A DNA stretch of 64,000 nt from an uncultured delta proteobacterium (GTDB lineage Bacteria; Myxococcota_A; Polyangia; Polyangiales; Polyangiaceae): contig CAWAIF010000003.1 in NCBI GenBank assembly GCA_963782055.1, forward strand, positions 1,376,001 through 1,440,000, read 5' to 3'. Position 1 is the first letter of the stretch; each line of letters opens with the position of its first letter. The notes below the pieces were generated by a model that worked only from the letters and a program-made list of their open reading frames with translations, ran no database searches and had not been told where the DNA came from. Below, one piece after another: positions 1 through 64,000 of this stretch. A program made the position numbers and the translations under genes.

Positions 1-1
1 G

Positions 2-43
2 AACGAGCACCCCGAGGCGCGGGGCAAGTACACGAAGCGCTGA
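2..43 (+). CDS. 3' end of an unidentified gene entering the window
   Basis: Open frame NEHPEARGKYTKR-stop with high-GC codon usage, followed by a GC hairpin (cgccgcc...ggcggcg, 44-68). Confidence 0.45.
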   Translation, partial: NEHPEARGKYTKR

Positions 44-114
44 CGCCGCCGGCGCCCTCCGGGCGGCGGGGCACCTTGACGCGCAGCGGCGGAAGAGCTG
101 TATTCACTCCTGGG

Positions 115-1482
115 ATGAGGGCTCGATCCGTCTTTCTTGTCGCCGCGCTCGGCGCGGGCTCGCTGGGGCTCGCCTCGCCGGCGCTCGCCGGCGCGCCCAG
201 CGTGGCGAGCATGTGCTCGCCGGTGAACGTCACGTGCGAGCGGGCGACGCTCGCCGCCAGCAAGTCGGACAAGGCGCCGTACGACTTCGACTGGGACACG
301 GGGTGGGTGCCCGCCAACTCCCCCATCCAGGTGCGCTTCGCGCTGAAGGTGCACAACCGCACCCAGGTGAACCTGGGCGGCACCCTGGACTCCACCTGGC
401 CGGACCCCATCACCCTGACGCCGAAGGGGACGATGCAGACGGGCCTCATCGCCATCGACGACGGCCTGGAGGTCGTGGCGCAGGGCAAGTTCACGGTCAC
501 CGTCCTGGGCAAGACCTACTCCTGGACCGGCAACCTGCCCGGCCTGCCGAACGTCGAGCTGCTGGCGAAGGGCTCGGAGAAGTTCGACCCGTGGGCGTAC
601 AAGGAGGCGGGCAATCCGCCGACGGTGAGCGCCGACTCGCCGACGACGAAGCTCGCGCAGGTCGACCTCACCAAGATCATCGTGAACATCCCCGGCATCT
701 CCGGCGGCTTCGAGCTGGACGGCTCGGCGACATATTCGGCCTGGTACGACACGCTGCGCCTCGCCTTCGACGAGGTGAACGGCGTCTCCCCCATCCCGGA
801 GGTGGACTACGTCGACCCGTCCACGCGCCTGCTCATCACCCACGCGCCGTCCTTCGACACCAGCGTCTTCATCCACGGCGAGGTCACGCACCAGGTGACG
901 GTGCACCTCATCCCCGCCTTCTACTTCAGCATCCTGGGCAAGGACTTCACCCTGCCGCTGGCCAACCTGCCGGTGGCGCTCCCGGCGTCCGCGCCGCAGC
1001 CGTGGGACTTCGACCCGCTGCCGGTGCACGTGCCGCTGCCGGAGATCCAGGTGAAGCAGCCGGAGGTGGACCTGGGCGACATCCCGGTCAACGTGGCGAC
1101 CTCCACGCTGCTGCCGGTCGACGACATCGGGGAGGAGCAGCTGGTGGTGGACGCCTCGACGCAGGCGCCCGTGGCCTTCATCGACACGACGCACTTCACC
1201 GTGGCGCCCGCGCAGACCGGGTCGGTCAAGGTGGCCATCACGCCGGCGGCGGCGGGCCCGATCGACGCGCTCATCGTCGTGGCGACCAACGATCCGCTGC
1301 AGCCGGAGACCGGGATCCACATCAAGGCAAACGCGGTGGCCGGGATGGGCACCCCCATCAACGAGGAAGGCGGCTGCGGCTGCCACGCGGCGGGCGAGGC
1401 GCCCGGTGGCACGGGAGCGGGCCTGTTCGGCCTGGCGCTCGGCCTCGCCCTCGTCATCCGCCGCCGGCTCCCCCCCTCCTGA
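115..1482 (+). CDS. Secreted beta-rich protein with Ig-like C-terminal domain and MYXO-CTERM sorting signal
   Basis: Signal peptide; C-terminal GGCGC, hydrophobic stretch and RRR; ATG at 115. Confidence 0.8.
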   Translation: MRARSVFLVAALGAGSLGLASPALAGAPSVASMCSPVNVTCERATLAASKSDKAPYDFDWDTGWVPANSPIQVRFALKVHNRTQVNLGGTLDSTWPDPITLTPKGTMQTGLIAIDDGLEVVAQGKFTVTVLGKTYSWTGNLPGLPNVELLAKGSEKFDPWAYKEAGNPPTVSADSPTTKLAQVDLTKIIVNIPGISGGFELDGSATYSAWYDTLRLAFDEVNGVSPIPEVDYVDPSTRLLITHAPSFDTSVFIHGEVTHQVTVHLIPAFYFSILGKDFTLPLANLPVALPASAPQPWDFDPLPVHVPLPEIQVKQPEVDLGDIPVNVATSTLLPVDDIGEEQLVVDASTQAPVAFIDTTHFTVAPAQTGSVKVAITPAAAGPIDALIVVATNDPLQPETGIHIKANAVAGMGTPINEEGGCGCHAAGEAPGGTGAGLFGLALGLALVIRRRLPPS

Positions 1483-1645
1483 CCTTTCCGGAGCAGCCGC
1501 GGCAGCTCGCGCCCCCTGTCCCCCCTGTCCCCCTCTCCCGTCCCCGGACACCAAACGTCGGATTGCAAGGACCCTCGCGCTTCGACGTTTCCGCGGAGTT
1601 CTGCGAGGAGGGGGGGGTGGCATGGGGGGTGCTTGGGGTGGGGGG

Positions 1646-2242
1646 ATGGACCCTGTGTTCTTCACCATCAAGCGGGCCTATTACGCGACGCTCAAGCTGA
1701 CACGGCGGGCGCTGGGGGCGATGGGGCTCACGGCGGCGCGCTTCGACCTGCTGGACGCGCTCTACAAGCTCGGGAATCGCACCATTCACCTTCAGAGTCA
1801 GCTCCGGCGCGGGCTGGGCGTTGCACGCTCGACCATCAGCGAGATGATGCGGTCACTCGAGCGGCTGGGCCTGGTCACGCGGCGGCGGGATGGACGCGAC
1901 TGCATCGTCGCGCTCACGGCCGAGGGGCGTCGCCGCGTACGCCGCGCTCACTACGGGCTGGTGCTCGTCGGGCATGTCGGCTTCGCGCTGGACGGCGCGC
2001 TCGCGCCGGGGGAGCGCCGCTGGCCCGGCGCCCGCGCCTGCAGGCGCGCTCGCAGGCACCTGGAGGCGCTCTGCATGCGCATTCGACGCGGCTTCGGCGA
2101 CGAGGCGACGCTGGACAGGCTCACCGAGTACGGGTTCTGGGTGCTGCGAGCCAACGACCGCGCGCGCCGCGCGCAGGCTCGCTCCCAGCAGCGCGAGCGT
2201 CAGCTCGACGAGGCGTACGCGCTCATGGCGCCACCAAGCTGA
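1646..2242 (+). CDS. MarR-family winged-helix transcriptional regulator
   Basis: GLTAARFDLL...QSQLRRGLGVARSTISEMMRSLERLGLVTRRRDGRDCIVALTAEG. Confidence 0.8.
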   Translation: MDPVFFTIKRAYYATLKLTRRALGAMGLTAARFDLLDALYKLGNRTIHLQSQLRRGLGVARSTISEMMRSLERLGLVTRRRDGRDCIVALTAEGRRRVRRAHYGLVLVGHVGFALDGALAPGERRWPGARACRRARRHLEALCMRIRRGFGDEATLDRLTEYGFWVLRANDRARRAQARSQQRERQLDEAYALMAPPS

Positions 2243-2294
2243 GCGACGCGGGCCCGACTGGCGCGTACGAGACGGATATGTCTCGATAGTCAGT

Positions 2295-2915
2295 ATGAAC
2301 TGCTTGCTTGCTCGGTGTCGTGAGGGCCTGCCGCCACCCTGGATCCCCACCGCGTTGCTCGCGTTGGCGCGTCTCCTCGCCGGCCTGCTGCTCGTCGCAT
2401 CTCTCGCCGGTTGCACGACCAGCGTCACGCGCGTGACCACGGTCGCTCCTCGCGGTGCGGCCGACTACGAGCCGCGCGGCCGGGTCATCGCCGTCAACGG
2501 CGCTCCAGTCGACAACGGCATCGTCTCCCGCGAAGGCCGCACCTACGTCCTGCAGACGTCGAACGCGCGTGCCGTCCTCCGCGACACCGACAGGGTCACT
2601 GTCCAGCTCGTGTACGGCGACGGTGACGAGGTGCCGGGCGAGGGCGTCGTGCACGTGTCGGCGCATCCCGCCCTGATCCTGGGCGGCACGCTCGTGATGG
2701 GTGCAGGAGTCGGCCTGCTGGCGCTGGGCGCGGTCGTCTGGAAGGACGGCCCCTTCGGACCCCTCGCGGCGCTCTCCCCGCTGCTGATCGGTGGCTGCGC
2801 CGTCGCCGGCGGCCTCGCCATGCTCGTGGTGGGCTATGTGGTCAACGCGCACATCGTCAGGTCGCCCACAGCCTTCGTCCCGGACGACATGTCCTCCGTC
2901 GCCATCCACTTCTGA
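2295..2915 (+). CDS. Hypothetical lipoprotein with two C-terminal TM helices
   Basis: LAGC lipobox; two hydrophobic segments near the C-terminus; exact start uncertain. Confidence 0.6.
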   Translation: MNCLLARCREGLPPPWIPTALLALARLLAGLLLVASLAGCTTSVTRVTTVAPRGAADYEPRGRVIAVNGAPVDNGIVSREGRTYVLQTSNARAVLRDTDRVTVQLVYGDGDEVPGEGVVHVSAHPALILGGTLVMGAGVGLLALGAVVWKDGPFGPLAALSPLLIGGCAVAGGLAMLVVGYVVNAHIVRSPTAFVPDDMSSVAIHF

Positions 2916-3001
2916 CGCGTCTTGCGCCCTCGCGCCCGCGCCCGCCGCCCCGCGCGCGCCCGCCCGGCCGGAGGATCCACGCGGATCGGCGGTGGCACGC
3001 T

Positions 3002-3266
3002 TCACCCGGCCGCACGACGTGTGCCGGACGAAGGAAGATCACCGTGCGTGATCGCGGCGTGGAGTACGACGGGGTCCAGATCCGCTCCGTTCGGCCACAC
3101 CACCGTCCCCAGCTCCGGGTCTACCCGCACGCGCGCGAAGTACGCCGGATCGCGCAGCGGTTCGAAGACGCCCTCGAACGCGAGCCCCGACGCATCGTAG
3201 ATGCCGCGGGAGCCGTCGTCGAACTCGAGGCTCCAGCGCGACGACGGCGATCACATCCGGCACCAT
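3002..3266 (-). pseudogene. DUF2442-family putative antitoxin, frameshifted
   Basis: MVPDVIAVVALE then a frame change to LEFDDGSRGIYD...FARVRVDPELGTVVWPNGADLDP. Confidence 0.75.
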
Positions 3267-3270
3267 CGCA

Positions 3271-3474
3271 TCACTCCAGCGGCCCGATGGGCTCGAGCGG
3301 CTGCAAGGCACGGGCTCGATCCCAGTCGGCGGCGAGCTCGCCGCGATGCGACGAGGCCCATTCGAGGACGAGCCCGAGCGCGCGGGACGGCAGCGCTCCG
3401 GCGAGCACGGTGAAGGTGTCGATCGCGATGATCGCCCTGTGGTCACCGTAGCGCGCGTGGAGATGGGCGCGCAC
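3271..3474 (-). pseudogene. DUF4160-family putative toxin, N-terminally truncated
   Basis: HLHARYGDHRAIIAI...GALPSRALGLVLEWA...HRGELAADW...IGPLE; the usual N-terminal segment is absent. Confidence 0.7.
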
Positions 3475-3480
3475 CCCCGC

Positions 3481-4761
3481 TCAGACCCGCAGCCCCGGTG
3501 CGGGATACTTCCCGCACAGCTCCTTCACCTCGCCGGCCACCTTCGCGACGACAGCCTCGTCCGCCGGCGCCGCCACGACCCGGTCGATCCACTCCGCCAG
3601 CTTGACCATCACGTCCTTGCCCATGCCGCGCGTCGTGACGGCGGGCGTCCCGAGGCGCAGGCCGGACGGGTCGAACGGCTTGCGCGGATCGAAGGGGATG
3701 CTGTTGTAGTTGAGCACCACCCCCGCGCGGTCCAGCGCCTGCGCCGCCACCTTGCCGGGCACGCCCTTGCTCGTCAGGTCCAGCAGCAAGAGGTGGTTGT
3801 CGGTCCCGCCGGTGATGAGGCTGAAGCCGCGCCCCGCCAGCGCCTCCCCCAGCGCCCTGGCGTTCTCCACCACCTTCTTTGCATACTGCACGAAGTCCGG
3901 GCGCGCGGCCTCGCCCGCGGCGACCGCGATGGCGGCCGTCGTGTGGTTGTGCGGCCCGCCCTGCAGCCCGGGGAAGACGGCGCGGTCGATCGCCGACGCG
4001 TGCTCCTTCTTGCACAGGATCATCCCGCCGCGCGGGCCGCGGAAGGTCTTGTGCGTCGTCGACGTCACCACGTCGGCGATGCCGACCGGCGAGGGGTGCG
4101 CCCCGCCGACCACCAGCCCGGAGATGTGCGCGATGTCCGCGGCGAGGATCGCCCCCACCTCGTCGGCGATCTCCCGGAACGCCGCGAAGTCCAGCGTGCG
4201 CGGGTACGCCGTCGTCCCGCACCAGATGAGCTTCGGCTTGTGCTCGCGCGCCAGCGCCCGCACCTCGTCCAGGTCGATGCGGTGGTCCGACCGCTTCACG
4301 CCGTAGGGCACGCTCTTGAAGAACTTGCCGGTGATGGAGACGCTGTGCCCGTGCGTCAGGTGGCCGCCCGCGGGCAGCCCCAGGCCCATGATCGTCTCCC
4401 CCGGCTTCACGAAGGCCAGGTACACCGCGAGGTTCGCCGGGCTGCCGGAGTAGGGCTGCACGTTGACGTGCAGATCCTCCTCGCCGGAGCCGACGGCGCG
4501 CGTCTTCGCGAAGAGCGACTTCACCCGCGCGATGGCGAGCTCCTCCACCTCGTCGATGACCGCCTGCCCCTCGTAGTAGCGCTTGTGGGCGTAGCCCTCC
4601 GAGTACTTGTTGGTGAGGCAGGAGCCGGTCGCCTCCATCACCGCGCGCGAGGCGTAATTCTCGCTGGCGATGAGGCGCAGCGAGTCGTGCTCGCGGCGGT
4701 TCTCCTCTGCGATGAGCTTGGCGACGGCGGGATCGGATTCCTGGAGCGACGGCTCGGACAT
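3481..4761 (-). CDS. glyA: Serine hydroxymethyltransferase
   Basis: LIASENY, NKYSEGY, GGHLTHG, TSTTHKTFRGPRGG (PLP lysine), GLRLGTPA. Confidence 0.97.
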   Translation of the reverse strand: MSEPSLQESDPAVAKLIAEENRREHDSLRLIASENYASRAVMEATGSCLTNKYSEGYAHKRYYEGQAVIDEVEELAIARVKSLFAKTRAVGSGEEDLHVNVQPYSGSPANLAVYLAFVKPGETIMGLGLPAGGHLTHGHSVSITGKFFKSVPYGVKRSDHRIDLDEVRALAREHKPKLIWCGTTAYPRTLDFAAFREIADEVGAILAADIAHISGLVVGGAHPSPVGIADVVTSTTHKTFRGPRGGMILCKKEHASAIDRAVFPGLQGGPHNHTTAAIAVAAGEAARPDFVQYAKKVVENARALGEALAGRGFSLITGGTDNHLLLLDLTSKGVPGKVAAQALDRAGVVLNYNSIPFDPRKPFDPSGLRLGTPAVTTRGMGKDVMVKLAEWIDRVVAAPADEAVVAKVAGEVKELCGKYPAPGLRV

Positions 4762-4813
4762 GCGCGGGAGCTTACACCAGGAAGGGCGCCTCGCCCGGTG
4801 GTAGAATACGCGT

Positions 4814-5050
4814 GTGCAACAGGACGCAGAGCGGCGCCGCAGGGCGGAAGCACGACGGGGACAGGCGGTCCTGCGCAGGAGCACGCTCCACGAGCCGGCG
4901 CAGGATCTCTCGCCCGTCCGCGGCGAGGCGGCGCTGTCGCTCGTCACGCGGCTCACCGCGGAGAGCTACGCGGAGGCCGGGCTGGAGGTCCCGCGCTACG
5001 CGCGCGTCGAGACCCCGTACCGGTTCGTGCCGCGCGAGCGCCGCCGGTGA
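4814..5050 (+). CDS. Small hypothetical protein coupled to a nucleotidyltransferase
   Basis: 78-aa ORF with a TAGAAT box 6 nt upstream; GTGA overlap with the next gene. Confidence 0.6.
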   Translation: MQQDAERRRRAEARRGQAVLRRSTLHEPAQDLSPVRGEAALSLVTRLTAESYAEAGLEVPRYARVETPYRFVPRERRR

Positions 5051-5517
5051 TCGATCTCCCCGCCGACTTCCGCGACCTGCTGATCGAGCTGGCTGACGCC
5101 GGCGCGGACTTCGTCGTCCTGGGCGGACACGCGGTCGCCTTCCACGGTCACCCTCGCGCGACGAAGGATCTGGACGTCCTGGTGAGGCCGACCCCGGAGA
5201 ACGCCGCGCGCGTCTACGGCGCGCTCGCGGCGTTCGGCGCGCCGCTGGCGAGCTTCGAGGTGGGCGCCGAGGACTTCACGACATACGACGGCGTGCTGCA
5301 GATTGGCCTGCCGCCCCGGCGGATCGACATCCTCAATCGCGCTGACGGCATCACCTTCGACCAGGCGATCGCCCACGCCGGGTCGTTCACCGTGGAGGGT
5401 CGGAAGATCCCGGTGATCGGTCGAGACGCCCTGCTGCAGAACAAGCGGGCGGCCGGCCGCACGCAGGATCTCGCGGACGTCGAGGCACTGGAGCGCGTCT
5501 CCCGCGAGGGAGGCTGA
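5047..5517 (+). CDS. Minimal nucleotidyltransferase-fold protein (DUF6036-like)
   Basis: VVLGGHAVAFHGHPRATKDLDV (GG...DxD) and NKRAAGRTQDLADVEAL. Confidence 0.8.
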   Translation: MIDLPADFRDLLIELADAGADFVVLGGHAVAFHGHPRATKDLDVLVRPTPENAARVYGALAAFGAPLASFEVGAEDFTTYDGVLQIGLPPRRIDILNRADGITFDQAIAHAGSFTVEGRKIPVIGRDALLQNKRAAGRTQDLADVEALERVSREGG

Positions 5518-5520
5518 GCC

Positions 5521-6774
5521 TCACCGGGTCTTCGGCGGCGCGTGCCCCGCGGGCTTCTTCCCCGCCGGCTTCTTCGCGTCCTTGGCGCCCTTCGCGTCCT
5601 TCGCCTCGGCCGGCTTCGGGGGCTTCTTCGGGTCGGTCACGTCCAGCGTCACGGCGACGGTGCCCTTGTCGCTGTCGAGCTGCGTCTCCGGGACCACCTG
5701 CATGTCGTCGCGGCCCTTGTCGTGGTGCAGCTTCTGGATCCTGGCGATGTCCTCCATCACCTTCTTGCGGGAGAAGACCTCCTTCGGCTTGCCGGTGAGG
5801 AGCTTCTGGTAGGCGGCCTTCCCCGCGAGCAGATCGCCCTTCACGCCGTAGTGGCTCACCTTGAAGATGGGGCCCTCCTTGACGTCGAAGACGATGGACT
5901 CCTTGTCCCCGCTGCGCTCCACCTTCTGGTGCACCTCCGAGACGAGCATCCCGCGGTCGTACATGAGCGCCTGGATCTGCACCGTCGCGCGGTCCAGGCG
6001 ATCCTGGTCGATGACCATGCCGGGCGCGTTGACCTTGCCGCCTTCGGTGTCGACCAGGGCGCGTAGGTCGTCCTCCTTCAGGTTGGTGAGGCCTGTGAAG
6101 GCGACCTTGTCGATGGTCACGCGCGGCCCCTCCTTCAGGGAGGCGCACACGTCCATCTCCCCTGGCGCGCCCTCGACCGAGCCCATGTCGAGCGTCGCGT
6201 CCAGGTAGCCCTTCGACCGCAGGTCGGACAGCAGGGCGGCCTTGCCGGAGACGAGGTCGATCGGGTTGTAGGGCCGGCCGGCGGCGACATGCAGCGCCTT
6301 GCCCAGGTCGGCGTCGTTCATGCCGGCGTCGCCGTGGACCACCACCTCGCCGAGCTGCGGCCGCGGGTGCAGCACGAACTGCAGCGCCAGCCCCTGCGGC
6401 GTGCTGTGCGCGGCGAGCTGCACGTCGTCCACGCCGCCCAGGGCGTACAGGCGGCGGATCGTCTGCTGCGCCTTGTGCAGGTCGAAGGTGTCGCCGGGCT
6501 TGAGGCCCACCACCGACTTCGCCTTCTCCGGGGAGCTGGCGCCTGTCACCGCGACGCTCGCCACCACGCCGGCGGGGATGGCGGTGTCGGCGTGCGCGGC
6601 GAAGGTGGCGGGCGCCGCGAGATCGTGCTTCTCACAGGCGGCGGCGCGGCGCTCCTGGGGCGAGGCGGCGGGGCGCAGCAGCAGCGGCGGCCCGGAGGAG
6701 GTGGTGGCGGGCTTCGGCTCGGGACCGCAGGCGAACAGGACGCCGAGCGCGAGCGCCGCGGCGACGCGCTTCAC
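5521..6774 (-). CDS. Lipoprotein with tandem POTRA domains and no beta-barrel
   Basis: LFAC lipobox; POTRA-like repeats (IRRLYALG, LRSKGYLDA, EGPRVTIDKVAFTG, YDRGML, EGPIFKV); Lys/Pro-rich tail. Confidence 0.75.
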   Translation of the reverse strand: MKRVAAALALGVLFACGPEPKPATTSSGPPLLLRPAASPQERRAAACEKHDLAAPATFAAHADTAIPAGVVASVAVTGASSPEKAKSVVGLKPGDTFDLHKAQQTIRRLYALGGVDDVQLAAHSTPQGLALQFVLHPRPQLGEVVVHGDAGMNDADLGKALHVAAGRPYNPIDLVSGKAALLSDLRSKGYLDATLDMGSVEGAPGEMDVCASLKEGPRVTIDKVAFTGLTNLKEDDLRALVDTEGGKVNAPGMVIDQDRLDRATVQIQALMYDRGMLVSEVHQKVERSGDKESIVFDVKEGPIFKVSHYGVKGDLLAGKAAYQKLLTGKPKEVFSRKKVMEDIARIQKLHHDKGRDDMQVVPETQLDSDKGTVAVTLDVTDPKKPPKPAEAKDAKGAKDAKKPAGKKPAGHAPPKTR

Positions 6775-7421
6775 ATCCCCTCCAGTCGGATCTCGACGTA
6801 CGTCGAGCCGCGCAGCTTGGTGAGCATGTCGGTGCGGACCTTGTCGGCGCGCTCGTTGGCGATCTGGTTCATCAAGAGCGGGCGCGCCTCGTCGAAGGAC
6901 TTCATCTTCGAGGGGTCCTTGGAGTGCTTCTTGATGTCCTCATAGCGCTGGCGCAGCTCACCCTCGCCGATCTGCAGGGAGGTCTGCGCCTTGAGGATGA
7001 TGAGCTTGCCCTCCACGAACTGGTGGCGCACCTCCGCGCGGAAGTCCGCCTCCGTCATGCCCTGGCCCTTCGCCGCGGAGAGCACCTTCTGCACGGTCAC
7101 CCCGTTCTGCTGGGCGAGGCGCTCGATGCCGGCGGTCACCTCGGCGTCGGTCACCTCGATGTGGAGGCGGGCGGCCTCGTCGTCCTCCAGGGTCTCGTCC
7201 ACCAGGCGCTCGCAGATCTCGTGCATCAGCGCGGCCTCCGCCTTGGGACGATCCGCCGCGGGCTGCGCGGCGACGGCCTTCAGGAAGGGGTGCGCGTGGA
7301 CGCGGACCTCGCTCTCGAGGATGACGTGATCGCCGACGACGGCGGCGATGCGATCGAAGGGCTGCGCCGACGAGACGTCGGCGAGCGCCAGGCCGGAGAG
7401 TAGTATGGGCAGGGCAAACAC
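6771..7421 (-). CDS. SurA N-terminal-domain chaperone-like protein
   Basis: DRIAAVVGDHVILESEV...C-terminal LRGSTYVEIRL; no PPIase domain seen. Confidence 0.8.
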   Translation of the reverse strand: MFALPILLSGLALADVSSAQPFDRIAAVVGDHVILESEVRVHAHPFLKAVAAQPAADRPKAEAALMHEICERLVDETLEDDEAARLHIEVTDAEVTAGIERLAQQNGVTVQKVLSAAKGQGMTEADFRAEVRHQFVEGKLIILKAQTSLQIGEGELRQRYEDIKKHSKDPSKMKSFDEARPLLMNQIANERADKVRTDMLTKLRGSTYVEIRLEGM

Positions 7422-7481
7422 GCGCGCAGCCTAGTGCGCGGCGAGAGGTCGGACCACAACAAATTCGGTGAAGGAAGTGCC

Positions 7482-8195
7482 ATGCGATACGAGCTCTACT
7501 ACTGGCCGGGCATCCCGGGGCGCGGCGAGTTCATCCGGCTGGCGCTGGAAGAGGCGGGGGCGGACTGGGTGGACGTGGTGCGCGAGAAGGGCATGCCGGC
7601 GATGTTCCGGATGATGGACGGGGCGCGCGTCAAGCACCCGTCCTTCGCGCCGCCCTTCCTGCGCGCCGGCAAGCTCGTCGTCGGGCAGACGGCGAACGTC
7701 CTCTTCTACCTCGGCGGAAAGCTCGGGCTCGCGCCCGCCGGCGAGGAGGGGCGCCTGTGGACGCACCAGCTCCAGCTCACCCTGGTCGACTTCGTGGACG
7801 AGGTGCACGACACGCACCACCCGGTCGCGCTCAACCTGGTCTACGAGGAGCAGAAGAAGGAGGCGAAGCGGCGGGCGGAGCAGTTCCGCAAGGCGCGGGC
7901 GCCCAAGTTTCTCGGCTGGTTCGAGCGCGTCCTCGGGAGCCACGGCCGGCGCGGGAACTACCTGCTCGGGGCGCGCATGACCTACGCGGACCTCTCCCTG
8001 TTCCAGATGGTGGAGGGTCTTCGCTACGCCTTCCCGCGCGCGATGAAGCGGCTGGAGAAGAAGCACCCGCGCGTGGTCGCGGTGCACGATCGCGTCGCCG
8101 CGCGCCCGCGCGTCCGGGCGTATCTCGCGTCGGAGATGCGCATGCCGTTCAACGAGCAGGGGATCTTCCGGAGGTATCCGGAACTGGATGGGTGA
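7482..8195 (+). CDS. Glutathione S-transferase
   Basis: YELYYWPGIPGRGEFIRLALE, FAPPFL, TYADLSLFQ. Confidence 0.9.
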   Translation: MRYELYYWPGIPGRGEFIRLALEEAGADWVDVVREKGMPAMFRMMDGARVKHPSFAPPFLRAGKLVVGQTANVLFYLGGKLGLAPAGEEGRLWTHQLQLTLVDFVDEVHDTHHPVALNLVYEEQKKEAKRRAEQFRKARAPKFLGWFERVLGSHGRRGNYLLGARMTYADLSLFQMVEGLRYAFPRAMKRLEKKHPRVVAVHDRVAARPRVRAYLASEMRMPFNEQGIFRRYPELDG

Positions 8196-8263
8196 GCGGG
8201 AGCTCGCTTCGCTCGCTCGGGCGGGGAGGATGGTCTGGGCGCTGGTGGCGGGGTGTGGACGGA
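8192..8263 (-). repeat. Partial inverted copy of the DUF559-associated repeat
   Basis: Reverse complement reads tccgtccacaccccgccaccagcgcccagaccatcctccccgcccgagcgagcgaagcgagc, matching the copies at 23928 and 20522. Confidence 0.85.
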
Positions 8264-8327
8264 AGCGTACGGGCTCGGCCGCAGGAGGCGCGCGAGAACG
8301 GTAGGTGCCTTGATGGGGGCGTCAGGG

Positions 8328-8560
8328 TCAGACGTCCGCGTCGCGGACGTCGCCGGACTCCACGAGCGACTCCAGGCGCTCCAGCGCCTCGGCCCAGCCC
8401 TCCGTCGCCATCTTGCGCTCGCGCAGGACCGCGGCGCTCGCGGCGAGCTCGGGCGGCAGCACGCGCTGGCGCACCGTCATCTCCGTCCGCCCGTCGCGCT
8501 GGACGAAGGTGACGCTCGTGCGGATGAAGGCGTCGCGGGGGAAGTCCGGGCCTCTGGACG
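8328..8560 (-). pseudogene. C-terminal remnant of an SRPBCC/AHSA1-domain protein
   Basis: SVTFVQRDGRTEMTVRQ...TEGWAEALERLESLV; no convincing N-terminal half or start. Confidence 0.55.
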
Positions 8561-8641
8561 GGCGAGCCGCTCCCCGGGTGGCCCACGACGGCGCGACCAG
8601 GCGGCGACGGGCATGCGGCACCAGGAGGCGCCGCGCCGGGG

Positions 8642-9160
8642 CTACCCGCAGAGCGCCTGGATGGTCTCTTCGAAGTCCGGGAACTCCTTCTTCGCCGCGG
8701 CAATCGCTTCCTTCGCCGTCTTCCTGGCCGCCTTCGCGTGCTTCATCGCGAACTTCTCGAAGTCCGGCGTCGGCTTGCGGGCTTCGCCCTCGTACGAGAT
8801 GGCCTGGTAGGGGCCGACGCCGGCCGCGAGCACCCACAGGTAGTCGGCGAAGTTGCGCGCCACGACGCCGAGCTCGCCCTCGGAGCCGAAGAAGACGATG
8901 GGCTGCTCGAGTAGGTCGGCGCCGGGTCGCACGAGCCAGAAGGCCGCGTACCCGCCGGTCCCGTCCATGCCGAAGACGCGGTACTCGGCGCCGGTCAGCT
9001 CGGCGTTGCCGGTCCACGCCTTGATCCAGTCGGCGTTGTCCTCTGCCGACTGGAACTCCTCGTACGGCTCGAAGTCGATGCCCTCGCCGTCGGCGTAGTC
9101 GAAGTGGAGCTCGTGGAGCTCGGAGAGCACGGGCGGAAGGGTCCTGTCGAAGTCGGTCAT
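8642..9160 (-). CDS. SMI1/KNR4-like putative immunity protein
   Basis: FGMDGTGGYAAFWL...PIVFFGSEGELGVVARNFADYLWVL. Confidence 0.7.
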   Translation of the reverse strand: MTDFDRTLPPVLSELHELHFDYADGEGIDFEPYEEFQSAEDNADWIKAWTGNAELTGAEYRVFGMDGTGGYAAFWLVRPGADLLEQPIVFFGSEGELGVVARNFADYLWVLAAGVGPYQAISYEGEARKPTPDFEKFAMKHAKAARKTAKEAIAAAKKEFPDFEETIQALCG

Positions 9161-9393
9161 CGTGGGGCGGGACACTACCATCCGGACCGTCGCACGGTCC
9201 GTCCTGTGCGCCCTGCGCCTGGGGTGCAGCACCTCGCCGGTGGTGGGAGGGGTGAAGCCGGCTTCGCACCGCGATCGGCCTTGCGCGCCGACGTGGGGTC
9301 ACGCGATAGGAGCGCGCGGTTCACACCCGACCGCGAGGTGCGCCCTTTCTCCAGCGATCGCGCGTGGCCCAGCGCTTGCGATGCGCTGCCGCC

Positions 9394-10485
9394 ATGCAGG
9401 TTCGCTTCGTGCTCACGGCTTGCCTCCTCCTCGGCTGCGCGTACACCGGTCACGACTCGCTCGCGGCCAACGGAGAGGACGGCGCCCTGTTCTTCTCCGG
9501 CGCGACCGCGCCGGACGTGGGCGTGGTGCCCCTCGGGACGTCGCGCACGATCCAGGTGGACCGCCTGCCGGGCGGCGACGTCACCTGCTACGCGCCGGGC
9601 ATGGCCGGCGGTCACCCGGATCTCCTGTCCCCCACCACGTGCAACGCCCCGCCCGACTACCCCATCGTCCTCGACTCTGCGAGCTGCGACGCCGACGCGT
9701 GCGACGTCACCTCCACGATCGAACGAGGCCACCTCACGCTCCACGTGTCGGGCAAGTCGGCCGGCGCCACCAAGCTCCACGTGGTGGTCCACGGAACGAG
9801 CGACGGCGCGGTGCACTCCGACTCGGTCGCGATCGCCTTCGCCCCCGCTGGCCGCATCGAGCTCCAGGCGTCGCCCTACGATCTCGCGCCCCTGCGCGCG
9901 CCCGTCCTGCCGGGCGTGTCCTTCTCCCCCCCGGCTGCGACCGTGCTCGACGCGGCCGGCCACGCGATGAGCGTCGACCCCCACGCGCTGACGTATTCGG
10001 TCGACGGGGACGCCTTCACGGCGAAACAGGACGGCACGCTCGTCGCCGGCCAGCCCGGGCACACCACGCTAGAGTGGCAGATCCCCGGGGCGATCTCGCG
10101 CAAGGTCAATCTCGAGGTGGTCAGTCCGAGCGACGTCACCTCGCTCGAGGTGTCCCCTTCCCCGTGGCATGGCTACCAGTCAGCCGTCGATTTCGACGCG
10201 CCCGTCCCGAGCGGCGGCGCGCCGCTCTCCTCGATCGAAACCTCGTCAGCGACTGTCGGGCTCACCTTCGCGACGCGCGCGGTGCTGCTCGATGGCCGTC
10301 GCGCGCTGCCCTTCCTCGACGCGACCACCGTCACGCCGTCGTCGCTGGGGCTCGACGTCAGACCCGAGATGTTCGAGGCGTGGGACTTCACGATCTGGTC
10401 GGCGCCCGCCGCCGGGCAAGGCACGCTCGAAGTGCGCGCGGACGGGCTCGTCGCCGATCTGCCGCTCTCCGTGTCGGCCCCCTGA
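9394..10485 (+). CDS. Hypothetical lipoprotein with Ig-like beta domains
   Basis: LLGC lipobox; SASCDADACDV segment resembles that of 51818-52321. Confidence 0.7.
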   Translation: MQVRFVLTACLLLGCAYTGHDSLAANGEDGALFFSGATAPDVGVVPLGTSRTIQVDRLPGGDVTCYAPGMAGGHPDLLSPTTCNAPPDYPIVLDSASCDADACDVTSTIERGHLTLHVSGKSAGATKLHVVVHGTSDGAVHSDSVAIAFAPAGRIELQASPYDLAPLRAPVLPGVSFSPPAATVLDAAGHAMSVDPHALTYSVDGDAFTAKQDGTLVAGQPGHTTLEWQIPGAISRKVNLEVVSPSDVTSLEVSPSPWHGYQSAVDFDAPVPSGGAPLSSIETSSATVGLTFATRAVLLDGRRALPFLDATTVTPSSLGLDVRPEMFEAWDFTIWSAPAAGQGTLEVRADGLVADLPLSVSAP

Positions 10486-10543
10486 TCGCCCGGGCCTGGA
10501 GAGCCCGGGTCCACGCGGAGCTGGTGCCGGCGATCGTCTTCCC

Positions 10544-13500
10544 TCAGGGCGCGGTCCGGTCGGCCTGGCGGGGTGGGGAGTGCTTCACGAGCTGCGCGAG
10601 CTCGGCGACGAGGCGGTCGGCATCGACGGGCTTGGAGAGGTACGACTGGAAGCCCGCCTCGAACGCCCGTTGCCGATCTTCCGCGCCCGCGAGCGCGGTG
10701 AGGGCCAGCGCCGGCACGTGCCCGCCGCGCTCCGGCCCCAGCCCGCGGATCCGACCGAGGAGGGTGTAGCCGTCCTCGCCCGGCATGGCGATGTCGCAGA
10801 CGAGAAGCTGGGGATCGAACGCGGCGTGGACGGCCAGCGCCTCCTCGGCCGACGCCGCCGACCGGACCTGCGCTCCGCTCGCCTGCAACGCGTCGGTCAG
10901 CGCCTCGCGCGTCCCGGCGTCGTCCTCGACGACGAGGACGCGCACCCCTCCGATGCCGTCGGCGGGCGGCTCGCTCGCGGGGGCGGGCGCCACTCCCTTC
11001 GAGGACGCGCGCGCGTCGGCCTCCGCCATCAGCGGAAGCAGCACGGTGAAGGTCGTGCCCCGGCCTCTCCCCTCGCTCTCGACCTGGACGCTGCCGCGGT
11101 GGGCCTCCACGAGATAGCGCACGATCGCCAGGCCCAGACCGAGCCCGCCGTGTGCGCGCGTCTGCAGGCGATCCTCCTGCGTGAAGCGATCGAAGATGTG
11201 GGTCAGGAAGGCGCGCTCGATGCCGATGCCGGTGTCGCTCACGCGGATCCGCGCGCGTCGCTCGACGGAGTCCACGGTCACCACCACGCGGCCCCCCTCG
11301 GGCGTGAACTTGATGGCGTTGTTCAGCAGGTTCAAGACGACCTGCTCCAGCCGCTGAGGGTCGGCGGCGACCCGCGCGACCGGCGCGTCCAGCCGGAGCT
11401 CGACGGCGACGCGGGCGCTCTCGGCGGTGGCGCCGACCGCGTCCGCGGCCGCGCGGACGATGGACGCCACGTCGACGGGCTGCATCACGATCTTCAGCTT
11501 GCCCGTCACGATGCGGGAGACGTCGAGCAGGTCGTCGACGAGCTGCGCCTGCGCCTTCGTGGCGCGCTCGATGGCCACCGCCGCCTTCCGGAGCCTGGGT
11601 TCCTCCACGGGCCCGCGCTGCAGGAGCTGGGACTGCAGGAGCAACGTCGACAGCGGGGTCCGCAGCTCGTGAGAGAGCGTCGCGAGGAAGATGTCCTTCG
11701 CCCGGTTCGCCTGCTCCGCGCTGGCCTTGGCGGACTCGGCGTCCGCGAGCAGCTGCGCCCGCTCCGCCTCGGCGCGCCGGCGGTCGGTGACGTCCTCGAC
11801 GGCAAGCACGAGCATGCGCCGTCCGGCGGGCGTCGGGATCGCACGACCGGAGAGCCACAAGGAGCGAAGACCCACGCCGGGGATGTCCACCTCCGCGTCC
11901 ACGCGCTCGAAGCTCACGTCGCCGTCCGGCGCCCCGCCCAGCACCGCCCGGAGCGCGGGGACGTCCAGGGCTCCCCCCATCGATTCGTAGAGCCCGCGGC
12001 CCTCCGACGCCTTGCCGGAGCCGCCGTAGCGCTCGTCGAACGCCTCGTTGGCCGAGAGGATCCGGAGCGCCGGATCGAGCACCAGGACGGGCGTCGGAAG
12101 CGCCTCCACGACCGCCCTCGCGTAATCGCGAGCCCACTCGGCCGCGCCGAGCGCGCGCTTGAGGACGTCGACGTCGACCACCGACAGAACGGCGCCGTCC
12201 ACCCTCTTGTCCACGGTGGTGTACGGCCGGATCTGGAGCCTGTACCAGCGCCCGTCCCGCCCCTCGACCTCCTCCTCGTGCATCGTCACCGTCTCGATGA
12301 CCGCGGCGATCTTCGTGTCCAGGTCGTTCATCAGGAGGTTCGGCCTGATGTCGTCCATCACGCGTCCGACGTCGGTGGCGAGCACGTTGAGGATGGGGCG
12401 AGCGTTGGGCGTGAATCGGCGGATGCGCCGGTGCGAGTCCACGATGACCATGGGGATCTCGGAGGCGCCCAGGACGTTCACCAGGTCGCCGTTCACCGCG
12501 TCCAGCTCCAGGTTGCGGGTCTGCAGCTCCTCGTTGAGGGTGCTCAGCTCTTCGTTCGTCGACTGCAGCTCCTCCTTCGCCGTCTGCAGCTCCTCGTTCA
12601 GGCTCTGGAGCTCCTCGTTCGTGGACACGAGCTCCTCGTTGGCCGACATCAGCTCTTCGTTGGTGTGCTCGTGCTCCTCGATGATGGAGCGCAGATACTC
12701 CTTGTTCGTCCTGAGCTCCTCCTCAAGCCGCTCGACGCGGCGGGTCTCGGCCGCGGTGGGCCGCGGCTCCCGCGCGCCGGAGCCTCGCGGAGCCGGCTCC
12801 TCCGGCGGAGGGTGCGCCTCCTCGAACAGGACGACGAAGGCGCGGCCTTGCGACGCCGGGGCCTGGGCGACCGGGATCACGACGACGTTGCACAGCCGCG
12901 TCGACCCGTTCTGTCCCACGCGGACGTCCGGCCGGCGGACGACGGTGTTGTCCTTCACGGCCGTCTTGATGGCGATTCGCAGATCGGGCATCAGCCCGGG
13001 ACGCGCCATCATGAGGAGATCGTGCTGCGGCTGGCCGGGCGGCGCCTCCAGGTACGGCCCCGTACGCCCGCGGAAGTGCAGGATCTCCATCCGCTCGTTG
13101 ACGACGACGCCTGCCGGCGCGTAGCGGTCGAGCATGAGGCTCTCCGCGCGCCTCACCACCTCCGCGACGGGGGCCAAGCGCGCGCGCGTCTCGCCGCGCC
13201 GGGACGCCGTCGGCGCGACGTCTCGCGCCGGGGCGAGCCGCAAGGTGCTCTTGACCGCGGTCCGGGCGAAGATCTTGTGCTGCTTGTCCGAGGGCGCGAA
13301 CAGGTGCAACCCGTCCACGACGTTCTCCGCGTGACCCAGCAGGAGGAAGCCCGGCTCGTTCAGCGCGAAGTGGAAGGAGGCCAGGACGCGCTGCTGCAGC
13401 TCCTGCCCGAAGTAGATGAGGACGTTGCGGCAGCTCACCAGGTCGATCCTGGAGAAGGGCGGGTCGCGCGCCAGATCGTGCTTCACGAAGGCGCAGCGTT

Positions 13501-14740
13501 CGCGAACGGCCTTGTCGATACGGTACCCGCCACTCTCCACGTTGAAGAAGCGCGCGAGCCGCTCCGCCCCGACGTCGCGCACGGTGGCGTCGCGGTAGAA
13601 GCCGGCCCGCGCCTGCTCGACGGCCTTCTCGCTGATGTCGGTGCCGAAGAGCTGGACCGGGACGTCGTTGGCGCCCTGCTCCCGCAGGAACTCGAGCACC
13701 GACATCATGATCGAGTAGGCCTCCTCGCCGGTGGAGCAGCCGGCAGACCAGATGCGAATGGTGCCGCCGTCCCGCTTGCGCTTCAGGATCTCCGGCAGGG
13801 CGTGCTCCTTCAGCTTCTCGAGCGCCGCGCCGTCCCGGAAGAAGGACGTCACGTGGATGAGGATGTCGTCGAAGAGCGCCTGCGCCTCGGCGCGATCGTC
13901 CCGGACCACGCGCACGTAGTCGTCGAGGGTCGCGAGCCGGTGCACCGCCATCCGCCGCGCCACGCGCCGCCGCACGCTGGACAGCTTGTACTCCGCGAAG
14001 TCCACGCCCACCGCGCTCCGCAGCAAGAGCAGGACCTTCCGCAGCTCCGTGTCGTCGTCGGGGCTGGAGAGCACCGCGTCGTCCCGGGAGCGGATGAAGG
14101 GGTGCCGCCCAATCCGCATCAGCTCGTCGGCGAGCTCCGGGATGGGGAGGACGAAATCGACGGCGCCCGTCTTGACCGCGGCCTCCGGCATGCCGCTGAA
14201 CTTCGCCGACTCCGGCGCCTGGGCGAAGGTGACGCCGTCCTCCGCCTTGATGGCGCGCAGACCTTCGGCGCCGTCGGCCCCCGTCCCGGACAGGACGATG
14301 CCGATGGCCTGGCTTCCACGATCCTTGGCCAGGGCCTCGAAGAAGAAGTCGATCGGGAGATGAGGCCAGCGCGTCGGCGATGGGCGGGGCAGGAGCGCGA
14401 GCGCCCCGTGGAGAATGCCGAGGTCGGCGTCCGGCGGGATGACGTAGACGTGGTCGGGCGAGACGATCATCCCGTCCCGCGCTTCCTCCACCGGGAGCTT
14501 GGTCGATCGGGAGATCGCCTCGCTGAGGTAGCTCGCGTGGGTCGGGTCGAGGTGCTGCACCAGCACGAACGCCATGCCGCTGTTCAGCGGGACACGGCGG
14601 AGAAGGTCGATGAAGGCTTCCATGCCGCCGGCAGACGCGCCGACCGCCACGACGGGGCACGGCGTCGGGCGAGACGAAGGCGCCGGCGCGAGTGTGAGCG
14701 ACGACGACGGCGTCGGCGGGCTCTTGCTCTTCTTCTTCAT
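10544..14740 (-). CDS. CheB-CheR-PAS-histidine kinase-receiver hybrid protein
   Basis: GASAGG/VQH/GTGADG (CheB), WSAGCSTGEEAYS (CheR), NEEL coiled coil, SHELRTPL, NAIKFT, DTGIG, GLGLGL, C-terminal REC. Confidence 0.93.
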   Translation of the reverse strand: MKKKSKSPPTPSSSLTLAPAPSSRPTPCPVVAVGASAGGMEAFIDLLRRVPLNSGMAFVLVQHLDPTHASYLSEAISRSTKLPVEEARDGMIVSPDHVYVIPPDADLGILHGALALLPRPSPTRWPHLPIDFFFEALAKDRGSQAIGIVLSGTGADGAEGLRAIKAEDGVTFAQAPESAKFSGMPEAAVKTGAVDFVLPIPELADELMRIGRHPFIRSRDDAVLSSPDDDTELRKVLLLLRSAVGVDFAEYKLSSVRRRVARRMAVHRLATLDDYVRVVRDDRAEAQALFDDILIHVTSFFRDGAALEKLKEHALPEILKRKRDGGTIRIWSAGCSTGEEAYSIMMSVLEFLREQGANDVPVQLFGTDISEKAVEQARAGFYRDATVRDVGAERLARFFNVESGGYRIDKAVRERCAFVKHDLARDPPFSRIDLVSCRNVLIYFGQELQQRVLASFHFALNEPGFLLLGHAENVVDGLHLFAPSDKQHKIFARTAVKSTLRLAPARDVAPTASRRGETRARLAPVAEVVRRAESLMLDRYAPAGVVVNERMEILHFRGRTGPYLEAPPGQPQHDLLMMARPGLMPDLRIAIKTAVKDNTVVRRPDVRVGQNGSTRLCNVVVIPVAQAPASQGRAFVVLFEEAHPPPEEPAPRGSGAREPRPTAAETRRVERLEEELRTNKEYLRSIIEEHEHTNEELMSANEELVSTNEELQSLNEELQTAKEELQSTNEELSTLNEELQTRNLELDAVNGDLVNVLGASEIPMVIVDSHRRIRRFTPNARPILNVLATDVGRVMDDIRPNLLMNDLDTKIAAVIETVTMHEEEVEGRDGRWYRLQIRPYTTVDKRVDGAVLSVVDVDVLKRALGAAEWARDYARAVVEALPTPVLVLDPALRILSANEAFDERYGGSGKASEGRGLYESMGGALDVPALRAVLGGAPDGDVSFERVDAEVDIPGVGLRSLWLSGRAIPTPAGRRMLVLAVEDVTDRRRAEAERAQLLADAESAKASAEQANRAKDIFLATLSHELRTPLSTLLLQSQLLQRGPVEEPRLRKAAVAIERATKAQAQLVDDLLDVSRIVTGKLKIVMQPVDVASIVRAAADAVGATAESARVAVELRLDAPVARVAADPQRLEQVVLNLLNNAIKFTPEGGRVVVTVDSVERRARIRVSDTGIGIERAFLTHIFDRFTQEDRLQTRAHGGLGLGLAIVRYLVEAHRGSVQVESEGRGRGTTFTVLLPLMAEADARASSKGVAPAPASEPPADGIGGVRVLVVEDDAGTREALTDALQASGAQVRSAASAEEALAVHAAFDPQLLVCDIAMPGEDGYTLLGRIRGLGPERGGHVPALALTALAGAEDRQRAFEAGFQSYLSKPVDADRLVAELAQLVKHSPPRQADRTAP

Positions 14741-14774
14741 GTTCACGCTTCCCCGGCGGCCGGCGCCCGCGCGT

Positions 14775-15173
14775 TCATGTGGCTGTCGCGCGCGCGACCT
14801 CGCGGATGACGAGATCCATCTCGACCGGCTTGGCCAGCACGCGCTCGAATCCGGAGGCCTCCGCCCGTGAGAGGTCCTCCGGCTCCGACCAGCCGGACAG
14901 CGCGAGAAGTCGCGTGCCGGCGAGGGACGGGTCCTCGCGAACCGCGCGGGCGATCTGGTGCCCATCGAGACGCGGCAGCGAGATGTCGCAGAGGACGAGG
15001 TCCGGGTGCGTCGCCCGGATGAGCGCCAGCCCGGCCACGCCGTCGGTAGCCACCGACACATCGTAGCCTTCATGCTCGAGGATGTCCTTGAGCACGTCGG
15101 CCATGTCGGCCGCGTCCTCGACGATGACGACGTGTCGTCTTCGATGGCTTTCGTTTGTGGCTTCGCCGCGCAT
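14775..15173 (-). CDS. Single-domain response regulator
   Basis: VIVED, PDLVLCDISLPRLDG, ALSG, LAKP. Confidence 0.85.
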   Translation of the reverse strand: MRGEATNESHRRRHVVIVEDAADMADVLKDILEHEGYDVSVATDGVAGLALIRATHPDLVLCDISLPRLDGHQIARAVREDPSLAGTRLLALSGWSEPEDLSRAEASGFERVLAKPVEMDLVIREVARATAT

Positions 15174-15383
15174 GGTACCTCCTGGTGCGGCATTCCACCC
15201 GACTCGGTCACGATGACGCCCAGCACAAGATAAACACGACGACCACTGTTCGCCGGGAATTCATCGGTGGAAGCGCTCCCCCGCACCGTTTGCAGGGACA
15301 CCCATCCGGCTGCGTGGTCGCCCGACGGATGACCTTCTTGCGCGGCCACGACGCCACGCCGGCTCTCGTGATAGACCCGCGGC

Positions 15384-16220
15384 ATGAGGCCCGGACGAGG
15401 CAGTCGTACGGCGGTGATGGTGTGCCAGGCGCGCGCCTTCGCCCAGCGCACGCGCACCGTCGCCGGCTTCGACGACCCGACCGCCTTCGCGCTGCTGCCG
15501 GACGACGCGCGGCGAGAGCTCGAGCGGCACCTCGCCGGCGGCGCGCCCCGCCGCTTCTCGTACCAGAGCCTCGTGAAGCGCAGCGCGATGATGGTCGCGC
15601 GCACCGTCGCGATCGACGAGGTGGTCCGCGAGGCGGCGGCGCCGCAGGTCGTCATCCTCGGGGCGGGCCTCGACGGCCGGGCGTGGCGCATGCCCGAGCT
15701 GCGGGACGCCGTCGTCTTCGAGGTCGACCACCCCGACTCCCAGCGGGACAAGAGGGCGCGGCTCGGCGGGCTCGACGCGACGGCGCGCGAGGTCCGCTTC
15801 GTCGCGGTGGACTTCTCCCGCGACAATCTCGACGCCGCGCTCCAGGCCGCGGGCCACGACCGATCACGCCCCACCACCTGGATATGGGAGGGCGTCGTCA
15901 TGTACCTCGCCCTGCCGGACATCGAGCGCACCCTCGCGGTGGTGCAGCGCCGGTCGGCGGCGGGATCGCGGATCACGGTGCTCTATCACTGCCGCGGCTG
16001 GATCCTGCTCCTGGTGGCGCCGCTCGTCCGCCTCCTCGGAGAGCCGCTGCGATCCATCTTCGAGCCGGCGCAGATGCGCGAGCTGCTCGCGCGCTTCGGC
16101 GGCGAGGTCGTGCGGGACGAAGCCATCCCGGCGATCGCCAGGCGCATCTCGGCGGACCTGGAGAAGGACACGAAGGTCATGGGCCACCTGCGGCTCGTGA
16201 CCGCGACCATCGGCGGGTGA
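15384..16220 (+). CDS. SAM-dependent methyltransferase (leucine carboxyl methyltransferase-like family)
   Basis: QVVILGAGLDGRAWR, FEVDHP, WIWEGVVMYL. Confidence 0.9.
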   Translation: MRPGRGSRTAVMVCQARAFAQRTRTVAGFDDPTAFALLPDDARRELERHLAGGAPRRFSYQSLVKRSAMMVARTVAIDEVVREAAAPQVVILGAGLDGRAWRMPELRDAVVFEVDHPDSQRDKRARLGGLDATAREVRFVAVDFSRDNLDAALQAAGHDRSRPTTWIWEGVVMYLALPDIERTLAVVQRRSAAGSRITVLYHCRGWILLLVAPLVRLLGEPLRSIFEPAQMRELLARFGGEVVRDEAIPAIARRISADLEKDTKVMGHLRLVTATIGG

Positions 16221-16228
16221 CCGTGCCG

Positions 16229-16765
16229 TCAGCCGTCGAGGTCGTCGAGCTCGTGCTCGTCCACCGCCGACCACGGCCGGCCGTGCGCCAGGTCGACGAG
16301 GAGTCGCCTGACGGTGGGTCGCCCCGGCCGTGCGGCGATGCGTTCGATGTGACCGGCGGACGCCTCGAAGGCCTTCAAGACGGCCGGCGCGACCGCCGCG
16401 TTCTTCTCGTACGTCGTGCACTCCGCGATGGTGATCAACCCGCAGAGCAGGCGCGGCTCGGACCTGAAAGGCGGATCGGCCGCGAGCGCGCACAGAAAGG
16501 GGACGGCGTAGGCCGTCGCCTCGTAGAGATCGCCCTGGTGATGCAGCGTCCCCATGACGCCGTGGAACGCCTCGTCCTGCGAGTCCTCGTCCGGCTCCGC
16601 GAACGCCCGGAGGATCGCGGCGGCGTCGTCGAGGGGCACCAGGTACTTCGCGTACGTCCCCGGCTCCGCGCCGCTGTACGCGTTGCCGAGCGTGCGCCAC
16701 GGGACCTTCGCGAGATCTTCGAGGGCGCTCACGCCGGAGGCGGAGGGAACGACGAGCGGGACCAT
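16229..16765 (-). CDS. Hypothetical helical protein
   Basis: W..L.NAY...LHHQGDLYEATAYAVPFL; high-GC codon usage. Confidence 0.6.
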   Translation of the reverse strand: MVPLVVPSASGVSALEDLAKVPWRTLGNAYSGAEPGTYAKYLVPLDDAAAILRAFAEPDEDSQDEAFHGVMGTLHHQGDLYEATAYAVPFLCALAADPPFRSEPRLLCGLITIAECTTYEKNAAVAPAVLKAFEASAGHIERIAARPGRPTVRRLLVDLAHGRPWSAVDEHELDDLDG

Positions 16766-17165
16766 CGAGGGCGAGCGTAGCGCGATCGGAGGTCGCCGAG
16801 CTCGTCTCGGTCGCGAACGATCACATCGTGCCCGGCGTGCCCAGTGGCCATCGCGTCCGCCTGCCGCTGCCCCTGCCCGAGCGCGTGGTGCTGCCCGGGC
16901 TGGACTGACTCATTCGTCAGCGGCGCCAGCTCCATAGACGTGCGCGATCACGGCTCCGTCACCGGAGCGACAGGGGCGGACAACTACGTCGAGAATGATG
17001 TTGCCTTGCCGGAAGTCGTTTCCCCATCGGCGACCACCAGCCCGACATCGGAACCTCGCACCAGACCGATGATGCCCGCTCTCGAGACCGATCGCGGCAG
17101 GGTTTGTCACGCGTTCGAGCGGGGAGATCACCAGCCACGGACAACCACACCAATGGTGTAGGGAC

Positions 17166-17573
17166 ATGCACCTCCGATCGGTCCTCCTCGTCGCCGCGCT
17201 GCTCGTCGCCTGCAGCGACCAGGCCGCGCCGGATCAGGGAGACGCGGCGGCAGACGCGAGCGCGGGGGGCTGCTGCGCTCCCTCCCCGGGGCCCGACTGC
17301 TGCATGGACTACGGGGGATACAGCTCGGACGGGCGATGCGGCGAGACTTGCGACGGCATGCCGCTGCCGAGCGATCCGGGATGGAAGCTGGTCAAGGACG
17401 GGCACGGTTGCGATGTGTGGACCAACCCGAGGGGCACCATCGTCGGCGACGGGTGCGGTTCGCTTCCCCCGCCGCCAGATGCCGGTGGGGACGCCGGAGC
17501 GGACGCCGCCGCCGACGCCGGAGCGGACGCCGCCGCCGATGCCGCGGCCACGCTCGACGCATCCTCCGACTAG
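17166..17573 (+). CDS. Cys-rich lipoprotein with DAG/DAA tandem repeats
   Basis: LVAC lipobox; gacgccggagcggacgccgccgcc repeated in tandem near 17490-17540. Confidence 0.75.
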   Translation: MHLRSVLLVAALLVACSDQAAPDQGDAAADASAGGCCAPSPGPDCCMDYGGYSSDGRCGETCDGMPLPSDPGWKLVKDGHGCDVWTNPRGTIVGDGCGSLPPPPDAGGDAGADAAADAGADAAADAAATLDASSD

Positions 17574-17658
17574 AACGGCGTGGCGACACGCCTCTCCGGC
17601 GCCCGGCGGCGACCGACTTGCTCTCCGGCTACAAGCAGGACGGCGCCGACCGGGAGGT

Positions 17659-18186
17659 TCAGAGCCCGAACCCCACCTCCTCGAGCCACCTGACGAACCG
17701 CGCCCGGACCCCGGGCACGTCGTCGAAGTACCGCGCGAGCCACTCCCCGCGTCCCGCGAATCGCGAGCCCTCCGCCGCGTCGACATACTGAGCGAACATC
17801 CGCGCGTGGTCTCTCGCGATGCCGGATCGCTCCGCCATCAGCGCCTCGAGGAACCTGGTGAACGCCTCTCGATGCACGGCGCCGCGGTACGCTCGGCTGA
17901 AGAACTTGCGCCCGGTGCGCTGCGCGCGGTGCCCGAGCTTCTCGTGGACGCGCGCGCCGAGGGAGAGCGGCCGCCACTTGAGCACGCGCTTGCGTCGGAC
18001 GGCATCGACCGCGCCCTCGTCCTCGGCGGTGAGCGCCCGCTTGACGCGTCGGCGGAAGCTCCGCTGCGCGATCGCCTCGCGCTTCGGCCAGCTGGCGCGG
18101 AAGGCGTGCGGGTATTCCGCGTAGGTCGGGAAGTCCCGCTCGTAGGCGAGCTTCTTCTTCTCGGGAGGGCTCCGCCGGCGCCGCAT
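17659..18186 (-). CDS. Hypothetical basic protein
   Basis: 175-aa Arg-rich ORF (RRRSPPEKKKLAYERD) with plausible codon usage. Confidence 0.55.
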   Translation of the reverse strand: MRRRRSPPEKKKLAYERDFPTYAEYPHAFRASWPKREAIAQRSFRRRVKRALTAEDEGAVDAVRRKRVLKWRPLSLGARVHEKLGHRAQRTGRKFFSRAYRGAVHREAFTRFLEALMAERSGIARDHARMFAQYVDAAEGSRFAGRGEWLARYFDDVPGVRARFVRWLEEVGFGL

Positions 18187-18608
18187 GCGTGCACGGACGT
18201 TTGTGTCTCGGATTCCTGAAGCACGCCGCCGTGGCCGCAGCCGCGGCCGCGAGCTGGCGTCGAAGAAGACGCGCGACCCGATCGCGATCCTCCGGGAGCA
18301 CCCGGCGGGCTGTAGTCGTCGCGAACCCAGACGCGTGCCGCCGAAGCCGCGGAGATCCTCCCATGCCCATGCTCCAGCCCGACGTCGCCCCTGTCGATGG
18401 CATGCGCGAGCCAGCGCACGAGGCGGTAGCCCTTCTCGTGCAGCTCAACGGCGCGGGAGACCTCATCGCGGGAAAACGTGGCCCCTCGGACGGAGCCGCA
18501 CGCGCTTGGCTGACATCCGCGCCGGCGCTGTGGAGGTGACGTCGAGGTTTCGATCGGAGGGTGAAGACCGCGGGTGACAGGACTGCAGTGACGCGGCCAT
18601 GGATAGGC

Positions 18609-19121
18609 ATGGTCATCGCTACACGCCTCTCGGCCGCGGCGGCGCTGCTGGTCCCGATGCTCCTGGCGTGCGGGGGCGAGGCTGCGGGTGATGGAGACGG
18701 GGGCGACGACGCGACGGCCGACGCGCCGCTCGCCGACGGCGGGCGGGGCGATGGTGGCGATTCGGGTGCCGACGCCCCCGCCGACGCCGGGGACGAGAGC
18801 GCGACGGCGATCTCGCTGCACCTGAAGTGTGCGGAGGGCGATCAGTGTGAAGGCGGCGTCTGTTGCGCGACGCTCGCCTTCGGTGGCGACTGCGTGCTCG
18901 ACGAGATCTCGCCCGCCTGCACCCCATCGAGCGGGTGCCCCACCACGCTCCAGCCTTTCTGCGGCGGCGACGAGACCGTGCAGCTCTGCGACAGCAACGC
19001 GGACTGCACCGAGCCGGGCTACGACAGGTGCTGCACCTTCCAGATCACCGGCCACGCCAGCTCGCTGACGCTGTGCGCGAGCCAGCAGATGGTCCAATCC
19101 GCGGACGCGTCGTGCCCCTGA
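18609..19121 (+). CDS. Cys-rich lipoprotein
   Basis: LLAC lipobox; DAG linker; many paired Cys. Confidence 0.75.
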   Translation: MVIATRLSAAAALLVPMLLACGGEAAGDGDGGDDATADAPLADGGRGDGGDSGADAPADAGDESATAISLHLKCAEGDQCEGGVCCATLAFGGDCVLDEISPACTPSSGCPTTLQPFCGGDETVQLCDSNADCTEPGYDRCCTFQITGHASSLTLCASQQMVQSADASCP

Positions 19122-19298
19122 GCCACGCGCAGGCTTGCAGCGTACGGACGGCGCTCGGGGGCTGCTTCCATCAGGGAAGCCCCGCCACGTCCACCGGCAC
19201 GTGGCTCTCCTTGGTCGTCCCGAAGAGCAACGGGGTGGTCGCGCTCCCGGCGAACGGAGGTGCGCACGGGTGATGAAGCGACAACACACGGTGTGCGG

Positions 19299-19343
19299 AA
19301 ACGCGCGGTCCTCTGGACGGGGGGGCCGCGCGTTTTCGTTTTG
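19299..19343 (+). terminator. Probable intrinsic terminator
   Basis: aaacgcgcggtcc...ggccgcgcgttt stem followed by ttcgtttt. Confidence 0.55.
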
Positions 19344-19464
19344 TGGTTCCGATGGACTGAGATGGCGACAGAATCTCAGCCGGTTCCGTGGACACCCCGA
19401 GAGGCCCGAAGATGCGCCAATCGTTCGACCGGTCCACGAGACCGGGGGAGGATCAGTCGTCCTG

Positions 19465-19896
19465 ATGCGCAACAATCACCACCCATCCCCGTCGAAGCCG
19501 CCCCTCGGCGCCGCCCTCCCCCGCGCAGCCTGCTGCGTATTCCTGCTTGCCTGCAGCACGGCGCCCGCCTCCCCCGACGCCGACGCGAGCACCGACGCCG
19601 CCGCCTGCCCCGACGCCAGGCCCGGCTGCTACTGGCTCCACTGCGGCGATCCCTTCGTCCCGGGTCTCACCTGCGTGGACGGCGCCTGGGTGTGCGACCG
19701 GGGAGCCACCGATCCGTCGCAGGGCTGCCCCTGTCCCGTCGTGGGACCCGACCCGCCGCCATATTGCTACAACTGCGACGGAGGCCGGGTAGGGGAGTGG
19801 TCCTGCAACAGCGCGACGCGCGCGTGGGAGTGCGCGGACGGCGGCTACACCACCCGCGACGCGCCCGCCTGCACCGCCGACGCCGGCGCCGACTGA
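19465..19896 (+). CDS. Cys-rich lipoprotein
   Basis: LLAC lipobox; two CxDGxWxC-like units; DAGAD end. Confidence 0.7.
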   Translation: MRNNHHPSPSKPPLGAALPRAACCVFLLACSTAPASPDADASTDAAACPDARPGCYWLHCGDPFVPGLTCVDGAWVCDRGATDPSQGCPCPVVGPDPPPYCYNCDGGRVGEWSCNSATRAWECADGGYTTRDAPACTADAGAD

Positions 19897-19912
19897 CGCG
19901 CGCGGGTCCGGC

Positions 19913-20290
19913 TCACCTCCCGCCCCTGAGCGCCGCGCGCACCATCCCCGCCGCACGCTTCGCGTTCTCCTCCACCACCTCCGCCTCGATCCGCAGCACC
20001 CGGAACCCCAGCGCCTCGATCACCGCCTGCCGCGCCGCATCCGCCTCCGCATGCCCCGGCTCCCGGTGCACCCCGCCGTCCACCTCCACCACCAGCCGCT
20101 CGCTCAGCGCGACGAAGTCCACGATGTAGCTCCCCGCCAGCACATGCTGCCGCCTGAACTTCACCCCGCCGCACCGTCGCCCCCGCAGCTCCCGCCACAG
20201 CATCGCCTCCGATCGCGTCGCCTCCTCCCGCCGCATCCGCCGCGCGTGGTGATGAAGGAAGAAGAGAGAGGGAGCTTCGTGCGGTGCCAT
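19913..20290 (-). CDS. DUF559 / Vsr-like endonuclease
   Basis: ARRMRR..T.SE..LW..LR, FRRQH, YIVDF, LVVEVDGGVH, D..R, GFRVLR. Confidence 0.9.
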   Translation of the reverse strand: MAPHEAPSLFFLHHHARRMRREEATRSEAMLWRELRGRRCGGVKFRRQHVLAGSYIVDFVALSERLVVEVDGGVHREPGHAEADAARQAVIEALGFRVLRIEAEVVEENAKRAAGMVRAALRGGR

Positions 20291-20403
20291 GCCCTCCCCA
20301 CAGCGACAGAAGCGTGACAGCCGCAGTGAAGCCACCCGCGATCCCAAGGAAGGCTGGCGCGCTTCTTTCGCTCCCAGGGCGTGGCACCGCACGAAGCTCC
20401 CTC
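20268..20403. repeat. 28-bp inverted repeat with 80-nt loop overlapping the DUF559 start codon
   Basis: gagggagcttcgtgcggtgccatgccct (20268-20295) vs agggcgtggcaccgcacgaagctccctc (20376-20403); 1 mismatch. Confidence 0.9.
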
Positions 20404-20521
20404 GCACGCTCCTGCGCAACCTCGAGGGGAGGCACACCGCGGGGGGAGGGCCCCGTTCCCTAGTGTTCGCCGTCGGGGAGAGCGGGCACGCGCACGGGCA
20501 TGGCCCCATCATCGTCGATAG

Positions 20522-20648
20522 CCCGCCTACCAGCGCCCAGACCATCCTCCCCGCCCGAGCGAGCGCGAGCGAGCGATGGGCAAGGGGAGGAGCCGCGCGC
20601 GGACCGCTCACCCGCTGCGCGTGAGCGGGAGCACGCGGCAGGCGGGGC
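20522..20648. repeat. Multi-hairpin REP-like repeat, full copy
   Basis: accatcctccccgcccgagcgagcg...ggggaggagccgcgcgcggaccgctcac...gtgagcgggagcacgcggcagg. Confidence 0.9.
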
Positions 20649-21203
20649 CTACCCCACCACCCTCCCCACCAGAAGCGCCAGCATCCGCTCCAGCTCCCCC
20701 GCGCTCCCCGCAGCCGCGCCGAGCCCGTCCGCCGACCGGTCGAGCAGCGTGGCGATGCGCGGCGCGAGCCGGCCGCCGACGTGACGGCAGCGAGCGAGGT
20801 GCTTCTGCAGAGAGGCGACGTACAGGGCGTGGGCCGACTCGCTCTCCTTGCCGCCGACGGCGTTCATGGCCTCGAGCAGCTCCGCGGCGTGGCGCGAGCT
20901 GTGGACGAGCGCGTACATCTCCAGGTGCTTGCTGGCGAGCGAGGCGAGCACCGCCGCCTCCGGCGACCGCGCCCGGCCCGCGGCGGCCTCCGCCCGCGCG
21001 TGCATGGCCTCTCCCAGCGTGGTGATGACGGCGGCGAAGACCGCCTCCTTGTTCGGGAAGTGGGCGTACGCCGTGGCCTTGGCGACACTGGCCTCCGCCG
21101 CGATGGCCTCCATCGAGGTGTGGCGGAAGCCGTACGCACTGAAGAGGCGTGCGGCCGCGTCCAGCAGCGCCACGCGCGTCTTGTTCGGCCTCACGGGCTT
21201 CAT
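20649..21203 (-). CDS. TetR-family transcriptional regulator
   Basis: LLDAAARLFSAYGFRHTSMEAIAAEASVAKATAYAHFPNKE. Confidence 0.9.
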   Translation of the reverse strand: MKPVRPNKTRVALLDAAARLFSAYGFRHTSMEAIAAEASVAKATAYAHFPNKEAVFAAVITTLGEAMHARAEAAAGRARSPEAAVLASLASKHLEMYALVHSSRHAAELLEAMNAVGGKESESAHALYVASLQKHLARCRHVGGRLAPRIATLLDRSADGLGAAAGSAGELERMLALLVGRVVG

Positions 21204-21293
21204 CGAAGACCTTCGAGATTAGCGCCGTTCGGCGCGCCCGGGATCGCCGTCCGACGTATTGAACGATCCAGGTACATATCGTATGGTCCGTCC

Positions 21294-22145
21294 ATGCCCG
21301 TTTCACGCGCCGTTCTCATCACCGGGTGCTCCTCCGGCCTCGGCAAGGCCACCGCCATCCAGCTCGCGAAGAAGGGGTGGACCGTCTACGCCACCGCCCG
21401 CAAGACGGCGGACCTGGCGGAGGCGGAGGCGGCGGGCTGCCGGCTGCTCGCCCTCGACGTGACCGACGAGGCGTCGATGAAGGCCGCGGTCGCCGCCGTC
21501 GAGGTCGAGCACGGCGCCGTCGGCGTGCTCGTCAACAACGCGGGCTACTCCCAGTCGGGCGCCTTCGAGAGCGTGCCGATGGACCGCGTGCGCCGGCAGT
21601 TCGAGACCAACGTCTTCGGCCTGGTGCGCCTCACCCAGCTCGTGCTCCCCGGCATGCGCAAGCAGCGCTGGGGGCGCGTCGTGAACCTGAGCTCCATGGG
21701 CGGCAAGCTCGTCTTCCCGGGCGGCGGCTTCTACCACGCGACCAAGTACGCGGTCGAAGCGCTCAGCGACGCGCTGCGCTTCGAGGTCCGCGGCTTCGGG
21801 ATCGACGTGATCGTCATCGAGCCCGGGCTCATCAAGAGCGGCTTCGCCGAGGCGGCGGCCGCGGCGATGAAGGGCGACGGCGAGGTGGCGGAGGCCTACG
21901 CAGACTTCGACGCAGCGGTGGCGCGCTCGACGAAGGAGGTCTACGAGAAGGGCCCCCTCGCCAAACTGGCGGGCGTGCCGGAGGACGTCGCCCGGACCAT
22001 CGGCAAGGCGCTCGCGGCCAGGCGGCCGAAGACGCGATACACCGTGTCCCTCTCGGCGAAGGTGTTCCTCACGCAGCGCGCGCTGATGAGTGACCGCGCG
22101 TGGGACTGGATGATGCGCCAGTCCATGCCCTCCCCAGGCGCGTGA
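21294..22145 (+). CDS. Short-chain dehydrogenase/reductase
   Basis: TGCSSGLG, VNNAG, YHATK. Confidence 0.93.
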   Translation: MPVSRAVLITGCSSGLGKATAIQLAKKGWTVYATARKTADLAEAEAAGCRLLALDVTDEASMKAAVAAVEVEHGAVGVLVNNAGYSQSGAFESVPMDRVRRQFETNVFGLVRLTQLVLPGMRKQRWGRVVNLSSMGGKLVFPGGGFYHATKYAVEALSDALRFEVRGFGIDVIVIEPGLIKSGFAEAAAAAMKGDGEVAEAYADFDAAVARSTKEVYEKGPLAKLAGVPEDVARTIGKALAARRPKTRYTVSLSAKVFLTQRALMSDRAWDWMMRQSMPSPGA

Positions 22146-22153
22146 CGCCCTAC

Positions 22154-22381
22154 TCAGTACGTCCCCTGGAACATGAAGCCGCCGTGGCACGCGGGCGTAC
22201 TGGCGCCGGCGTCCAGCGGCTCGCAGTCGTAATGGACCACGTCGGGCGTGCTGCAGTCCGCGCCGGAGCTGCTGCACGAGAGGACCGCCATCGCCCCCGC
22301 CGACAGGACGAGAGCCCCGGCCACGACGGCGCAGCGACAGGCGACGGACAGCGCTCCACGCGCGCCGCGACCGAAGGACAT
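22154..22381 (-). CDS. Small Cys-rich lipoprotein, possibly truncated
   Basis: AVLSC lipobox-like motif; CEPLDAG. Confidence 0.4.
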   Translation of the reverse strand: MSFGRGARGALSVACRCAVVAGALVLSAGAMAVLSCSSSGADCSTPDVVHYDCEPLDAGASTPACHGGFMFQGTY

Positions 22382-22524
22382 TCGTGCCCTCACGAGGGGG
22401 ATACGGAAAGCGTAGCCCGGGAGCGTGCACTCGGTCCGGAAACAAACTGCGAGCCCGCGAACGCCACAAAGCCTCATTCAACCTTCTCGCTCGTGCCGAC
22501 CCCTGCCGCCCCGCATCCGCCTCT

Positions 22525-22964
22525 GGATGCCCCATGCGCATGTCGACGGGCGCCGAGGGGACGTAGATCCGGACGCTGCGCGGCAGGCTCAGCACCGCGA
22601 CGCGAGCACCGCCGCGAGCTCGGCGATGTAGCTCGGATCCCGGCCAACGCGCGCGAGCGCGCCGCGAACCGCGATCTCGATCACGTCGTCGACCGACTCG
22701 ACGCGGCCCGACGGGTCGCGAACATGGACGGGCACGAGCTGCACCGCTCCCCGCTTGGTCGCCTTGTCACACCGTAGTTGCCAGCACCACCACCCGAGCG
22801 TCGCTCGCCGAATGCCGTGCCGCCGTGCGACCTCGTCGATCGAGCCCACGCGACCGACCTCGCGAACCAGTTGCTCCCACTCCGCTCGTGAACGACGCGC
22901 TGCCATCACGGCAGACTCCACGATCACCTCGACACCCGCGAGACGTCCATCGGCGGACGGTTAC
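22525..22964 (-). mobile_element. IS66-family remnant (left end, tnpA, truncated tnpB)
   Basis: Terminal GTAACCGTCCGCCG at 22964; tnpA-like ORF overlapping MLSLPRSVRIYVPSAPVDMRMG (IS66 TnpB N-terminus), then broken; no tnpC. Confidence 0.8.
22589..22906 (-). CDS. tnpA: IS66 accessory protein TnpA-like HTH
   Basis: RSRAEWEQLV...VARRHGIRRATLGWW...LVPVHV. Confidence 0.7.
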   Translation of the reverse strand: MAARRSRAEWEQLVREVGRVGSIDEVARRHGIRRATLGWWCWQLRCDKATKRGAVQLVPVHVRDPSGRVESVDDVIEIAVRGALARVGRDPSYIAELAAVLASRC

Positions 22965-23026
22965 GCCGCAGGCGATACGCAAACCGCGAGCAGCGCGCCG
23001 CGCGCGAGGTGGCCGCATTTGGAGAC

Positions 23027-23485
23027 TCATCCCTCGCCACCTGGACGTCTTGCTATCCGCCAGTCCCGCAAAAGCTCCTCCGGGTTGTCGCCCTCGGCCC
23101 GCTCGTAGAAGTCGCGAATCTCGATCGGAAACTTACGAACGAGTCCCTGGCGCCAAATCGCCATGAACCTTCGGACCTCCACCATGCTCGCAGTCGCATC
23201 ACTATAGTCAAGTAGCGCACCAACGAGCGCATTGGATACATCCGCATTCCGAGGCCGCAGCTCCACAGCGCGGCGCGCCGCTTCCACAGCCTCTCCGGTG
23301 CGCCCCAGATCGCTTAGCAGCTCATACAGAACGAGCCATCCGGCCGCACTGGCAGGATCCAGTGCCAGCGCTCGCTGAAAGGCAGCAACAGCCTCCCCGC
23401 GCTCGCCCCGCTCACGGAGCTCGAACGCCTCCTTGAATGCCGCCTCACGCTCGCCCTCATCAGGACCCCTTGTCTCCTGCGGCAC
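23027..23485 (-). CDS. TPR-repeat protein
   Basis: EAVAAFQRALALDP, EAVEAARRAVELRP; lower GC than the flanks. Confidence 0.7.
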   Translation of the reverse strand: MPQETRGPDEGEREAAFKEAFELRERGERGEAVAAFQRALALDPASAAGWLVLYELLSDLGRTGEAVEAARRAVELRPRNADVSNALVGALLDYSDATASMVEVRRFMAIWRQGLVRKFPIEIRDFYERAEGDNPEELLRDWRIARRPGGEG

Positions 23486-23669
23486 GTGGCCCTCCTTGCC
23501 GAGTCAGCGGCAACCGTAGCATGCACTACTCCCTCACTCATCATCCAAGTCACCCGAGCTTCGTATGCCGCGTCGGCCGTTCTTCAGCTGCTGGAGCATA
23601 GGAAACGCTAGCGCGAGCGGGCGCGAAAGTTTGCGGAAGCGATCTTACGCGAAGTCGTGCGGTTTGCTC

Positions 23670-23879
23670 TCCGCGGACGATGCGCTTCGTGAGGTCGACA
23701 ACTTGATTGCAACTCTCCGAAGGGGTGCACTCCCACCGCGCCTCGATCTTGAAATCCTCTTCGCGTCCACGGGGCCGATCCAGGAGGTGAGCCTGAGCAG
23801 CGGATGGGCGCAGCCGTTTCTCGCGCTCGCGAGTCGCTTCGATGCCGCAATGGCGGAGGTCTACAGGTCGGCGTCCTGA
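23670..23879 (+). pseudogene. 3' remnant of a small hypothetical gene
   Basis: ADDALREVDNLI...LFASTGPIQEVSLSSGW...LASRFD reads protein-like, but the 5' part does not. Confidence 0.4.
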
Positions 23880-23927
23880 GGTCGGCGGACCCCACTCGCG
23901 GGAGAGCCCCAGTCCCCTTCGTCCTCC

Positions 23928-24064
23928 TCCGTCCACAGCCCGCCACCACCGCCCAGACCATCCTCCCCGCCCGAGCGAGCGCGAGCGAGCGATGGGCCGG
24001 GGGAGGAGCCGCGCGCGGACCGCTCACGCGCTGCGCGTTAGCGGGAGCACGCGGCAGGAGGGGC
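23928..24064. repeat. Multi-hairpin REP-like repeat, stand-alone full copy
   Basis: Same sequence as 20522-20648 and 27468-27590 with no adjacent nuclease gene. Confidence 0.9.
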
Positions 24065-24082
24065 GTATCATCATCTCCCCCC

Positions 24083-24838
24083 GTGTCCGCCCCTCTCCGC
24101 CCGCGCCTCCAAGTCATCGCCCTCGCCCCCCTCCTGTCCGCATGCGCCGGAACCCACGCCGCCCCCCACCCGGCCGCGCCTCCCCCCCGCCCGACCTCCG
24201 CCCAATCCGCGCCGCCCCCCGCGCCCGCGCCGGGCCATACGGAGCAGATGCCCCCCGCCTCCGCCGACGCCCACTCCGTCGGCTGCATCGGCTGGAACCC
24301 CCCCGCCCGCCGCGCCGTCTGCATCACCGGCGAGTCCTCCATCCAGCAAGGCGACAATCTGGTCGTCGAGGAGCTCGGCGGGGACGCCACCTTCGACTGG
24401 TTGAAGACCCCGGGCCAGTCCTTCGACGCCGCCCCGAGCCCCGCCGCGGTGACCCGCCTGCGCGCGCTCCTCGCGGCCGGCGCCTACACCGCGCTCCCCG
24501 CCGGCCGCACCCTCGCGCCGGGCGAGGCGATCCCCTGGCCCGGCACGCACCTCGTCTTCCGCTACGCCCGCCAGTCGCGTCCGGACGTGGAGACGGACGA
24601 GGGCTCGTGGAGCGACGTCACCGATCGCATCGAGATCGACTGCGGCGCCGGCAAGCGCACCCTGTTCGAGCGAGAGATCCAGGGCGCCGGCGACGGGCCG
24701 GCGATCCTGCGCGGCGCGGCGCAGCAGCACCTGGTGCTCGTCGAGTGGGCGCCCACCTGGGCGCTGGAGGGCGACTCCGGCGGCGCGGTGCAGGCGACGC
24801 TCATCGACACCGCCGCCGAGCGCTGCGCCGATCCCTGA
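24083..24838 (+). CDS. Hypothetical lipoprotein
   Basis: LSAC lipobox; Pro-rich linker. Confidence 0.65.
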   Translation: MSAPLRPRLQVIALAPLLSACAGTHAAPHPAAPPPRPTSAQSAPPPAPAPGHTEQMPPASADAHSVGCIGWNPPARRAVCITGESSIQQGDNLVVEELGGDATFDWLKTPGQSFDAAPSPAAVTRLRALLAAGAYTALPAGRTLAPGEAIPWPGTHLVFRYARQSRPDVETDEGSWSDVTDRIEIDCGAGKRTLFEREIQGAGDGPAILRGAAQQHLVLVEWAPTWALEGDSGGAVQATLIDTAAERCADP

Positions 24839-24863
24839 CCGCCCGCCGCCCGCCGCCGGCCCG

Positions 24864-25346
24864 CTACTTCGAAGACGAAGGCGCCGCCGGCGCCCCCGCG
24901 AGCACCCCGCACGTCCGCACGCGCTTCACCTCCGTCTGCGTCCCGTAGGGGATGAACGTCCCGAGCACGAACACCGAATCGGCGAAGTGCCTGAGCGACT
25001 CCTGGTCCCGGAAGGCGACGCGCACCCCGCACTCGTGCTTGGGCCCCACCACCGCCGGCACGGTGAAGGTCGGATCGATCGATTGATAGAAGTGCCCCGC
25101 CCAGAACACGTCGCACTCGCCGATCGACACCGACTCGACGCCCGGCAGCCGCTCCAGCGCCTCCTTGGCGCGGTCGAACCCCTTCCGCGCGTCTGCCGCC
25201 GCCGAGGCGTCGTCGCAGGTCACGCCGGTGATCGCCAGGGATGGATGCGCGCTGCTGACCGGGGATGCAGGCGCGACGGCCGGCGGCGCCGGTGACCCAC
25301 ACGCGACGACGACGACCGAGGCCGTCGCCAGGAGTCCTCTGTGCAT
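24864..25346 (-). CDS. Hypothetical lipoprotein
   Basis: VVAC lipobox. Confidence 0.65.
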   Translation of the reverse strand: MHRGLLATASVVVVACGSPAPPAVAPASPVSSAHPSLAITGVTCDDASAAADARKGFDRAKEALERLPGVESVSIGECDVFWAGHFYQSIDPTFTVPAVVGPKHECGVRVAFRDQESLRHFADSVFVLGTFIPYGTQTEVKRVRTCGVLAGAPAAPSSSK

Positions 25347-25606
25347 GATCGACTCCATATGGAGTCCTGCGCGCGACGTCAAAGGTGGCGCGCCGCGCAC
25401 TCGTCGTCGGCAGGGTGAAGGTGCCGCCGCCCCCTGCCTGCGGAACCGCCCCGCCCCTTAGTGGTCACCCCGCCCCCACCCGGTCCGATCCAGGACCATG
25501 ACGCCACTGTCTTGCTCTGCGGACCGCACGCCGCACCGATCGCCGCGGCACCCGCAAGAAACCGCCACCATCCCTCCCGGCACGGCCCTTGCGATGGGTA
25601 GCCACC

Positions 25607-26173
25607 ATGCGCTCCCTCCCTCTCGCCGGCTTCCTCGCCTTCGTCGTCTCCGCCACCGCCTTCGCCGCCGGCTGCGGCTGCGATCCGGGCAACAACGGAT
25701 ATCGCGCGCCCCTCGGCTTCCAGCCCTCCAGCGTCGAGGCCTTCCGCACGCCGGCGCGCTGCGGCGCGGCCAACCCGGACGCGGCGCCGGGCGACGTGCT
25801 CTCCCTCGAGCTCGTCGGCGCGACGGACGTCGCCCCGCCGTACACCGCGATGGACCTGGACGTGACGCGCAGCGCGCCGCAGGGACAGGCGGTGCCGCTG
25901 GTGGTGAGCCAGACCTCCCAGGGCACCGTCACGGCGAAGTCGACCGACGGCTCCATCCAGTTCACCTTCACCGTGGGATCGAACGCGGGCGAGATCGACT
26001 CCGCGGCGCTCGCCTCGGTGGTCGTGACCCTCGACACGATCCCGACGGCCGACGGCGAGCCCCTCGCCGCCGAGCTCCACCTCCGCTTCGACGACGGCAG
26101 CGTGCTCGATCAGTCCTACAGCGCTCCGGTGCACACCCCGCTCTTTCGCTGCGTCGCGAGCCCGACGCAGTGA
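25607..26173 (+). CDS. Hypothetical secreted protein or lipoprotein
   Basis: Signal peptide ending AAGC; beta-rich body. Confidence 0.7.
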   Translation: MRSLPLAGFLAFVVSATAFAAGCGCDPGNNGYRAPLGFQPSSVEAFRTPARCGAANPDAAPGDVLSLELVGATDVAPPYTAMDLDVTRSAPQGQAVPLVVSQTSQGTVTAKSTDGSIQFTFTVGSNAGEIDSAALASVVVTLDTIPTADGEPLAAELHLRFDDGSVLDQSYSAPVHTPLFRCVASPTQ

Positions 26174-26190
26174 GCTAGACTCGGATCGCC

Positions 26191-26607
26191 ATGCTGCGGC
26201 GCGCGCTTCCCCTTCTCCTCCTGCTCGGCACCGCGTGCGGCCCGAGCACGCCGGAGGGGCAAGAGGAGGTGCTGTTGCCCTTTCCGGATGACGGCGGGGT
26301 GACGTGGGACGCGTGGGTCGGCCCCTTCGTCCGCGACTACTGCGTCCAGTGCCACGAGCCCAGCGCGCCCTGCGGCGGCAACGGGTGCCACGCGGCGGGC
26401 AATCCCGCGCTGTTCGACCTGCACGACAAGCAGGTGGCGGTCACCCTCTCGCAGACCATCCGGTGCGGCATCGCCACGACGCAGGATCCGAGCTGGAACT
26501 GCAGCGTGTCGGCGAAGAAGTTCCCGGTCGAGAACGGCGGCAACCCGCTCCCCACCGACGAGCAGCGCGCGCTGGTGGTCGGCTGGGTCGACGCCGGCTG
26601 CCCCTGA
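26191..26607 (+). CDS. Lipoprotein c-type cytochrome
   Basis: GTAC lipobox; CVQCH plus CGGNGCH; C-terminal WVDAG. Confidence 0.7.
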   Translation: MLRRALPLLLLLGTACGPSTPEGQEEVLLPFPDDGGVTWDAWVGPFVRDYCVQCHEPSAPCGGNGCHAAGNPALFDLHDKQVAVTLSQTIRCGIATTQDPSWNCSVSAKKFPVENGGNPLPTDEQRALVVGWVDAGCP

Positions 26608-26853
26608 CGGGCGCGTTGCTGCGGCCAGATCGCGTCGGTCGTCCCGGCGCCAGCCTCCCCTTGTGAGCGCGCACCCTACCGCCTCCCCGCCGAGAGGCCC
26701 GACCCCGTACGCGGAGGCATGGGTTCGCCTTCGACGTCGCCGGCTCATACGACGGCTCTCGTTCGGGGTGGTGGGGGACGAACTGGACGGTGATGGCGAT
26801 CGGGATGGGCCCGACCCAGAGTTGGAGCCCTTGATGGCGCCGCAGGCGCCGCC

Positions 26854-27231
26854 TCACCTCTCGCCCCTGAGCGCCGCGCGCACCATCCCCACCGCCCGCT
26901 TCGCGTTCCCCTCCACCACCTCCGCCTCGATCCGCAGCACCCGGAACCCCAGCGCCTCGATCACCGCCTGCCGCGCCGCATCCGCCTCCGCATGCCCCGG
27001 CTCCCGGTGCACCCCGCCGTCCACCTCCACCACCAGCCGCTCGCTCAGCGCGACGAAGTCCACGATGTAGCTCCCCGCCAGCACATGCTGCCGCCTGAAT
27101 TTCGCGCCGCCGCACCGCCGCTCCCGCAGCTCCCGCCACAGCATCGCCTCCGACCGCGTCGCCTCCTCCCGCCGCATCCGCCGCGCATGGTGATGGAGGA
27201 AGAAGAGAGAGGGAGCTTCGTGCGGTGCCAT
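26854..27231 (-). CDS. DUF559 / Vsr-like endonuclease
   Basis: 125 aa; 5 amino-acid differences from copy 1. Confidence 0.9.
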   Translation of the reverse strand: MAPHEAPSLFFLHHHARRMRREEATRSEAMLWRELRERRCGGAKFRRQHVLAGSYIVDFVALSERLVVEVDGGVHREPGHAEADAARQAVIEALGFRVLRIEAEVVEGNAKRAVGMVRAALRGER

Positions 27232-27344
27232 GCCCTCCCCACAGCGACAGAAGCGTGACAGCCGCAGTGAAGCCACCCGCGATCCCAAGGAAGGCTGGCG
27301 CGCTTCTTTCGCTCCCAGGGCGTGGCACCGCACGAAGCTCCCTC
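27209..27344. repeat. 28-bp inverted repeat with 80-nt loop overlapping the DUF559 start codon
   Basis: Identical to 20268-20403. Confidence 0.9.
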
Positions 27345-27467
27345 GCACGTTCCTGCGCAACCTCGAGGGGAGGGACACCGCGGGGGGGGAGGGCCCTGTT
27401 CCCTACTGTTCGCCGTCGGGGGAGAGCCGGCACGGGCACGCGCGCGAACCCATCATCGTCGATAGTT

Positions 27468-27590
27468 CGCCACCAGCGCGCCGACCATCCTCCCCGCCCG
27501 AGCGAGCGAAGCGAGCGATGGGCAAGGGGAGGAGCCGCGCGCGGACCGCTCACGCGCTGCGCGTGAGCGGGAGCACGCGGCAGGAGGGGC
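27468..27590. repeat. Multi-hairpin REP-like repeat, full copy
   Basis: Includes a perfect ccgctcacgcg-ctg-cgcgtgagcgg hairpin at 27546-27570. Confidence 0.9.
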
Positions 27591-27598
27591 CCATCCCC

Positions 27599-28297
27599 TC
27601 AAGGCCCCGAATAAAACACCACCCGCGCCCCGAGCACGAGCGCGTGCCGGTCAATCGACCGAGCCCCCACATAGTTGTATTCTACATCCGGCCCCAGCGC
27701 GAGATGCACGTGCTTCCCCCGCAGCACGTTCCACTCGTAGAACGCGCCCACCCCGAGGAAGGACTGCACCCCGCTCGCCCCCGGGTACGGACCCCGGCTC
27801 GCCTCGAGCTGCGCCTGTCCGATCCCGAACGCCGCCATGAACCCCAGATCGCGCAGCCACGGCGCCACGTAGAAGAGCGGAAACGCCTCCACCCGGAAGC
27901 CGAAGGCGGTGCTCATCGACGACCAGTCCCCGTTCTGGAGGAGGCCGCTCCCGCCCCAGATGCCGACGCTGAAGACATCCGCCAGCGCGGCCTCGATGAA
28001 GAGCGCGCCGGTGCCGCCGAACATGTTGCCGCCCGCGGCGTAGTACGCCGGATCGCCGATCTTGGAGGACTCGTTGGGGTAGCCGGACGCCGTGCCGAGG
28101 AGGAAGCCGCCGGTGATCCCCGCGACGAAGCCGCTGCGCCGCGTCGCAGGCGCCGCGGTGGGCTCCTCGTCGCCTTTCGAGGTGCGCGTGGCGGTGGGCG
28201 GAGGCGCGGGGGCGCGCGGGGTCTGGGGCGCCTGGGCCCGCGCCACGGCGGGTGCGAACGCGAGGGAGGCGGCGAGGAGCGCGGCAGGGCGACGCAC
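27599..28297 (-). CDS. Putative small outer-membrane beta-barrel protein
   Basis: Signal peptide; alternating aromatic/Gly strands; ends LGARVVFYSGP. Confidence 0.65.
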   Translation of the reverse strand: MRRPAALLAASLAFAPAVARAQAPQTPRAPAPPPTATRTSKGDEEPTAAPATRRSGFVAGITGGFLLGTASGYPNESSKIGDPAYYAAGGNMFGGTGALFIEAALADVFSVGIWGGSGLLQNGDWSSMSTAFGFRVEAFPLFYVAPWLRDLGFMAAFGIGQAQLEASRGPYPGASGVQSFLGVGAFYEWNVLRGKHVHLALGPDVEYNYVGARSIDRHALVLGARVVFYSGP

Positions 28298-28403
28298 GGC
28301 CTCGCTTCTAGCCCGAAACGGCCCCGGACGGAAACCCGCGGCGGGCCCGAAGTTGCGCCCCGCGCCGGCCAGGCGTAACTATCTCAGGGTCCGGAGGCAC
28401 CAA

Positions 28404-29495
28404 ATGGGCGACGAGCGCAAAGATTACGATCCGGCGGCGGGCGACATCACGCGCCGCAAGTTCATCGGCGGGGCGGCGGCGGCGACCGCGGCGGTCTCCC
28501 TGCTCGGCGGGGAGAAGAGCGCGCTCGCGGGGACGCACCTCCCCCCGGCCAAGCCCATGGCAGCCGCGCCACCCAAGGGCTTCGTCCCCTTCAGCGCCCC
28601 CGGCCACGTGGTGAAGGTGAGCAAGCCCGGCTCGCTGCAGCACAACCAGCTGTACCCCAAGCCGGACGACGCCAAGCTCATGCTGGAGCGCGCCCTCACC
28701 GAGCTGACGGGCAAGGCCTCGCTGGCGGAGGCGATCAAGCTCTTCGTGCACCCCGACGACAAGGTGTGCGTGAAGGTCAACGGCATCGCCAAGGCGAACA
28801 TGGCGACGAACAAGGAGCTGGTGCTCCCCTTCCTCGAGGGGATGATCGCGGCGGGCATCCCGGCGCGCAACATCACCGTGCTCGAGCAGTACTACGGCTT
28901 CCTCGCCGGGACCCGCATCACCGCGGCCAACGTGCCGGCGGGCGTCAACGTCGCGACCCACAACAACAAGGACGCGACGATGGACTTCCGGATGATCACC
29001 GGCACCGGCGTCCGGACGAAGTTCGTCCGCGTGCTGACGGAGTCGACGGCGCTCATCAACTTCGCCCTCATCAAGGATCACTCCATCTGCGGCTACACCG
29101 GCACCCTGAAGAACATGACGCACGGGTGCACCGTCAACCCGCAGGACTTCCACCTGCACCACGCCAGCCCGCAGATCGCCCTGCTCGCCGACCAGGACGT
29201 GCTCAAGAGCCGCCTCCGCCTGACGATCACCGACGCCTTCAAGGTGATGGCCCACGGCGGCCCGCTCGACAAGATGCCGCAGTACCGCAAGCCGTACGAG
29301 GCGGTCTTCACCTCCACCGACCCCGTCGCGATGGACACCATCGGCTGGGAGATCGTGGAGCAGGCGCGAAAGAAGTTCGGCCTGCGGACGCTGACGGAGG
29401 AGGGCCGCCCGCCGGCGTACATCAAGGCGGCAGGGGATTTGGGCCTGGGCGTCGCCGACCGGTCGAGGATCCGCCTGCAGGAAGTGGCGATCTAG
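28404..29495 (+). CDS. Tat-exported DUF362-domain protein
   Basis: TRRKFI twin-arginine signal; KVCVKVN, KDHSICGYTGTLKNMTHG, DPVAMD. Confidence 0.8.
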   Translation: MGDERKDYDPAAGDITRRKFIGGAAAATAAVSLLGGEKSALAGTHLPPAKPMAAAPPKGFVPFSAPGHVVKVSKPGSLQHNQLYPKPDDAKLMLERALTELTGKASLAEAIKLFVHPDDKVCVKVNGIAKANMATNKELVLPFLEGMIAAGIPARNITVLEQYYGFLAGTRITAANVPAGVNVATHNNKDATMDFRMITGTGVRTKFVRVLTESTALINFALIKDHSICGYTGTLKNMTHGCTVNPQDFHLHHASPQIALLADQDVLKSRLRLTITDAFKVMAHGGPLDKMPQYRKPYEAVFTSTDPVAMDTIGWEIVEQARKKFGLRTLTEEGRPPAYIKAAGDLGLGVADRSRIRLQEVAI

Positions 29496-29556
29496 CTCGG
29501 CCGCACCGGGCGCTCGGGATCGACCGACCCACCCGGGTTTGTTGTACAATTCCAGC

Positions 29557-30462
29557 GTGCCCCGGGAGACCGACGAAGACACGGTGAGCATCACGCCGAT
29601 CCGTGCCGAGCCCGGCCCGCGCAGCTCACGGCCCGGCGCGGGCGAGGCGTGCCTCGTCATCATCTACGGTCAGGACCTCGGGCGCCGCATCCCGCTCGCG
29701 GGGGGGCCCTTCGTCATCGGCCGGTCCTCCAAGTCGGACTTCTGCCTGGACCAGGACTCGGTGAGCCGCCACCACGCGCGCATCGTCCGCACGCACGACG
29801 GCATCTACACCGTCTCCGACCTGGGCTCCACCAACGGCACCTACGTCAACGACACCCCCGTGAGCGAGCGCGTCCTGTCCGACGGCGATCAGATCAAGAT
29901 CGGGCGGAGCATCCTCAAGTTCATGGCGGGCGACAACATCGAGGCCAGCTACCACGAGGAGATCTACCGCCTGATGACGGTGGACGGCCTCACGCAGCTC
30001 TTCAACCGCCGCTACTTCAACGAGACCCTGGAGCGGGAGATCAACCGCTCCCGCCGCTACACCCGGGCGCTGTCGCTGGTGCTCTTCGACATCGACTACT
30101 TCAAGAAGATCAACGACGAGTTCGGCCACGTGGCGGGGGACGCGCTCCTGCGCCAGCTCGCGGTGGTGATCAAGCCGCGCCTGCGCCGGGAGGACGTGCT
30201 CGCGCGCGTGGGCGGCGAGGAGTTCGCGCTGCTGCTGCCGGAGGTGGCCCTGGATGGCGCGGCGACCACCGCGGAGAAGGTGCGCGAGACGGTGGAGTCG
30301 TCGTCGTTCGTCTTCGACGACGCGGTGATGCCGTGCACGGTGAGCCTGGGCATCGCGGAGTGGGACGGGGATCGGATGGCGGCGCCGAAGGATCTGTACG
30401 GCAAGGCGGACGAGGCGCTGTACCGCGCGAAGCAGGGGGGAAGAAACCGCGTGGAGCGCTGA
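29557..30462 (+). CDS. FHA-GGDEF diguanylate cyclase
   Basis: IGR...VSRHHA...DLGSTNGT (FHA); DGLT, DIDYFK, RRED I-site, GGEEF. Confidence 0.93.
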   Translation: MPRETDEDTVSITPIRAEPGPRSSRPGAGEACLVIIYGQDLGRRIPLAGGPFVIGRSSKSDFCLDQDSVSRHHARIVRTHDGIYTVSDLGSTNGTYVNDTPVSERVLSDGDQIKIGRSILKFMAGDNIEASYHEEIYRLMTVDGLTQLFNRRYFNETLEREINRSRRYTRALSLVLFDIDYFKKINDEFGHVAGDALLRQLAVVIKPRLRREDVLARVGGEEFALLLPEVALDGAATTAEKVRETVESSSFVFDDAVMPCTVSLGIAEWDGDRMAAPKDLYGKADEALYRAKQGGRNRVER

Positions 30463-30505
30463 GCGGCCACGCGCACCGCGCCCGCGCTCGCTCCCGCCCC
30501 CGCGC

Positions 30506-33500
30506 TCACGCCCGCCCTCGCGCCCGCCGCCTCCGCCGGACCAGCCACAGCGCCGACAGCGCCACCATCGCCAGCGATCCCCCTGGACCCCGCGCCCGCC
30601 TCCCCACCGTGCACGCGCAGCCGCCCCCCGCCGACAGCAGCTCCGTCCCGCCGTCCATCGCCGCACCGCCATCGTCGCCGCCGTCCGCCGCCCCCGCGTC
30701 CGGCTGCGACGCCGGCGGGCAGACGACGTCGTCGTCCACCAGCGCGGTGAAGGGCAGGTTGGTGATGCCGGCGAACCCGACGTTGTCCAGCTCCCACCCG
30801 AAGTCTCCGCTCGCGTCGTCGGTGCCCACGCGGAAGCGCACGCGCACCGTCTTGCCCGCGAGCTTGGTTCCCATGTCGACCTTCACCGTGTCGCGCTTCG
30901 GCCACGAGGCGTTCTGCGCGACGTAGCCCATGCGCTTGGCGAGCACGTTCTTCGCCTGGCCGGTGGGATCGCCGATCGTCCCGCCGTAGCCGGGGTCGCC
31001 GTACTGGCTGACGTCCTCCCAGTGGGCGCCGTCGTCGGTGGAGATCTCCACCACCCCGCCGTCCCAGTAGACCTCGCCGTTGCCCGGATCGCTCGCCTCG
31101 AACTGGTGCCGCTCGTCGAAGGTGAGGACGAAGGGATCCGTGGTGCTCACCTGCAGCGGCGGGGAGACGAGGGCGGTGTCGGAGGGGGAGCCGTGGTCCT
31201 GGCCGCGCCACGCGTGATCCCCCGCGGTGACCTCCTGCCGCGACCAGATCTGGTCGGGAGGGGTGCCGTCGTCCGCGGTGCCGTCCGGCTTCCACGTCGA
31301 GGTGTCCGCCTCCACGTCGTCGGTCGCCGCGGCGTCGGGCACCGCGCGGAAGTCGACGAGGGCCGCGGGATCGATGCTCGCGTTGGGATCGCAGCTCGCG
31401 GTCGGGGCGAGGTCCACGTGGAACGCCGCCACCTGCTTGCCCGGGAACGCAGGGTCCAGCGCGACCTGGACGGCGACCGTCCCCATGGCGAAGGGATCGA
31501 TGGTGATGGTGCTCTCCGGCCCGTTCGGGAACTGGACGCCGCTGGTGGTGGTGCTCACCGTCACCTTCCCCGACCACGCGCTGGTGCCGCCGTTCATGAA
31601 CTTCAGGGTGAGGAGGCCGGTCTCGCCGCGGTCCAGGTTGCCGTCGGCGTTGCAGGCGTGGACGCTGTCGTCGAGGTGGCTGGAGACCAGGTTGACCACC
31701 GAGGAGATGGAGAAGTCCTCGGTGACGCCCTTCAGGTCCGTCGAGTCGCGCGGCGGGGAGAGCGCGCACGTGCCCGCGCCCCGGCGCGCGAACGCCTGCG
31801 CGAGGAGCTGGCCGTCCTTCGGATCGGCGGCGAAGGCGGCGGCGAGGATGCCGTCGCGCTGCTCGGTGTAGGTCGGGTCCACCGGCGCCATCATCATGCC
31901 GCCCACGACGTAGTCGGACATCCGCCGGCGCGCCTGATCGAAGGTGTACGGCGGATTGGCGGCCTTGCTCCGCTGGAGCATCGCCACGAAGCCCTCGAAC
32001 AGCATGGTCGCCCAGATCTCCCCGGCGTCGTGCACCTCCGAGTTGGCGATCCCGGCCACGTCGGGGTTCTCGGCGACGCCCTGGGGGAGGGCCTGCCCGT
32101 CGGAGATGTCCCCGAAGGTGAGAGCGTTCTTGGTGAAGTCGACGGAGTAGGGGTAGCGCCGGATGCCGAAGTAGCCCGGATCGGTGTCGGCGCGCGTGGC
32201 GTACTGCCCGACCGCGAAGGTGCCGCCCAGGTCGTCGCCTTGCCGGAGCATCACCTGCAGCGCGGTGAAGTCCGCCCACCCCTCGCTCTCGGCGCCGCAG
32301 GTGTGGCTGCCGCACTGCACCAGCCGGTGGTGCAGGTAGTGGCCCCACTCGTGCGACACGACGGTGTTGTCGATGGTGCCGTCGACGTCGGGATCGGTGC
32401 TGCGCGTCATCGTCGCGGTCACCGTGCCGCTCTGCAGGCCGGTCTTCAGGGTGGCGCCGTCCTCTTTCGTGATGCCCAGCAGCGCGATGGTGATCGTCGC
32501 GTTGACGTTGGGATCGTTGCCGAGGGGAGGCGGCGGCTGGTTGGCCTGGTTGTTCGCCAGGATCATCCCGGTCCCGCCGGCGTCCTGGACGTGCAGCGCC
32601 TTCGTCTTGAAGCTGCACGTCCCGCGGTCGACGAGGGCGATCTTGCCGGCGATGGATCCGGTGAGCGCCTCGCACGCGTCGGTGGTCGTGCCGCTGCCAT
32701 CGTCGGCCAGGACGACCGGATCGGTGACGGAGAAGGAGAGGGGACCGAAGCCGGCGACCGAGGTGGGCAGCGTCTGGTCGAGCGGCTGCACGTGGAGCGA
32801 GTGGGTGACCTTGCCGTCCCAGACGTACATCTGCATCCGGGGCGAGGCGCCGTCGCTCAGGGTCTGCATGTTGGAGTTGTTGCGGGTGGACGGCGCGCCG
32901 TCCTGGGCCTCCGCGTGCAGCGGATCCCCCGCCACGCCGCCGCGGCCCAGGTTGTCCTTCTGCGCGTTGCCCGCCGCCTCGTCGAAGCCGGAGTCGTACC
33001 ACCAGTCGTGCAGCCAGTTGGTGACGTAGAAGAGGTCGGTGACCGCCGCCATCTTCTGTCCGGCGCTGCTCTGCGGGCCGAGGGTGGTGTCGTAGGTGCG
33101 GTCGAAGGTGTTGGCGGAGGTGATCGTCGCGCGCAGGTCGGGCGGCCCGGAGAAGCCGTCGGGCTTGTCGTCGTCGGTGTAGGCGTCGACGTTGTTGCCC
33201 GTGGTCTCGGTGGCGGCGGGCGGCAGCCAGGGGTCGCCGAACTTGTCGAAGCCGTCGATGGCGATCAGGTTGGGCGTGGCGTAGTCGGGGTAGCTCCCGT
33301 CGGGCATCGCCGTCGGGTGCGGGGTGAAGTCGGCGATGGGGCCGTCCGCCGGGCGGTGGTCCCCGCTCGCGTCGGCGAAGACGCGGTAGTCGAAGACGTC
33401 GTGCGCGGTGAGGTCCTCGCGGAAGAGCAGGCGGCCGTCGTCGGCGGCGTAGACGTGATCGGTGGCGACGGAGCCCGCGGTGCCCGCGCGCTCGGAGAGC

Positions 33501-34282
33501 GTCTCGACGAACCAGGCGGGCACGATGCGCTCGGGGAGCGGGAAGTAGACCTTCTTCACGCGCGCCCGGTCGACGAAGCGCAGGCCGAGCGCGCGCACCG
33601 CGGGGGTCGAGGCGAGGCCGAAGGTGCGGTAGTCGCCCTCGGTGCGGCGCAGGTCGCGCACGTCGCGCGGACCGACCGAGGCGCCGCAGACGTCGGTGAG
33701 CGCGGCGGCCAGCGCGTCGGCGGGCCCGGTGCGGAAGGGCGCGCGCACGTGCGGCGTGGCCGCGGGGTGCAGGCCGCCGGCGATGGCGACCAGGTCCAGG
33801 TGGCGATCGAGCAGGACCTTCACGTCGGAGAGGAAGAGGGAGACGCCGCCGACGCGCTGCCGCAGGGTGACGACGATGCCGCCGCGTCCGACGTCGTGGA
33901 CGTGGGTGACGAGCGCTGTGGAGAGCGCGGCCGGCGTCAGTCCGTAGCGGCCGGCGTAGCGCGCGAGGTAGAAGCGCGCCGCCTGCTCGGGCGTGGTGAC
34001 GCGCGGGCCGTGGCGGAGCGACGGCGGTGCGGGGCGAGGCGCGAAGAGGAAGGAGGGGACGCCGCGCAGGCCGTCGCGCGAGGCGACGAAGGCGGGCGGG
34101 CCGGCGGCGTCAGGCGGGAGCGGCACGGAGGAGGGCGGCGCGTGGTAGCGGGCGTCGTAGTTGGGGTGCGGCGCGCTCGCCGAGGAACCGGCCGGCGGCT
34201 TTCCCTGCTGGCCCCACGCCGATCCGAAGGAGCCGAACGGGAACACGACCAGCGCGATGAGAGGCAAGAGACGCCGCATCAC
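30506..34282 (-). CDS. M36 (fungalysin-like) metallopeptidase with PA domain and MYXO-CTERM
   Basis: Propeptide; GFDEAAGNAQ; PA domain (IALVDRGTCSF); HEWGH and SEGWADF; GGGCAC...RRRRR tail. Confidence 0.9.
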   Translation of the reverse strand: MMRRLLPLIALVVFPFGSFGSAWGQQGKPPAGSSASAPHPNYDARYHAPPSSVPLPPDAAGPPAFVASRDGLRGVPSFLFAPRPAPPSLRHGPRVTTPEQAARFYLARYAGRYGLTPAALSTALVTHVHDVGRGGIVVTLRQRVGGVSLFLSDVKVLLDRHLDLVAIAGGLHPAATPHVRAPFRTGPADALAAALTDVCGASVGPRDVRDLRRTEGDYRTFGLASTPAVRALGLRFVDRARVKKVYFPLPERIVPAWFVETLSERAGTAGSVATDHVYAADDGRLLFREDLTAHDVFDYRVFADASGDHRPADGPIADFTPHPTAMPDGSYPDYATPNLIAIDGFDKFGDPWLPPAATETTGNNVDAYTDDDKPDGFSGPPDLRATITSANTFDRTYDTTLGPQSSAGQKMAAVTDLFYVTNWLHDWWYDSGFDEAAGNAQKDNLGRGGVAGDPLHAEAQDGAPSTRNNSNMQTLSDGASPRMQMYVWDGKVTHSLHVQPLDQTLPTSVAGFGPLSFSVTDPVVLADDGSGTTTDACEALTGSIAGKIALVDRGTCSFKTKALHVQDAGGTGMILANNQANQPPPPLGNDPNVNATITIALLGITKEDGATLKTGLQSGTVTATMTRSTDPDVDGTIDNTVVSHEWGHYLHHRLVQCGSHTCGAESEGWADFTALQVMLRQGDDLGGTFAVGQYATRADTDPGYFGIRRYPYSVDFTKNALTFGDISDGQALPQGVAENPDVAGIANSEVHDAGEIWATMLFEGFVAMLQRSKAANPPYTFDQARRRMSDYVVGGMMMAPVDPTYTEQRDGILAAAFAADPKDGQLLAQAFARRGAGTCALSPPRDSTDLKGVTEDFSISSVVNLVSSHLDDSVHACNADGNLDRGETGLLTLKFMNGGTSAWSGKVTVSTTTSGVQFPNGPESTITIDPFAMGTVAVQVALDPAFPGKQVAAFHVDLAPTASCDPNASIDPAALVDFRAVPDAAATDDVEADTSTWKPDGTADDGTPPDQIWSRQEVTAGDHAWRGQDHGSPSDTALVSPPLQVSTTDPFVLTFDERHQFEASDPGNGEVYWDGGVVEISTDDGAHWEDVSQYGDPGYGGTIGDPTGQAKNVLAKRMGYVAQNASWPKRDTVKVDMGTKLAGKTVRVRFRVGTDDASGDFGWELDNVGFAGITNLPFTALVDDDVVCPPASQPDAGAADGGDDGGAAMDGGTELLSAGGGCACTVGRRARGPGGSLAMVALSALWLVRRRRRARGRA

Positions 34283-34344
34283 GACACCTTATTCGGAGCG
34301 ACCTGGCGGGGGAAGGGAGAGGGGCGCGGGAGGGAGTGCGAGCC

Positions 34345-34405
34345 ACGCTCGCGCTCGCGCCCGCCCCCGCCCCCGCGCTCGCCCCCGCCCCCGCGCCCGC
34401 CCCCC
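34345..34405. repeat. Degenerate GC hexamer tandem tract
   Basis: (gcgctc/gcgccc/gccccc)n immediately after a stop codon. Confidence 0.6.
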
Positions 34406-35407
34406 TCACGGGCACGTCTTCGCGCACGTCGTCTTCGCGCCCTCGGCAATCCACAGCTCGACCCGCTCCAGCTCGTCCTGCCCGAGCGGCGTGTTCGTCG
34501 CGTCGCCGTTGGCGTGCGGCATCGGCATGCCGGGGACCAGATCGCCCAGGCGCGCCGTCTCCTCCGCCGACACCGGCGCCGTGGGTCCGTAGTCGAACGA
34601 TCCGAACGACGCGTTGCACGGCGAGGTGTCGCGCGCCGGGCCGCCCACCGGTCCGATCAGCAGCTTGTAGAGCAGGAAGCTGTCACCGGGGTTGTACGGA
34701 TCCACGATGGGCATGTCGCTCGGGAACACCCCCGTCGTCCGCCCCGGACCGATGCGCGCGCCGTCGCTCACCAGGTGTCCCGCCAGACCGAGCGCCGTCG
34801 CCTGCACGCCCGCCGCCGTGTCCAGCACCAGGCCCTCCGGCGCGGACGCGGGCTGGCCCGCCCCCGGGGAGGAGTGACAGCCCGCGGTGGCGCACGCGCT
34901 CCGCAGGAGCGGCAGCACGTCGGTGCAGAAGTCCACCGACGGCGGCGGCTTGCGGCCGGTCGCCGCCGTCGCCAAAAAGCCGATCGCCTCCGGCGTCGAC
35001 GGGTCGAGCACCGCGCCGTCGATCGCGCGCACCCCGAAGATGTCCCCCGCGTCCTGCGGGACCGGAAAGACGAGCTTGTACGGCTGGCCGGGCACCACCC
35101 AGTCGGCGCCCGCCGGGTTGGGGCTGGAGATCGTCACGACCCGCGCCACCGGATCGTAGGTGACGAGCGGGATGAGCACCGCCAGGCCCGTCTCGTCTCG
35201 GAGCTGGAAGGACTGCCGCGTCACCGTCGTCGGGTCCAGGTACCTGTCGAAGGCGAGCTGGATCACGCCGTCGACCGGAAGCGGCCGGTCCGGTCCGACG
35301 TTGGCGCCGAGGAAATGGATGGGCGGGCCCAGCCTCGTCTCGTCACCCTGCGTCCCCTGATCGCACGCGCCGGCGAGGGCGGCAGCCAGGAGCGCGGCGC
35401 CGATCAG
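34406..35407 (-). CDS. Lipoprotein with Ig-like domain and atypical CxxxxCH motif
   Basis: AGAC lipobox; IQLAFDRYLDPTTV; CATAGCH; MP...WIAEGA; start codon uncertain. Confidence 0.7.
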   Translation of the reverse strand: MIGAALLAAALAGACDQGTQGDETRLGPPIHFLGANVGPDRPLPVDGVIQLAFDRYLDPTTVTRQSFQLRDETGLAVLIPLVTYDPVARVVTISSPNPAGADWVVPGQPYKLVFPVPQDAGDIFGVRAIDGAVLDPSTPEAIGFLATAATGRKPPPSVDFCTDVLPLLRSACATAGCHSSPGAGQPASAPEGLVLDTAAGVQATALGLAGHLVSDGARIGPGRTTGVFPSDMPIVDPYNPGDSFLLYKLLIGPVGGPARDTSPCNASFGSFDYGPTAPVSAEETARLGDLVPGMPMPHANGDATNTPLGQDELERVELWIAEGAKTTCAKTCP

Positions 35408-35658
35408 CTCTCGGCGTAGAGGGAGAGCTGCTCGCGCATCACGTCGTGGTTGATGCCGCTCTGGATGTGATCCTTGAGGCAGTCCGCCAGGGTGATGAGC
35501 ATGTCGTCCACGCCCTTGTCCTGGATGAGCTTCGACAGGAGGGCCTTCGCCTCGCGGCTCTCGTCCCCGCGGAGGAACTGCCGGACCTGCTCGAGCGAGA
35601 TCTCGCCCTGAAAGTCGAGGTAAACGTTCTCCAGCAGGTACGCCACGAGCTCTTTCAC
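35404..35658 (-). CDS. Small hypothetical helical protein
   Basis: 84 aa; strong AGGAGG RBS before the GTG. Confidence 0.7.
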   Translation of the reverse strand: MKELVAYLLENVYLDFQGEISLEQVRQFLRGDESREAKALLSKLIQDKGVDDMLITLADCLKDHIQSGINHDVMREQLSLYAES

Positions 35659-35745
35659 GTCGTTCCTCCTTGGCGGCAGACCCCTGCGTATAGCTCCCCG
35701 GGGGCCGCCCCCGCAAGGTTCTTCCTCCGCTTTCGGTGGAATCGT

Positions 35746-37116
35746 CTAGCGGCATGACTGGAGCACCTGGTCGCCGGGCTGGTGGCAGACGTAGCACGGC
35801 CGAGGGTTACGCCGGAGCTGCACGCCGCAGCCCGCCGCGAAGCCCGCCGGGTGGATGTTGTAGCCGCCGCCCCCCATGCCGGTGCTCGCGTGGCACGACG
35901 CGCAGTCGCGCTCGGTGTGGCAGGAGACGCAGGCGTTCAGGTTGCGCTCTGCCTCGTCCGCGTGGTGACCGGGGCGGCGCGGCAGGTCGGTCCAGATCGC
36001 CTTCGGCGGGTGGAAGCGGCCGAGCACCTTGTCGCCGGTGGGGCTCTCGTTCGCCACGCCGGAGCGCAGGTGGCACGGCAGACAGAAGCTCTGCTCGCGG
36101 TGGCAGCTCTGGCAGCGCTGCGTCGCCATGCGCGCCTCGACGGGGTGCATCTGGAGGTAGTCGTTCGGGTGCACGCCGCGCGGGCGGACGCGCCCGTCGT
36201 GGCAGTCGACGCAGAAGCTCTCCTTGTGGCAGTTGGCGCAGAAGGCGGAGTCGTTGCCGGCGACCATCTTGTGGCGCTCGAGGAAGTCCGGGCCGTGCTT
36301 GGCGTTGTGGAGCCAGCGCGGGGGCTCGAGCTTGCCGGAGGGGAAGCGCGTACGGATGACGCCGCCCTCCGCGCCGCCGGTCCGGCGGACGTGGCAGGTG
36401 TCGCACGCGCTCTTCGCGTCGCCGCGGGCGAGGGCGTCGGGCATCTGGTGGCACCCGAGGCACCCGCGCATGCGCGGCATCTGGTCGCGCGTGGCGAGCT
36501 CGAGCTGCTGCACCTCCCCGTGGCACTGCCCGCAGCCGATGTTGCGCACGGCGTGCTTGCGATGCGAAAAGACCATGTTCGGCCGCGGGATGACGAGCGA
36601 CGCGACGCGGTTGCCGTCGCCGGGGCGGTACCCCAGGTGGCAGAAGGCGCACTGCCCGCTCGCGCCCGTCCCCGCCTTCACCACGTCCAGGTCGGAGTGG
36701 TCGGTCAGGTGGCAGTCGTCGCACACCGTCGCGCGCGGGATGAGCGAGTCGGCCGAGGAGTCGCTGGTGATGGCGCCCGGGTGGCACGACTTGCACGCGA
36801 GGTGCTGGCCCTGGACGTGGAGCTTGTGGTTGAAGCGCAGCGTGAGCTGCTGCTCCGGGAAGATGACGTCGCTCGGGCCGGTGTCGGGGGCGGAGGCGCC
36901 GGGCGGGAGCCAGCGCGCGGGCACCTTCTGGTCGGCGGGCATCGGCGTGGTGCCGGAGACCCACGTCGTGGGCGCGCCGGACCCGGCCGGTGGGGGCGCG
37001 GAGGCCGACGGTGTCGGCGCCGCCAGGCCGAGCGGCGGAGGGTCCGCGGCGAACGCCAGCGTCGCGCCGAGGGCGAGCGCGAGGGCGAGCAGCACGAAGG
37101 CGAGGCGCGCGCTCAT
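35746..37116 (-). CDS. Multiheme c-type cytochrome (13 CxxCH)
   Basis: Signal peptide; CKSCH, CDDCH, CAFCH, CGQCH, CLGCH, CDTCH, CANCH, CVDCH, CQSCH, CLPCH, CVSCH, CASCH, CYVCH. Confidence 0.92.
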   Translation of the reverse strand: MSARLAFVLLALALALGATLAFAADPPPLGLAAPTPSASAPPPAGSGAPTTWVSGTTPMPADQKVPARWLPPGASAPDTGPSDVIFPEQQLTLRFNHKLHVQGQHLACKSCHPGAITSDSSADSLIPRATVCDDCHLTDHSDLDVVKAGTGASGQCAFCHLGYRPGDGNRVASLVIPRPNMVFSHRKHAVRNIGCGQCHGEVQQLELATRDQMPRMRGCLGCHQMPDALARGDAKSACDTCHVRRTGGAEGGVIRTRFPSGKLEPPRWLHNAKHGPDFLERHKMVAGNDSAFCANCHKESFCVDCHDGRVRPRGVHPNDYLQMHPVEARMATQRCQSCHREQSFCLPCHLRSGVANESPTGDKVLGRFHPPKAIWTDLPRRPGHHADEAERNLNACVSCHTERDCASCHASTGMGGGGYNIHPAGFAAGCGVQLRRNPRPCYVCHQPGDQVLQSCR

Positions 37117-38660
37117 TTGCTCACCGCGAGCTGGAGGTAGGCGATCGTCCGGAAGCGCAGGCCGACGAGGCGGTTGATGTCGTTCTCCATCTCCACGCCG
37201 ACCTGCGAGCGGCCGAAGAAGCGGTAGCCGAGGCCGAGGACGTACGCGAGGGAGGCGGCGCTGCGGTCGGGGCGCAGCTTGTCGTTCCAGTGCCAGAAGC
37301 CCAGGCGCGCGGAAAGCACGTAGTGGGTGTCGTAGATGCGCTGGCCGAAGAGGTCGGCGCCGACGCGATCGCCCGCGTCGCCCACGTCCGCCGCGCCCTG
37401 CAGCGTGACGGTGGTGGAGGGCCGCCGGTAGCGCACGCCCAGGGTGCCGCCGCCGTCGAAGGTGACGCCCGCGCCGTAGACGTTGGGCGCGGCGGGCACC
37501 GGGCCGTTGTTGGCGTAGCCGGGGTAGGGCGTCGTCGCCGGCTGGTCGAGGTGATCGCTCGTCTGGGCGTCGAAGGCCCGCACGTGGCCGCTCGCCGAGA
37601 GGGCCCAGCGGTCGGTGGGCATGACCGCCACGCGCCCGCCGACGTCGTTCATCGGGCTCATGGCGAAGAAGTTGAAGATGGAGTCGCCGTCGAAGCTCGG
37701 GCGGAAGAAGTCGTAGTCGACGCTGGCGATCACCTTCGACCCCAGGAACGCCTCGGCGGTCCCGTAGATGCTGGTGAAGGCGGCGTCGTACAAGTCGTAG
37801 ACCATGCCGCCGTTCACCCCGCCCACCTTGGGGAGGCTCGCGCTCAGCGTGTAGCCCAGCCGCTCCTGCGAGATGCGCGTGTCGGAGTAGGGGACGACGG
37901 GGACGCCGAGCCCGGTGCCGAGCAGAGCGACGCCCGCATCACCTGTATTGTACACGCGCCGGTAGGAGAGCCGCCCGTGCAGCCAGGTGATGCCGCTGCT
38001 CTCGATCGCCGCCCCGAAGGCTGGGGCGATCTCCGCGTTCTCGAACTCGGGGTACTCGGTGGGATCGAAGTTGGAGCGGTCCCCTCGCCACACGCCGTCC
38101 TGCGACCAGCGGCCCAGCGCGCCGGACGCCGGCAGCCCGCCGCGCACCTCCAGGCCGCCGTAGGCCTCCACCGCGAAGAACGCCGGGGTGGTGACGCGCA
38201 CCTCCGCGCCGTCGAAGGACCAGTAGCCGAGGGCGTCGACCTGGTACTGGCGGCCGAGCTTGAAGTCGAGCAAGCCGTGCAGGAAGCGCCGCCCCTCCAC
38301 GTACGCGTACATGAAGTCCACCGGCCCTCGCGAGAAGCCGGCGACGTAGCGGTCGTAGGCGCTCGGCGTCGCCTCCGCCGAGCTCGCGCCGTAGTCGGCG
38401 TCGTAGCGCAGGCGCGCGCGGAAGCTCAGCTCGGGGGCCTTCTCCTGGCCCACGCCTTCCGGCCGCTTCAGCAGGTCGTAGGCGAGCACGCCCAGCGTCG
38501 TCGTGAGGCGGCGACGCATCAGGATGGGCTGCCCGGTGGGGCTGCGTACGTCGTAGAACTGCGTCGTCGTGTCGCTGGTGACCTCGCCCTCGAACGCGCG
38601 CGAAGCGGAGGGGACGAGGGCCAGCGCACACGTGCAGCCCGCGGCGAGCCAGGCTCTCAT
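37113..38660 (-). CDS. Putative outer-membrane beta-barrel (porin-like) protein
   Basis: Signal peptide; many amphipathic aromatic strands (FKLGRQY, LGLGYRF, YLQLAV); ATGA overlap with the cytochrome gene. Confidence 0.7.
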   Translation of the reverse strand: MRAWLAAGCTCALALVPSASRAFEGEVTSDTTTQFYDVRSPTGQPILMRRRLTTTLGVLAYDLLKRPEGVGQEKAPELSFRARLRYDADYGASSAEATPSAYDRYVAGFSRGPVDFMYAYVEGRRFLHGLLDFKLGRQYQVDALGYWSFDGAEVRVTTPAFFAVEAYGGLEVRGGLPASGALGRWSQDGVWRGDRSNFDPTEYPEFENAEIAPAFGAAIESSGITWLHGRLSYRRVYNTGDAGVALLGTGLGVPVVPYSDTRISQERLGYTLSASLPKVGGVNGGMVYDLYDAAFTSIYGTAEAFLGSKVIASVDYDFFRPSFDGDSIFNFFAMSPMNDVGGRVAVMPTDRWALSASGHVRAFDAQTSDHLDQPATTPYPGYANNGPVPAAPNVYGAGVTFDGGGTLGVRYRRPSTTVTLQGAADVGDAGDRVGADLFGQRIYDTHYVLSARLGFWHWNDKLRPDRSAASLAYVLGLGYRFFGRSQVGVEMENDINRLVGLRFRTIAYLQLAVSK

Positions 38661-38702
38661 CCGTTCCCCGCGCTCACGATGGCTCGTGCGGTGGCCGGCG
38701 CA

Positions 38703-39152
38703 TCAGGCCTTGTCGGAGGCGCGCTTCCCGCCGAACTCCTTCACGAGGCGGTCGTCGTAGGTGTCGGCCACGGCGGAGAGATGGCGGACCATCTGCTCCA
38801 CCTCTTCCGCGTCCAGTCCGCCCGCGGGCCGCTCCGAGACGGCGACGACCTTGTCGTTCATGATGCCGAAGGCCGCGTTGGCGAGCCCGCCGGCGTTCAG
38901 CTCGAGCAGGCGCTTGTAGAGAGGCTCGCGGTTGGCCTCATCCATGAGGAGGACGGGCGAGACGACGCGCAGGAAGATGGCCTTCTGCTCGGTGCGGTGC
39001 ACGACGGAGATGAGCACCGAGGCGCTGCCGCGCATCATGGTGTAGCTGGCCTGCTCGGGCGTATCCTTCACCTTCGCCTTGGCGGGGTCGATGCCGAGCT
39101 TCTGGATCACGCTCTCCACGGTCGCCTTGGTGCCGGAAAACAGCTCTTCCAC
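38703..39152 (-). CDS. YbjN/CesT-like chaperone-fold protein
   Basis: RGSASVLI...LRVVSPV...LYKRLLELNA...ADTYDDRL. Confidence 0.75.
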   Translation of the reverse strand: MEELFSGTKATVESVIQKLGIDPAKAKVKDTPEQASYTMMRGSASVLISVVHRTEQKAIFLRVVSPVLLMDEANREPLYKRLLELNAGGLANAAFGIMNDKVVAVSERPAGGLDAEEVEQMVRHLSAVADTYDDRLVKEFGGKRASDKA

Positions 39153-39359
39153 GTCGTCTCTCCTTCTGGTGCGCCCTTCGGGCCGCCGGCCATGCGGGTC
39201 CGGCCAGCCAGTGCTTCCACGAACGGTTGGGGCGAGCATCCTCGCAGCCCGGGGGCGTGTCAACGGCGCCTGCAGCCCGGCCGGGCGGGCAAACGCCCGT
39301 GTCGGCGCGCGCCCAGCTTGACCCCCCTCCGGCCCGGATGGCACGCTGACGCTCACCAC

Positions 39360-40814
39360 ATGGCCGACTCCCAGCAACGGTACCGGGTCATCGAGAAGCT
39401 CGAGTCCGGGGGCATGGCGGAGGTGTTCCGCGCGGAGAGCGAAGGCCTCCAGGGCTTCAAGAAGCAAGTCGCCATCAAGCGCGTCCTGCCTCACCTCTCG
39501 GAGAAGAAGAAGTTCATCTCCATGTTCCTGGACGAGGCGCGCCTCTCCGCGCAGCTCTCGCACTCCAACTGCGTGCAGGTCTTCGACATCGGCGTGGGCG
39601 ACAGCGCCTACTTCATCGTCATGGAGTTCGTCGACGGGGCGAACCTCAAGAGCGTCGCCGAGACGCTGAAGAAGCAGGGCCACGAGTTCCCCGTCTCCGC
39701 CGCCGTGTGGATCGCCATCGAGATCTGCAAGGGCCTGTCCTACGCGCACGAGCTCCAGGACACGAGCGGCAACGCGATGCACATCGTCCACCGCGACATG
39801 TCCCCGCCGAACGTCCTCATCACCAAGTTCGGCGAGGTGAAGATCGTGGACTTCGGCCTCGCCAAGGCGAACTCGCAGCTGGAGAAGAGCGAGCCGGGCA
39901 TCATCAAGGGCAAGTTCAGCTACCTCTCGCCGGAGGCGGCGATGGGCGGGGACGTCGACCCGCGCACCGACATCTTCGCCGTCGGGATCATCCTCTGGGA
40001 GCTGCTCGCCGGCCAGCGCCTCTTCCTCGGCGACACCGACTTCCAGACGGTGAAGAAGGTGCAGCAGGCGGCGGTGCCGCCCGTCACCCAGATCAACCCG
40101 CAGGTGTCGCCGGAGCTCGAGCGCATCGTCAACCGCGCCCTCGCCCGCGACCCGGACATGCGCTACCGCAGCGCGCGCGACCTGGCGCGCGACCTGAACA
40201 AGTTCCTCTTCGACAACGGCCAGGCCGTCTCCAGCTTCGACGTCGCCCAGCTCGTCATGGGGACGATGAAGGCGCAGCGGCGCAAGAAGCCGCAGCAGGG
40301 CTCCATCATCGACAAGCTGATCGAGGAGGCGCTGCTCGAGTTCACCTCCCTCACCGACGACAAGGGCGGCGGCGGGCCGAAGCCCTCGGCGGAGCAGTCG
40401 CAGGCGACGGCGCCGCTCAACCTGGGCGAGTTCATCGATCCCAAGGGATGGATCGACGAGATCGCCGGGGACCTCGCGCCCGCCCCCACGCGCGACTCCT
40501 TCCGCGGGCAGCTCCCCTCCGGGCTGGAGGGCAACCTCTCCGCGCTGGAGGACGAGCCCATCCGGCCGTCGGCGCCGATGGCCGCGCCGCCCCCGTCCGC
40601 GCCGGCCTCCGCGCCGCGCGCGCCGACGCCCGTGCCCACGCCTCCGCCCAACCTCGCCCTGCAGGGCCCCCCGCCGCCGGTGCTCAACACCGCCACCGCG
40701 GCGCTGCGCGAGGAGAAGAAGGGCGGCAGCGCGGTGACCATCCTGGTCCTGCTCATGTTCCTGGCGGCCGCCGGTGTCGGCCTCGCCTGGTACATGCACT
40801 GGATCCCGCACTGA
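39360..40814 (+). CDS. Ser/Thr protein kinase with C-terminal TM helix
   Basis: GGMAEV, VAIK, HRDMSPPN, DFG, YLSPE. Confidence 0.93.
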   Translation: MADSQQRYRVIEKLESGGMAEVFRAESEGLQGFKKQVAIKRVLPHLSEKKKFISMFLDEARLSAQLSHSNCVQVFDIGVGDSAYFIVMEFVDGANLKSVAETLKKQGHEFPVSAAVWIAIEICKGLSYAHELQDTSGNAMHIVHRDMSPPNVLITKFGEVKIVDFGLAKANSQLEKSEPGIIKGKFSYLSPEAAMGGDVDPRTDIFAVGIILWELLAGQRLFLGDTDFQTVKKVQQAAVPPVTQINPQVSPELERIVNRALARDPDMRYRSARDLARDLNKFLFDNGQAVSSFDVAQLVMGTMKAQRRKKPQQGSIIDKLIEEALLEFTSLTDDKGGGGPKPSAEQSQATAPLNLGEFIDPKGWIDEIAGDLAPAPTRDSFRGQLPSGLEGNLSALEDEPIRPSAPMAAPPPSAPASAPRAPTPVPTPPPNLALQGPPPPVLNTATAALREEKKGGSAVTILVLLMFLAAAGVGLAWYMHWIPH

Positions 40815-41563
40815 GCGCCGAGCGCACCTTCGAGCTACGGCCCATCGGGGTGGCGCGCACCCCCTTCCACGAGAAGGTGGAGGCGCCCCGGCAGGCGGCG
40901 GCGGCGCGCGACGTCGCGGCGACCATCGAGCTCTTTCCGGGTCACCACTACGAGGACGCGCTCGCGGACCTGGAGGGCTTCACGCACGTCTGGATCCTGT
41001 ACTGGTTCGATCGCGTGACGGGCTGGAAGCCGAAGGTGCTGCCGCCGCGCAGCGAGTCCCGGCGCGGCCTCTTCGCCACGCGCTCCCCGCACCGCCCCAA
41101 CCCGATCGGCCTGTCGGTCGCGCGTCTGGTGGGCGTGGAGGGGCTGAAGGTGCACGTCACCGGCGTGGACATGCTGGACGGCACGCCGGTCCTCGATCTC
41201 AAGCCGTACATTCGCTACGCCGACGCGATCACCGACGCCGGCGACGGGTGGCTCGCCGCCGACCCGCGCGCGGTGTGGACGGTGCGCTTCGAGCCGCGCG
41301 CGCGCGAGCAGCTCGACTTCCTGAAGGGGCACGGGGTCGAGCTGGAGGCGGCGCTGGTGCGCGCGCTGGAGCTCGGGCCGCAGCCGCACGCGTACCGCAG
41401 GATCCGGCAGGTGGACGGGGGCTTCGTGATCGGGGTGAAGGAGTGGCGGGCGCGCTTTCGCGTGGTGGAAAAGGAGATCGTGGTGGCCTCGGTGTTCAGC
41501 GGCCATCGCGGGCGGGAGCCCGCGGGCGCGCACGCGGCGTTCGTCCAGCGGTTCGGCCGGTAG
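40811..41563 (+). CDS. tsaA: tRNA m6t6A37 methyltransferase TrmO
   Basis: RPIGVARTPF, GLFATRSPHRPNPIGLS, DMLDGTPVLDLKPY; start codon uncertain. Confidence 0.88.
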   Translation: MSAERTFELRPIGVARTPFHEKVEAPRQAAAARDVAATIELFPGHHYEDALADLEGFTHVWILYWFDRVTGWKPKVLPPRSESRRGLFATRSPHRPNPIGLSVARLVGVEGLKVHVTGVDMLDGTPVLDLKPYIRYADAITDAGDGWLAADPRAVWTVRFEPRAREQLDFLKGHGVELEAALVRALELGPQPHAYRRIRQVDGGFVIGVKEWRARFRVVEKEIVVASVFSGHRGREPAGAHAAFVQRFGR

Positions 41564-41585
41564 CGGCCACCGACGGCCGCGGTCC

Positions 41586-42167
41586 TCACGTCGCGGCGGG
41601 GGCGCCGGGGGTCCGCCGTCTCCTCAGCCAGCCGATCAGCATCGCCACGGTGACGAACCCGTAGATGCCCACGAGCAGCCACACCAGGACGTACCCCATC
41701 GCGCTGGCGCCCTGGTGGACCTCGAGCGGAGGGGCGGCCCGGTCGTTCGCGAAGGCCCGGATGGTCGCCGCGATGGCGGCCTGTGGCGCGCGGTCGGTCT
41801 TCGCCCCGCCGAGCTGGCGTGAGCCGCTCCGGGTGACGACGTCGACGCCGTAGACCTTCTGGTCGGAGTAGTAGAGCAAGGTCTTGTGCGACCACACGAC
41901 CTTCGCTCCCAGCAGCTCGCTGGCCGGAAACTGCTCGCGATGATGGATCAGCCAGCCGTTGTCGATCTCGCAGCGATTCTCCGCCCTGCTGCAGGCGAGC
42001 GTGCCCCCCTGCGCGTCCAGCGTCCACTGGACCGCGAAGACGCCCGCGGCGAGCAGCGCCAGCACCATCATCACGAGCTGTCTGGGCCCGAGGCGAGACG
42101 CAGGTGGAGTCGCGGGACGGGCGCCGGAGGGATCGCCGTCGCCCGGGCCGGGCAGCGGGGAGGTCAC
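41586..42167 (-). CDS. Hypothetical membrane protein
   Basis: Two TM segments flanking a soluble domain; GTGA overlap with the kinase gene. Confidence 0.65.
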   Translation of the reverse strand: MTSPLPGPGDGDPSGARPATPPASRLGPRQLVMMVLALLAAGVFAVQWTLDAQGGTLACSRAENRCEIDNGWLIHHREQFPASELLGAKVVWSHKTLLYYSDQKVYGVDVVTRSGSRQLGGAKTDRAPQAAIAATIRAFANDRAAPPLEVHQGASAMGYVLVWLLVGIYGFVTVAMLIGWLRRRRTPGAPAAT

Positions 42168-44014
42168 GGCGCCGACGCGGCAGGACTCGGGCTCCGGGCG
42201 TCCACCGCGGCGATCGCGCTCTCCACCACGTCGCCCTTGCGCAGGCACGACCAGCAATCGCGCGTGCCGAACAGCCCGCACCCGCGCCGTTGCTCCAGGT
42301 GCTTGAGCGTCGGCAGGGCGCGGCTGTCGCCCGCGGCGGTGACCTTCTCCACCGCCGCCTTCTTCGCCTTGCAGCCCTTGGCGTCGCGCAGGTCGAGCAG
42401 CGCGTCCAGCGCGGGCGACGCGTGCTTGCGGACCCCCGGCTGGTCGAGCGCCTTGGCGAAGCGCGACCGCTTGCCGCCCTTCTCGGCGAGGTCGTAGAGC
42501 ACGTCGGCGCCGCCCGCGCCCATCGGGCCCTCCAGCAGGTCCATCGCCCGGTCGGCGGTGGCGCCCTGGCCCTTCGCCGCGGCGGCGACCACCTTCTGCA
42601 TCGCCGGATCGGCGGCCGCGCTGGGGTCGGCGTCGAGCAAGGTGGCGAAGGAGCCGAGCGCGTCGTCGTCGCGGCCGCCCTTCGCGTACGCGCCCACGAG
42701 CGCGCGCAGCACCGCCGGATCGCGCGGGTGCTTCTGCGCCATCTTCTCCAGCGCGGGGATGCCCTTCGCCTGCGCCGCGGCGAGATCGTCCTCGTCCACC
42801 TCCGACTCGACCGTCGCCGAGGGCGCGCCGGGCACCGAGACGACGACGCGATGGCGACCGAGCGCCGAGGCCGCCACCACCACGACGAGCACCAGCAGGA
42901 GCGCCGCGCCGCCCGCGGCGCCGATCACGATCGCGCGCCGCTCGCGGGCGAAGGCGAGGGCGCGCGCGACGCGCGGGTCGGCGAGCAGCCCGGCCTTGGC
43001 GGGCATCACCATCGGCATGCGCGTCTTCGCCACGGCGTCGGCGGAGCTCCACGCGGGGGAGCGCGTGGAGATGGGCGGCGCGAGCGGGGAGCGTGTGGGG
43101 AGCGCCACGCCCGATGGCGGCGCGGGCGACGTCTCACCGAGCACCGCGGCGAGGGCGGCCTCCAGCTCGTGCGCGGAGGCGAAGCGATCCTCCGGCTTCT
43201 TCTCCAGCAGCTTGCGGACGATGGCCTCCACCGCGGACGAGACCGCCACGCCGGGGGCCGCCTCCGCGAAGGTCGGCACGGGCGCGGCCATGTGCATCCC
43301 CAGCAGGCCGACCAGATCGTCCGACTCGAAGGGGCGCCGGCCGGCGAGCATCTCGAAGAGCATGACGCCGAGCGCGTAGAGGTCCGCGCGCGCGTCGACG
43401 GTGTCGCCGGCGGCCTGCTCCGGCGCCATGTACTCCGGCGTGCCGAAGATCTGCCCCGCCTGGGTGAGGACCTGGCCGCCGCCGGCGTCGGCGCCCGCGA
43501 GATCGTCGACGTTGACCTTGGCGATGCCGAAGTCCAGCACCTTGACGAAGTCCCCGCCGCCCTCCTGCGCGATGAGCACGACGTTCTCCGGCTTCAGGTC
43601 GCGGTGGACGATCCCCAGCTCGTGGGCGCGGCCGAGCGCGCTGGCGATCTGCCTCGCGATGGAGACCGCGCGGGCCTCCGGCAGCGGCCCGGCCTCCCCC
43701 GCGTCGCGCAGGCTCATGCCCTCGACGAACTCGAGCACCAGGAAGAAGGAGCCGTCGGCGAGGCGGCCGAAGTCGGTGGCCTCCGCGACGTGCGGGTGAC
43801 CGATGTGCGCGGCCGCCATCGCCTCGCGCTCGAAGCGCGCCACCACCTCCGGGTTCTGGCACATCTCCTTGCGGAGCACCTTCAGGGCGAAGCGCTTGCG
43901 GAGGTGGGCGTGCTCCACGAGCCACACCGCGCCCATCCCGCCCATGCCCAGGAGGCGAAGGGTACGGTAGCGCTCGGCGACGATCTGCTCGGGCTCGAGG
44001 TCGGAATCGCTCAC
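42164..44014 (-). CDS. Membrane Ser/Thr protein kinase
   Basis: GMGGMG, ALK, HRDLKPEN, DFG, GTPEYMAPE; TM helix and helical periplasmic domain. Confidence 0.93.
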   Translation of the reverse strand: MSDSDLEPEQIVAERYRTLRLLGMGGMGAVWLVEHAHLRKRFALKVLRKEMCQNPEVVARFEREAMAAAHIGHPHVAEATDFGRLADGSFFLVLEFVEGMSLRDAGEAGPLPEARAVSIARQIASALGRAHELGIVHRDLKPENVVLIAQEGGGDFVKVLDFGIAKVNVDDLAGADAGGGQVLTQAGQIFGTPEYMAPEQAAGDTVDARADLYALGVMLFEMLAGRRPFESDDLVGLLGMHMAAPVPTFAEAAPGVAVSSAVEAIVRKLLEKKPEDRFASAHELEAALAAVLGETSPAPPSGVALPTRSPLAPPISTRSPAWSSADAVAKTRMPMVMPAKAGLLADPRVARALAFARERRAIVIGAAGGAALLLVLVVVVAASALGRHRVVVSVPGAPSATVESEVDEDDLAAAQAKGIPALEKMAQKHPRDPAVLRALVGAYAKGGRDDDALGSFATLLDADPSAAADPAMQKVVAAAAKGQGATADRAMDLLEGPMGAGGADVLYDLAEKGGKRSRFAKALDQPGVRKHASPALDALLDLRDAKGCKAKKAAVEKVTAAGDSRALPTLKHLEQRRGCGLFGTRDCWSCLRKGDVVESAIAAVDARSPSPAASAP

Positions 44015-44083
44015 GAGGGGCAGAAGGTAGGCGTGCGGGAGGGCGGCCGCAACGCGGACCGCATGCTTTACGAGGCCGTGCTT

Positions 44084-46765
<2,682 letters not shown>

Positions 46766-46922
46766 GGCTGCGAGCGCATGTAACGCCGAAGCGGAAAAAT
46801 GGCCAGCGGGAGGCCACACCGATCGTATCGGTCGGGTGACACTGGATCGCAACTTGTCCACGGGGGAGCGTGCGAAAACGCTGGACGCACGGTGGATTCG
46901 CTGCAAACTCAGGCTTCGTAAC

Positions 46923-47501
46923 ATGGCCGCGCACCCCTCCTACGATTCGCTCCCGCGCTACGGCATGACGGAGGACAACCCCGACGCGTCGCTCCCCCGC
47001 TTCGCGATCGAAGAGAGCGCGCGCTACTTGGATTTCGACGATCTGGATGCGATGCAGACGCGCGTTCGCGAGGCATCCGTGGACTACTCCGCCGCGCCCC
47101 CGACGAAGGTGCACGCCAAGCGCGCGCTGCGCGCGGGCACGCGCCCGAAGCCGCAGGCCCGGCTCGACGACGTGATCGAAGACCTGCGCGAGGCCGCCGG
47201 CGGTCCCGTCGCGCGCGAGCTGTCCTCGCGCGACATCGCCGACGCGACCTGCGAGCTCACCGCCGACGATCTGGACGAGGTCGTCGTCCTCGCCGATGGC
47301 GAGGCCGAGCTGATCGACGCGCCGCCGGAGCGTCCGGTGTGGAACGTACGGGAGGCGTCGCCGCTCCGCCTGCCGCCGCGCCCGGCGATCGCCGCGGCGC
47401 CGCCCAGCCGCGCCGTGACCGCCCTGGCCGTGGGGGCCGGGATCCTGCTCGCGGTGTCGGCGGCCGCCGCCACGCTCTTCTTCAGTGGCGTGACGCTGTA
47501 G
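46923..47501 (+). CDS. Hypothetical protein with C-terminal TM helix
   Basis: Acidic low-complexity body; hydrophobic C-terminus. Confidence 0.6.
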
Positions 47502-47638
47502 ACTTCCGCCCGGTCTGCGCGGCGGGTCGTCTTCTGGCGCCTCCGGTCCGTCTCAAGCGGGCTTTTTGGTTGGCCGAGCCCTGCCGTTGGGTCAGACTTC
47601 GCTCCGCCTCCGCCAGCGTCTGCCCGAAGGAGGGAGCC

Positions 47639-48481
47639 GTGACCCAGCCTCCGCGTCCTCGCCAGCATTCCGTCCGCAAGTGGGTGCCCGTCCAGCGTCC
47701 GAGGGACGACTTCGACACCGCGCGCACCAACGAGCTGCCGCCGCTCTCGCACCGCGTCGCCGTGCGCACGCTCTCGCAGCCCGACACGACGGGCGAGATC
47801 GATGCGGCCGACATCCTGGTCGCCGTGCCCGTCGCCCGTCCGCCTGCACGGCGGGTGTCGGCGCCGCCGCCACCCGCCGACGAGATCGTGGTGGAGGTGG
47901 GCCCGGTGGAGGTGCGCCCCCCGACCTTCTCCATCAACGCCACCCAGGAGATCCTGGCCGAGGACGTGGTGGAGGAGCTGGCCTTGCAGCAGGCGCCCAA
48001 CCCCTTCCTGGAGCAGGCGCCCTTCCGGCCCGCGCCGTACGTCGCCGCCCCGCCCTCGGACATGCCGTCGGCGCCGCCGCCGCCATGGACGGTGGATACG
48101 CTGGAGGAGGACCTCTTCGCCCCCCACCTGTCCATCCGCGACCCGCAGCTCACCGCCCTGAGCACGATGGAGCTCATCCGTCGCCGCTCCCGCGGGACGC
48201 TGGTCGTCGGCGCCGTCGTCGGCGCGGCCGTCGGGGTGGTGCTGCTCGCGCTGGGGATCAAGCTCCTGTCCGGCGGCTCCGACACCGTCTCCGCCGCGAG
48301 CGAGCCGGCCACCACGCTGGTGCGCGACGCCAAGACCCGCGAGCACCTCATCTACCCGCCCGCCGTCAACGTCGGCCACGCCGTCACGCCGACGCGCCAC
48401 GCCGCGGCCCGGCCGGCCCTGACGATCGACACCTCCAACGTGCCGACCGTCTCCATCGACTCCCTGCCGCGCGCCCGCTGA
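47639..48481 (+). CDS. Hypothetical Pro-rich membrane protein
   Basis: One TM segment; ends VPTVSIDSLPRAR. Confidence 0.65.
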   Translation: MTQPPRPRQHSVRKWVPVQRPRDDFDTARTNELPPLSHRVAVRTLSQPDTTGEIDAADILVAVPVARPPARRVSAPPPPADEIVVEVGPVEVRPPTFSINATQEILAEDVVEELALQQAPNPFLEQAPFRPAPYVAAPPSDMPSAPPPPWTVDTLEEDLFAPHLSIRDPQLTALSTMELIRRRSRGTLVVGAVVGAAVGVVLLALGIKLLSGGSDTVSAASEPATTLVRDAKTREHLIYPPAVNVGHAVTPTRHAAARPALTIDTSNVPTVSIDSLPRAR

Positions 48482-48546
48482 GCCGGCCACGGCCCGCCGA
48501 CCGCCGACCCTTCCCCTCCGCCCCCGGCGAGATTAGGTTGCCCGGG

Positions 48547-49878
48547 ATGCGTCCGCCGCCGGCCTTCGGGCTCCTCCTCGCCCTCGTCCTCGCCGGGTGC
48601 TCCAACCCGAAGCCCTCGTCGGCCAGGACCGACGAGCCGGGCCCGGCACCCTCCGCCAGCGCCCCCACGCCCGCGCCGGCGTCCGACGCGCAGGCGCCCG
48701 CGGCCGACGCCGGCACCGCGGCGCTCCCCGCGCCGCCGCTCGAGGGGCAGGACTTCGTCGCCGAGGCGAAGGACCTCTTCCGCGTCGCGGCGTGCGGGGG
48801 CGAGGGGCCCGTGCCGCCCGGCTTCGACGCCGCCGTGGTCAACGCCCACTGCGCCGCCATGGCGAAGATGTATGCAGAATACAAGTCTTCGTGGATGGAC
48901 GTGGCGATGCCCTTCCTCGCCAAGCTGGTGCCGGCGTCCACGCCCACCACCGTCGTCTACCCCTTCGGCGGCGGGGACCTGCTCGGCGCGCTCGCCACCT
49001 ACCCGAAGGGCACCGACTTCACCACCGTCTCGCTGGAGGCGGCGGCCTCCGTCCGCAAGGTGGACCGCGTCCCGCCGGCGTCGCTCAAGAAGGAGCTCGC
49101 GCGCTACCGCATGGTGCTGGAGAAGTACTTCGAGAAGGCTCACAGCCGCACCGACAACCTGGGCATCGGCACGCGCAGCGTGCTGCCGGGCGAGCTCGTC
49201 TTCGACCTGGTCGCGCTGGAGCTGCACGGCTACGAGCCGACGAGCCTGCGCTACTTCCACTTCGCCCCCGACGGCACCGTCAAGTACGTGCACAAGAGCG
49301 AGGTCGACGCGGCCGACGCCGCGGTGAAGGCGAAGAAGAAGACGCGCAAGCAGGCGGACGCGGCGCTCTTCCGCAACGTGGAGCTGCAGTTCCGCAAGCG
49401 CGGCGACGCCGCGGCCCCGGTGAAGATCCTCCGGCACGTCGCCTTCAACCTGGACGACGAGCACATGAAGAAGGACGGCCGTCTCTTGAAGTTCCTGGAG
49501 GCGAAGGGCAAGGTCGCGGCGATGACGAAGGCCGCCAGCCACCTGCTCTGGTCGGACGACTTCTCCATCATCCGGAACTACCTGGCGACACACACCGACT
49601 GGATGATCAGCGACTCCACCGGCTTCACCCCCGCCTACGCGAAGAAGATGGGCTTCGTGCAGGACACCTACGGCACGTACACGTGGCCGGAGCCCTTCGG
49701 CACGGTGGACGTCAAGGACGCCGAGGCGCTGCACAAGCTCTTCGAGTCCAACCCCCACGTCGACCTGTCCTTCCGCTACGGCTACCCGGACAAGGACCAC
49801 CACGGGCACATCGTGGTCACGCGCAAGCCCGGCGTGGGCAAGGCGCTCGCGGCGGCGGACGCGCCGCACGCCAGGTAG
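48547..49878 (+). CDS. Hypothetical lipoprotein with enzyme-like motifs
   Basis: LAGC lipobox; [23 protein letters not shown]. Confidence 0.75.
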
Positions 49879-49883
49879 CGCGG

Positions 49884-50726
49884 ATGCGTCAGTACCTGGA
49901 CCTGCTCTCCACCATCCTCGAGCGCGGGCGCGACCGCCCGGACCGCACCGGCACCGGGACGCGTGGCATCTTCGGTCACCAGATGCGCTTCGACCTGCGC
50001 GAGGGCTTCCCCCTCCTCACGACGAAGAAGGTCCACACCAAGAGCATCATCCACGAGCTGCTCTGGTTCTTGCGCGGGGACACGCACGTCGCCTCCTTGC
50101 AGGCGGCGGGCGTCTCCATCTGGAACGAGTGGGCGACCGCCGAGCAGGCGGCGCGCTTCGGCCGCGCGGCGGGGGATCTCGGTCCGGTCTACGGGCACCA
50201 GTGGCGCAACTTCGGGGCGACGCTCCGGCCCGACGGCACCTACGCGCGGGACGGCGTGGACCAGATCGCCAGGCTGCTCGTCGACCTGCGCGAGCGGCCG
50301 CACTCCCGCCGCCACGTCGTCACCGGCTGGAACCCGAAGGAGAGCGATCAGGTCGCGCTGCCGCCCTGTCACACCCTCTTCCAGTTCCACGTCCAGGACG
50401 GCGAGCTCTCCTGCCAGCTCTACCAGCGCAGCGCCGACGTCTTCCTGGGCGTGCCCTTCAACATCGCGAGCTACGCCCTGCTCACCATGATGATCGCGCA
50501 GGTGACGGGGCTGCGCGCGGCGGAGTTCGTCCACACCTTCGGCGACGCGCACCTGTACAAGAATCACTTCGAGCAGGCGCGCCTGCAGCTCTCCCGCGAG
50601 CCGCGCCCGCTGCCGCGCATGCGCCTCGACCCGGAGGTGAACGACCTCTTCGCCTTTCGCTTCGAGCACTTCACGCTCGAGGGCTACGACCCGCACCCGC
50701 ACATCCCCGCGCCGGTGGCCGTATGA
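49884..50726 (+). CDS. thyA: Thymidylate synthase
   Basis: [38 protein letters not shown]. Confidence 0.97.
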
Positions 50727-51217
50727 GCCGCGGGGTCGCGCTGGTCTTCGCGATGAGCGACGCGCGCGTCATCGGAAAGGACGGCGGGCTGCCGTGGCAC
50801 ATCCCGGAGGACATGAAGCACTTCCGCCGGGTGACGCTCGACCACGCCGTCGTCATGGGACGCTTGACCTATCAATCGATGGGCGAGCCGCTGCCGCGCC
50901 GCCGCAACATCGTCGTCACGCGCGACCCGGCCGTCCGCTTCGAGGGGTGCGAGGTCGTCACCACGCTGGACGCCGCGCTGGAGCTCGCCTGGCAGACCGA
51001 CGACGAGCCGCGCGTCATCGGCGGCTCGCAGATCTACGCCCTGGCGTTGCCCCGTGCGACGCGCATGTACATGACCGAGATCCACCGCGACGTGGAGGGG
51101 GACGTGCGCTTCCCCGAGTTCGACCGGAGCGAGTGGCGGGAGGTGGAGCGCCGGCGCGCGGAGACCGAGCCGGACGTGGAGTTCGTGACGCTGGAGCGGG
51201 TGCGGCCCGCCCCGTGA
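50723..51217 (+). CDS. folA: Dihydrofolate reductase
   Basis: [41 protein letters not shown]. Confidence 0.95.
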
Positions 51218-51230
51218 CGCCAGGCGGGGC

Positions 51231-51617
51231 CTAGTCCAGGTAGACGGCGCCCTCGGTCGCGTCGACGGTGACCGCCGCGCCCTCGGCGATCACCAGCTCG
51301 TCCTCCTCGTCGCCCTCGTGGAGCACCATGCAGGCGTCGGCGTAGCGGACGATGAGCGCGCCGCAGCCCACCAGGCACGGCTTGCCCAGCGTCCGCGCCA
51401 CGATCGCGCCGTCCCCGGTGATGCCGCCGCGGGTGGTGACGATGGCGGCCGCCACGCGCAGGCCGGGCATGTCCTCCGCGCTCGTCTCCATCCGGACGAG
51501 CACCGGCGGCGTTCCCTTCGCGGCGAGCGCGACCGCGGCCTCCGCCGAGAAGGCGACCGGGCCGGAGGCGCGGCCCGGGCTGGCGCTCTGCCCGCGGGCG
51601 AGGAGGCGGCTGCTCAT
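51231..51617 (-). CDS. Stand-alone PEP-utilising enzyme mobile (phospho-His swivel) domain, His replaced
   Basis: ASPGRASG...VLVRMETSAEDMPG...TTRGGITGDGAIVARTLGKPCLVG...VTVDATEGAVY. Confidence 0.8.
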   Translation of the reverse strand: MSSRLLARGQSASPGRASGPVAFSAEAAVALAAKGTPPVLVRMETSAEDMPGLRVAAAIVTTRGGITGDGAIVARTLGKPCLVGCGALIVRYADACMVLHEGDEEDELVIAEGAAVTVDATEGAVYLD

Positions 51618-51817
51618 GGCCGGTGGATGTACCAACGAGCGGCCCTGCGCACAACCCGCGGGGGTCGGGGTCGAGGCGTCCGGCCGCGCGGCGCCGCGGC
51701 CGGGCGTTGACGGGGTGGGGGTGGGCGAGCGTCACCCGCGGTTCACACGCCTCCGCCATCCGCCAAGAACTCCGGGCCTTTCTCGCTGGCACCCTCGTTG
51801 CTCTTTCCCTTCATGCG

Positions 51818-52321
51818 ATGCGTCTCCCGGCTCCCCTCCTCGTCCTGGCCGCCGGCGCCGCCCTCGGGTCGGCGGCGTGCGTCGCCAACTCGGCCCCGCG
51901 GGCGAACGGCTACAACGTGGAGCTCTGGTTCGCGGGGCCCCACGTGGGGCAGGCGCTGACGGTCGGCGAGGCCGCGCCCATCGAGGTGAAGCGCGTGGAG
52001 TCCGACTGGAGCGCGTGCGCCAACCAGTCGGCGCGGTGCGATCCGACGACGACGATGCCCATCACCCTCGTCTCCGCGGCCTGCGACGACGACGCGTGCT
52101 CCGTCGAGTCGGTGCCGAGCGACGACGGCGTCGTCCACCTCCGCACCACCGGCACGCGCGCCGGCGCCGCCACCCTCCGGGTGCACGTCATGACCCGGGA
52201 CGGCACCACCCTCGAGGACTCCTATCCCCTCGTCTTCGAGGTCAAGCCCGTCCAGGATACGCAGCGCGCGGTCGTCGATCTCGCCCTGCGCGCAGACCAG
52301 GCGTACGCTCCGGCGCGCTGA
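51818..52321 (+). CDS. Hypothetical lipoprotein
   Basis: SAAC lipobox; SAACDDDACSV. Confidence 0.65.
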   Translation: MRLPAPLLVLAAGAALGSAACVANSAPRANGYNVELWFAGPHVGQALTVGEAAPIEVKRVESDWSACANQSARCDPTTTMPITLVSAACDDDACSVESVPSDDGVVHLRTTGTRAGAATLRVHVMTRDGTTLEDSYPLVFEVKPVQDTQRAVVDLALRADQAYAPAR

Positions 52322-52383
52322 CCGCCCCCGGGCGCGCCATCCGGGCGCGACGGCGGTGCAGGTCGTGCATCGGGAGCGACTCC

Positions 52384-52983
52384 ATGATCGATCTGTACAC
52401 CTGGACGACACCCAACGGCCTCAAGGCCCTCATCCTGCTCGAGGAGCTGGGCCTAGAGTACCGCGCCATCCCGGTGAACATCGACAAGGGCGAGCAGCAC
52501 GCTCCGGAGTTTCTGCGGGTCAATCCCAACGCCAAGATCCCCGCTGTCGTCGACGACGGCGTGCGCGTCTTCGAGTCCGGCGCCATCCTCATCCACCTCG
52601 CCGAGAAGGCCGGGCGCTTCCTGCCGGCGTCCGGCCAGCCGCGCGCCGACACGCTCTCCTGGCTCATGTTCCAGATGGGCGGCGTCGGGCCGATGTTCGG
52701 CCAGTTCGGTCACTTCATGATGGCCAAGCGCGAGGATCCGTACCCGCTCGAGCGCTACGCGAAGGAGACCCAGCGTCTCGCCCGCGTGCTGGACGAGCGC
52801 CTCGCCGATGTCCCCTTCCTCGCCGGCGAGTACTCCATCGCCGACATGGCCACCGTCGGGTGGGTACGCGGCATGGAGTCCCGCATGAAGGTGGACATGA
52901 CGCCGTACCCCCACCTCACGCGGTGGCGGGACACCGTGAGCGAGCGTCCTGCCGTGCAGCGCGCGCTCGCCTGGAAGCCCTGA
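52384..52983 (+). CDS. Glutathione S-transferase (YfcG-like)
   Basis: MIDLYTWTTPNG, NPNAKIP, FESGAIL, GGVGPMFGQ, YSIADMA. Confidence 0.92.
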   Translation: MIDLYTWTTPNGLKALILLEELGLEYRAIPVNIDKGEQHAPEFLRVNPNAKIPAVVDDGVRVFESGAILIHLAEKAGRFLPASGQPRADTLSWLMFQMGGVGPMFGQFGHFMMAKREDPYPLERYAKETQRLARVLDERLADVPFLAGEYSIADMATVGWVRGMESRMKVDMTPYPHLTRWRDTVSERPAVQRALAWKP

Positions 52984-53028
52984 CCTCCCGGAGCGTCCTC
53001 ACCCGCGACTTCGTGCTACGAAGAGGGC

Positions 53029-53622
53029 GTGCGACGCGTCCTGTGCCTCTCCGTCTGCGGTCTGTCCGTCGCCGTCGCGTGTGGCGGGTCGGAGCCGCAG
53101 TCGTACCCGCCCAGCGCGCCCGTGGGGCCGTGCAACGCGGTGGAGCAGCAGCACCCCATCGAGGGGCAGACCCACGTCGACGTGTGCTCGCACATCGACT
53201 ACCAGACCAGGCCGCCGTCGTCGGGCGACCACTACCCCATCTGGGCGGCGTACCGCAGCTACCCCGACGCCATCCCGGAGGGCTTCTGGGTACACGACCT
53301 GGAGCACGGGGCGGTGGTCTTCTCCTACAACTGCACCAACTGCGCAGACCAGATCGCCGCGGCGCAGGCGCTCATCGACGCGCAGCCGGACGATCCGCTC
53401 TGCACGCCCGTGGGGCTGCACAACCGCTTCGTCATGACGCCCGACCCGCACCTGGACGTGCCCTTCGCCGCGAGCACGTGGGGATGGACGCTGCGCGCCG
53501 ACTGCTTCGACGCCGCCGCCTTCGGCGACTTCGTGAAGAAACACTACGGTCAGGGCCGCGAGCCGGTCTGCGGCCAGGGCCAGGATGTCTCGACCGGGCT
53601 GGCGCCCGGGTGCGGGCAGTGA
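53029..53622 (+). CDS. DUF3105-like lipoprotein
   Basis: AVAC lipobox; PPSSGDHY, VHDLEHGAVVFSYNC, STWG. Confidence 0.8.
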   Translation: MRRVLCLSVCGLSVAVACGGSEPQSYPPSAPVGPCNAVEQQHPIEGQTHVDVCSHIDYQTRPPSSGDHYPIWAAYRSYPDAIPEGFWVHDLEHGAVVFSYNCTNCADQIAAAQALIDAQPDDPLCTPVGLHNRFVMTPDPHLDVPFAASTWGWTLRADCFDAAAFGDFVKKHYGQGREPVCGQGQDVSTGLAPGCGQ

Positions 53623-53626
53623 TGCC

Positions 53627-54175
53627 ATGCGCACTGTGACGTGGTTGCTGATCCCCGCGCTGCTGCTGCCGGCGTGCTCGCGCGACGAGGCCACGACTTC
53701 AGCGACGCCCGCGCCGTCCGCGTCGCAGACCCCGGCGGTCGCGCCCCCGGCGTCGGTGGCCCCGGCGGGCGCGCCGCCGCGCAACTTCGGAGAGGTGATG
53801 GCGGAGGTGGGTAGCCGCTTCCAGATGGCGGGTCAGGCCGAGGAGGCCAGCCGCTTCGAGATGGCCGCCTTCCAGGTGGGCGAGCTCGGGGAGCTCTTCG
53901 AGGACGACCTCCCGCACGCCAGCCTGCCGAAGGAGGGGCCGACCGCGCAGATCCCCGGGATGATGCGCGCCTTCGTCGCCAGCAACATCCCCGAGCTGCA
54001 GAAGGCCGCCAATGCGCGTGACCCGAAGGCGTTCGCCGGCGCGTTCGCCAGCGCCGCGGAGGCGTGCAACGGCTGTCATGTCGCCTCGGCGAAGGGGTTC
54101 ATCGAGATCCCGAGCGTGCCCGGCAAGGCGGTGCCGGACCTGTCCCCGGTACCGGCGTCCGCCAGGGGGAAGTGA
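53627..54175 (+). CDS. Lipoprotein with C-terminal CxxCH (cytochrome c'-like helical bundle)
   Basis: LPAC lipobox; ACNGCH near the C-terminus of a helical domain. Confidence 0.7.
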   Translation: MRTVTWLLIPALLLPACSRDEATTSATPAPSASQTPAVAPPASVAPAGAPPRNFGEVMAEVGSRFQMAGQAEEASRFEMAAFQVGELGELFEDDLPHASLPKEGPTAQIPGMMRAFVASNIPELQKAANARDPKAFAGAFASAAEACNGCHVASAKGFIEIPSVPGKAVPDLSPVPASARGK

Positions 54176-54317
54176 GCCGGAGGACGCGGGTGCGCGGGGA
54201 GTTGGGAGCGCTCGGGGGGTGATCGTGGTGGCGTGCTCGGAGCTGTCGAGGCGGGGCCGTCCTCGCGGCGGGGTCGGGGGCGTGCGCTGGACGCGTCCGA
54301 TGCTACCGTGATGGTTC

Positions 54318-56195
<1,878 letters not shown>

Positions 56196-56215
56196 CGCAC
56201 GCCAGGCGTCGCGAT

Positions 56216-56700
56216 ATGGTCGCGGCGTCGAGCGCGTCGAGCATCCATCGCTGGAGGCTCCCGAGCGGGGAGCGACTGCCCGCGCTCGGTGCCGTCGGCC
56301 AGGCCGCGGGGCTCGCCATCAGTCCGGACGGCCAGTGGCTGGTCGCGACCATCGACTCGAAGGTGCACCGATGGAGGTTGTCGGACGGCGCACCACGACG
56401 TCGGTCCCGAGCTGTCGGACCTCTGCTTCTCCCCGGACGGCAAGCGGGACGCTTGCCCGCGAGAGTCGCCACCGGCTGGCTCGGACGGCGTTCCGCTCTG
56501 TCGCCGTCAGCGATCGCTGGGTGGCCGGGGCGAGCACCGACGAGCCCGGGCCCGTCACGCTCTTCGCCCTCGGGACCAAGCGGGTCGTCTCCTTGCCCAA
56601 GCCGCGGGCCGCGGGCGTGACGGCGCTCGCCTTCACGTGTGGAACATCCGGCGTACGCCGCGAGCGCCGCGGGTACGCGATCACGGTGCTCGCTCGCGCT
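56216..56700 (+). pseudogene. Decayed WD40-like beta-propeller gene
   Basis: LAISPDGQWL, LCFSPDGK and VTALAF fall in different frames. Confidence 0.6.
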
Positions 56701-56729
56701 CACGGGCGAGCGAGGGTAGCCTGGTCGGC

Positions 56730-57782
56730 ATGAGCGCTGTCCTCGGCACGGGACGCACGCTGGCCGTGCTCGCACTGCTCCCGCTGGCGGCCGCGTGCGC
56801 CGCGCCGGCCGTCGCGCCCGCGGCGGCGCCCGCCAACCCGCCACCGCGCGAGGCGCCGCCTCCGGCCATGGCGATGTGCACCGCCGCGCCGTCGGCCCCC
56901 GCGACCGCCGGCGCCAGCAGCAGCCCGCCGCCCGCCACCTCGTCCTCCGCGCCGGCGCCGGCCCCCACGCCGGTGCCGCCCGCGCTCGCCGCCGACCTGG
57001 ACGCCGCGGCGAAGGCCATCGCCGCCAGGCAGTGGGCCTCCGCCGACAAGCACATCGCCGCGGCCTCGGCGGAGGCGAAGGACGACGCGCACCTGGGCTA
57101 CCTCGTCGCCCGGACGCGCGCGACGCGCGCCGCGTACGCGGGCGACTTCGAGCACGCCGCCGCCGCCTTCGTCGCGGTCATCCCCGCGCTGGCGAAGCAC
57201 CCCGAGCTGCGCGACGAGTTCTGGTCGCACAACGCGATGATGATGATCCGCGAGGCGCAGGGCGATCCCGCCGCCGCCCTCGCCGAGAATGATCAGGCGA
57301 CGCTCTGCGCCGCGCGCGGCACCTGGGATCCCGGCGAGCGCGAGAAGCTCGCCTTCCAGAAGGACCGCTGGCACCGCGCGTACCTCACGCGCATGCTGGC
57401 GGAGTCGCGCACCGGCTCGGTGAAGAAGGCGCTCGTGCAGTACGCGCAGGCCGCACTGGACGACTACCGCACGCGCGGCTTCCCGGAGTCGGTCGCGGTG
57501 CTGGAGGCCTACTTCGCCGCGCTGGACGGCAAGGGCCCCGCGGCGCTCGCCGCGGCGAAGCGCGTCGACCCCGCGAAGGACGACGACGTGGAGGACCTGT
57601 ACCTGGTCGTGGTGGGGCTGGAGGCGGGCGGCGATCACGCCGGGGCGGAGGCGGTCCGGCGGGTGATGCGCCGGCCCGGACCGGCGCACCTGTCGCGCGC
57701 CATCATGCTGCGCTGGCTGGACATCGACGCGAAGGGCCCGCACGCCAAGGGCTTCACGCCCCTCCACGCGACGGCGCGGTGA
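56730..57782 (+). CDS. Hypothetical helical-repeat lipoprotein
   Basis: AAAC lipobox; Pro/Ala linker; TPR-like helices. Confidence 0.7.
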   Translation: MSAVLGTGRTLAVLALLPLAAACAAPAVAPAAAPANPPPREAPPPAMAMCTAAPSAPATAGASSSPPPATSSSAPAPAPTPVPPALAADLDAAAKAIAARQWASADKHIAAASAEAKDDAHLGYLVARTRATRAAYAGDFEHAAAAFVAVIPALAKHPELRDEFWSHNAMMMIREAQGDPAAALAENDQATLCAARGTWDPGEREKLAFQKDRWHRAYLTRMLAESRTGSVKKALVQYAQAALDDYRTRGFPESVAVLEAYFAALDGKGPAALAAAKRVDPAKDDDVEDLYLVVVGLEAGGDHAGAEAVRRVMRRPGPAHLSRAIMLRWLDIDAKGPHAKGFTPLHATAR

Positions 57783-57794
57783 GGCCGCCCGTCG

Positions 57795-59940
57795 CTACGC
57801 GAGGCGGGCGAAGTCGGCGATGCGCAGCATGCACGTGGCGCCGTACGAGAGCAGACACAGCCGGAGCGGCGTCTGCGGATCGTCCGGATCGTTGACCAGG
57901 GTGCTCTCGAAGATGGCGTCCACCTGCTCGGCGACCTTCCCCATCGCGAAGAGCGCCGCGCGCACGCCGTGCTCGTCGACCAGCGACGCGGTCTTGGCGT
58001 CCAGCTCCTCCACCACGTCGACGATGGCGCCGTCGGTCGGCCTGGTGAAGGCGCTCCGCGGGGCGCGCTCGGGCGAGGCCTCCTTGCTGATGCCGCTCAG
58101 GCGCTTGGCGACGGTGCGCGCCTTCTCCAGCCAGGGCGTCTTCTCGTCGATGACCGCCTGCAGGGCCCGGGCCTTCGCCAGCGCGTAGGCGGGGTGCTCG
58201 ACGGCGAAGGCGCGCTCGCCGTCGACCCACGCGTAGCCGGCGAGCACCGCGTCCGCCGCCGCGCGGCTGGACTGCGTCTCCAGCAAGCCGCGCATGCGCT
58301 CTGTCGCGAACTCCTCCAGCTTCGCCGCGGTGTCGCCCGCGCCAAGATCCAGCTTCGTCCCGGCGAAGAGGCCGTGCGCGAACCGGACCAGATCGCCGAA
58401 GCCGAGGCGGCCGTACGCCGGGGGCGCGCCCTCCAGCAGCGTGCGCAGCAGCCCGATGCACGCGCGGCGCAGGGCGAAGGGGTCGGCCGCGCCCGTCGGC
58501 GCGAGGCCGACGGCGAAGCACCCGGTCAGCGTATCCAGCCTGTCGGCGAGGGCCACCACGCGCGCGACGTCGTCGCTCGCCACCGCGCCGTCGGCGCCCA
58601 CGGGGCAGTAGTGATCGCGCAGGGCGTCCGCGACGCGCGGGGGCTCGCCCTCCAGCAGCGCGTAGGTGCGGCCCATCGTGCCCTGCAGCTCGGGGAACTC
58701 GCCCACCATCAGGGAGACCAGAATCGCACTTGCAGAGGCGCGCCGCCCGCGCGGCGAGGTCGACGTCGGCTGCGGGCAAGCCCAGCTTCGTGCCGATGTG
58801 CTTCGCCAGCTTCTCGAGGCGCGTCACCTTGTCCTTCACCGTGCCGAGGCGGTGGTGGAAGACGATGCCGCCGAGCTTCTCCATCCGCTGCTCGAGGGGG
58901 ACCTTCTTGTCCTCCTCGAAGAAGAACTGGGCGTCCGCCAGCCGCGCCTTCATCACGCGGTCGTTGCCCTTGCGCACGTTGGCCGGCTCCCTGGCGGTGT
59001 TCACCACCGCGAGGTAGTGCGGCAAGAGCGGTGCCTCCGGGCCGAGCGCGGTCTGCACGACGAAGTACTTCTGGTGGCCGCGCGCGACCGCGCGGATCAC
59101 CGCCGGCGGCAGGTCGAGGTACTCCTTGTCGAAGGAGCCGATGACGACGTGCGGCTCCTCCACGAGCGACGCGTTCTCGCTCACCAGGTACGGGTCCGGG
59201 TCCTGGACGCCGCCCGCGTCGCGCGCGGCCACGGCCACCCGCTCCATCATGGTGCGCTCGCGCTCCGCCCTGTCGACCAGGACGTGCGCCGCGCGGAGCT
59301 GCTCGACGTAGGAGTCGGTGGTGGCGACGTCGAAGAAGGCCGGGGCGAGGAAGCGGTGCCCGCGCGAGCGGCGGCCGCTGCGCACCCCGGCGAAGGAGAA
59401 GTCCACGACGTCGTTGCCGGCAAGCGCCACCAGCCACTGCACCGGCCGCCCGAAGGGCGTGTCCAGGTCCGACCAACGCATCGACTTGCGGAAGGGGATC
59501 GCGGCGCACACCTCCGCCAGGAGCGGTCCGATCAGCTCGCGCGTGGGCTTGCCCTTCTCCACGCGCCGCCCCGCCACGTAGCGCCCCGCCTTCTTGTTGC
59601 CGGATGCCGGCACGTCCTTCACCACCAGATCGCCGACCGCCACCCCCAGCTTGGCGGCGAACGCCTCCGCCGCGCGGGTGGGCTTGCCGTCCTTGAAGGC
59701 GGCAGTCTCCGGCGGGCCGACCACCTCCTCGTCCAGATCCGCCTGCGCGCTGGCGATGCCCTTCACCATCACCGCGAGGCGTCGCGGGGTGCCCAGCGCG
59801 CGCACCTCGTCGTGCGTCACCCGCGCCGCCTGCAGCCGCGTGCGGAAGAGGTCGGGTAGCGCCTGGAGCGCGGCGTCGACGTAGGAAGACGGCAGCTCCT
59901 CGCAGCCGATCTCCAGGAGGAGGGGAAAGGTCGGGATCAC
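57795..59940 (-). CDS. glyS: Glycyl-tRNA synthetase beta subunit with a +1 frameshift at about 58722
   Basis: LLLEIGCEELP, TPRRLA, KSMRW, RPVQW, ARLADAQFF, LCKCD / LVSLMVGEFPELQG, ADPFALRR. Confidence 0.93.
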
Positions 59941-60052
59941 GCGATGAGAGCTTTAGGTGAAATGCGCCGCGCCGTCGAGCCGAAGGCGAGGCCGGGAGGC
60001 CGCCGGCCGCGGGAGGTGTTGCGCGTGGCGGCTGGGGGCTTATAAAGCCCCC

Positions 60053-60265
60053 GTGGCGCGCAGGCGTGTCTTTCCCAAGAAGTGCCGCTGCGGCTACGGG
60101 CTGGAGCACCCGCTCGTGGCACCGCGGCTGCACTTCTCCCCCATCGGCTGGGTCTTCCTGTGCCTCGGGGCCACGCCGTACCCGATCCGCGTGGACTACC
60201 TGTGCTGCCGCTGCAACGTGATGCTCGGGTCCACGCGGGAGCGGAAGGTCATGCGGACGTTCTGA
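60053..60265 (+). CDS. Small Cys-containing hypothetical protein
   Basis: CRCG...CCRC possible Zn-binding pair; divergent from glyS. Confidence 0.5.
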   Translation: MARRRVFPKKCRCGYGLEHPLVAPRLHFSPIGWVFLCLGATPYPIRVDYLCCRCNVMLGSTRERKVMRTF

Positions 60266-60278
60266 CCTCACCCTCCCA

Positions 60279-60305
60279 CCCCCTCTCCCTACGAGGGAGA
60301 GGGGG
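60279..60305. repeat. Perfect 12-bp REP-like hairpin
   Basis: ccccctctccct-acg-agggagaggggg. Confidence 0.8.
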
Positions 60306-60328
60306 GACAAGAGAGAGGACGCCACAAG

Positions 60329-60365
60329 GCGCTCGCTTCGCTCGGTCGGGCGGGGAGGATGTCTG
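60329..60365 (-). repeat. Partial inverted copy of the DUF559-associated repeat
   Basis: Reverse complement reads cagacatcctccccgcccgaccgagcgaagcgagcgc. Confidence 0.75.
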
Positions 60366-60385
60366 CGGCGTGCTACCACTGTGCG

Positions 60386-60841
60386 GTGACCTACCGCGAG
60401 CCGGACCAGGAGAGCCTCGCCGAGCTGGAGCAGGAACGGCGCGCGCGGGAGCAGGCGCGCGAGCGGTCGCGCGCCGCCGACGCCGCGGCCATCCGGGCGA
60501 TGAAGAGCCCCTTCCACGGCCTCGGGCGTCACGTGCCCCGCGGGATCACGCGCGTGGCGGTGTACGCGTCGCTCACCGGCGTGGTGTTCCCGCTGGTCGT
60601 GGCGACGCTCGCCGTGCTGGTGCGCCCGCCGGACGAGGTCTCCCCGGCCGCGGTGTGGGCGGTGCTCCTCGTCGGCTGTGGGGCGGGGCTCGTCGGCGTC
60701 GCCTGCGGCGTCGCGGCGCTCCTCTCGCCGTCGAGCGCGCGCCTCGCCGGCGTCGCCGCCGTGCTGACCGGGCTCTTCGCGCTGCCGTGCTCCCTCGGCT
60801 GCGCGGTCCTCGTGGCGCTGACGACGTCGGGGATGCGGTAG
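60386..60841 (+). CDS. Three-TM membrane protein, paralog A
   Basis: TYREPDQE...MKSPFHGLGRHVPRGITRV; paralog of 62994-63449. Confidence 0.7.
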   Translation: MTYREPDQESLAELEQERRAREQARERSRAADAAAIRAMKSPFHGLGRHVPRGITRVAVYASLTGVVFPLVVATLAVLVRPPDEVSPAAVWAVLLVGCGAGLVGVACGVAALLSPSSARLAGVAAVLTGLFALPCSLGCAVLVALTTSGMR

Positions 60842-60855
60842 GGAGCCTCGCCGGG

Positions 60856-61167
60856 ATGCCTGCGCTCGACGTGGTGCTTCGCTCGGTCTGCCTGCTCGCG
60901 CTCGTCGCGGCGTGTGCCGCCCCATCGGCGACCGCGCCGCGCGCCGCCGGCGACGGCGATGCCGCCAGGGCGGCTTCCTCACCGGGCCAGCGCTGGCAGT
61001 GCGGCGGCGGTGGCCGGTGCACGCTGGTCGGCGATCCGGACCCACAGCAGTGCGGCGACGTGCGTTGCGCCGACGATCAAACGTGTTGCAACGCGAGCTG
61101 CAGCACCTGCGTGCCGCATGGTCACGTGTGCTTCTCCGGCGAGTGTCTGCGCGGCGTGCTGAAGTGA
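60856..61167 (+). CDS. Small Cys-rich lipoprotein
   Basis: VAAC lipobox; CG...C....CCNASCSTC. Confidence 0.7.
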   Translation: MPALDVVLRSVCLLALVAACAAPSATAPRAAGDGDAARAASSPGQRWQCGGGGRCTLVGDPDPQQCGDVRCADDQTCCNASCSTCVPHGHVCFSGECLRGVLK

Positions 61168-61207
61168 GAACCGCGCGGCCCTCGCTCAAGATGACGGGGA
61201 GTGTTCT

Positions 61208-62007
61208 TTGCGTGTAGCGATCGCCCTCTCGCCGTTCCTGCTGGCCGTCGCTTGCGGCGGGCACGCCTCGCTGGCGCCGGCCGTCGTTGCCGCGCCGCCG
61301 CCGCCCCCGAGAGCGGCCCGGAGGCGACCCCGGAGGTCGCCAAACCGTACGTCGACCCGTGCGCGACGGGATCGGTGGATGAGGTCATCGCGTGCCTCGC
61401 GCGCGACTGCCCGACGAAGGTCTACGCGGCGACGCCGCCCGACCTGTCGAAGCCGGGCTGTTCGCTCATCGTGTGCGACGAGCCTGCGCGGTGCGCGGAC
61501 AACGACCTGTTCACGGACGGGTCCGGCAGCGTGTGGTTGTACCGCGCGCACGGCGACTCCCTTCGGCTGGCGCAGCTCCTCACCGACCTCGGCCTGTCGG
61601 CGAAGAACTACGATGACGCGTCGTTCGCGATCCGGTCGGCGACGAGTCGAACCGTCGCCGGGCAACACGTCCTCTGGCTCGAGTGGACCAGCTCCGACTC
61701 CCAGTGTGCCTCGGGTACGGACGGCTGCGACGCCGACGAGACGACCTCGGTGACGGTGTGCACGCAGGAGACGCCCGTCCCCAGCTGCCCACTCACGCTC
61801 GTCGAGCGCTACAGCCGCACCTTCACGCCGATGGCCCCGAACGTGCAGGCCTGGAAGGGCAGCGTCACGCACGCCGTCGAGATCGCCGGTGACGGCGTCG
61901 ACGTGAAGCTGGTGAAGGACGAGTGGCCGAAGCCGGACCCCGAAGAGGCGTCGTCCCCCCCGGCGAGCGATGAAATCGGCCAGCACCCGCTCCGCGGCGA
62001 CCGCTGA
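61208..62007 (+). pseudogene. Cys-rich lipoprotein with frameshift in the Pro linker
   Basis: Signal peptide and AVAC lipobox are in one frame; the mature domain ESGPEATPEVAKPYVDPC is in another; break near 61300-61312. Confidence 0.6.
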
Positions 62008-62234
62008 CGCGAGGGGTCGTCCGGCGCGCGATCACGGCGCTCCGGCGAACGTGAGCGTCTTCCACGCGATGTGCAGCGCGGCCGGTGTCGGTCGCACCTT
62101 GTTCACCATCTGCAAGGTGAAGGGCATCGCCTCACCGATGCGGGCCAGGTCGATGACGTCGAGCTGCGGGAGCTGCCCGCGCTGTCTGATCGCTACGGCA
62201 TCGATATGTCGCAGCTGGCACGCGACGTGAGCGC

Positions 62235-62729
62235 TCAATCGTCCCGGAGCGGCAGCGGCTCGACGGCAAACAAGTGCCTGGAGAAGGCGTAGACCCGCAA
62301 GCGCTGGCGTTGCCCGACCCAGTGCTCGAGGAGCTTCAAGCGAAGCGCGATGATGGCGCCGGAGGCCGGTCCTCGCGTGTACGTAACCGCGTCGGCCCAG
62401 TAGAAGTGCCGCTCGCCAAGCTCGAGCCTCAGGCTCGGGCCGCTGGAGGTCACCCCCTCACAGCCGGAGGCCACTCCTTCGCACGATTCGAAGCGACCTT
62501 CCGCGATCGCCTTCTTGGGAGCGATCCGCGAATGCACCAGGCCGAACAGGTCTGGAGTCCCGGCGAGGAGCCGAGCCTTCTGGGGCTGGGAGAGCCGGCC
62601 CTCGCGGTTCTCGGCCAGGTCGTCCAGCGTCCAGCCCTGGAGCCCGACGATCTCGGCGAGCGTCAGCTCGGAGATCGCGACTCCCTCACTCGGCAACCTG
62701 GCGAAAGACTCCGAAGCACCGCTGGACAT
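62235..62729 (-). CDS. Hypothetical protein
   Basis: WTLDDLAENREGRLSQPQ; TAGACT box 6 nt before the ATG. Confidence 0.6.
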   Translation of the reverse strand: MSSGASESFARLPSEGVAISELTLAEIVGLQGWTLDDLAENREGRLSQPQKARLLAGTPDLFGLVHSRIAPKKAIAEGRFESCEGVASGCEGVTSSGPSLRLELGERHFYWADAVTYTRGPASGAIIALRLKLLEHWVGQRQRLRVYAFSRHLFAVEPLPLRDD

Positions 62730-62993
62730 CGGATGAGTCTAGCTCGGACGCGAGCGGGTGAGCAAAGAGCTGTCCGCCTGCTCCAACCAGCGCGCGACCG
62801 CGGGCAATCGCCTCGTCCAGCGTGAAGGCAACGGCGAGACGCGCGGTGTCGTCGAGCAGCTCGAGGAAGTCGCCCGTGGGCCGCGGCGCGCACCCGCCGT
62901 TCCGTCAGCGCCTCTCTCATCGGCCCCACGGCCCGCTCCACGACCTTCTCCAGGCGGAGCTCCGACCCCCGGGCCGCGTGCTACGACTGCGCG

Positions 62994-63449
62994 GTGACGT
63001 ACCGCGAGCCGGACCAGGAACGCCTCGCGGAGGCGGAGGAGAAGCAGCGCGCGTCGGAGCAGGCGCGGGAGCGGGAGCCCATCGCCGACGCCGCGGCCGT
63101 GCGGGCCATGAAGAGCCCGGTCCATGGTCTCGGGCGCCACGTGCCGCGCGGGATCACGCGCGTGGCGGCGTATGCGTCGCTGACCGGCGTGGTGTTCCCG
63201 CTGCTCGTGGCCCTGCTCTCGATGGTGGTGCACCTGCCTCGCGAGATCGCCGAGGTCACGGTCTGGGTCGTGGTCATCGTCGGCTGCGCGGCCGGCCTGG
63301 TCGGCTTCGGCTGCGGCGTCGCGGCGCTCCTGTCCCCCTCGAGCGCCCGCCTCGCGGGGGTGGCCGCCGTGCAGGCGGGGCTCCTCGCGCTGCCGTGGTC
63401 CTTCGGCTGCGCAGTCCTGGTGGCGGTGGTGACGTCGGGGATGTGGTAG
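62994..63449 (+). CDS. Three-TM membrane protein, paralog B
   Basis: Same length and clearly homologous to 60386-60841. Confidence 0.7.
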   Translation: MTYREPDQERLAEAEEKQRASEQAREREPIADAAAVRAMKSPVHGLGRHVPRGITRVAAYASLTGVVFPLLVALLSMVVHLPREIAEVTVWVVVIVGCAAGLVGFGCGVAALLSPSSARLAGVAAVQAGLLALPWSFGCAVLVAVVTSGMW

Positions 63450-63696
63450 GCGGCCTGTTCGCGGAGGGCGCGGTGCGAGCGTCGGGTCGGGGTGTGGTGC
63501 CGGAGGAGAGGGGAGCGAGGACGTGCACCGCACGAGGGACGTGGCCGGCGCCGGTGCGGACCGCCGAAGCAGCGCTGGAAATCCTCGAGCAGTTCCCGAC
63601 CGTGGCATCCTTCGCCCCCGGCGTGACCGCCACCGCCGCCTTCACCCCACCAGAGGGCCTCGTCGCACCCGAGTTTCGGATGCCCGCGGACGCCGC

Positions 63697-63984
63697 ATGA
63701 CGGTCCCCGCACAGCCCCTGATGGCGATCCACCCCGAGGGGATGCTCACGGTCACCGTCCAGATGGACAACGGCCCGCTGAGGTTCAACGTCGTGTCTTG
63801 CCGATACCTCCCTGCGACGGTGCAGTCCCCGCAGGCCACCCACAGGGTGGTGGCGATCGAGGTGCTGCACGATCCCGCGAACCCCACCCCCCTCGTGCCC
63901 TACTACTGCAACCCCGCCTCGCTCACGCGGCTCGTCGTGCCTGCCGGCGCGCTCCTGGAGGTCCGGCCCTACGTGTCTGCTTAG
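63697..63984 (+). CDS. Hypothetical protein
   Basis: 95-aa ORF with plausible codon usage. Confidence 0.45.
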   Translation: MTVPAQPLMAIHPEGMLTVTVQMDNGPLRFNVVSCRYLPATVQSPQATHRVVAIEVLHDPANPTPLVPYYCNPASLTRLVVPAGALLEVRPYVSA

Positions 63985-64000
63985 CGGCGTCCCACACTGT

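What the first reader, a model, noticed from the sequence alone, without database searches (positions are those of the whole stretch)
19910..27590. Duplicated transposase-free DUF559 nuclease cassette: candidate self-mobilising element
Seen: two ~740-bp copies, 6941 bp apart, in the same orientation and in unrelated contexts. On the minus strand each reads multi-hairpin repeat, ~120-bp spacer, 28-bp inverted repeat, then a 125-aa DUF559 ORF. Homology stops a few nt after the stop codon and at ...gcacgcggcagg(c/a)ggggc on the other side. No transposase, terminal IRs or target duplication are visible. Both copies start within about 10 nt of the stop codon of a minus-strand gene. Known: DUF559 is a Vsr-like PD-(D/E)xK nuclease domain with no established physiological role. 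Inference: the nuclease plus structured leader form a mobile unit, analogous to RAYT/REP systems but with a different nuclease fold.
Basis: partly seen in the sequence, partly recalled or inferred. Interest (0 to 1): 0.85.

Follow-up and report, generated by a model that had tools for sequence, protein, structure and literature searches.

The report
Spreading nuclease with triplex-hairpin leader
A small gene of a DNA-cutting protein family, fused to a palindromic leader, sits at 19 places in this myxobacterium's genome and mostly at other places in six relatives, and the host genes just upstream have lost silent cytosines; it is likely a selfish element that would spread by breaking DNA and being copied in during repair, without a transposase.

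Summary
Confirmed, and larger than seen. The two copies (95% identical over 751 bp, no shared flanks) belong to a family: 19 DUF559 loci (11 intact) and 65 leader loci in this genome, and 8-24 matches in each of 6 same-genus genomes. In 18 orthologue pairs the site is filled in a relative and empty here. Catalytic-type residues are invariant in 43 of 43 proteins; dN/dS is 0.36-0.58. No RAYT and no C5 methylase were found. The 28-bp inverted repeat covers the start codon and covaries (30 of 39 pairs). The leader is a BoxC-like mirror/triplex layout with hairpins in its loops. In relatives 12 of 25 elements have a second, opposite-facing leader. Host genes just upstream lose silent C on the element's strand (0.19 vs 0.49); cause versus target choice is unresolved. 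Best reading (0.55): a selfish Vsr-fold nuclease element spread by break-and-copy repair. Cutting and mobility are untested. No paper searched links DUF559 to such repeats. This scan noted two-ended DUF559-BoxC cassettes before on other DNA (12 findings); I tested that link myself (40 of 57). The start-codon stem and flank skew were not in the notes I saw.

The parts
19913..20290 (-). Copy A: DUF559 (Vsr-fold) ORF, 125 aa; the element's 3' end lies at its stop codon
   Evidence: Pfam PF04480 E 8.4e-29; model pLDDT 87.4, best fold matches 3hrl and 3r3p; homology ends at the stop
20268..20403 (-). Copy A: start-codon stem; arms 20403-20376 and 20295-20268 (27 of 28 complementary) with a nested inner stem; predicted to hide the ribosome-binding site and ATG
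   Evidence: sequence; 30 of 39 pairs with compensatory change in 39 sequences, 0 of 500 shuffles as high
20404..20545 (-). Copy A: variable spacer
   Evidence: alignment of 17 genome copies
20546..20647 (-). Copy A leader: pyrimidine run Y1 (20647-20641, the G-variant that breaks the mirror at one position), hairpin 1 (20639-20592), mirror run Y2 (20590-20584), hairpin 2, purine run R (20552-20546)
20649..21203 (-). TetR-family gene upstream of copy A; last 30 codons have 2 C and 19 G at fourfold sites; not found in 6 of 6 same-genus genomes at E 1e-15
23930..24063 (-). Leader-only copy C, 91-93% identical to the leaders of A and B over 135-139 nt
26854..27231 (-). Copy B: DUF559 ORF, 125 aa
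27209..27344 (-). Copy B: start-codon stem; arms 27344-27317 and 27236-27209
27489..27589 (-). Copy B leader: Y1 (27589-27583), hairpin 1, Y2 (27532-27526), hairpin 2, R (27495-27489); exact mirror form
27599..28297 (-). Conserved host gene upstream of copy B (no Pfam match). Present in 6 of 6 relatives without a leader after it; flipped relative to its DUF362 neighbour only in this genome; last 30 codons 2 C:15 G against 8-10 C:6-8 G in the relatives
8202..8271 (+). 5'-deleted leader remnant (hairpin 2 and R) right after a GST gene, facing copies A, C and B across the accessory stretch
60330..60361 (+). Short leader remnant (half of hairpin 2 and R) next to a classical BoxC-like repeat at about 60265-60306

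Best explanation
The unit is a multi-copy leader-plus-DUF559 cassette whose sites differ between relatives, and it is likely a selfish element whose Vsr-fold nuclease would nick or break DNA so that repair copies the cassette onto the broken ends. Shown: copy number, filled and empty sites, genome-specific expansion, purifying selection with decayed copies, a conserved first pyrimidine run as 5' boundary, a 3' end at the stop codon, covarying stems, head-out pairs, C loss in the upstream flank. Inferred: the leader forms a triplex with hairpins and is the structure the protein recognises; a break leaves 3' single-strand tails, each of which is extended from a donor's leader end, and the tails are joined to each other (tail-to-tail pairs) or to other DNA (cargo, deletions, gene-less leaders); repeated exposure of that strand deaminates C and A and gives the flank skew; the start-codon stem keeps the nuclease untranslated in read-through transcripts from the host gene upstream.
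For: 19 DUF559 loci, 11 intact, and 65 leader loci in G000; 6 of 6 same-genus genomes with 8-24 matches. 18 orthologue pairs filled in a relative and empty in G000, 2 more shared; copy B's site empty in 6 of 6. The 11 G000 proteins form one side of a branch, support 93/55, below the tool's starred level. E28, D58, E69, D71, H75, D84 invariant in 43 of 43; D58-H75 spacing equals D196-H213 of I-Bth0305I; mean dN/dS 0.36-0.58 in 5 genomes. DUF559 is the only gene in the unit; no Y1 transposase in G000, no IS91 or IS110 transposase within 3 kb of 60 leaders. All 17 full start stems lie at a DUF559 start. Opposite-facing leader within 2.5 kb downstream in 12 of 25 elements, upstream in 0 of 27; 3 of 3 complete tail-to-tail ORF pairs overlap by 8-20 nt at their stops and come from different branches. 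Triplex-layout motifs flank 40 of 57 DUF559 genes from other groups against 1 of 53 control windows. Flank: fourfold C 0.185 against 0.490 +/- 0.024, 0 of 1000 resamples; T at twofold sites 0.28 against 0.10, A 0 of 110 against 8.5%; C-to-G 117 against G-to-C 22 within 120 nt, 189 against 179 at 501-900 nt. A DUF559 protein causes DNA-damage signalling in Caulobacter.
Against: No cutting, binding, expression or movement was measured. Leader-only copies have a preferred 3' end (28 of 45 at +172 to +202), which ragged repair does not predict. The skew may be target choice: 108 of 4923 leaderless genes also have 80% or more G in the last 30 codons against 34-42 in interior windows, and genes matched on those 30 codons decay similarly; skew against a youth proxy was not significant (rho -0.21, p 0.19). 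Dependence on element orientation is weak: p 0.019 for 9 opposite-strand genes in G000, 9 against 3 and 9 against 13 in relatives. The ORF itself is G-skewed in G000 (697 G, 98 C) but not in G002-G006. Gene-less classical BoxC repeats show a weaker skew on their other side, so a structure alone may do it. 9 of 62 G000 leaders, copy A among them, break the mirror at one position. Gene conversion between old sites would also give homology ending at the element's ends.
Confidence: 0.55

Rival explanations
1. The leader is a REP- or MITE-like repeat moved by an unlinked host or IS enzyme; DUF559 is a passenger that is spread among existing leaders by gene conversion.
For: Leader-only copies outnumber gene-bearing ones (about 47 to 18) and have a preferred 3' end. 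Two sites are leader-only in G000 and gene-bearing in a relative. The genome holds IS91-type transposases (20 matches). 32 gene-less BoxC repeats persist in the same genome.
Against: No Y1 transposase found; none of the IS91/IS110 genes within 3 kb of a leader. A passenger must still explain invariant catalytic-type residues, dN/dS below 0.6 and the same repeat-gene polarity in other phyla.
Confidence: 0.2
2. The true unit is two-ended (leader, gene, inverted leader) and DUF559 acts as a minimal transposase on both ends; one-ended copies such as A and B are relics or composites with cargo between distant ends.
For: 12 of 25 elements in relatives have an inverted leader within 2.5 kb; several fill spacers that are 1-150 bp in G000; in other phyla 23 of 57 genes have motifs on both sides, mostly head-out; G000 has 10 convergent against 1 divergent close pair.
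Against: A and B share exactly leader-to-stop and no right end; paired ends often come from different subfamilies; L058 is a single one-ended insertion in a spacer that is 9 bp in G000; the fold has no known strand-joining activity (own knowledge).
Confidence: 0.15
3. DUF559 is a host T:G mismatch repair enzyme and the repeats are regulatory; multiplication is incidental.
For: Vsr fold; Caulobacter VsrA was proposed to do this.
Against: No C5 cytosine methylase match in a 97% complete genome; 8 of 19 loci are broken; positions differ between relatives; 8 of 24 family genomes had no match.
Confidence: 0.06
4. Ordinary segmental duplication or misassembly.
For: Some tandem pairs elsewhere share flanks (C3 2259672/2267077, 5247539/5250497, 160 nt at 6010666/6005311); one contig break falls inside a leader.
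Against: A and B differ at 5% of sites, with 7 synonymous and 5 replacement changes, and share no flank; the family is in six independent assemblies.
Confidence: 0.02

Closest known systems
BoxC / PIT / TM intrastrand triplex repeats (Holder et al. 2015, PMC4666352; parts 1 and 6 of 10 and passages read; supplement not searchable)
   Same: Three-run layout (pyrimidine run, complementary purine run, mirror third run, T or A allowed in the third run), intergenic, multi-copy, linked to variable regions.
   Different: Runs are 6-8 nt, and the two loops carry hairpins of about 28-170 and 21-44 nt instead of 3-6 nt, so the TM consensus is not matched. The paper names no partner enzyme in the text I saw and found no link to mobile elements; here the repeat is fused to a nuclease gene.
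REP / REPIN - RAYT systems (PMC3116915, abstract; PMC3733652, passages)
   Same: Extragenic palindromes, inverted doublets, many gene-less copies, one dedicated nuclease-type gene among them.
   Different: Protein is Vsr-fold, not an HUH tyrosine transposase; no Y1 transposase found in the genome; the gene itself is multi-copy (RAYTs are usually single-copy, own knowledge) and often has a repeat on one side only.
EDxHD Vsr-like homing endonucleases (I-Bth0305I, PMC3239194, passages)
   Same: Same fold (3r3p, E 2.6e-4) and matching Asp-His spacing; precedent for a Vsr fold spreading its own gene by breaks and repair.
   Different: No intron or intein, no N-terminal DNA-binding repeats (125 aa in all), many non-allelic sites instead of one cognate site.
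Vsr very-short-patch repair nucleases and Caulobacter VsrA (PMC3424549, PMC1189080, 10.1101/2025.03.21.644545; passages)
   Same: Fold; DUF559 is grouped with Vsr.
   Different: No cytosine methylase partner found; 19 loci, many decayed, each tied to a structured leader.
IS10/IS50 protection from outside transcription (recalled; the search returned no paper)
   Same: A stem that hides the start signals only in transcripts entering from outside.
   Different: Different enzyme; here the stem is long and covaries into the first codons; no internal promoter was found.

Membership tests
DUF559 / Vsr-like nuclease fold | Pfam PF04480 above cut-off | tested here: met
   100.1 and 99.7 bits against 20.6
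DUF559 / Vsr-like nuclease fold | Vsr-type fold and conserved acidic and His residues | tested here: met
   Foldseek 3hrl E 8.9e-7, 3r3p 2.6e-4, 1vsr 0.046; E28, D58, E69, D71, H75, D84 invariant in 43 of 43
DUF559 / Vsr-like nuclease fold | Nuclease activity | not testable with these tools
   needs purified protein
BoxC / TM triplex repeat | TM consensus with 9-nt runs and loops of 3-6 and 3 nt | tested here: not met
   runs 6-8 nt; loop 2 is 21-44 nt in all but one call, loop 1 about 28-170 nt against the consensus
BoxC / TM triplex repeat | Pyrimidine run, complementary purine run and mirror third run | tested here: met
   44 of 62 G000 leaders and 30 of 39 relatives' leaders; mirror flips with subtype; eighth position covaries in 26 of 28 and 11 of 11
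BoxC / TM triplex repeat | Forms a triplex | not testable with these tools
   needs CD, NMR or footprinting
REP / REPIN - RAYT | Many extragenic palindromic copies | tested here: met
   65 leader loci; 42 of 62 within 40 nt after a same-strand stop, control 8.5%
REP / REPIN - RAYT | HUH (Y1) transposase gene flanked by the repeats | tested here: not met
   0 PF01797 matches in a 97% complete genome; control rang in 6 of 14
REP / REPIN - RAYT | Inverted doublets as the replicating unit | tested here: inconclusive
   10 convergent, 1 divergent, 12 direct close pairs among 64 leaders; 12 of 25 in relatives
REP / REPIN - RAYT | GTAG or CGTC end tag | not tested
   no count was made
EDxHD homing endonucleases | Vsr-like catalytic domain | tested here: met
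EDxHD homing endonucleases | Encoded in an intron or intein at a cognate site | tested here: not met
   intergenic; no Rfam match above a gathering score in window 19000-28500; sites differ between genomes
EDxHD homing endonucleases | N-terminal DNA-binding repeats | tested here: not met
   DUF559 covers residues 14-119 of 125
Insertion sequence / MITE | Transposase or recombinase gene in the unit | tested here: not met
   only DUF559 lies in the shared 751 bp
Insertion sequence / MITE | Terminal inverted repeats | tested here: inconclusive
   absent at copies A and B; inverted leader within 2.5 kb in 12 of 25 relatives' copies
Insertion sequence / MITE | Target site duplication | tested here: inconclusive
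   none visible at A or B; relatives too distant to compare junctions base by base
Vsr / Dcm very-short-patch repair | Partner C5 cytosine methyltransferase | tested here: not met
   0 PF00145 matches in G000; control rang in 9 of 14

The most novel reading that the evidence does not exclude
A class of bacterial mobile DNA with no transposase, recombinase or reverse transcriptase: a 125-aa Vsr-fold nuclease recognises a triplex-and-hairpin leader, breaks the chromosome, and has host repair cap each broken end with a copy of itself. This would give BoxC-type repeats their missing enzyme, explain their link to unstable regions, and leave a strand-specific mutational footprint that rewrites about 250 nt of silent sites in neighbouring host genes.
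Probability: 0.4. Interest if true: 0.9.

Novelty: new variant of a known kind. Interest (0 to 1): 0.74.

Why it matters
DUF559 is a very common domain without an agreed job, and BoxC/TM repeats are known to mark unstable regions by an unknown mechanism (PMC4666352). This family joins the two in a form that can be tested with one small protein and a 400-nt DNA. It has features that two-copy cases lack: 11 intact copies, empty sites, covariation for both a base-triple layout and a start-codon lock, and a measurable footprint in flanking genes. If the nuclease drives spread, it is a mode of mobility outside the usual transposase classes and a local mutator of host genes. It could also supply a compact structure-specific nickase.

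Tried and rejected
Rfam scan of window 19000-28500: one weak match below its gathering score. Single-sequence fold was useless (pLDDT 40.5); the 43-sequence fold was used. Sigma-70 promoter and intrinsic terminator scan of 19800-20800: 0 sites. Sequencing runs: none was listed, so no reads were laid and expression was not examined. Replication-strand explanation of the skew: no clear replichore signal, and both orientations are skewed in all three thirds of the contig. A general hairpin effect: 54 genes followed by other perfect hairpins show G fraction 0.43 against 0.47. A conserved T:G mismatch at the start codon as Vsr substrate: dropped, the position is fully paired in many relatives. Downstream-flank skew: none after the stop in 12 G000 copies (0.05 or less to 100 nt); the 'DN opp' rows were set aside because several are hits to facing DUF559 copies. 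RNA-templated copying: thought unlikely because the conserved end is 5' (inference). Link to the genome's IS91-type arrays: no such transposase within 3 kb of a leader. Base-exact 5' end by BLAST failed because alignments run into G-rich flanks. No complex prediction was run. Literature searches that found no link between DUF559 and repeats or mobility: (listings only, except the papers named as read).
Full report
Observation. The two copies are real. On the minus strand the ORFs are 20290-19913 (A) and 27231-26854 (B), 125 aa each, 120 of 125 residues identical, both DUF559. They are 6941 apart and 94.9% identical over 751 columns, from just before the first pyrimidine run to just past the stop, with no shared flank. 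The 28-bp inverted repeat overlaps the ORF start: its right arm holds part of the ribosome-binding site, the ATG and about 7 codons. A gene-less leader lies between the copies (24063-23930), and remnants lie at 8202-8271 and 60330-60361.

The family in this genome. The window is C3:1376001-1440000 of a 7.58-Mb, 3-contig, 97% complete genome. tblastn gave 24 pieces; one (E 0.003) was dropped as noise and the rest form 19 loci, 11 with an uninterrupted DUF559 frame and 8 frameshifted, interrupted or truncated. A Pfam search found no DUF559 outside these loci. A profile of the leader gave 66 hits, one a reverse self-hit, so 65 loci; 62 could be anchored at the first run and 17 of these precede a DUF559. 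All 17 full start stems lie at a DUF559 start. With a simple gene caller of my own, 42 of 62 leaders start within 40 nt after a same-strand stop, against 8.5% of intergenic positions. Leaders cluster: 23 neighbouring pairs within 15 kb against 7.7 expected, 10 convergent, 12 direct, 1 divergent. DNA downstream looks less like core genes than DNA upstream in 15 of 17 gene-bearing and 34 of 47 gene-less cases. Full copies end at the stop; 28 of 45 leader-only copies end at +172 to +202, the rest at +71 to +332.

Relatives. All 6 same-genus genomes have 8-24 matches at up to 59% identity over the full length; 16 of 24 family genomes and 2 of 16 other genomes of the order have any match. The best hits in a wider scan are titled Polyangiaceae or Polyangiales. 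I fetched 40 regions chosen for flank length, not all matches; they hold 49 hits that include the N-terminal part. The same architecture recurs. For 18 elements the upstream gene has a G000 orthologue (45% or more identity, aligned to the C-terminus) with no leader after it; two further sites are shared, leader-only in G000 and gene-bearing in the relative. Conversely, the gene upstream of copy B is present in 6 of 6 relatives with no leader after it. In all six it runs head-to-tail towards the DUF362 gene, and in 5 of 6 it neighbours the homologues of window genes 5521-7421. In G000 it is flipped and about 20 kb, holding A, B, C and the remnant, lie between. In a tree of 43 intact proteins the 11 G000 copies are one side of a branch (93/55, not starred); other genomes hold 2-4 lineages with local expansions (broken copies were left out).

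Protein. Mean pairwise dN/dS is 0.36-0.58 in the five genomes computed; A against B has 7 synonymous and 5 replacement changes. E28, D58, E69, D71, H75 and D84 are invariant in 43 of 43. The model (pLDDT 87.4) matches the Neisseria protein 3hrl, then the homing endonuclease I-Bth0305I, then Vsr. D58-H75 has the spacing of the I-Bth0305I residues D196-H213 (PMC3239194, passages); I did not superpose the sites. No Y1 transposase and no C5 methylase were found in G000, and none of the IS91 or IS110 transposases lies within 3 kb of the 60 leaders on C3.

Two structures. (1) Start-codon stem: in 39 sequences from 7 genomes, 97.1% of cells pair and 30 of 39 pairs show compensatory change, with matched insertions in both arms; 0 of 500 shuffles reach this and slid controls give 6-10 pairs. 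The sequences are related and the structure came from this alignment, so the control overstates, but the margin is wide. The first codons evolve under pairing. As RNA it would block translation of read-through transcripts (inference; the IS10/IS50 parallel is recalled, one search found no paper). Which strand folds is not settled for this stem. (2) Leader: pyrimidine run Y1, hairpin 1, mirror run Y2, hairpin 2, purine run R complementary to Y2. The mirror holds in 44 of 62 G000 leaders (9 carry a G variant, copy A among them; 9 were not resolved or did not match) and 30 of 39 relatives' leaders. The position of the T flips in Y1 and Y2 together between subtypes. Where Y2-R extends by one pair, Y1 matches it in 26 of 28 (T-A) and 11 of 11 (C-G) cases. 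Its reverse complement has the order of the class II triplex motif of Holder et al., formerly BoxC (PMC4666352), with hairpins in place of short loops. T or A both occur in the third run, as a purine-motif triplex allows. G-T pairs in the hairpins favour the sense strand (560 against 216 in 101 leaders). Triplex formation is predicted, not shown.

Ends. In relatives 12 of 25 elements have an opposite-facing leader within 2.5 kb downstream and 0 of 27 upstream; the pattern search misses some. Several such pairs fill spacers that are 1-150 bp in G000, while L058 is a single one-ended insert (12 sites were picked for display). In 3 of 3 complete tail-to-tail ORF pairs the stops overlap by 8-20 nt and the partners come from different branches, so they are not inverted duplicates. 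Outside the Polyangiaceae-type records, 40 of 57 DUF559 genes have a triplex-layout motif within 330 nt against 1 of 53 windows about 1 kb away, mostly in the same head-out polarity. The element here is therefore an elaborated, often one-ended form of a wider pairing that earlier notes of this scan had reported.

Flank skew. Host genes ending at a leader have fourfold-site C at 0.185 in the last 30 codons against 0.490 +/- 0.024 (40 genes, 0 of 1000 resamples), recovering over about 250 nt. T rises at twofold sites (0.28 against 0.10) and A vanishes (0 of 110 against 8.5%) (42 genes). The 18 orthologue pairs give 46 C:226 G with the element and 192:147 without. For copy B's neighbour the six relatives have 8-10 C:6-8 G and G000 has 2:15. 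Loss of C and A on one strand is the pattern of single-strand deamination (own knowledge). Against a causal reading: 108 of 4923 leaderless genes are as skewed at their ends, three times the interior rate, so there is either a pool of targets or a set of scars; the youth test was not significant; dependence on element orientation is weak; the ORF is skewed in G000 only; and 32 gene-less BoxC repeats show a weaker skew on their other side. The association is firm, the direction is open.

Mechanism. I favour break-and-copy (0.55): the nuclease nicks or breaks DNA, resection leaves the sense strand as a 3' tail, tails are extended from a donor's leader end and joined to each other or to foreign DNA. 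This one process would account for the conserved 5' start, tail-to-tail pairs of mixed origin, gene-less leaders, cargo, the flipped gene at copy B and the skew. Every step after 'multi-copy unit with conserved nuclease' is inferred. A DUF559 protein causes an SOS response in Caulobacter (10.1101/2025.03.21.644545, passages), which makes DNA damage plausible but also supports a repair role. Rivals: passenger on a repeat moved by another enzyme (0.2), minimal two-ended transposon (0.15), host repair gene (0.06), duplication or artefact (0.02).

Known systems and novelty. It works like a REP/RAYT system in population structure (PMC3116915, abstract; PMC3733652, passages) and like a homing endonuclease in fold and proposed mode, but fails defining tests for both, and it fails the TM consensus while meeting its layout. 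Nine searches of the held library gave no paper linking DUF559 to repeats or mobility; subscription journals are mostly not covered and the supplement of PMC4666352 could not be searched. Holder et al. state that the cause of instability at TM loci is unclear. The scan's own notes hold 12 findings on DUF559 with repeats in other genomes, 8 shown; look-ups by this sequence, by place and by the words start codon and skew returned nothing on this family. Verdict: real, a new variant of selfish nuclease elements, interest 0.74; 0.4 that it is a separate class of mobile DNA.

Noticed in passing
window 60265-60306; 32 copies genome-wide: Classical BoxC/TM-type repeats, separate from the leader family and with no DUF559 of their own found; genes ending on their purine-tail side have coding-strand G fraction 0.32 against 0.47 (18 genes).
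   Followed up: partly
G000, 108 genes listed: Genes with strongly G-skewed last 30 codons and no leader, three times the interior rate; possibly scars of lost elements or a target pool. A few are followed by simple GC-rich tandem repeats.
   Followed up: partly
L029:3776(+), L032:4008(+), L035 (minus), L036:4125(+): The same ~48-bp hairpin insertion interrupts four DUF559 copies of G004 at the conserved RRQH codons; a different ~65-bp hairpin interrupts the G000 copy near C3:1912580 at about the same place. Possibly a parasite of this element.
   Followed up: partly
downstream of the stop in 14 of 49 relatives' hits; G000 C3 1819910, 2260030, 2267435, 4287409: A pair of short palindromes about 20 bp apart (GCC, AT-rich core, GGC) follows many copies; about 4-8% expected by chance in G000. 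Absent at copies A and B.
   Followed up: partly
end of contig C1 and end of contig C2: The two contig ends hold the two halves of one leader, so the assembly broke inside the hairpin and C1 probably joins C2.
   Followed up: yes
G000 C3:6010666 and 6005311: About 160 nt of the upstream host gene's end is duplicated 5.4 kb away in front of a second element with a different leader subtype.
   Followed up: partly
window 60365-60840 and 62973-63450: Two paralogous membrane-protein-like ORFs, 82% identical over 300 nt, 2.6 kb apart; the first starts at the leader remnant.
   Followed up: no
window 22400-22930: Fragments that look like IS66 accessory genes (recalled resemblance; no Pfam match) between copies A and C.
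   Followed up: no
G000 C3:1154302-1155439: Two head-out leaders enclose what looks like a truncated reverse-transcriptase gene (recalled resemblance, not scanned).
   Followed up: no
G000 C3 after 2260398 and 2267803: A fragment resembling the C-terminal end of an IS91-type transposase (recalled resemblance) follows both copies, which are part of a 1.47-kb duplication.
   Followed up: no
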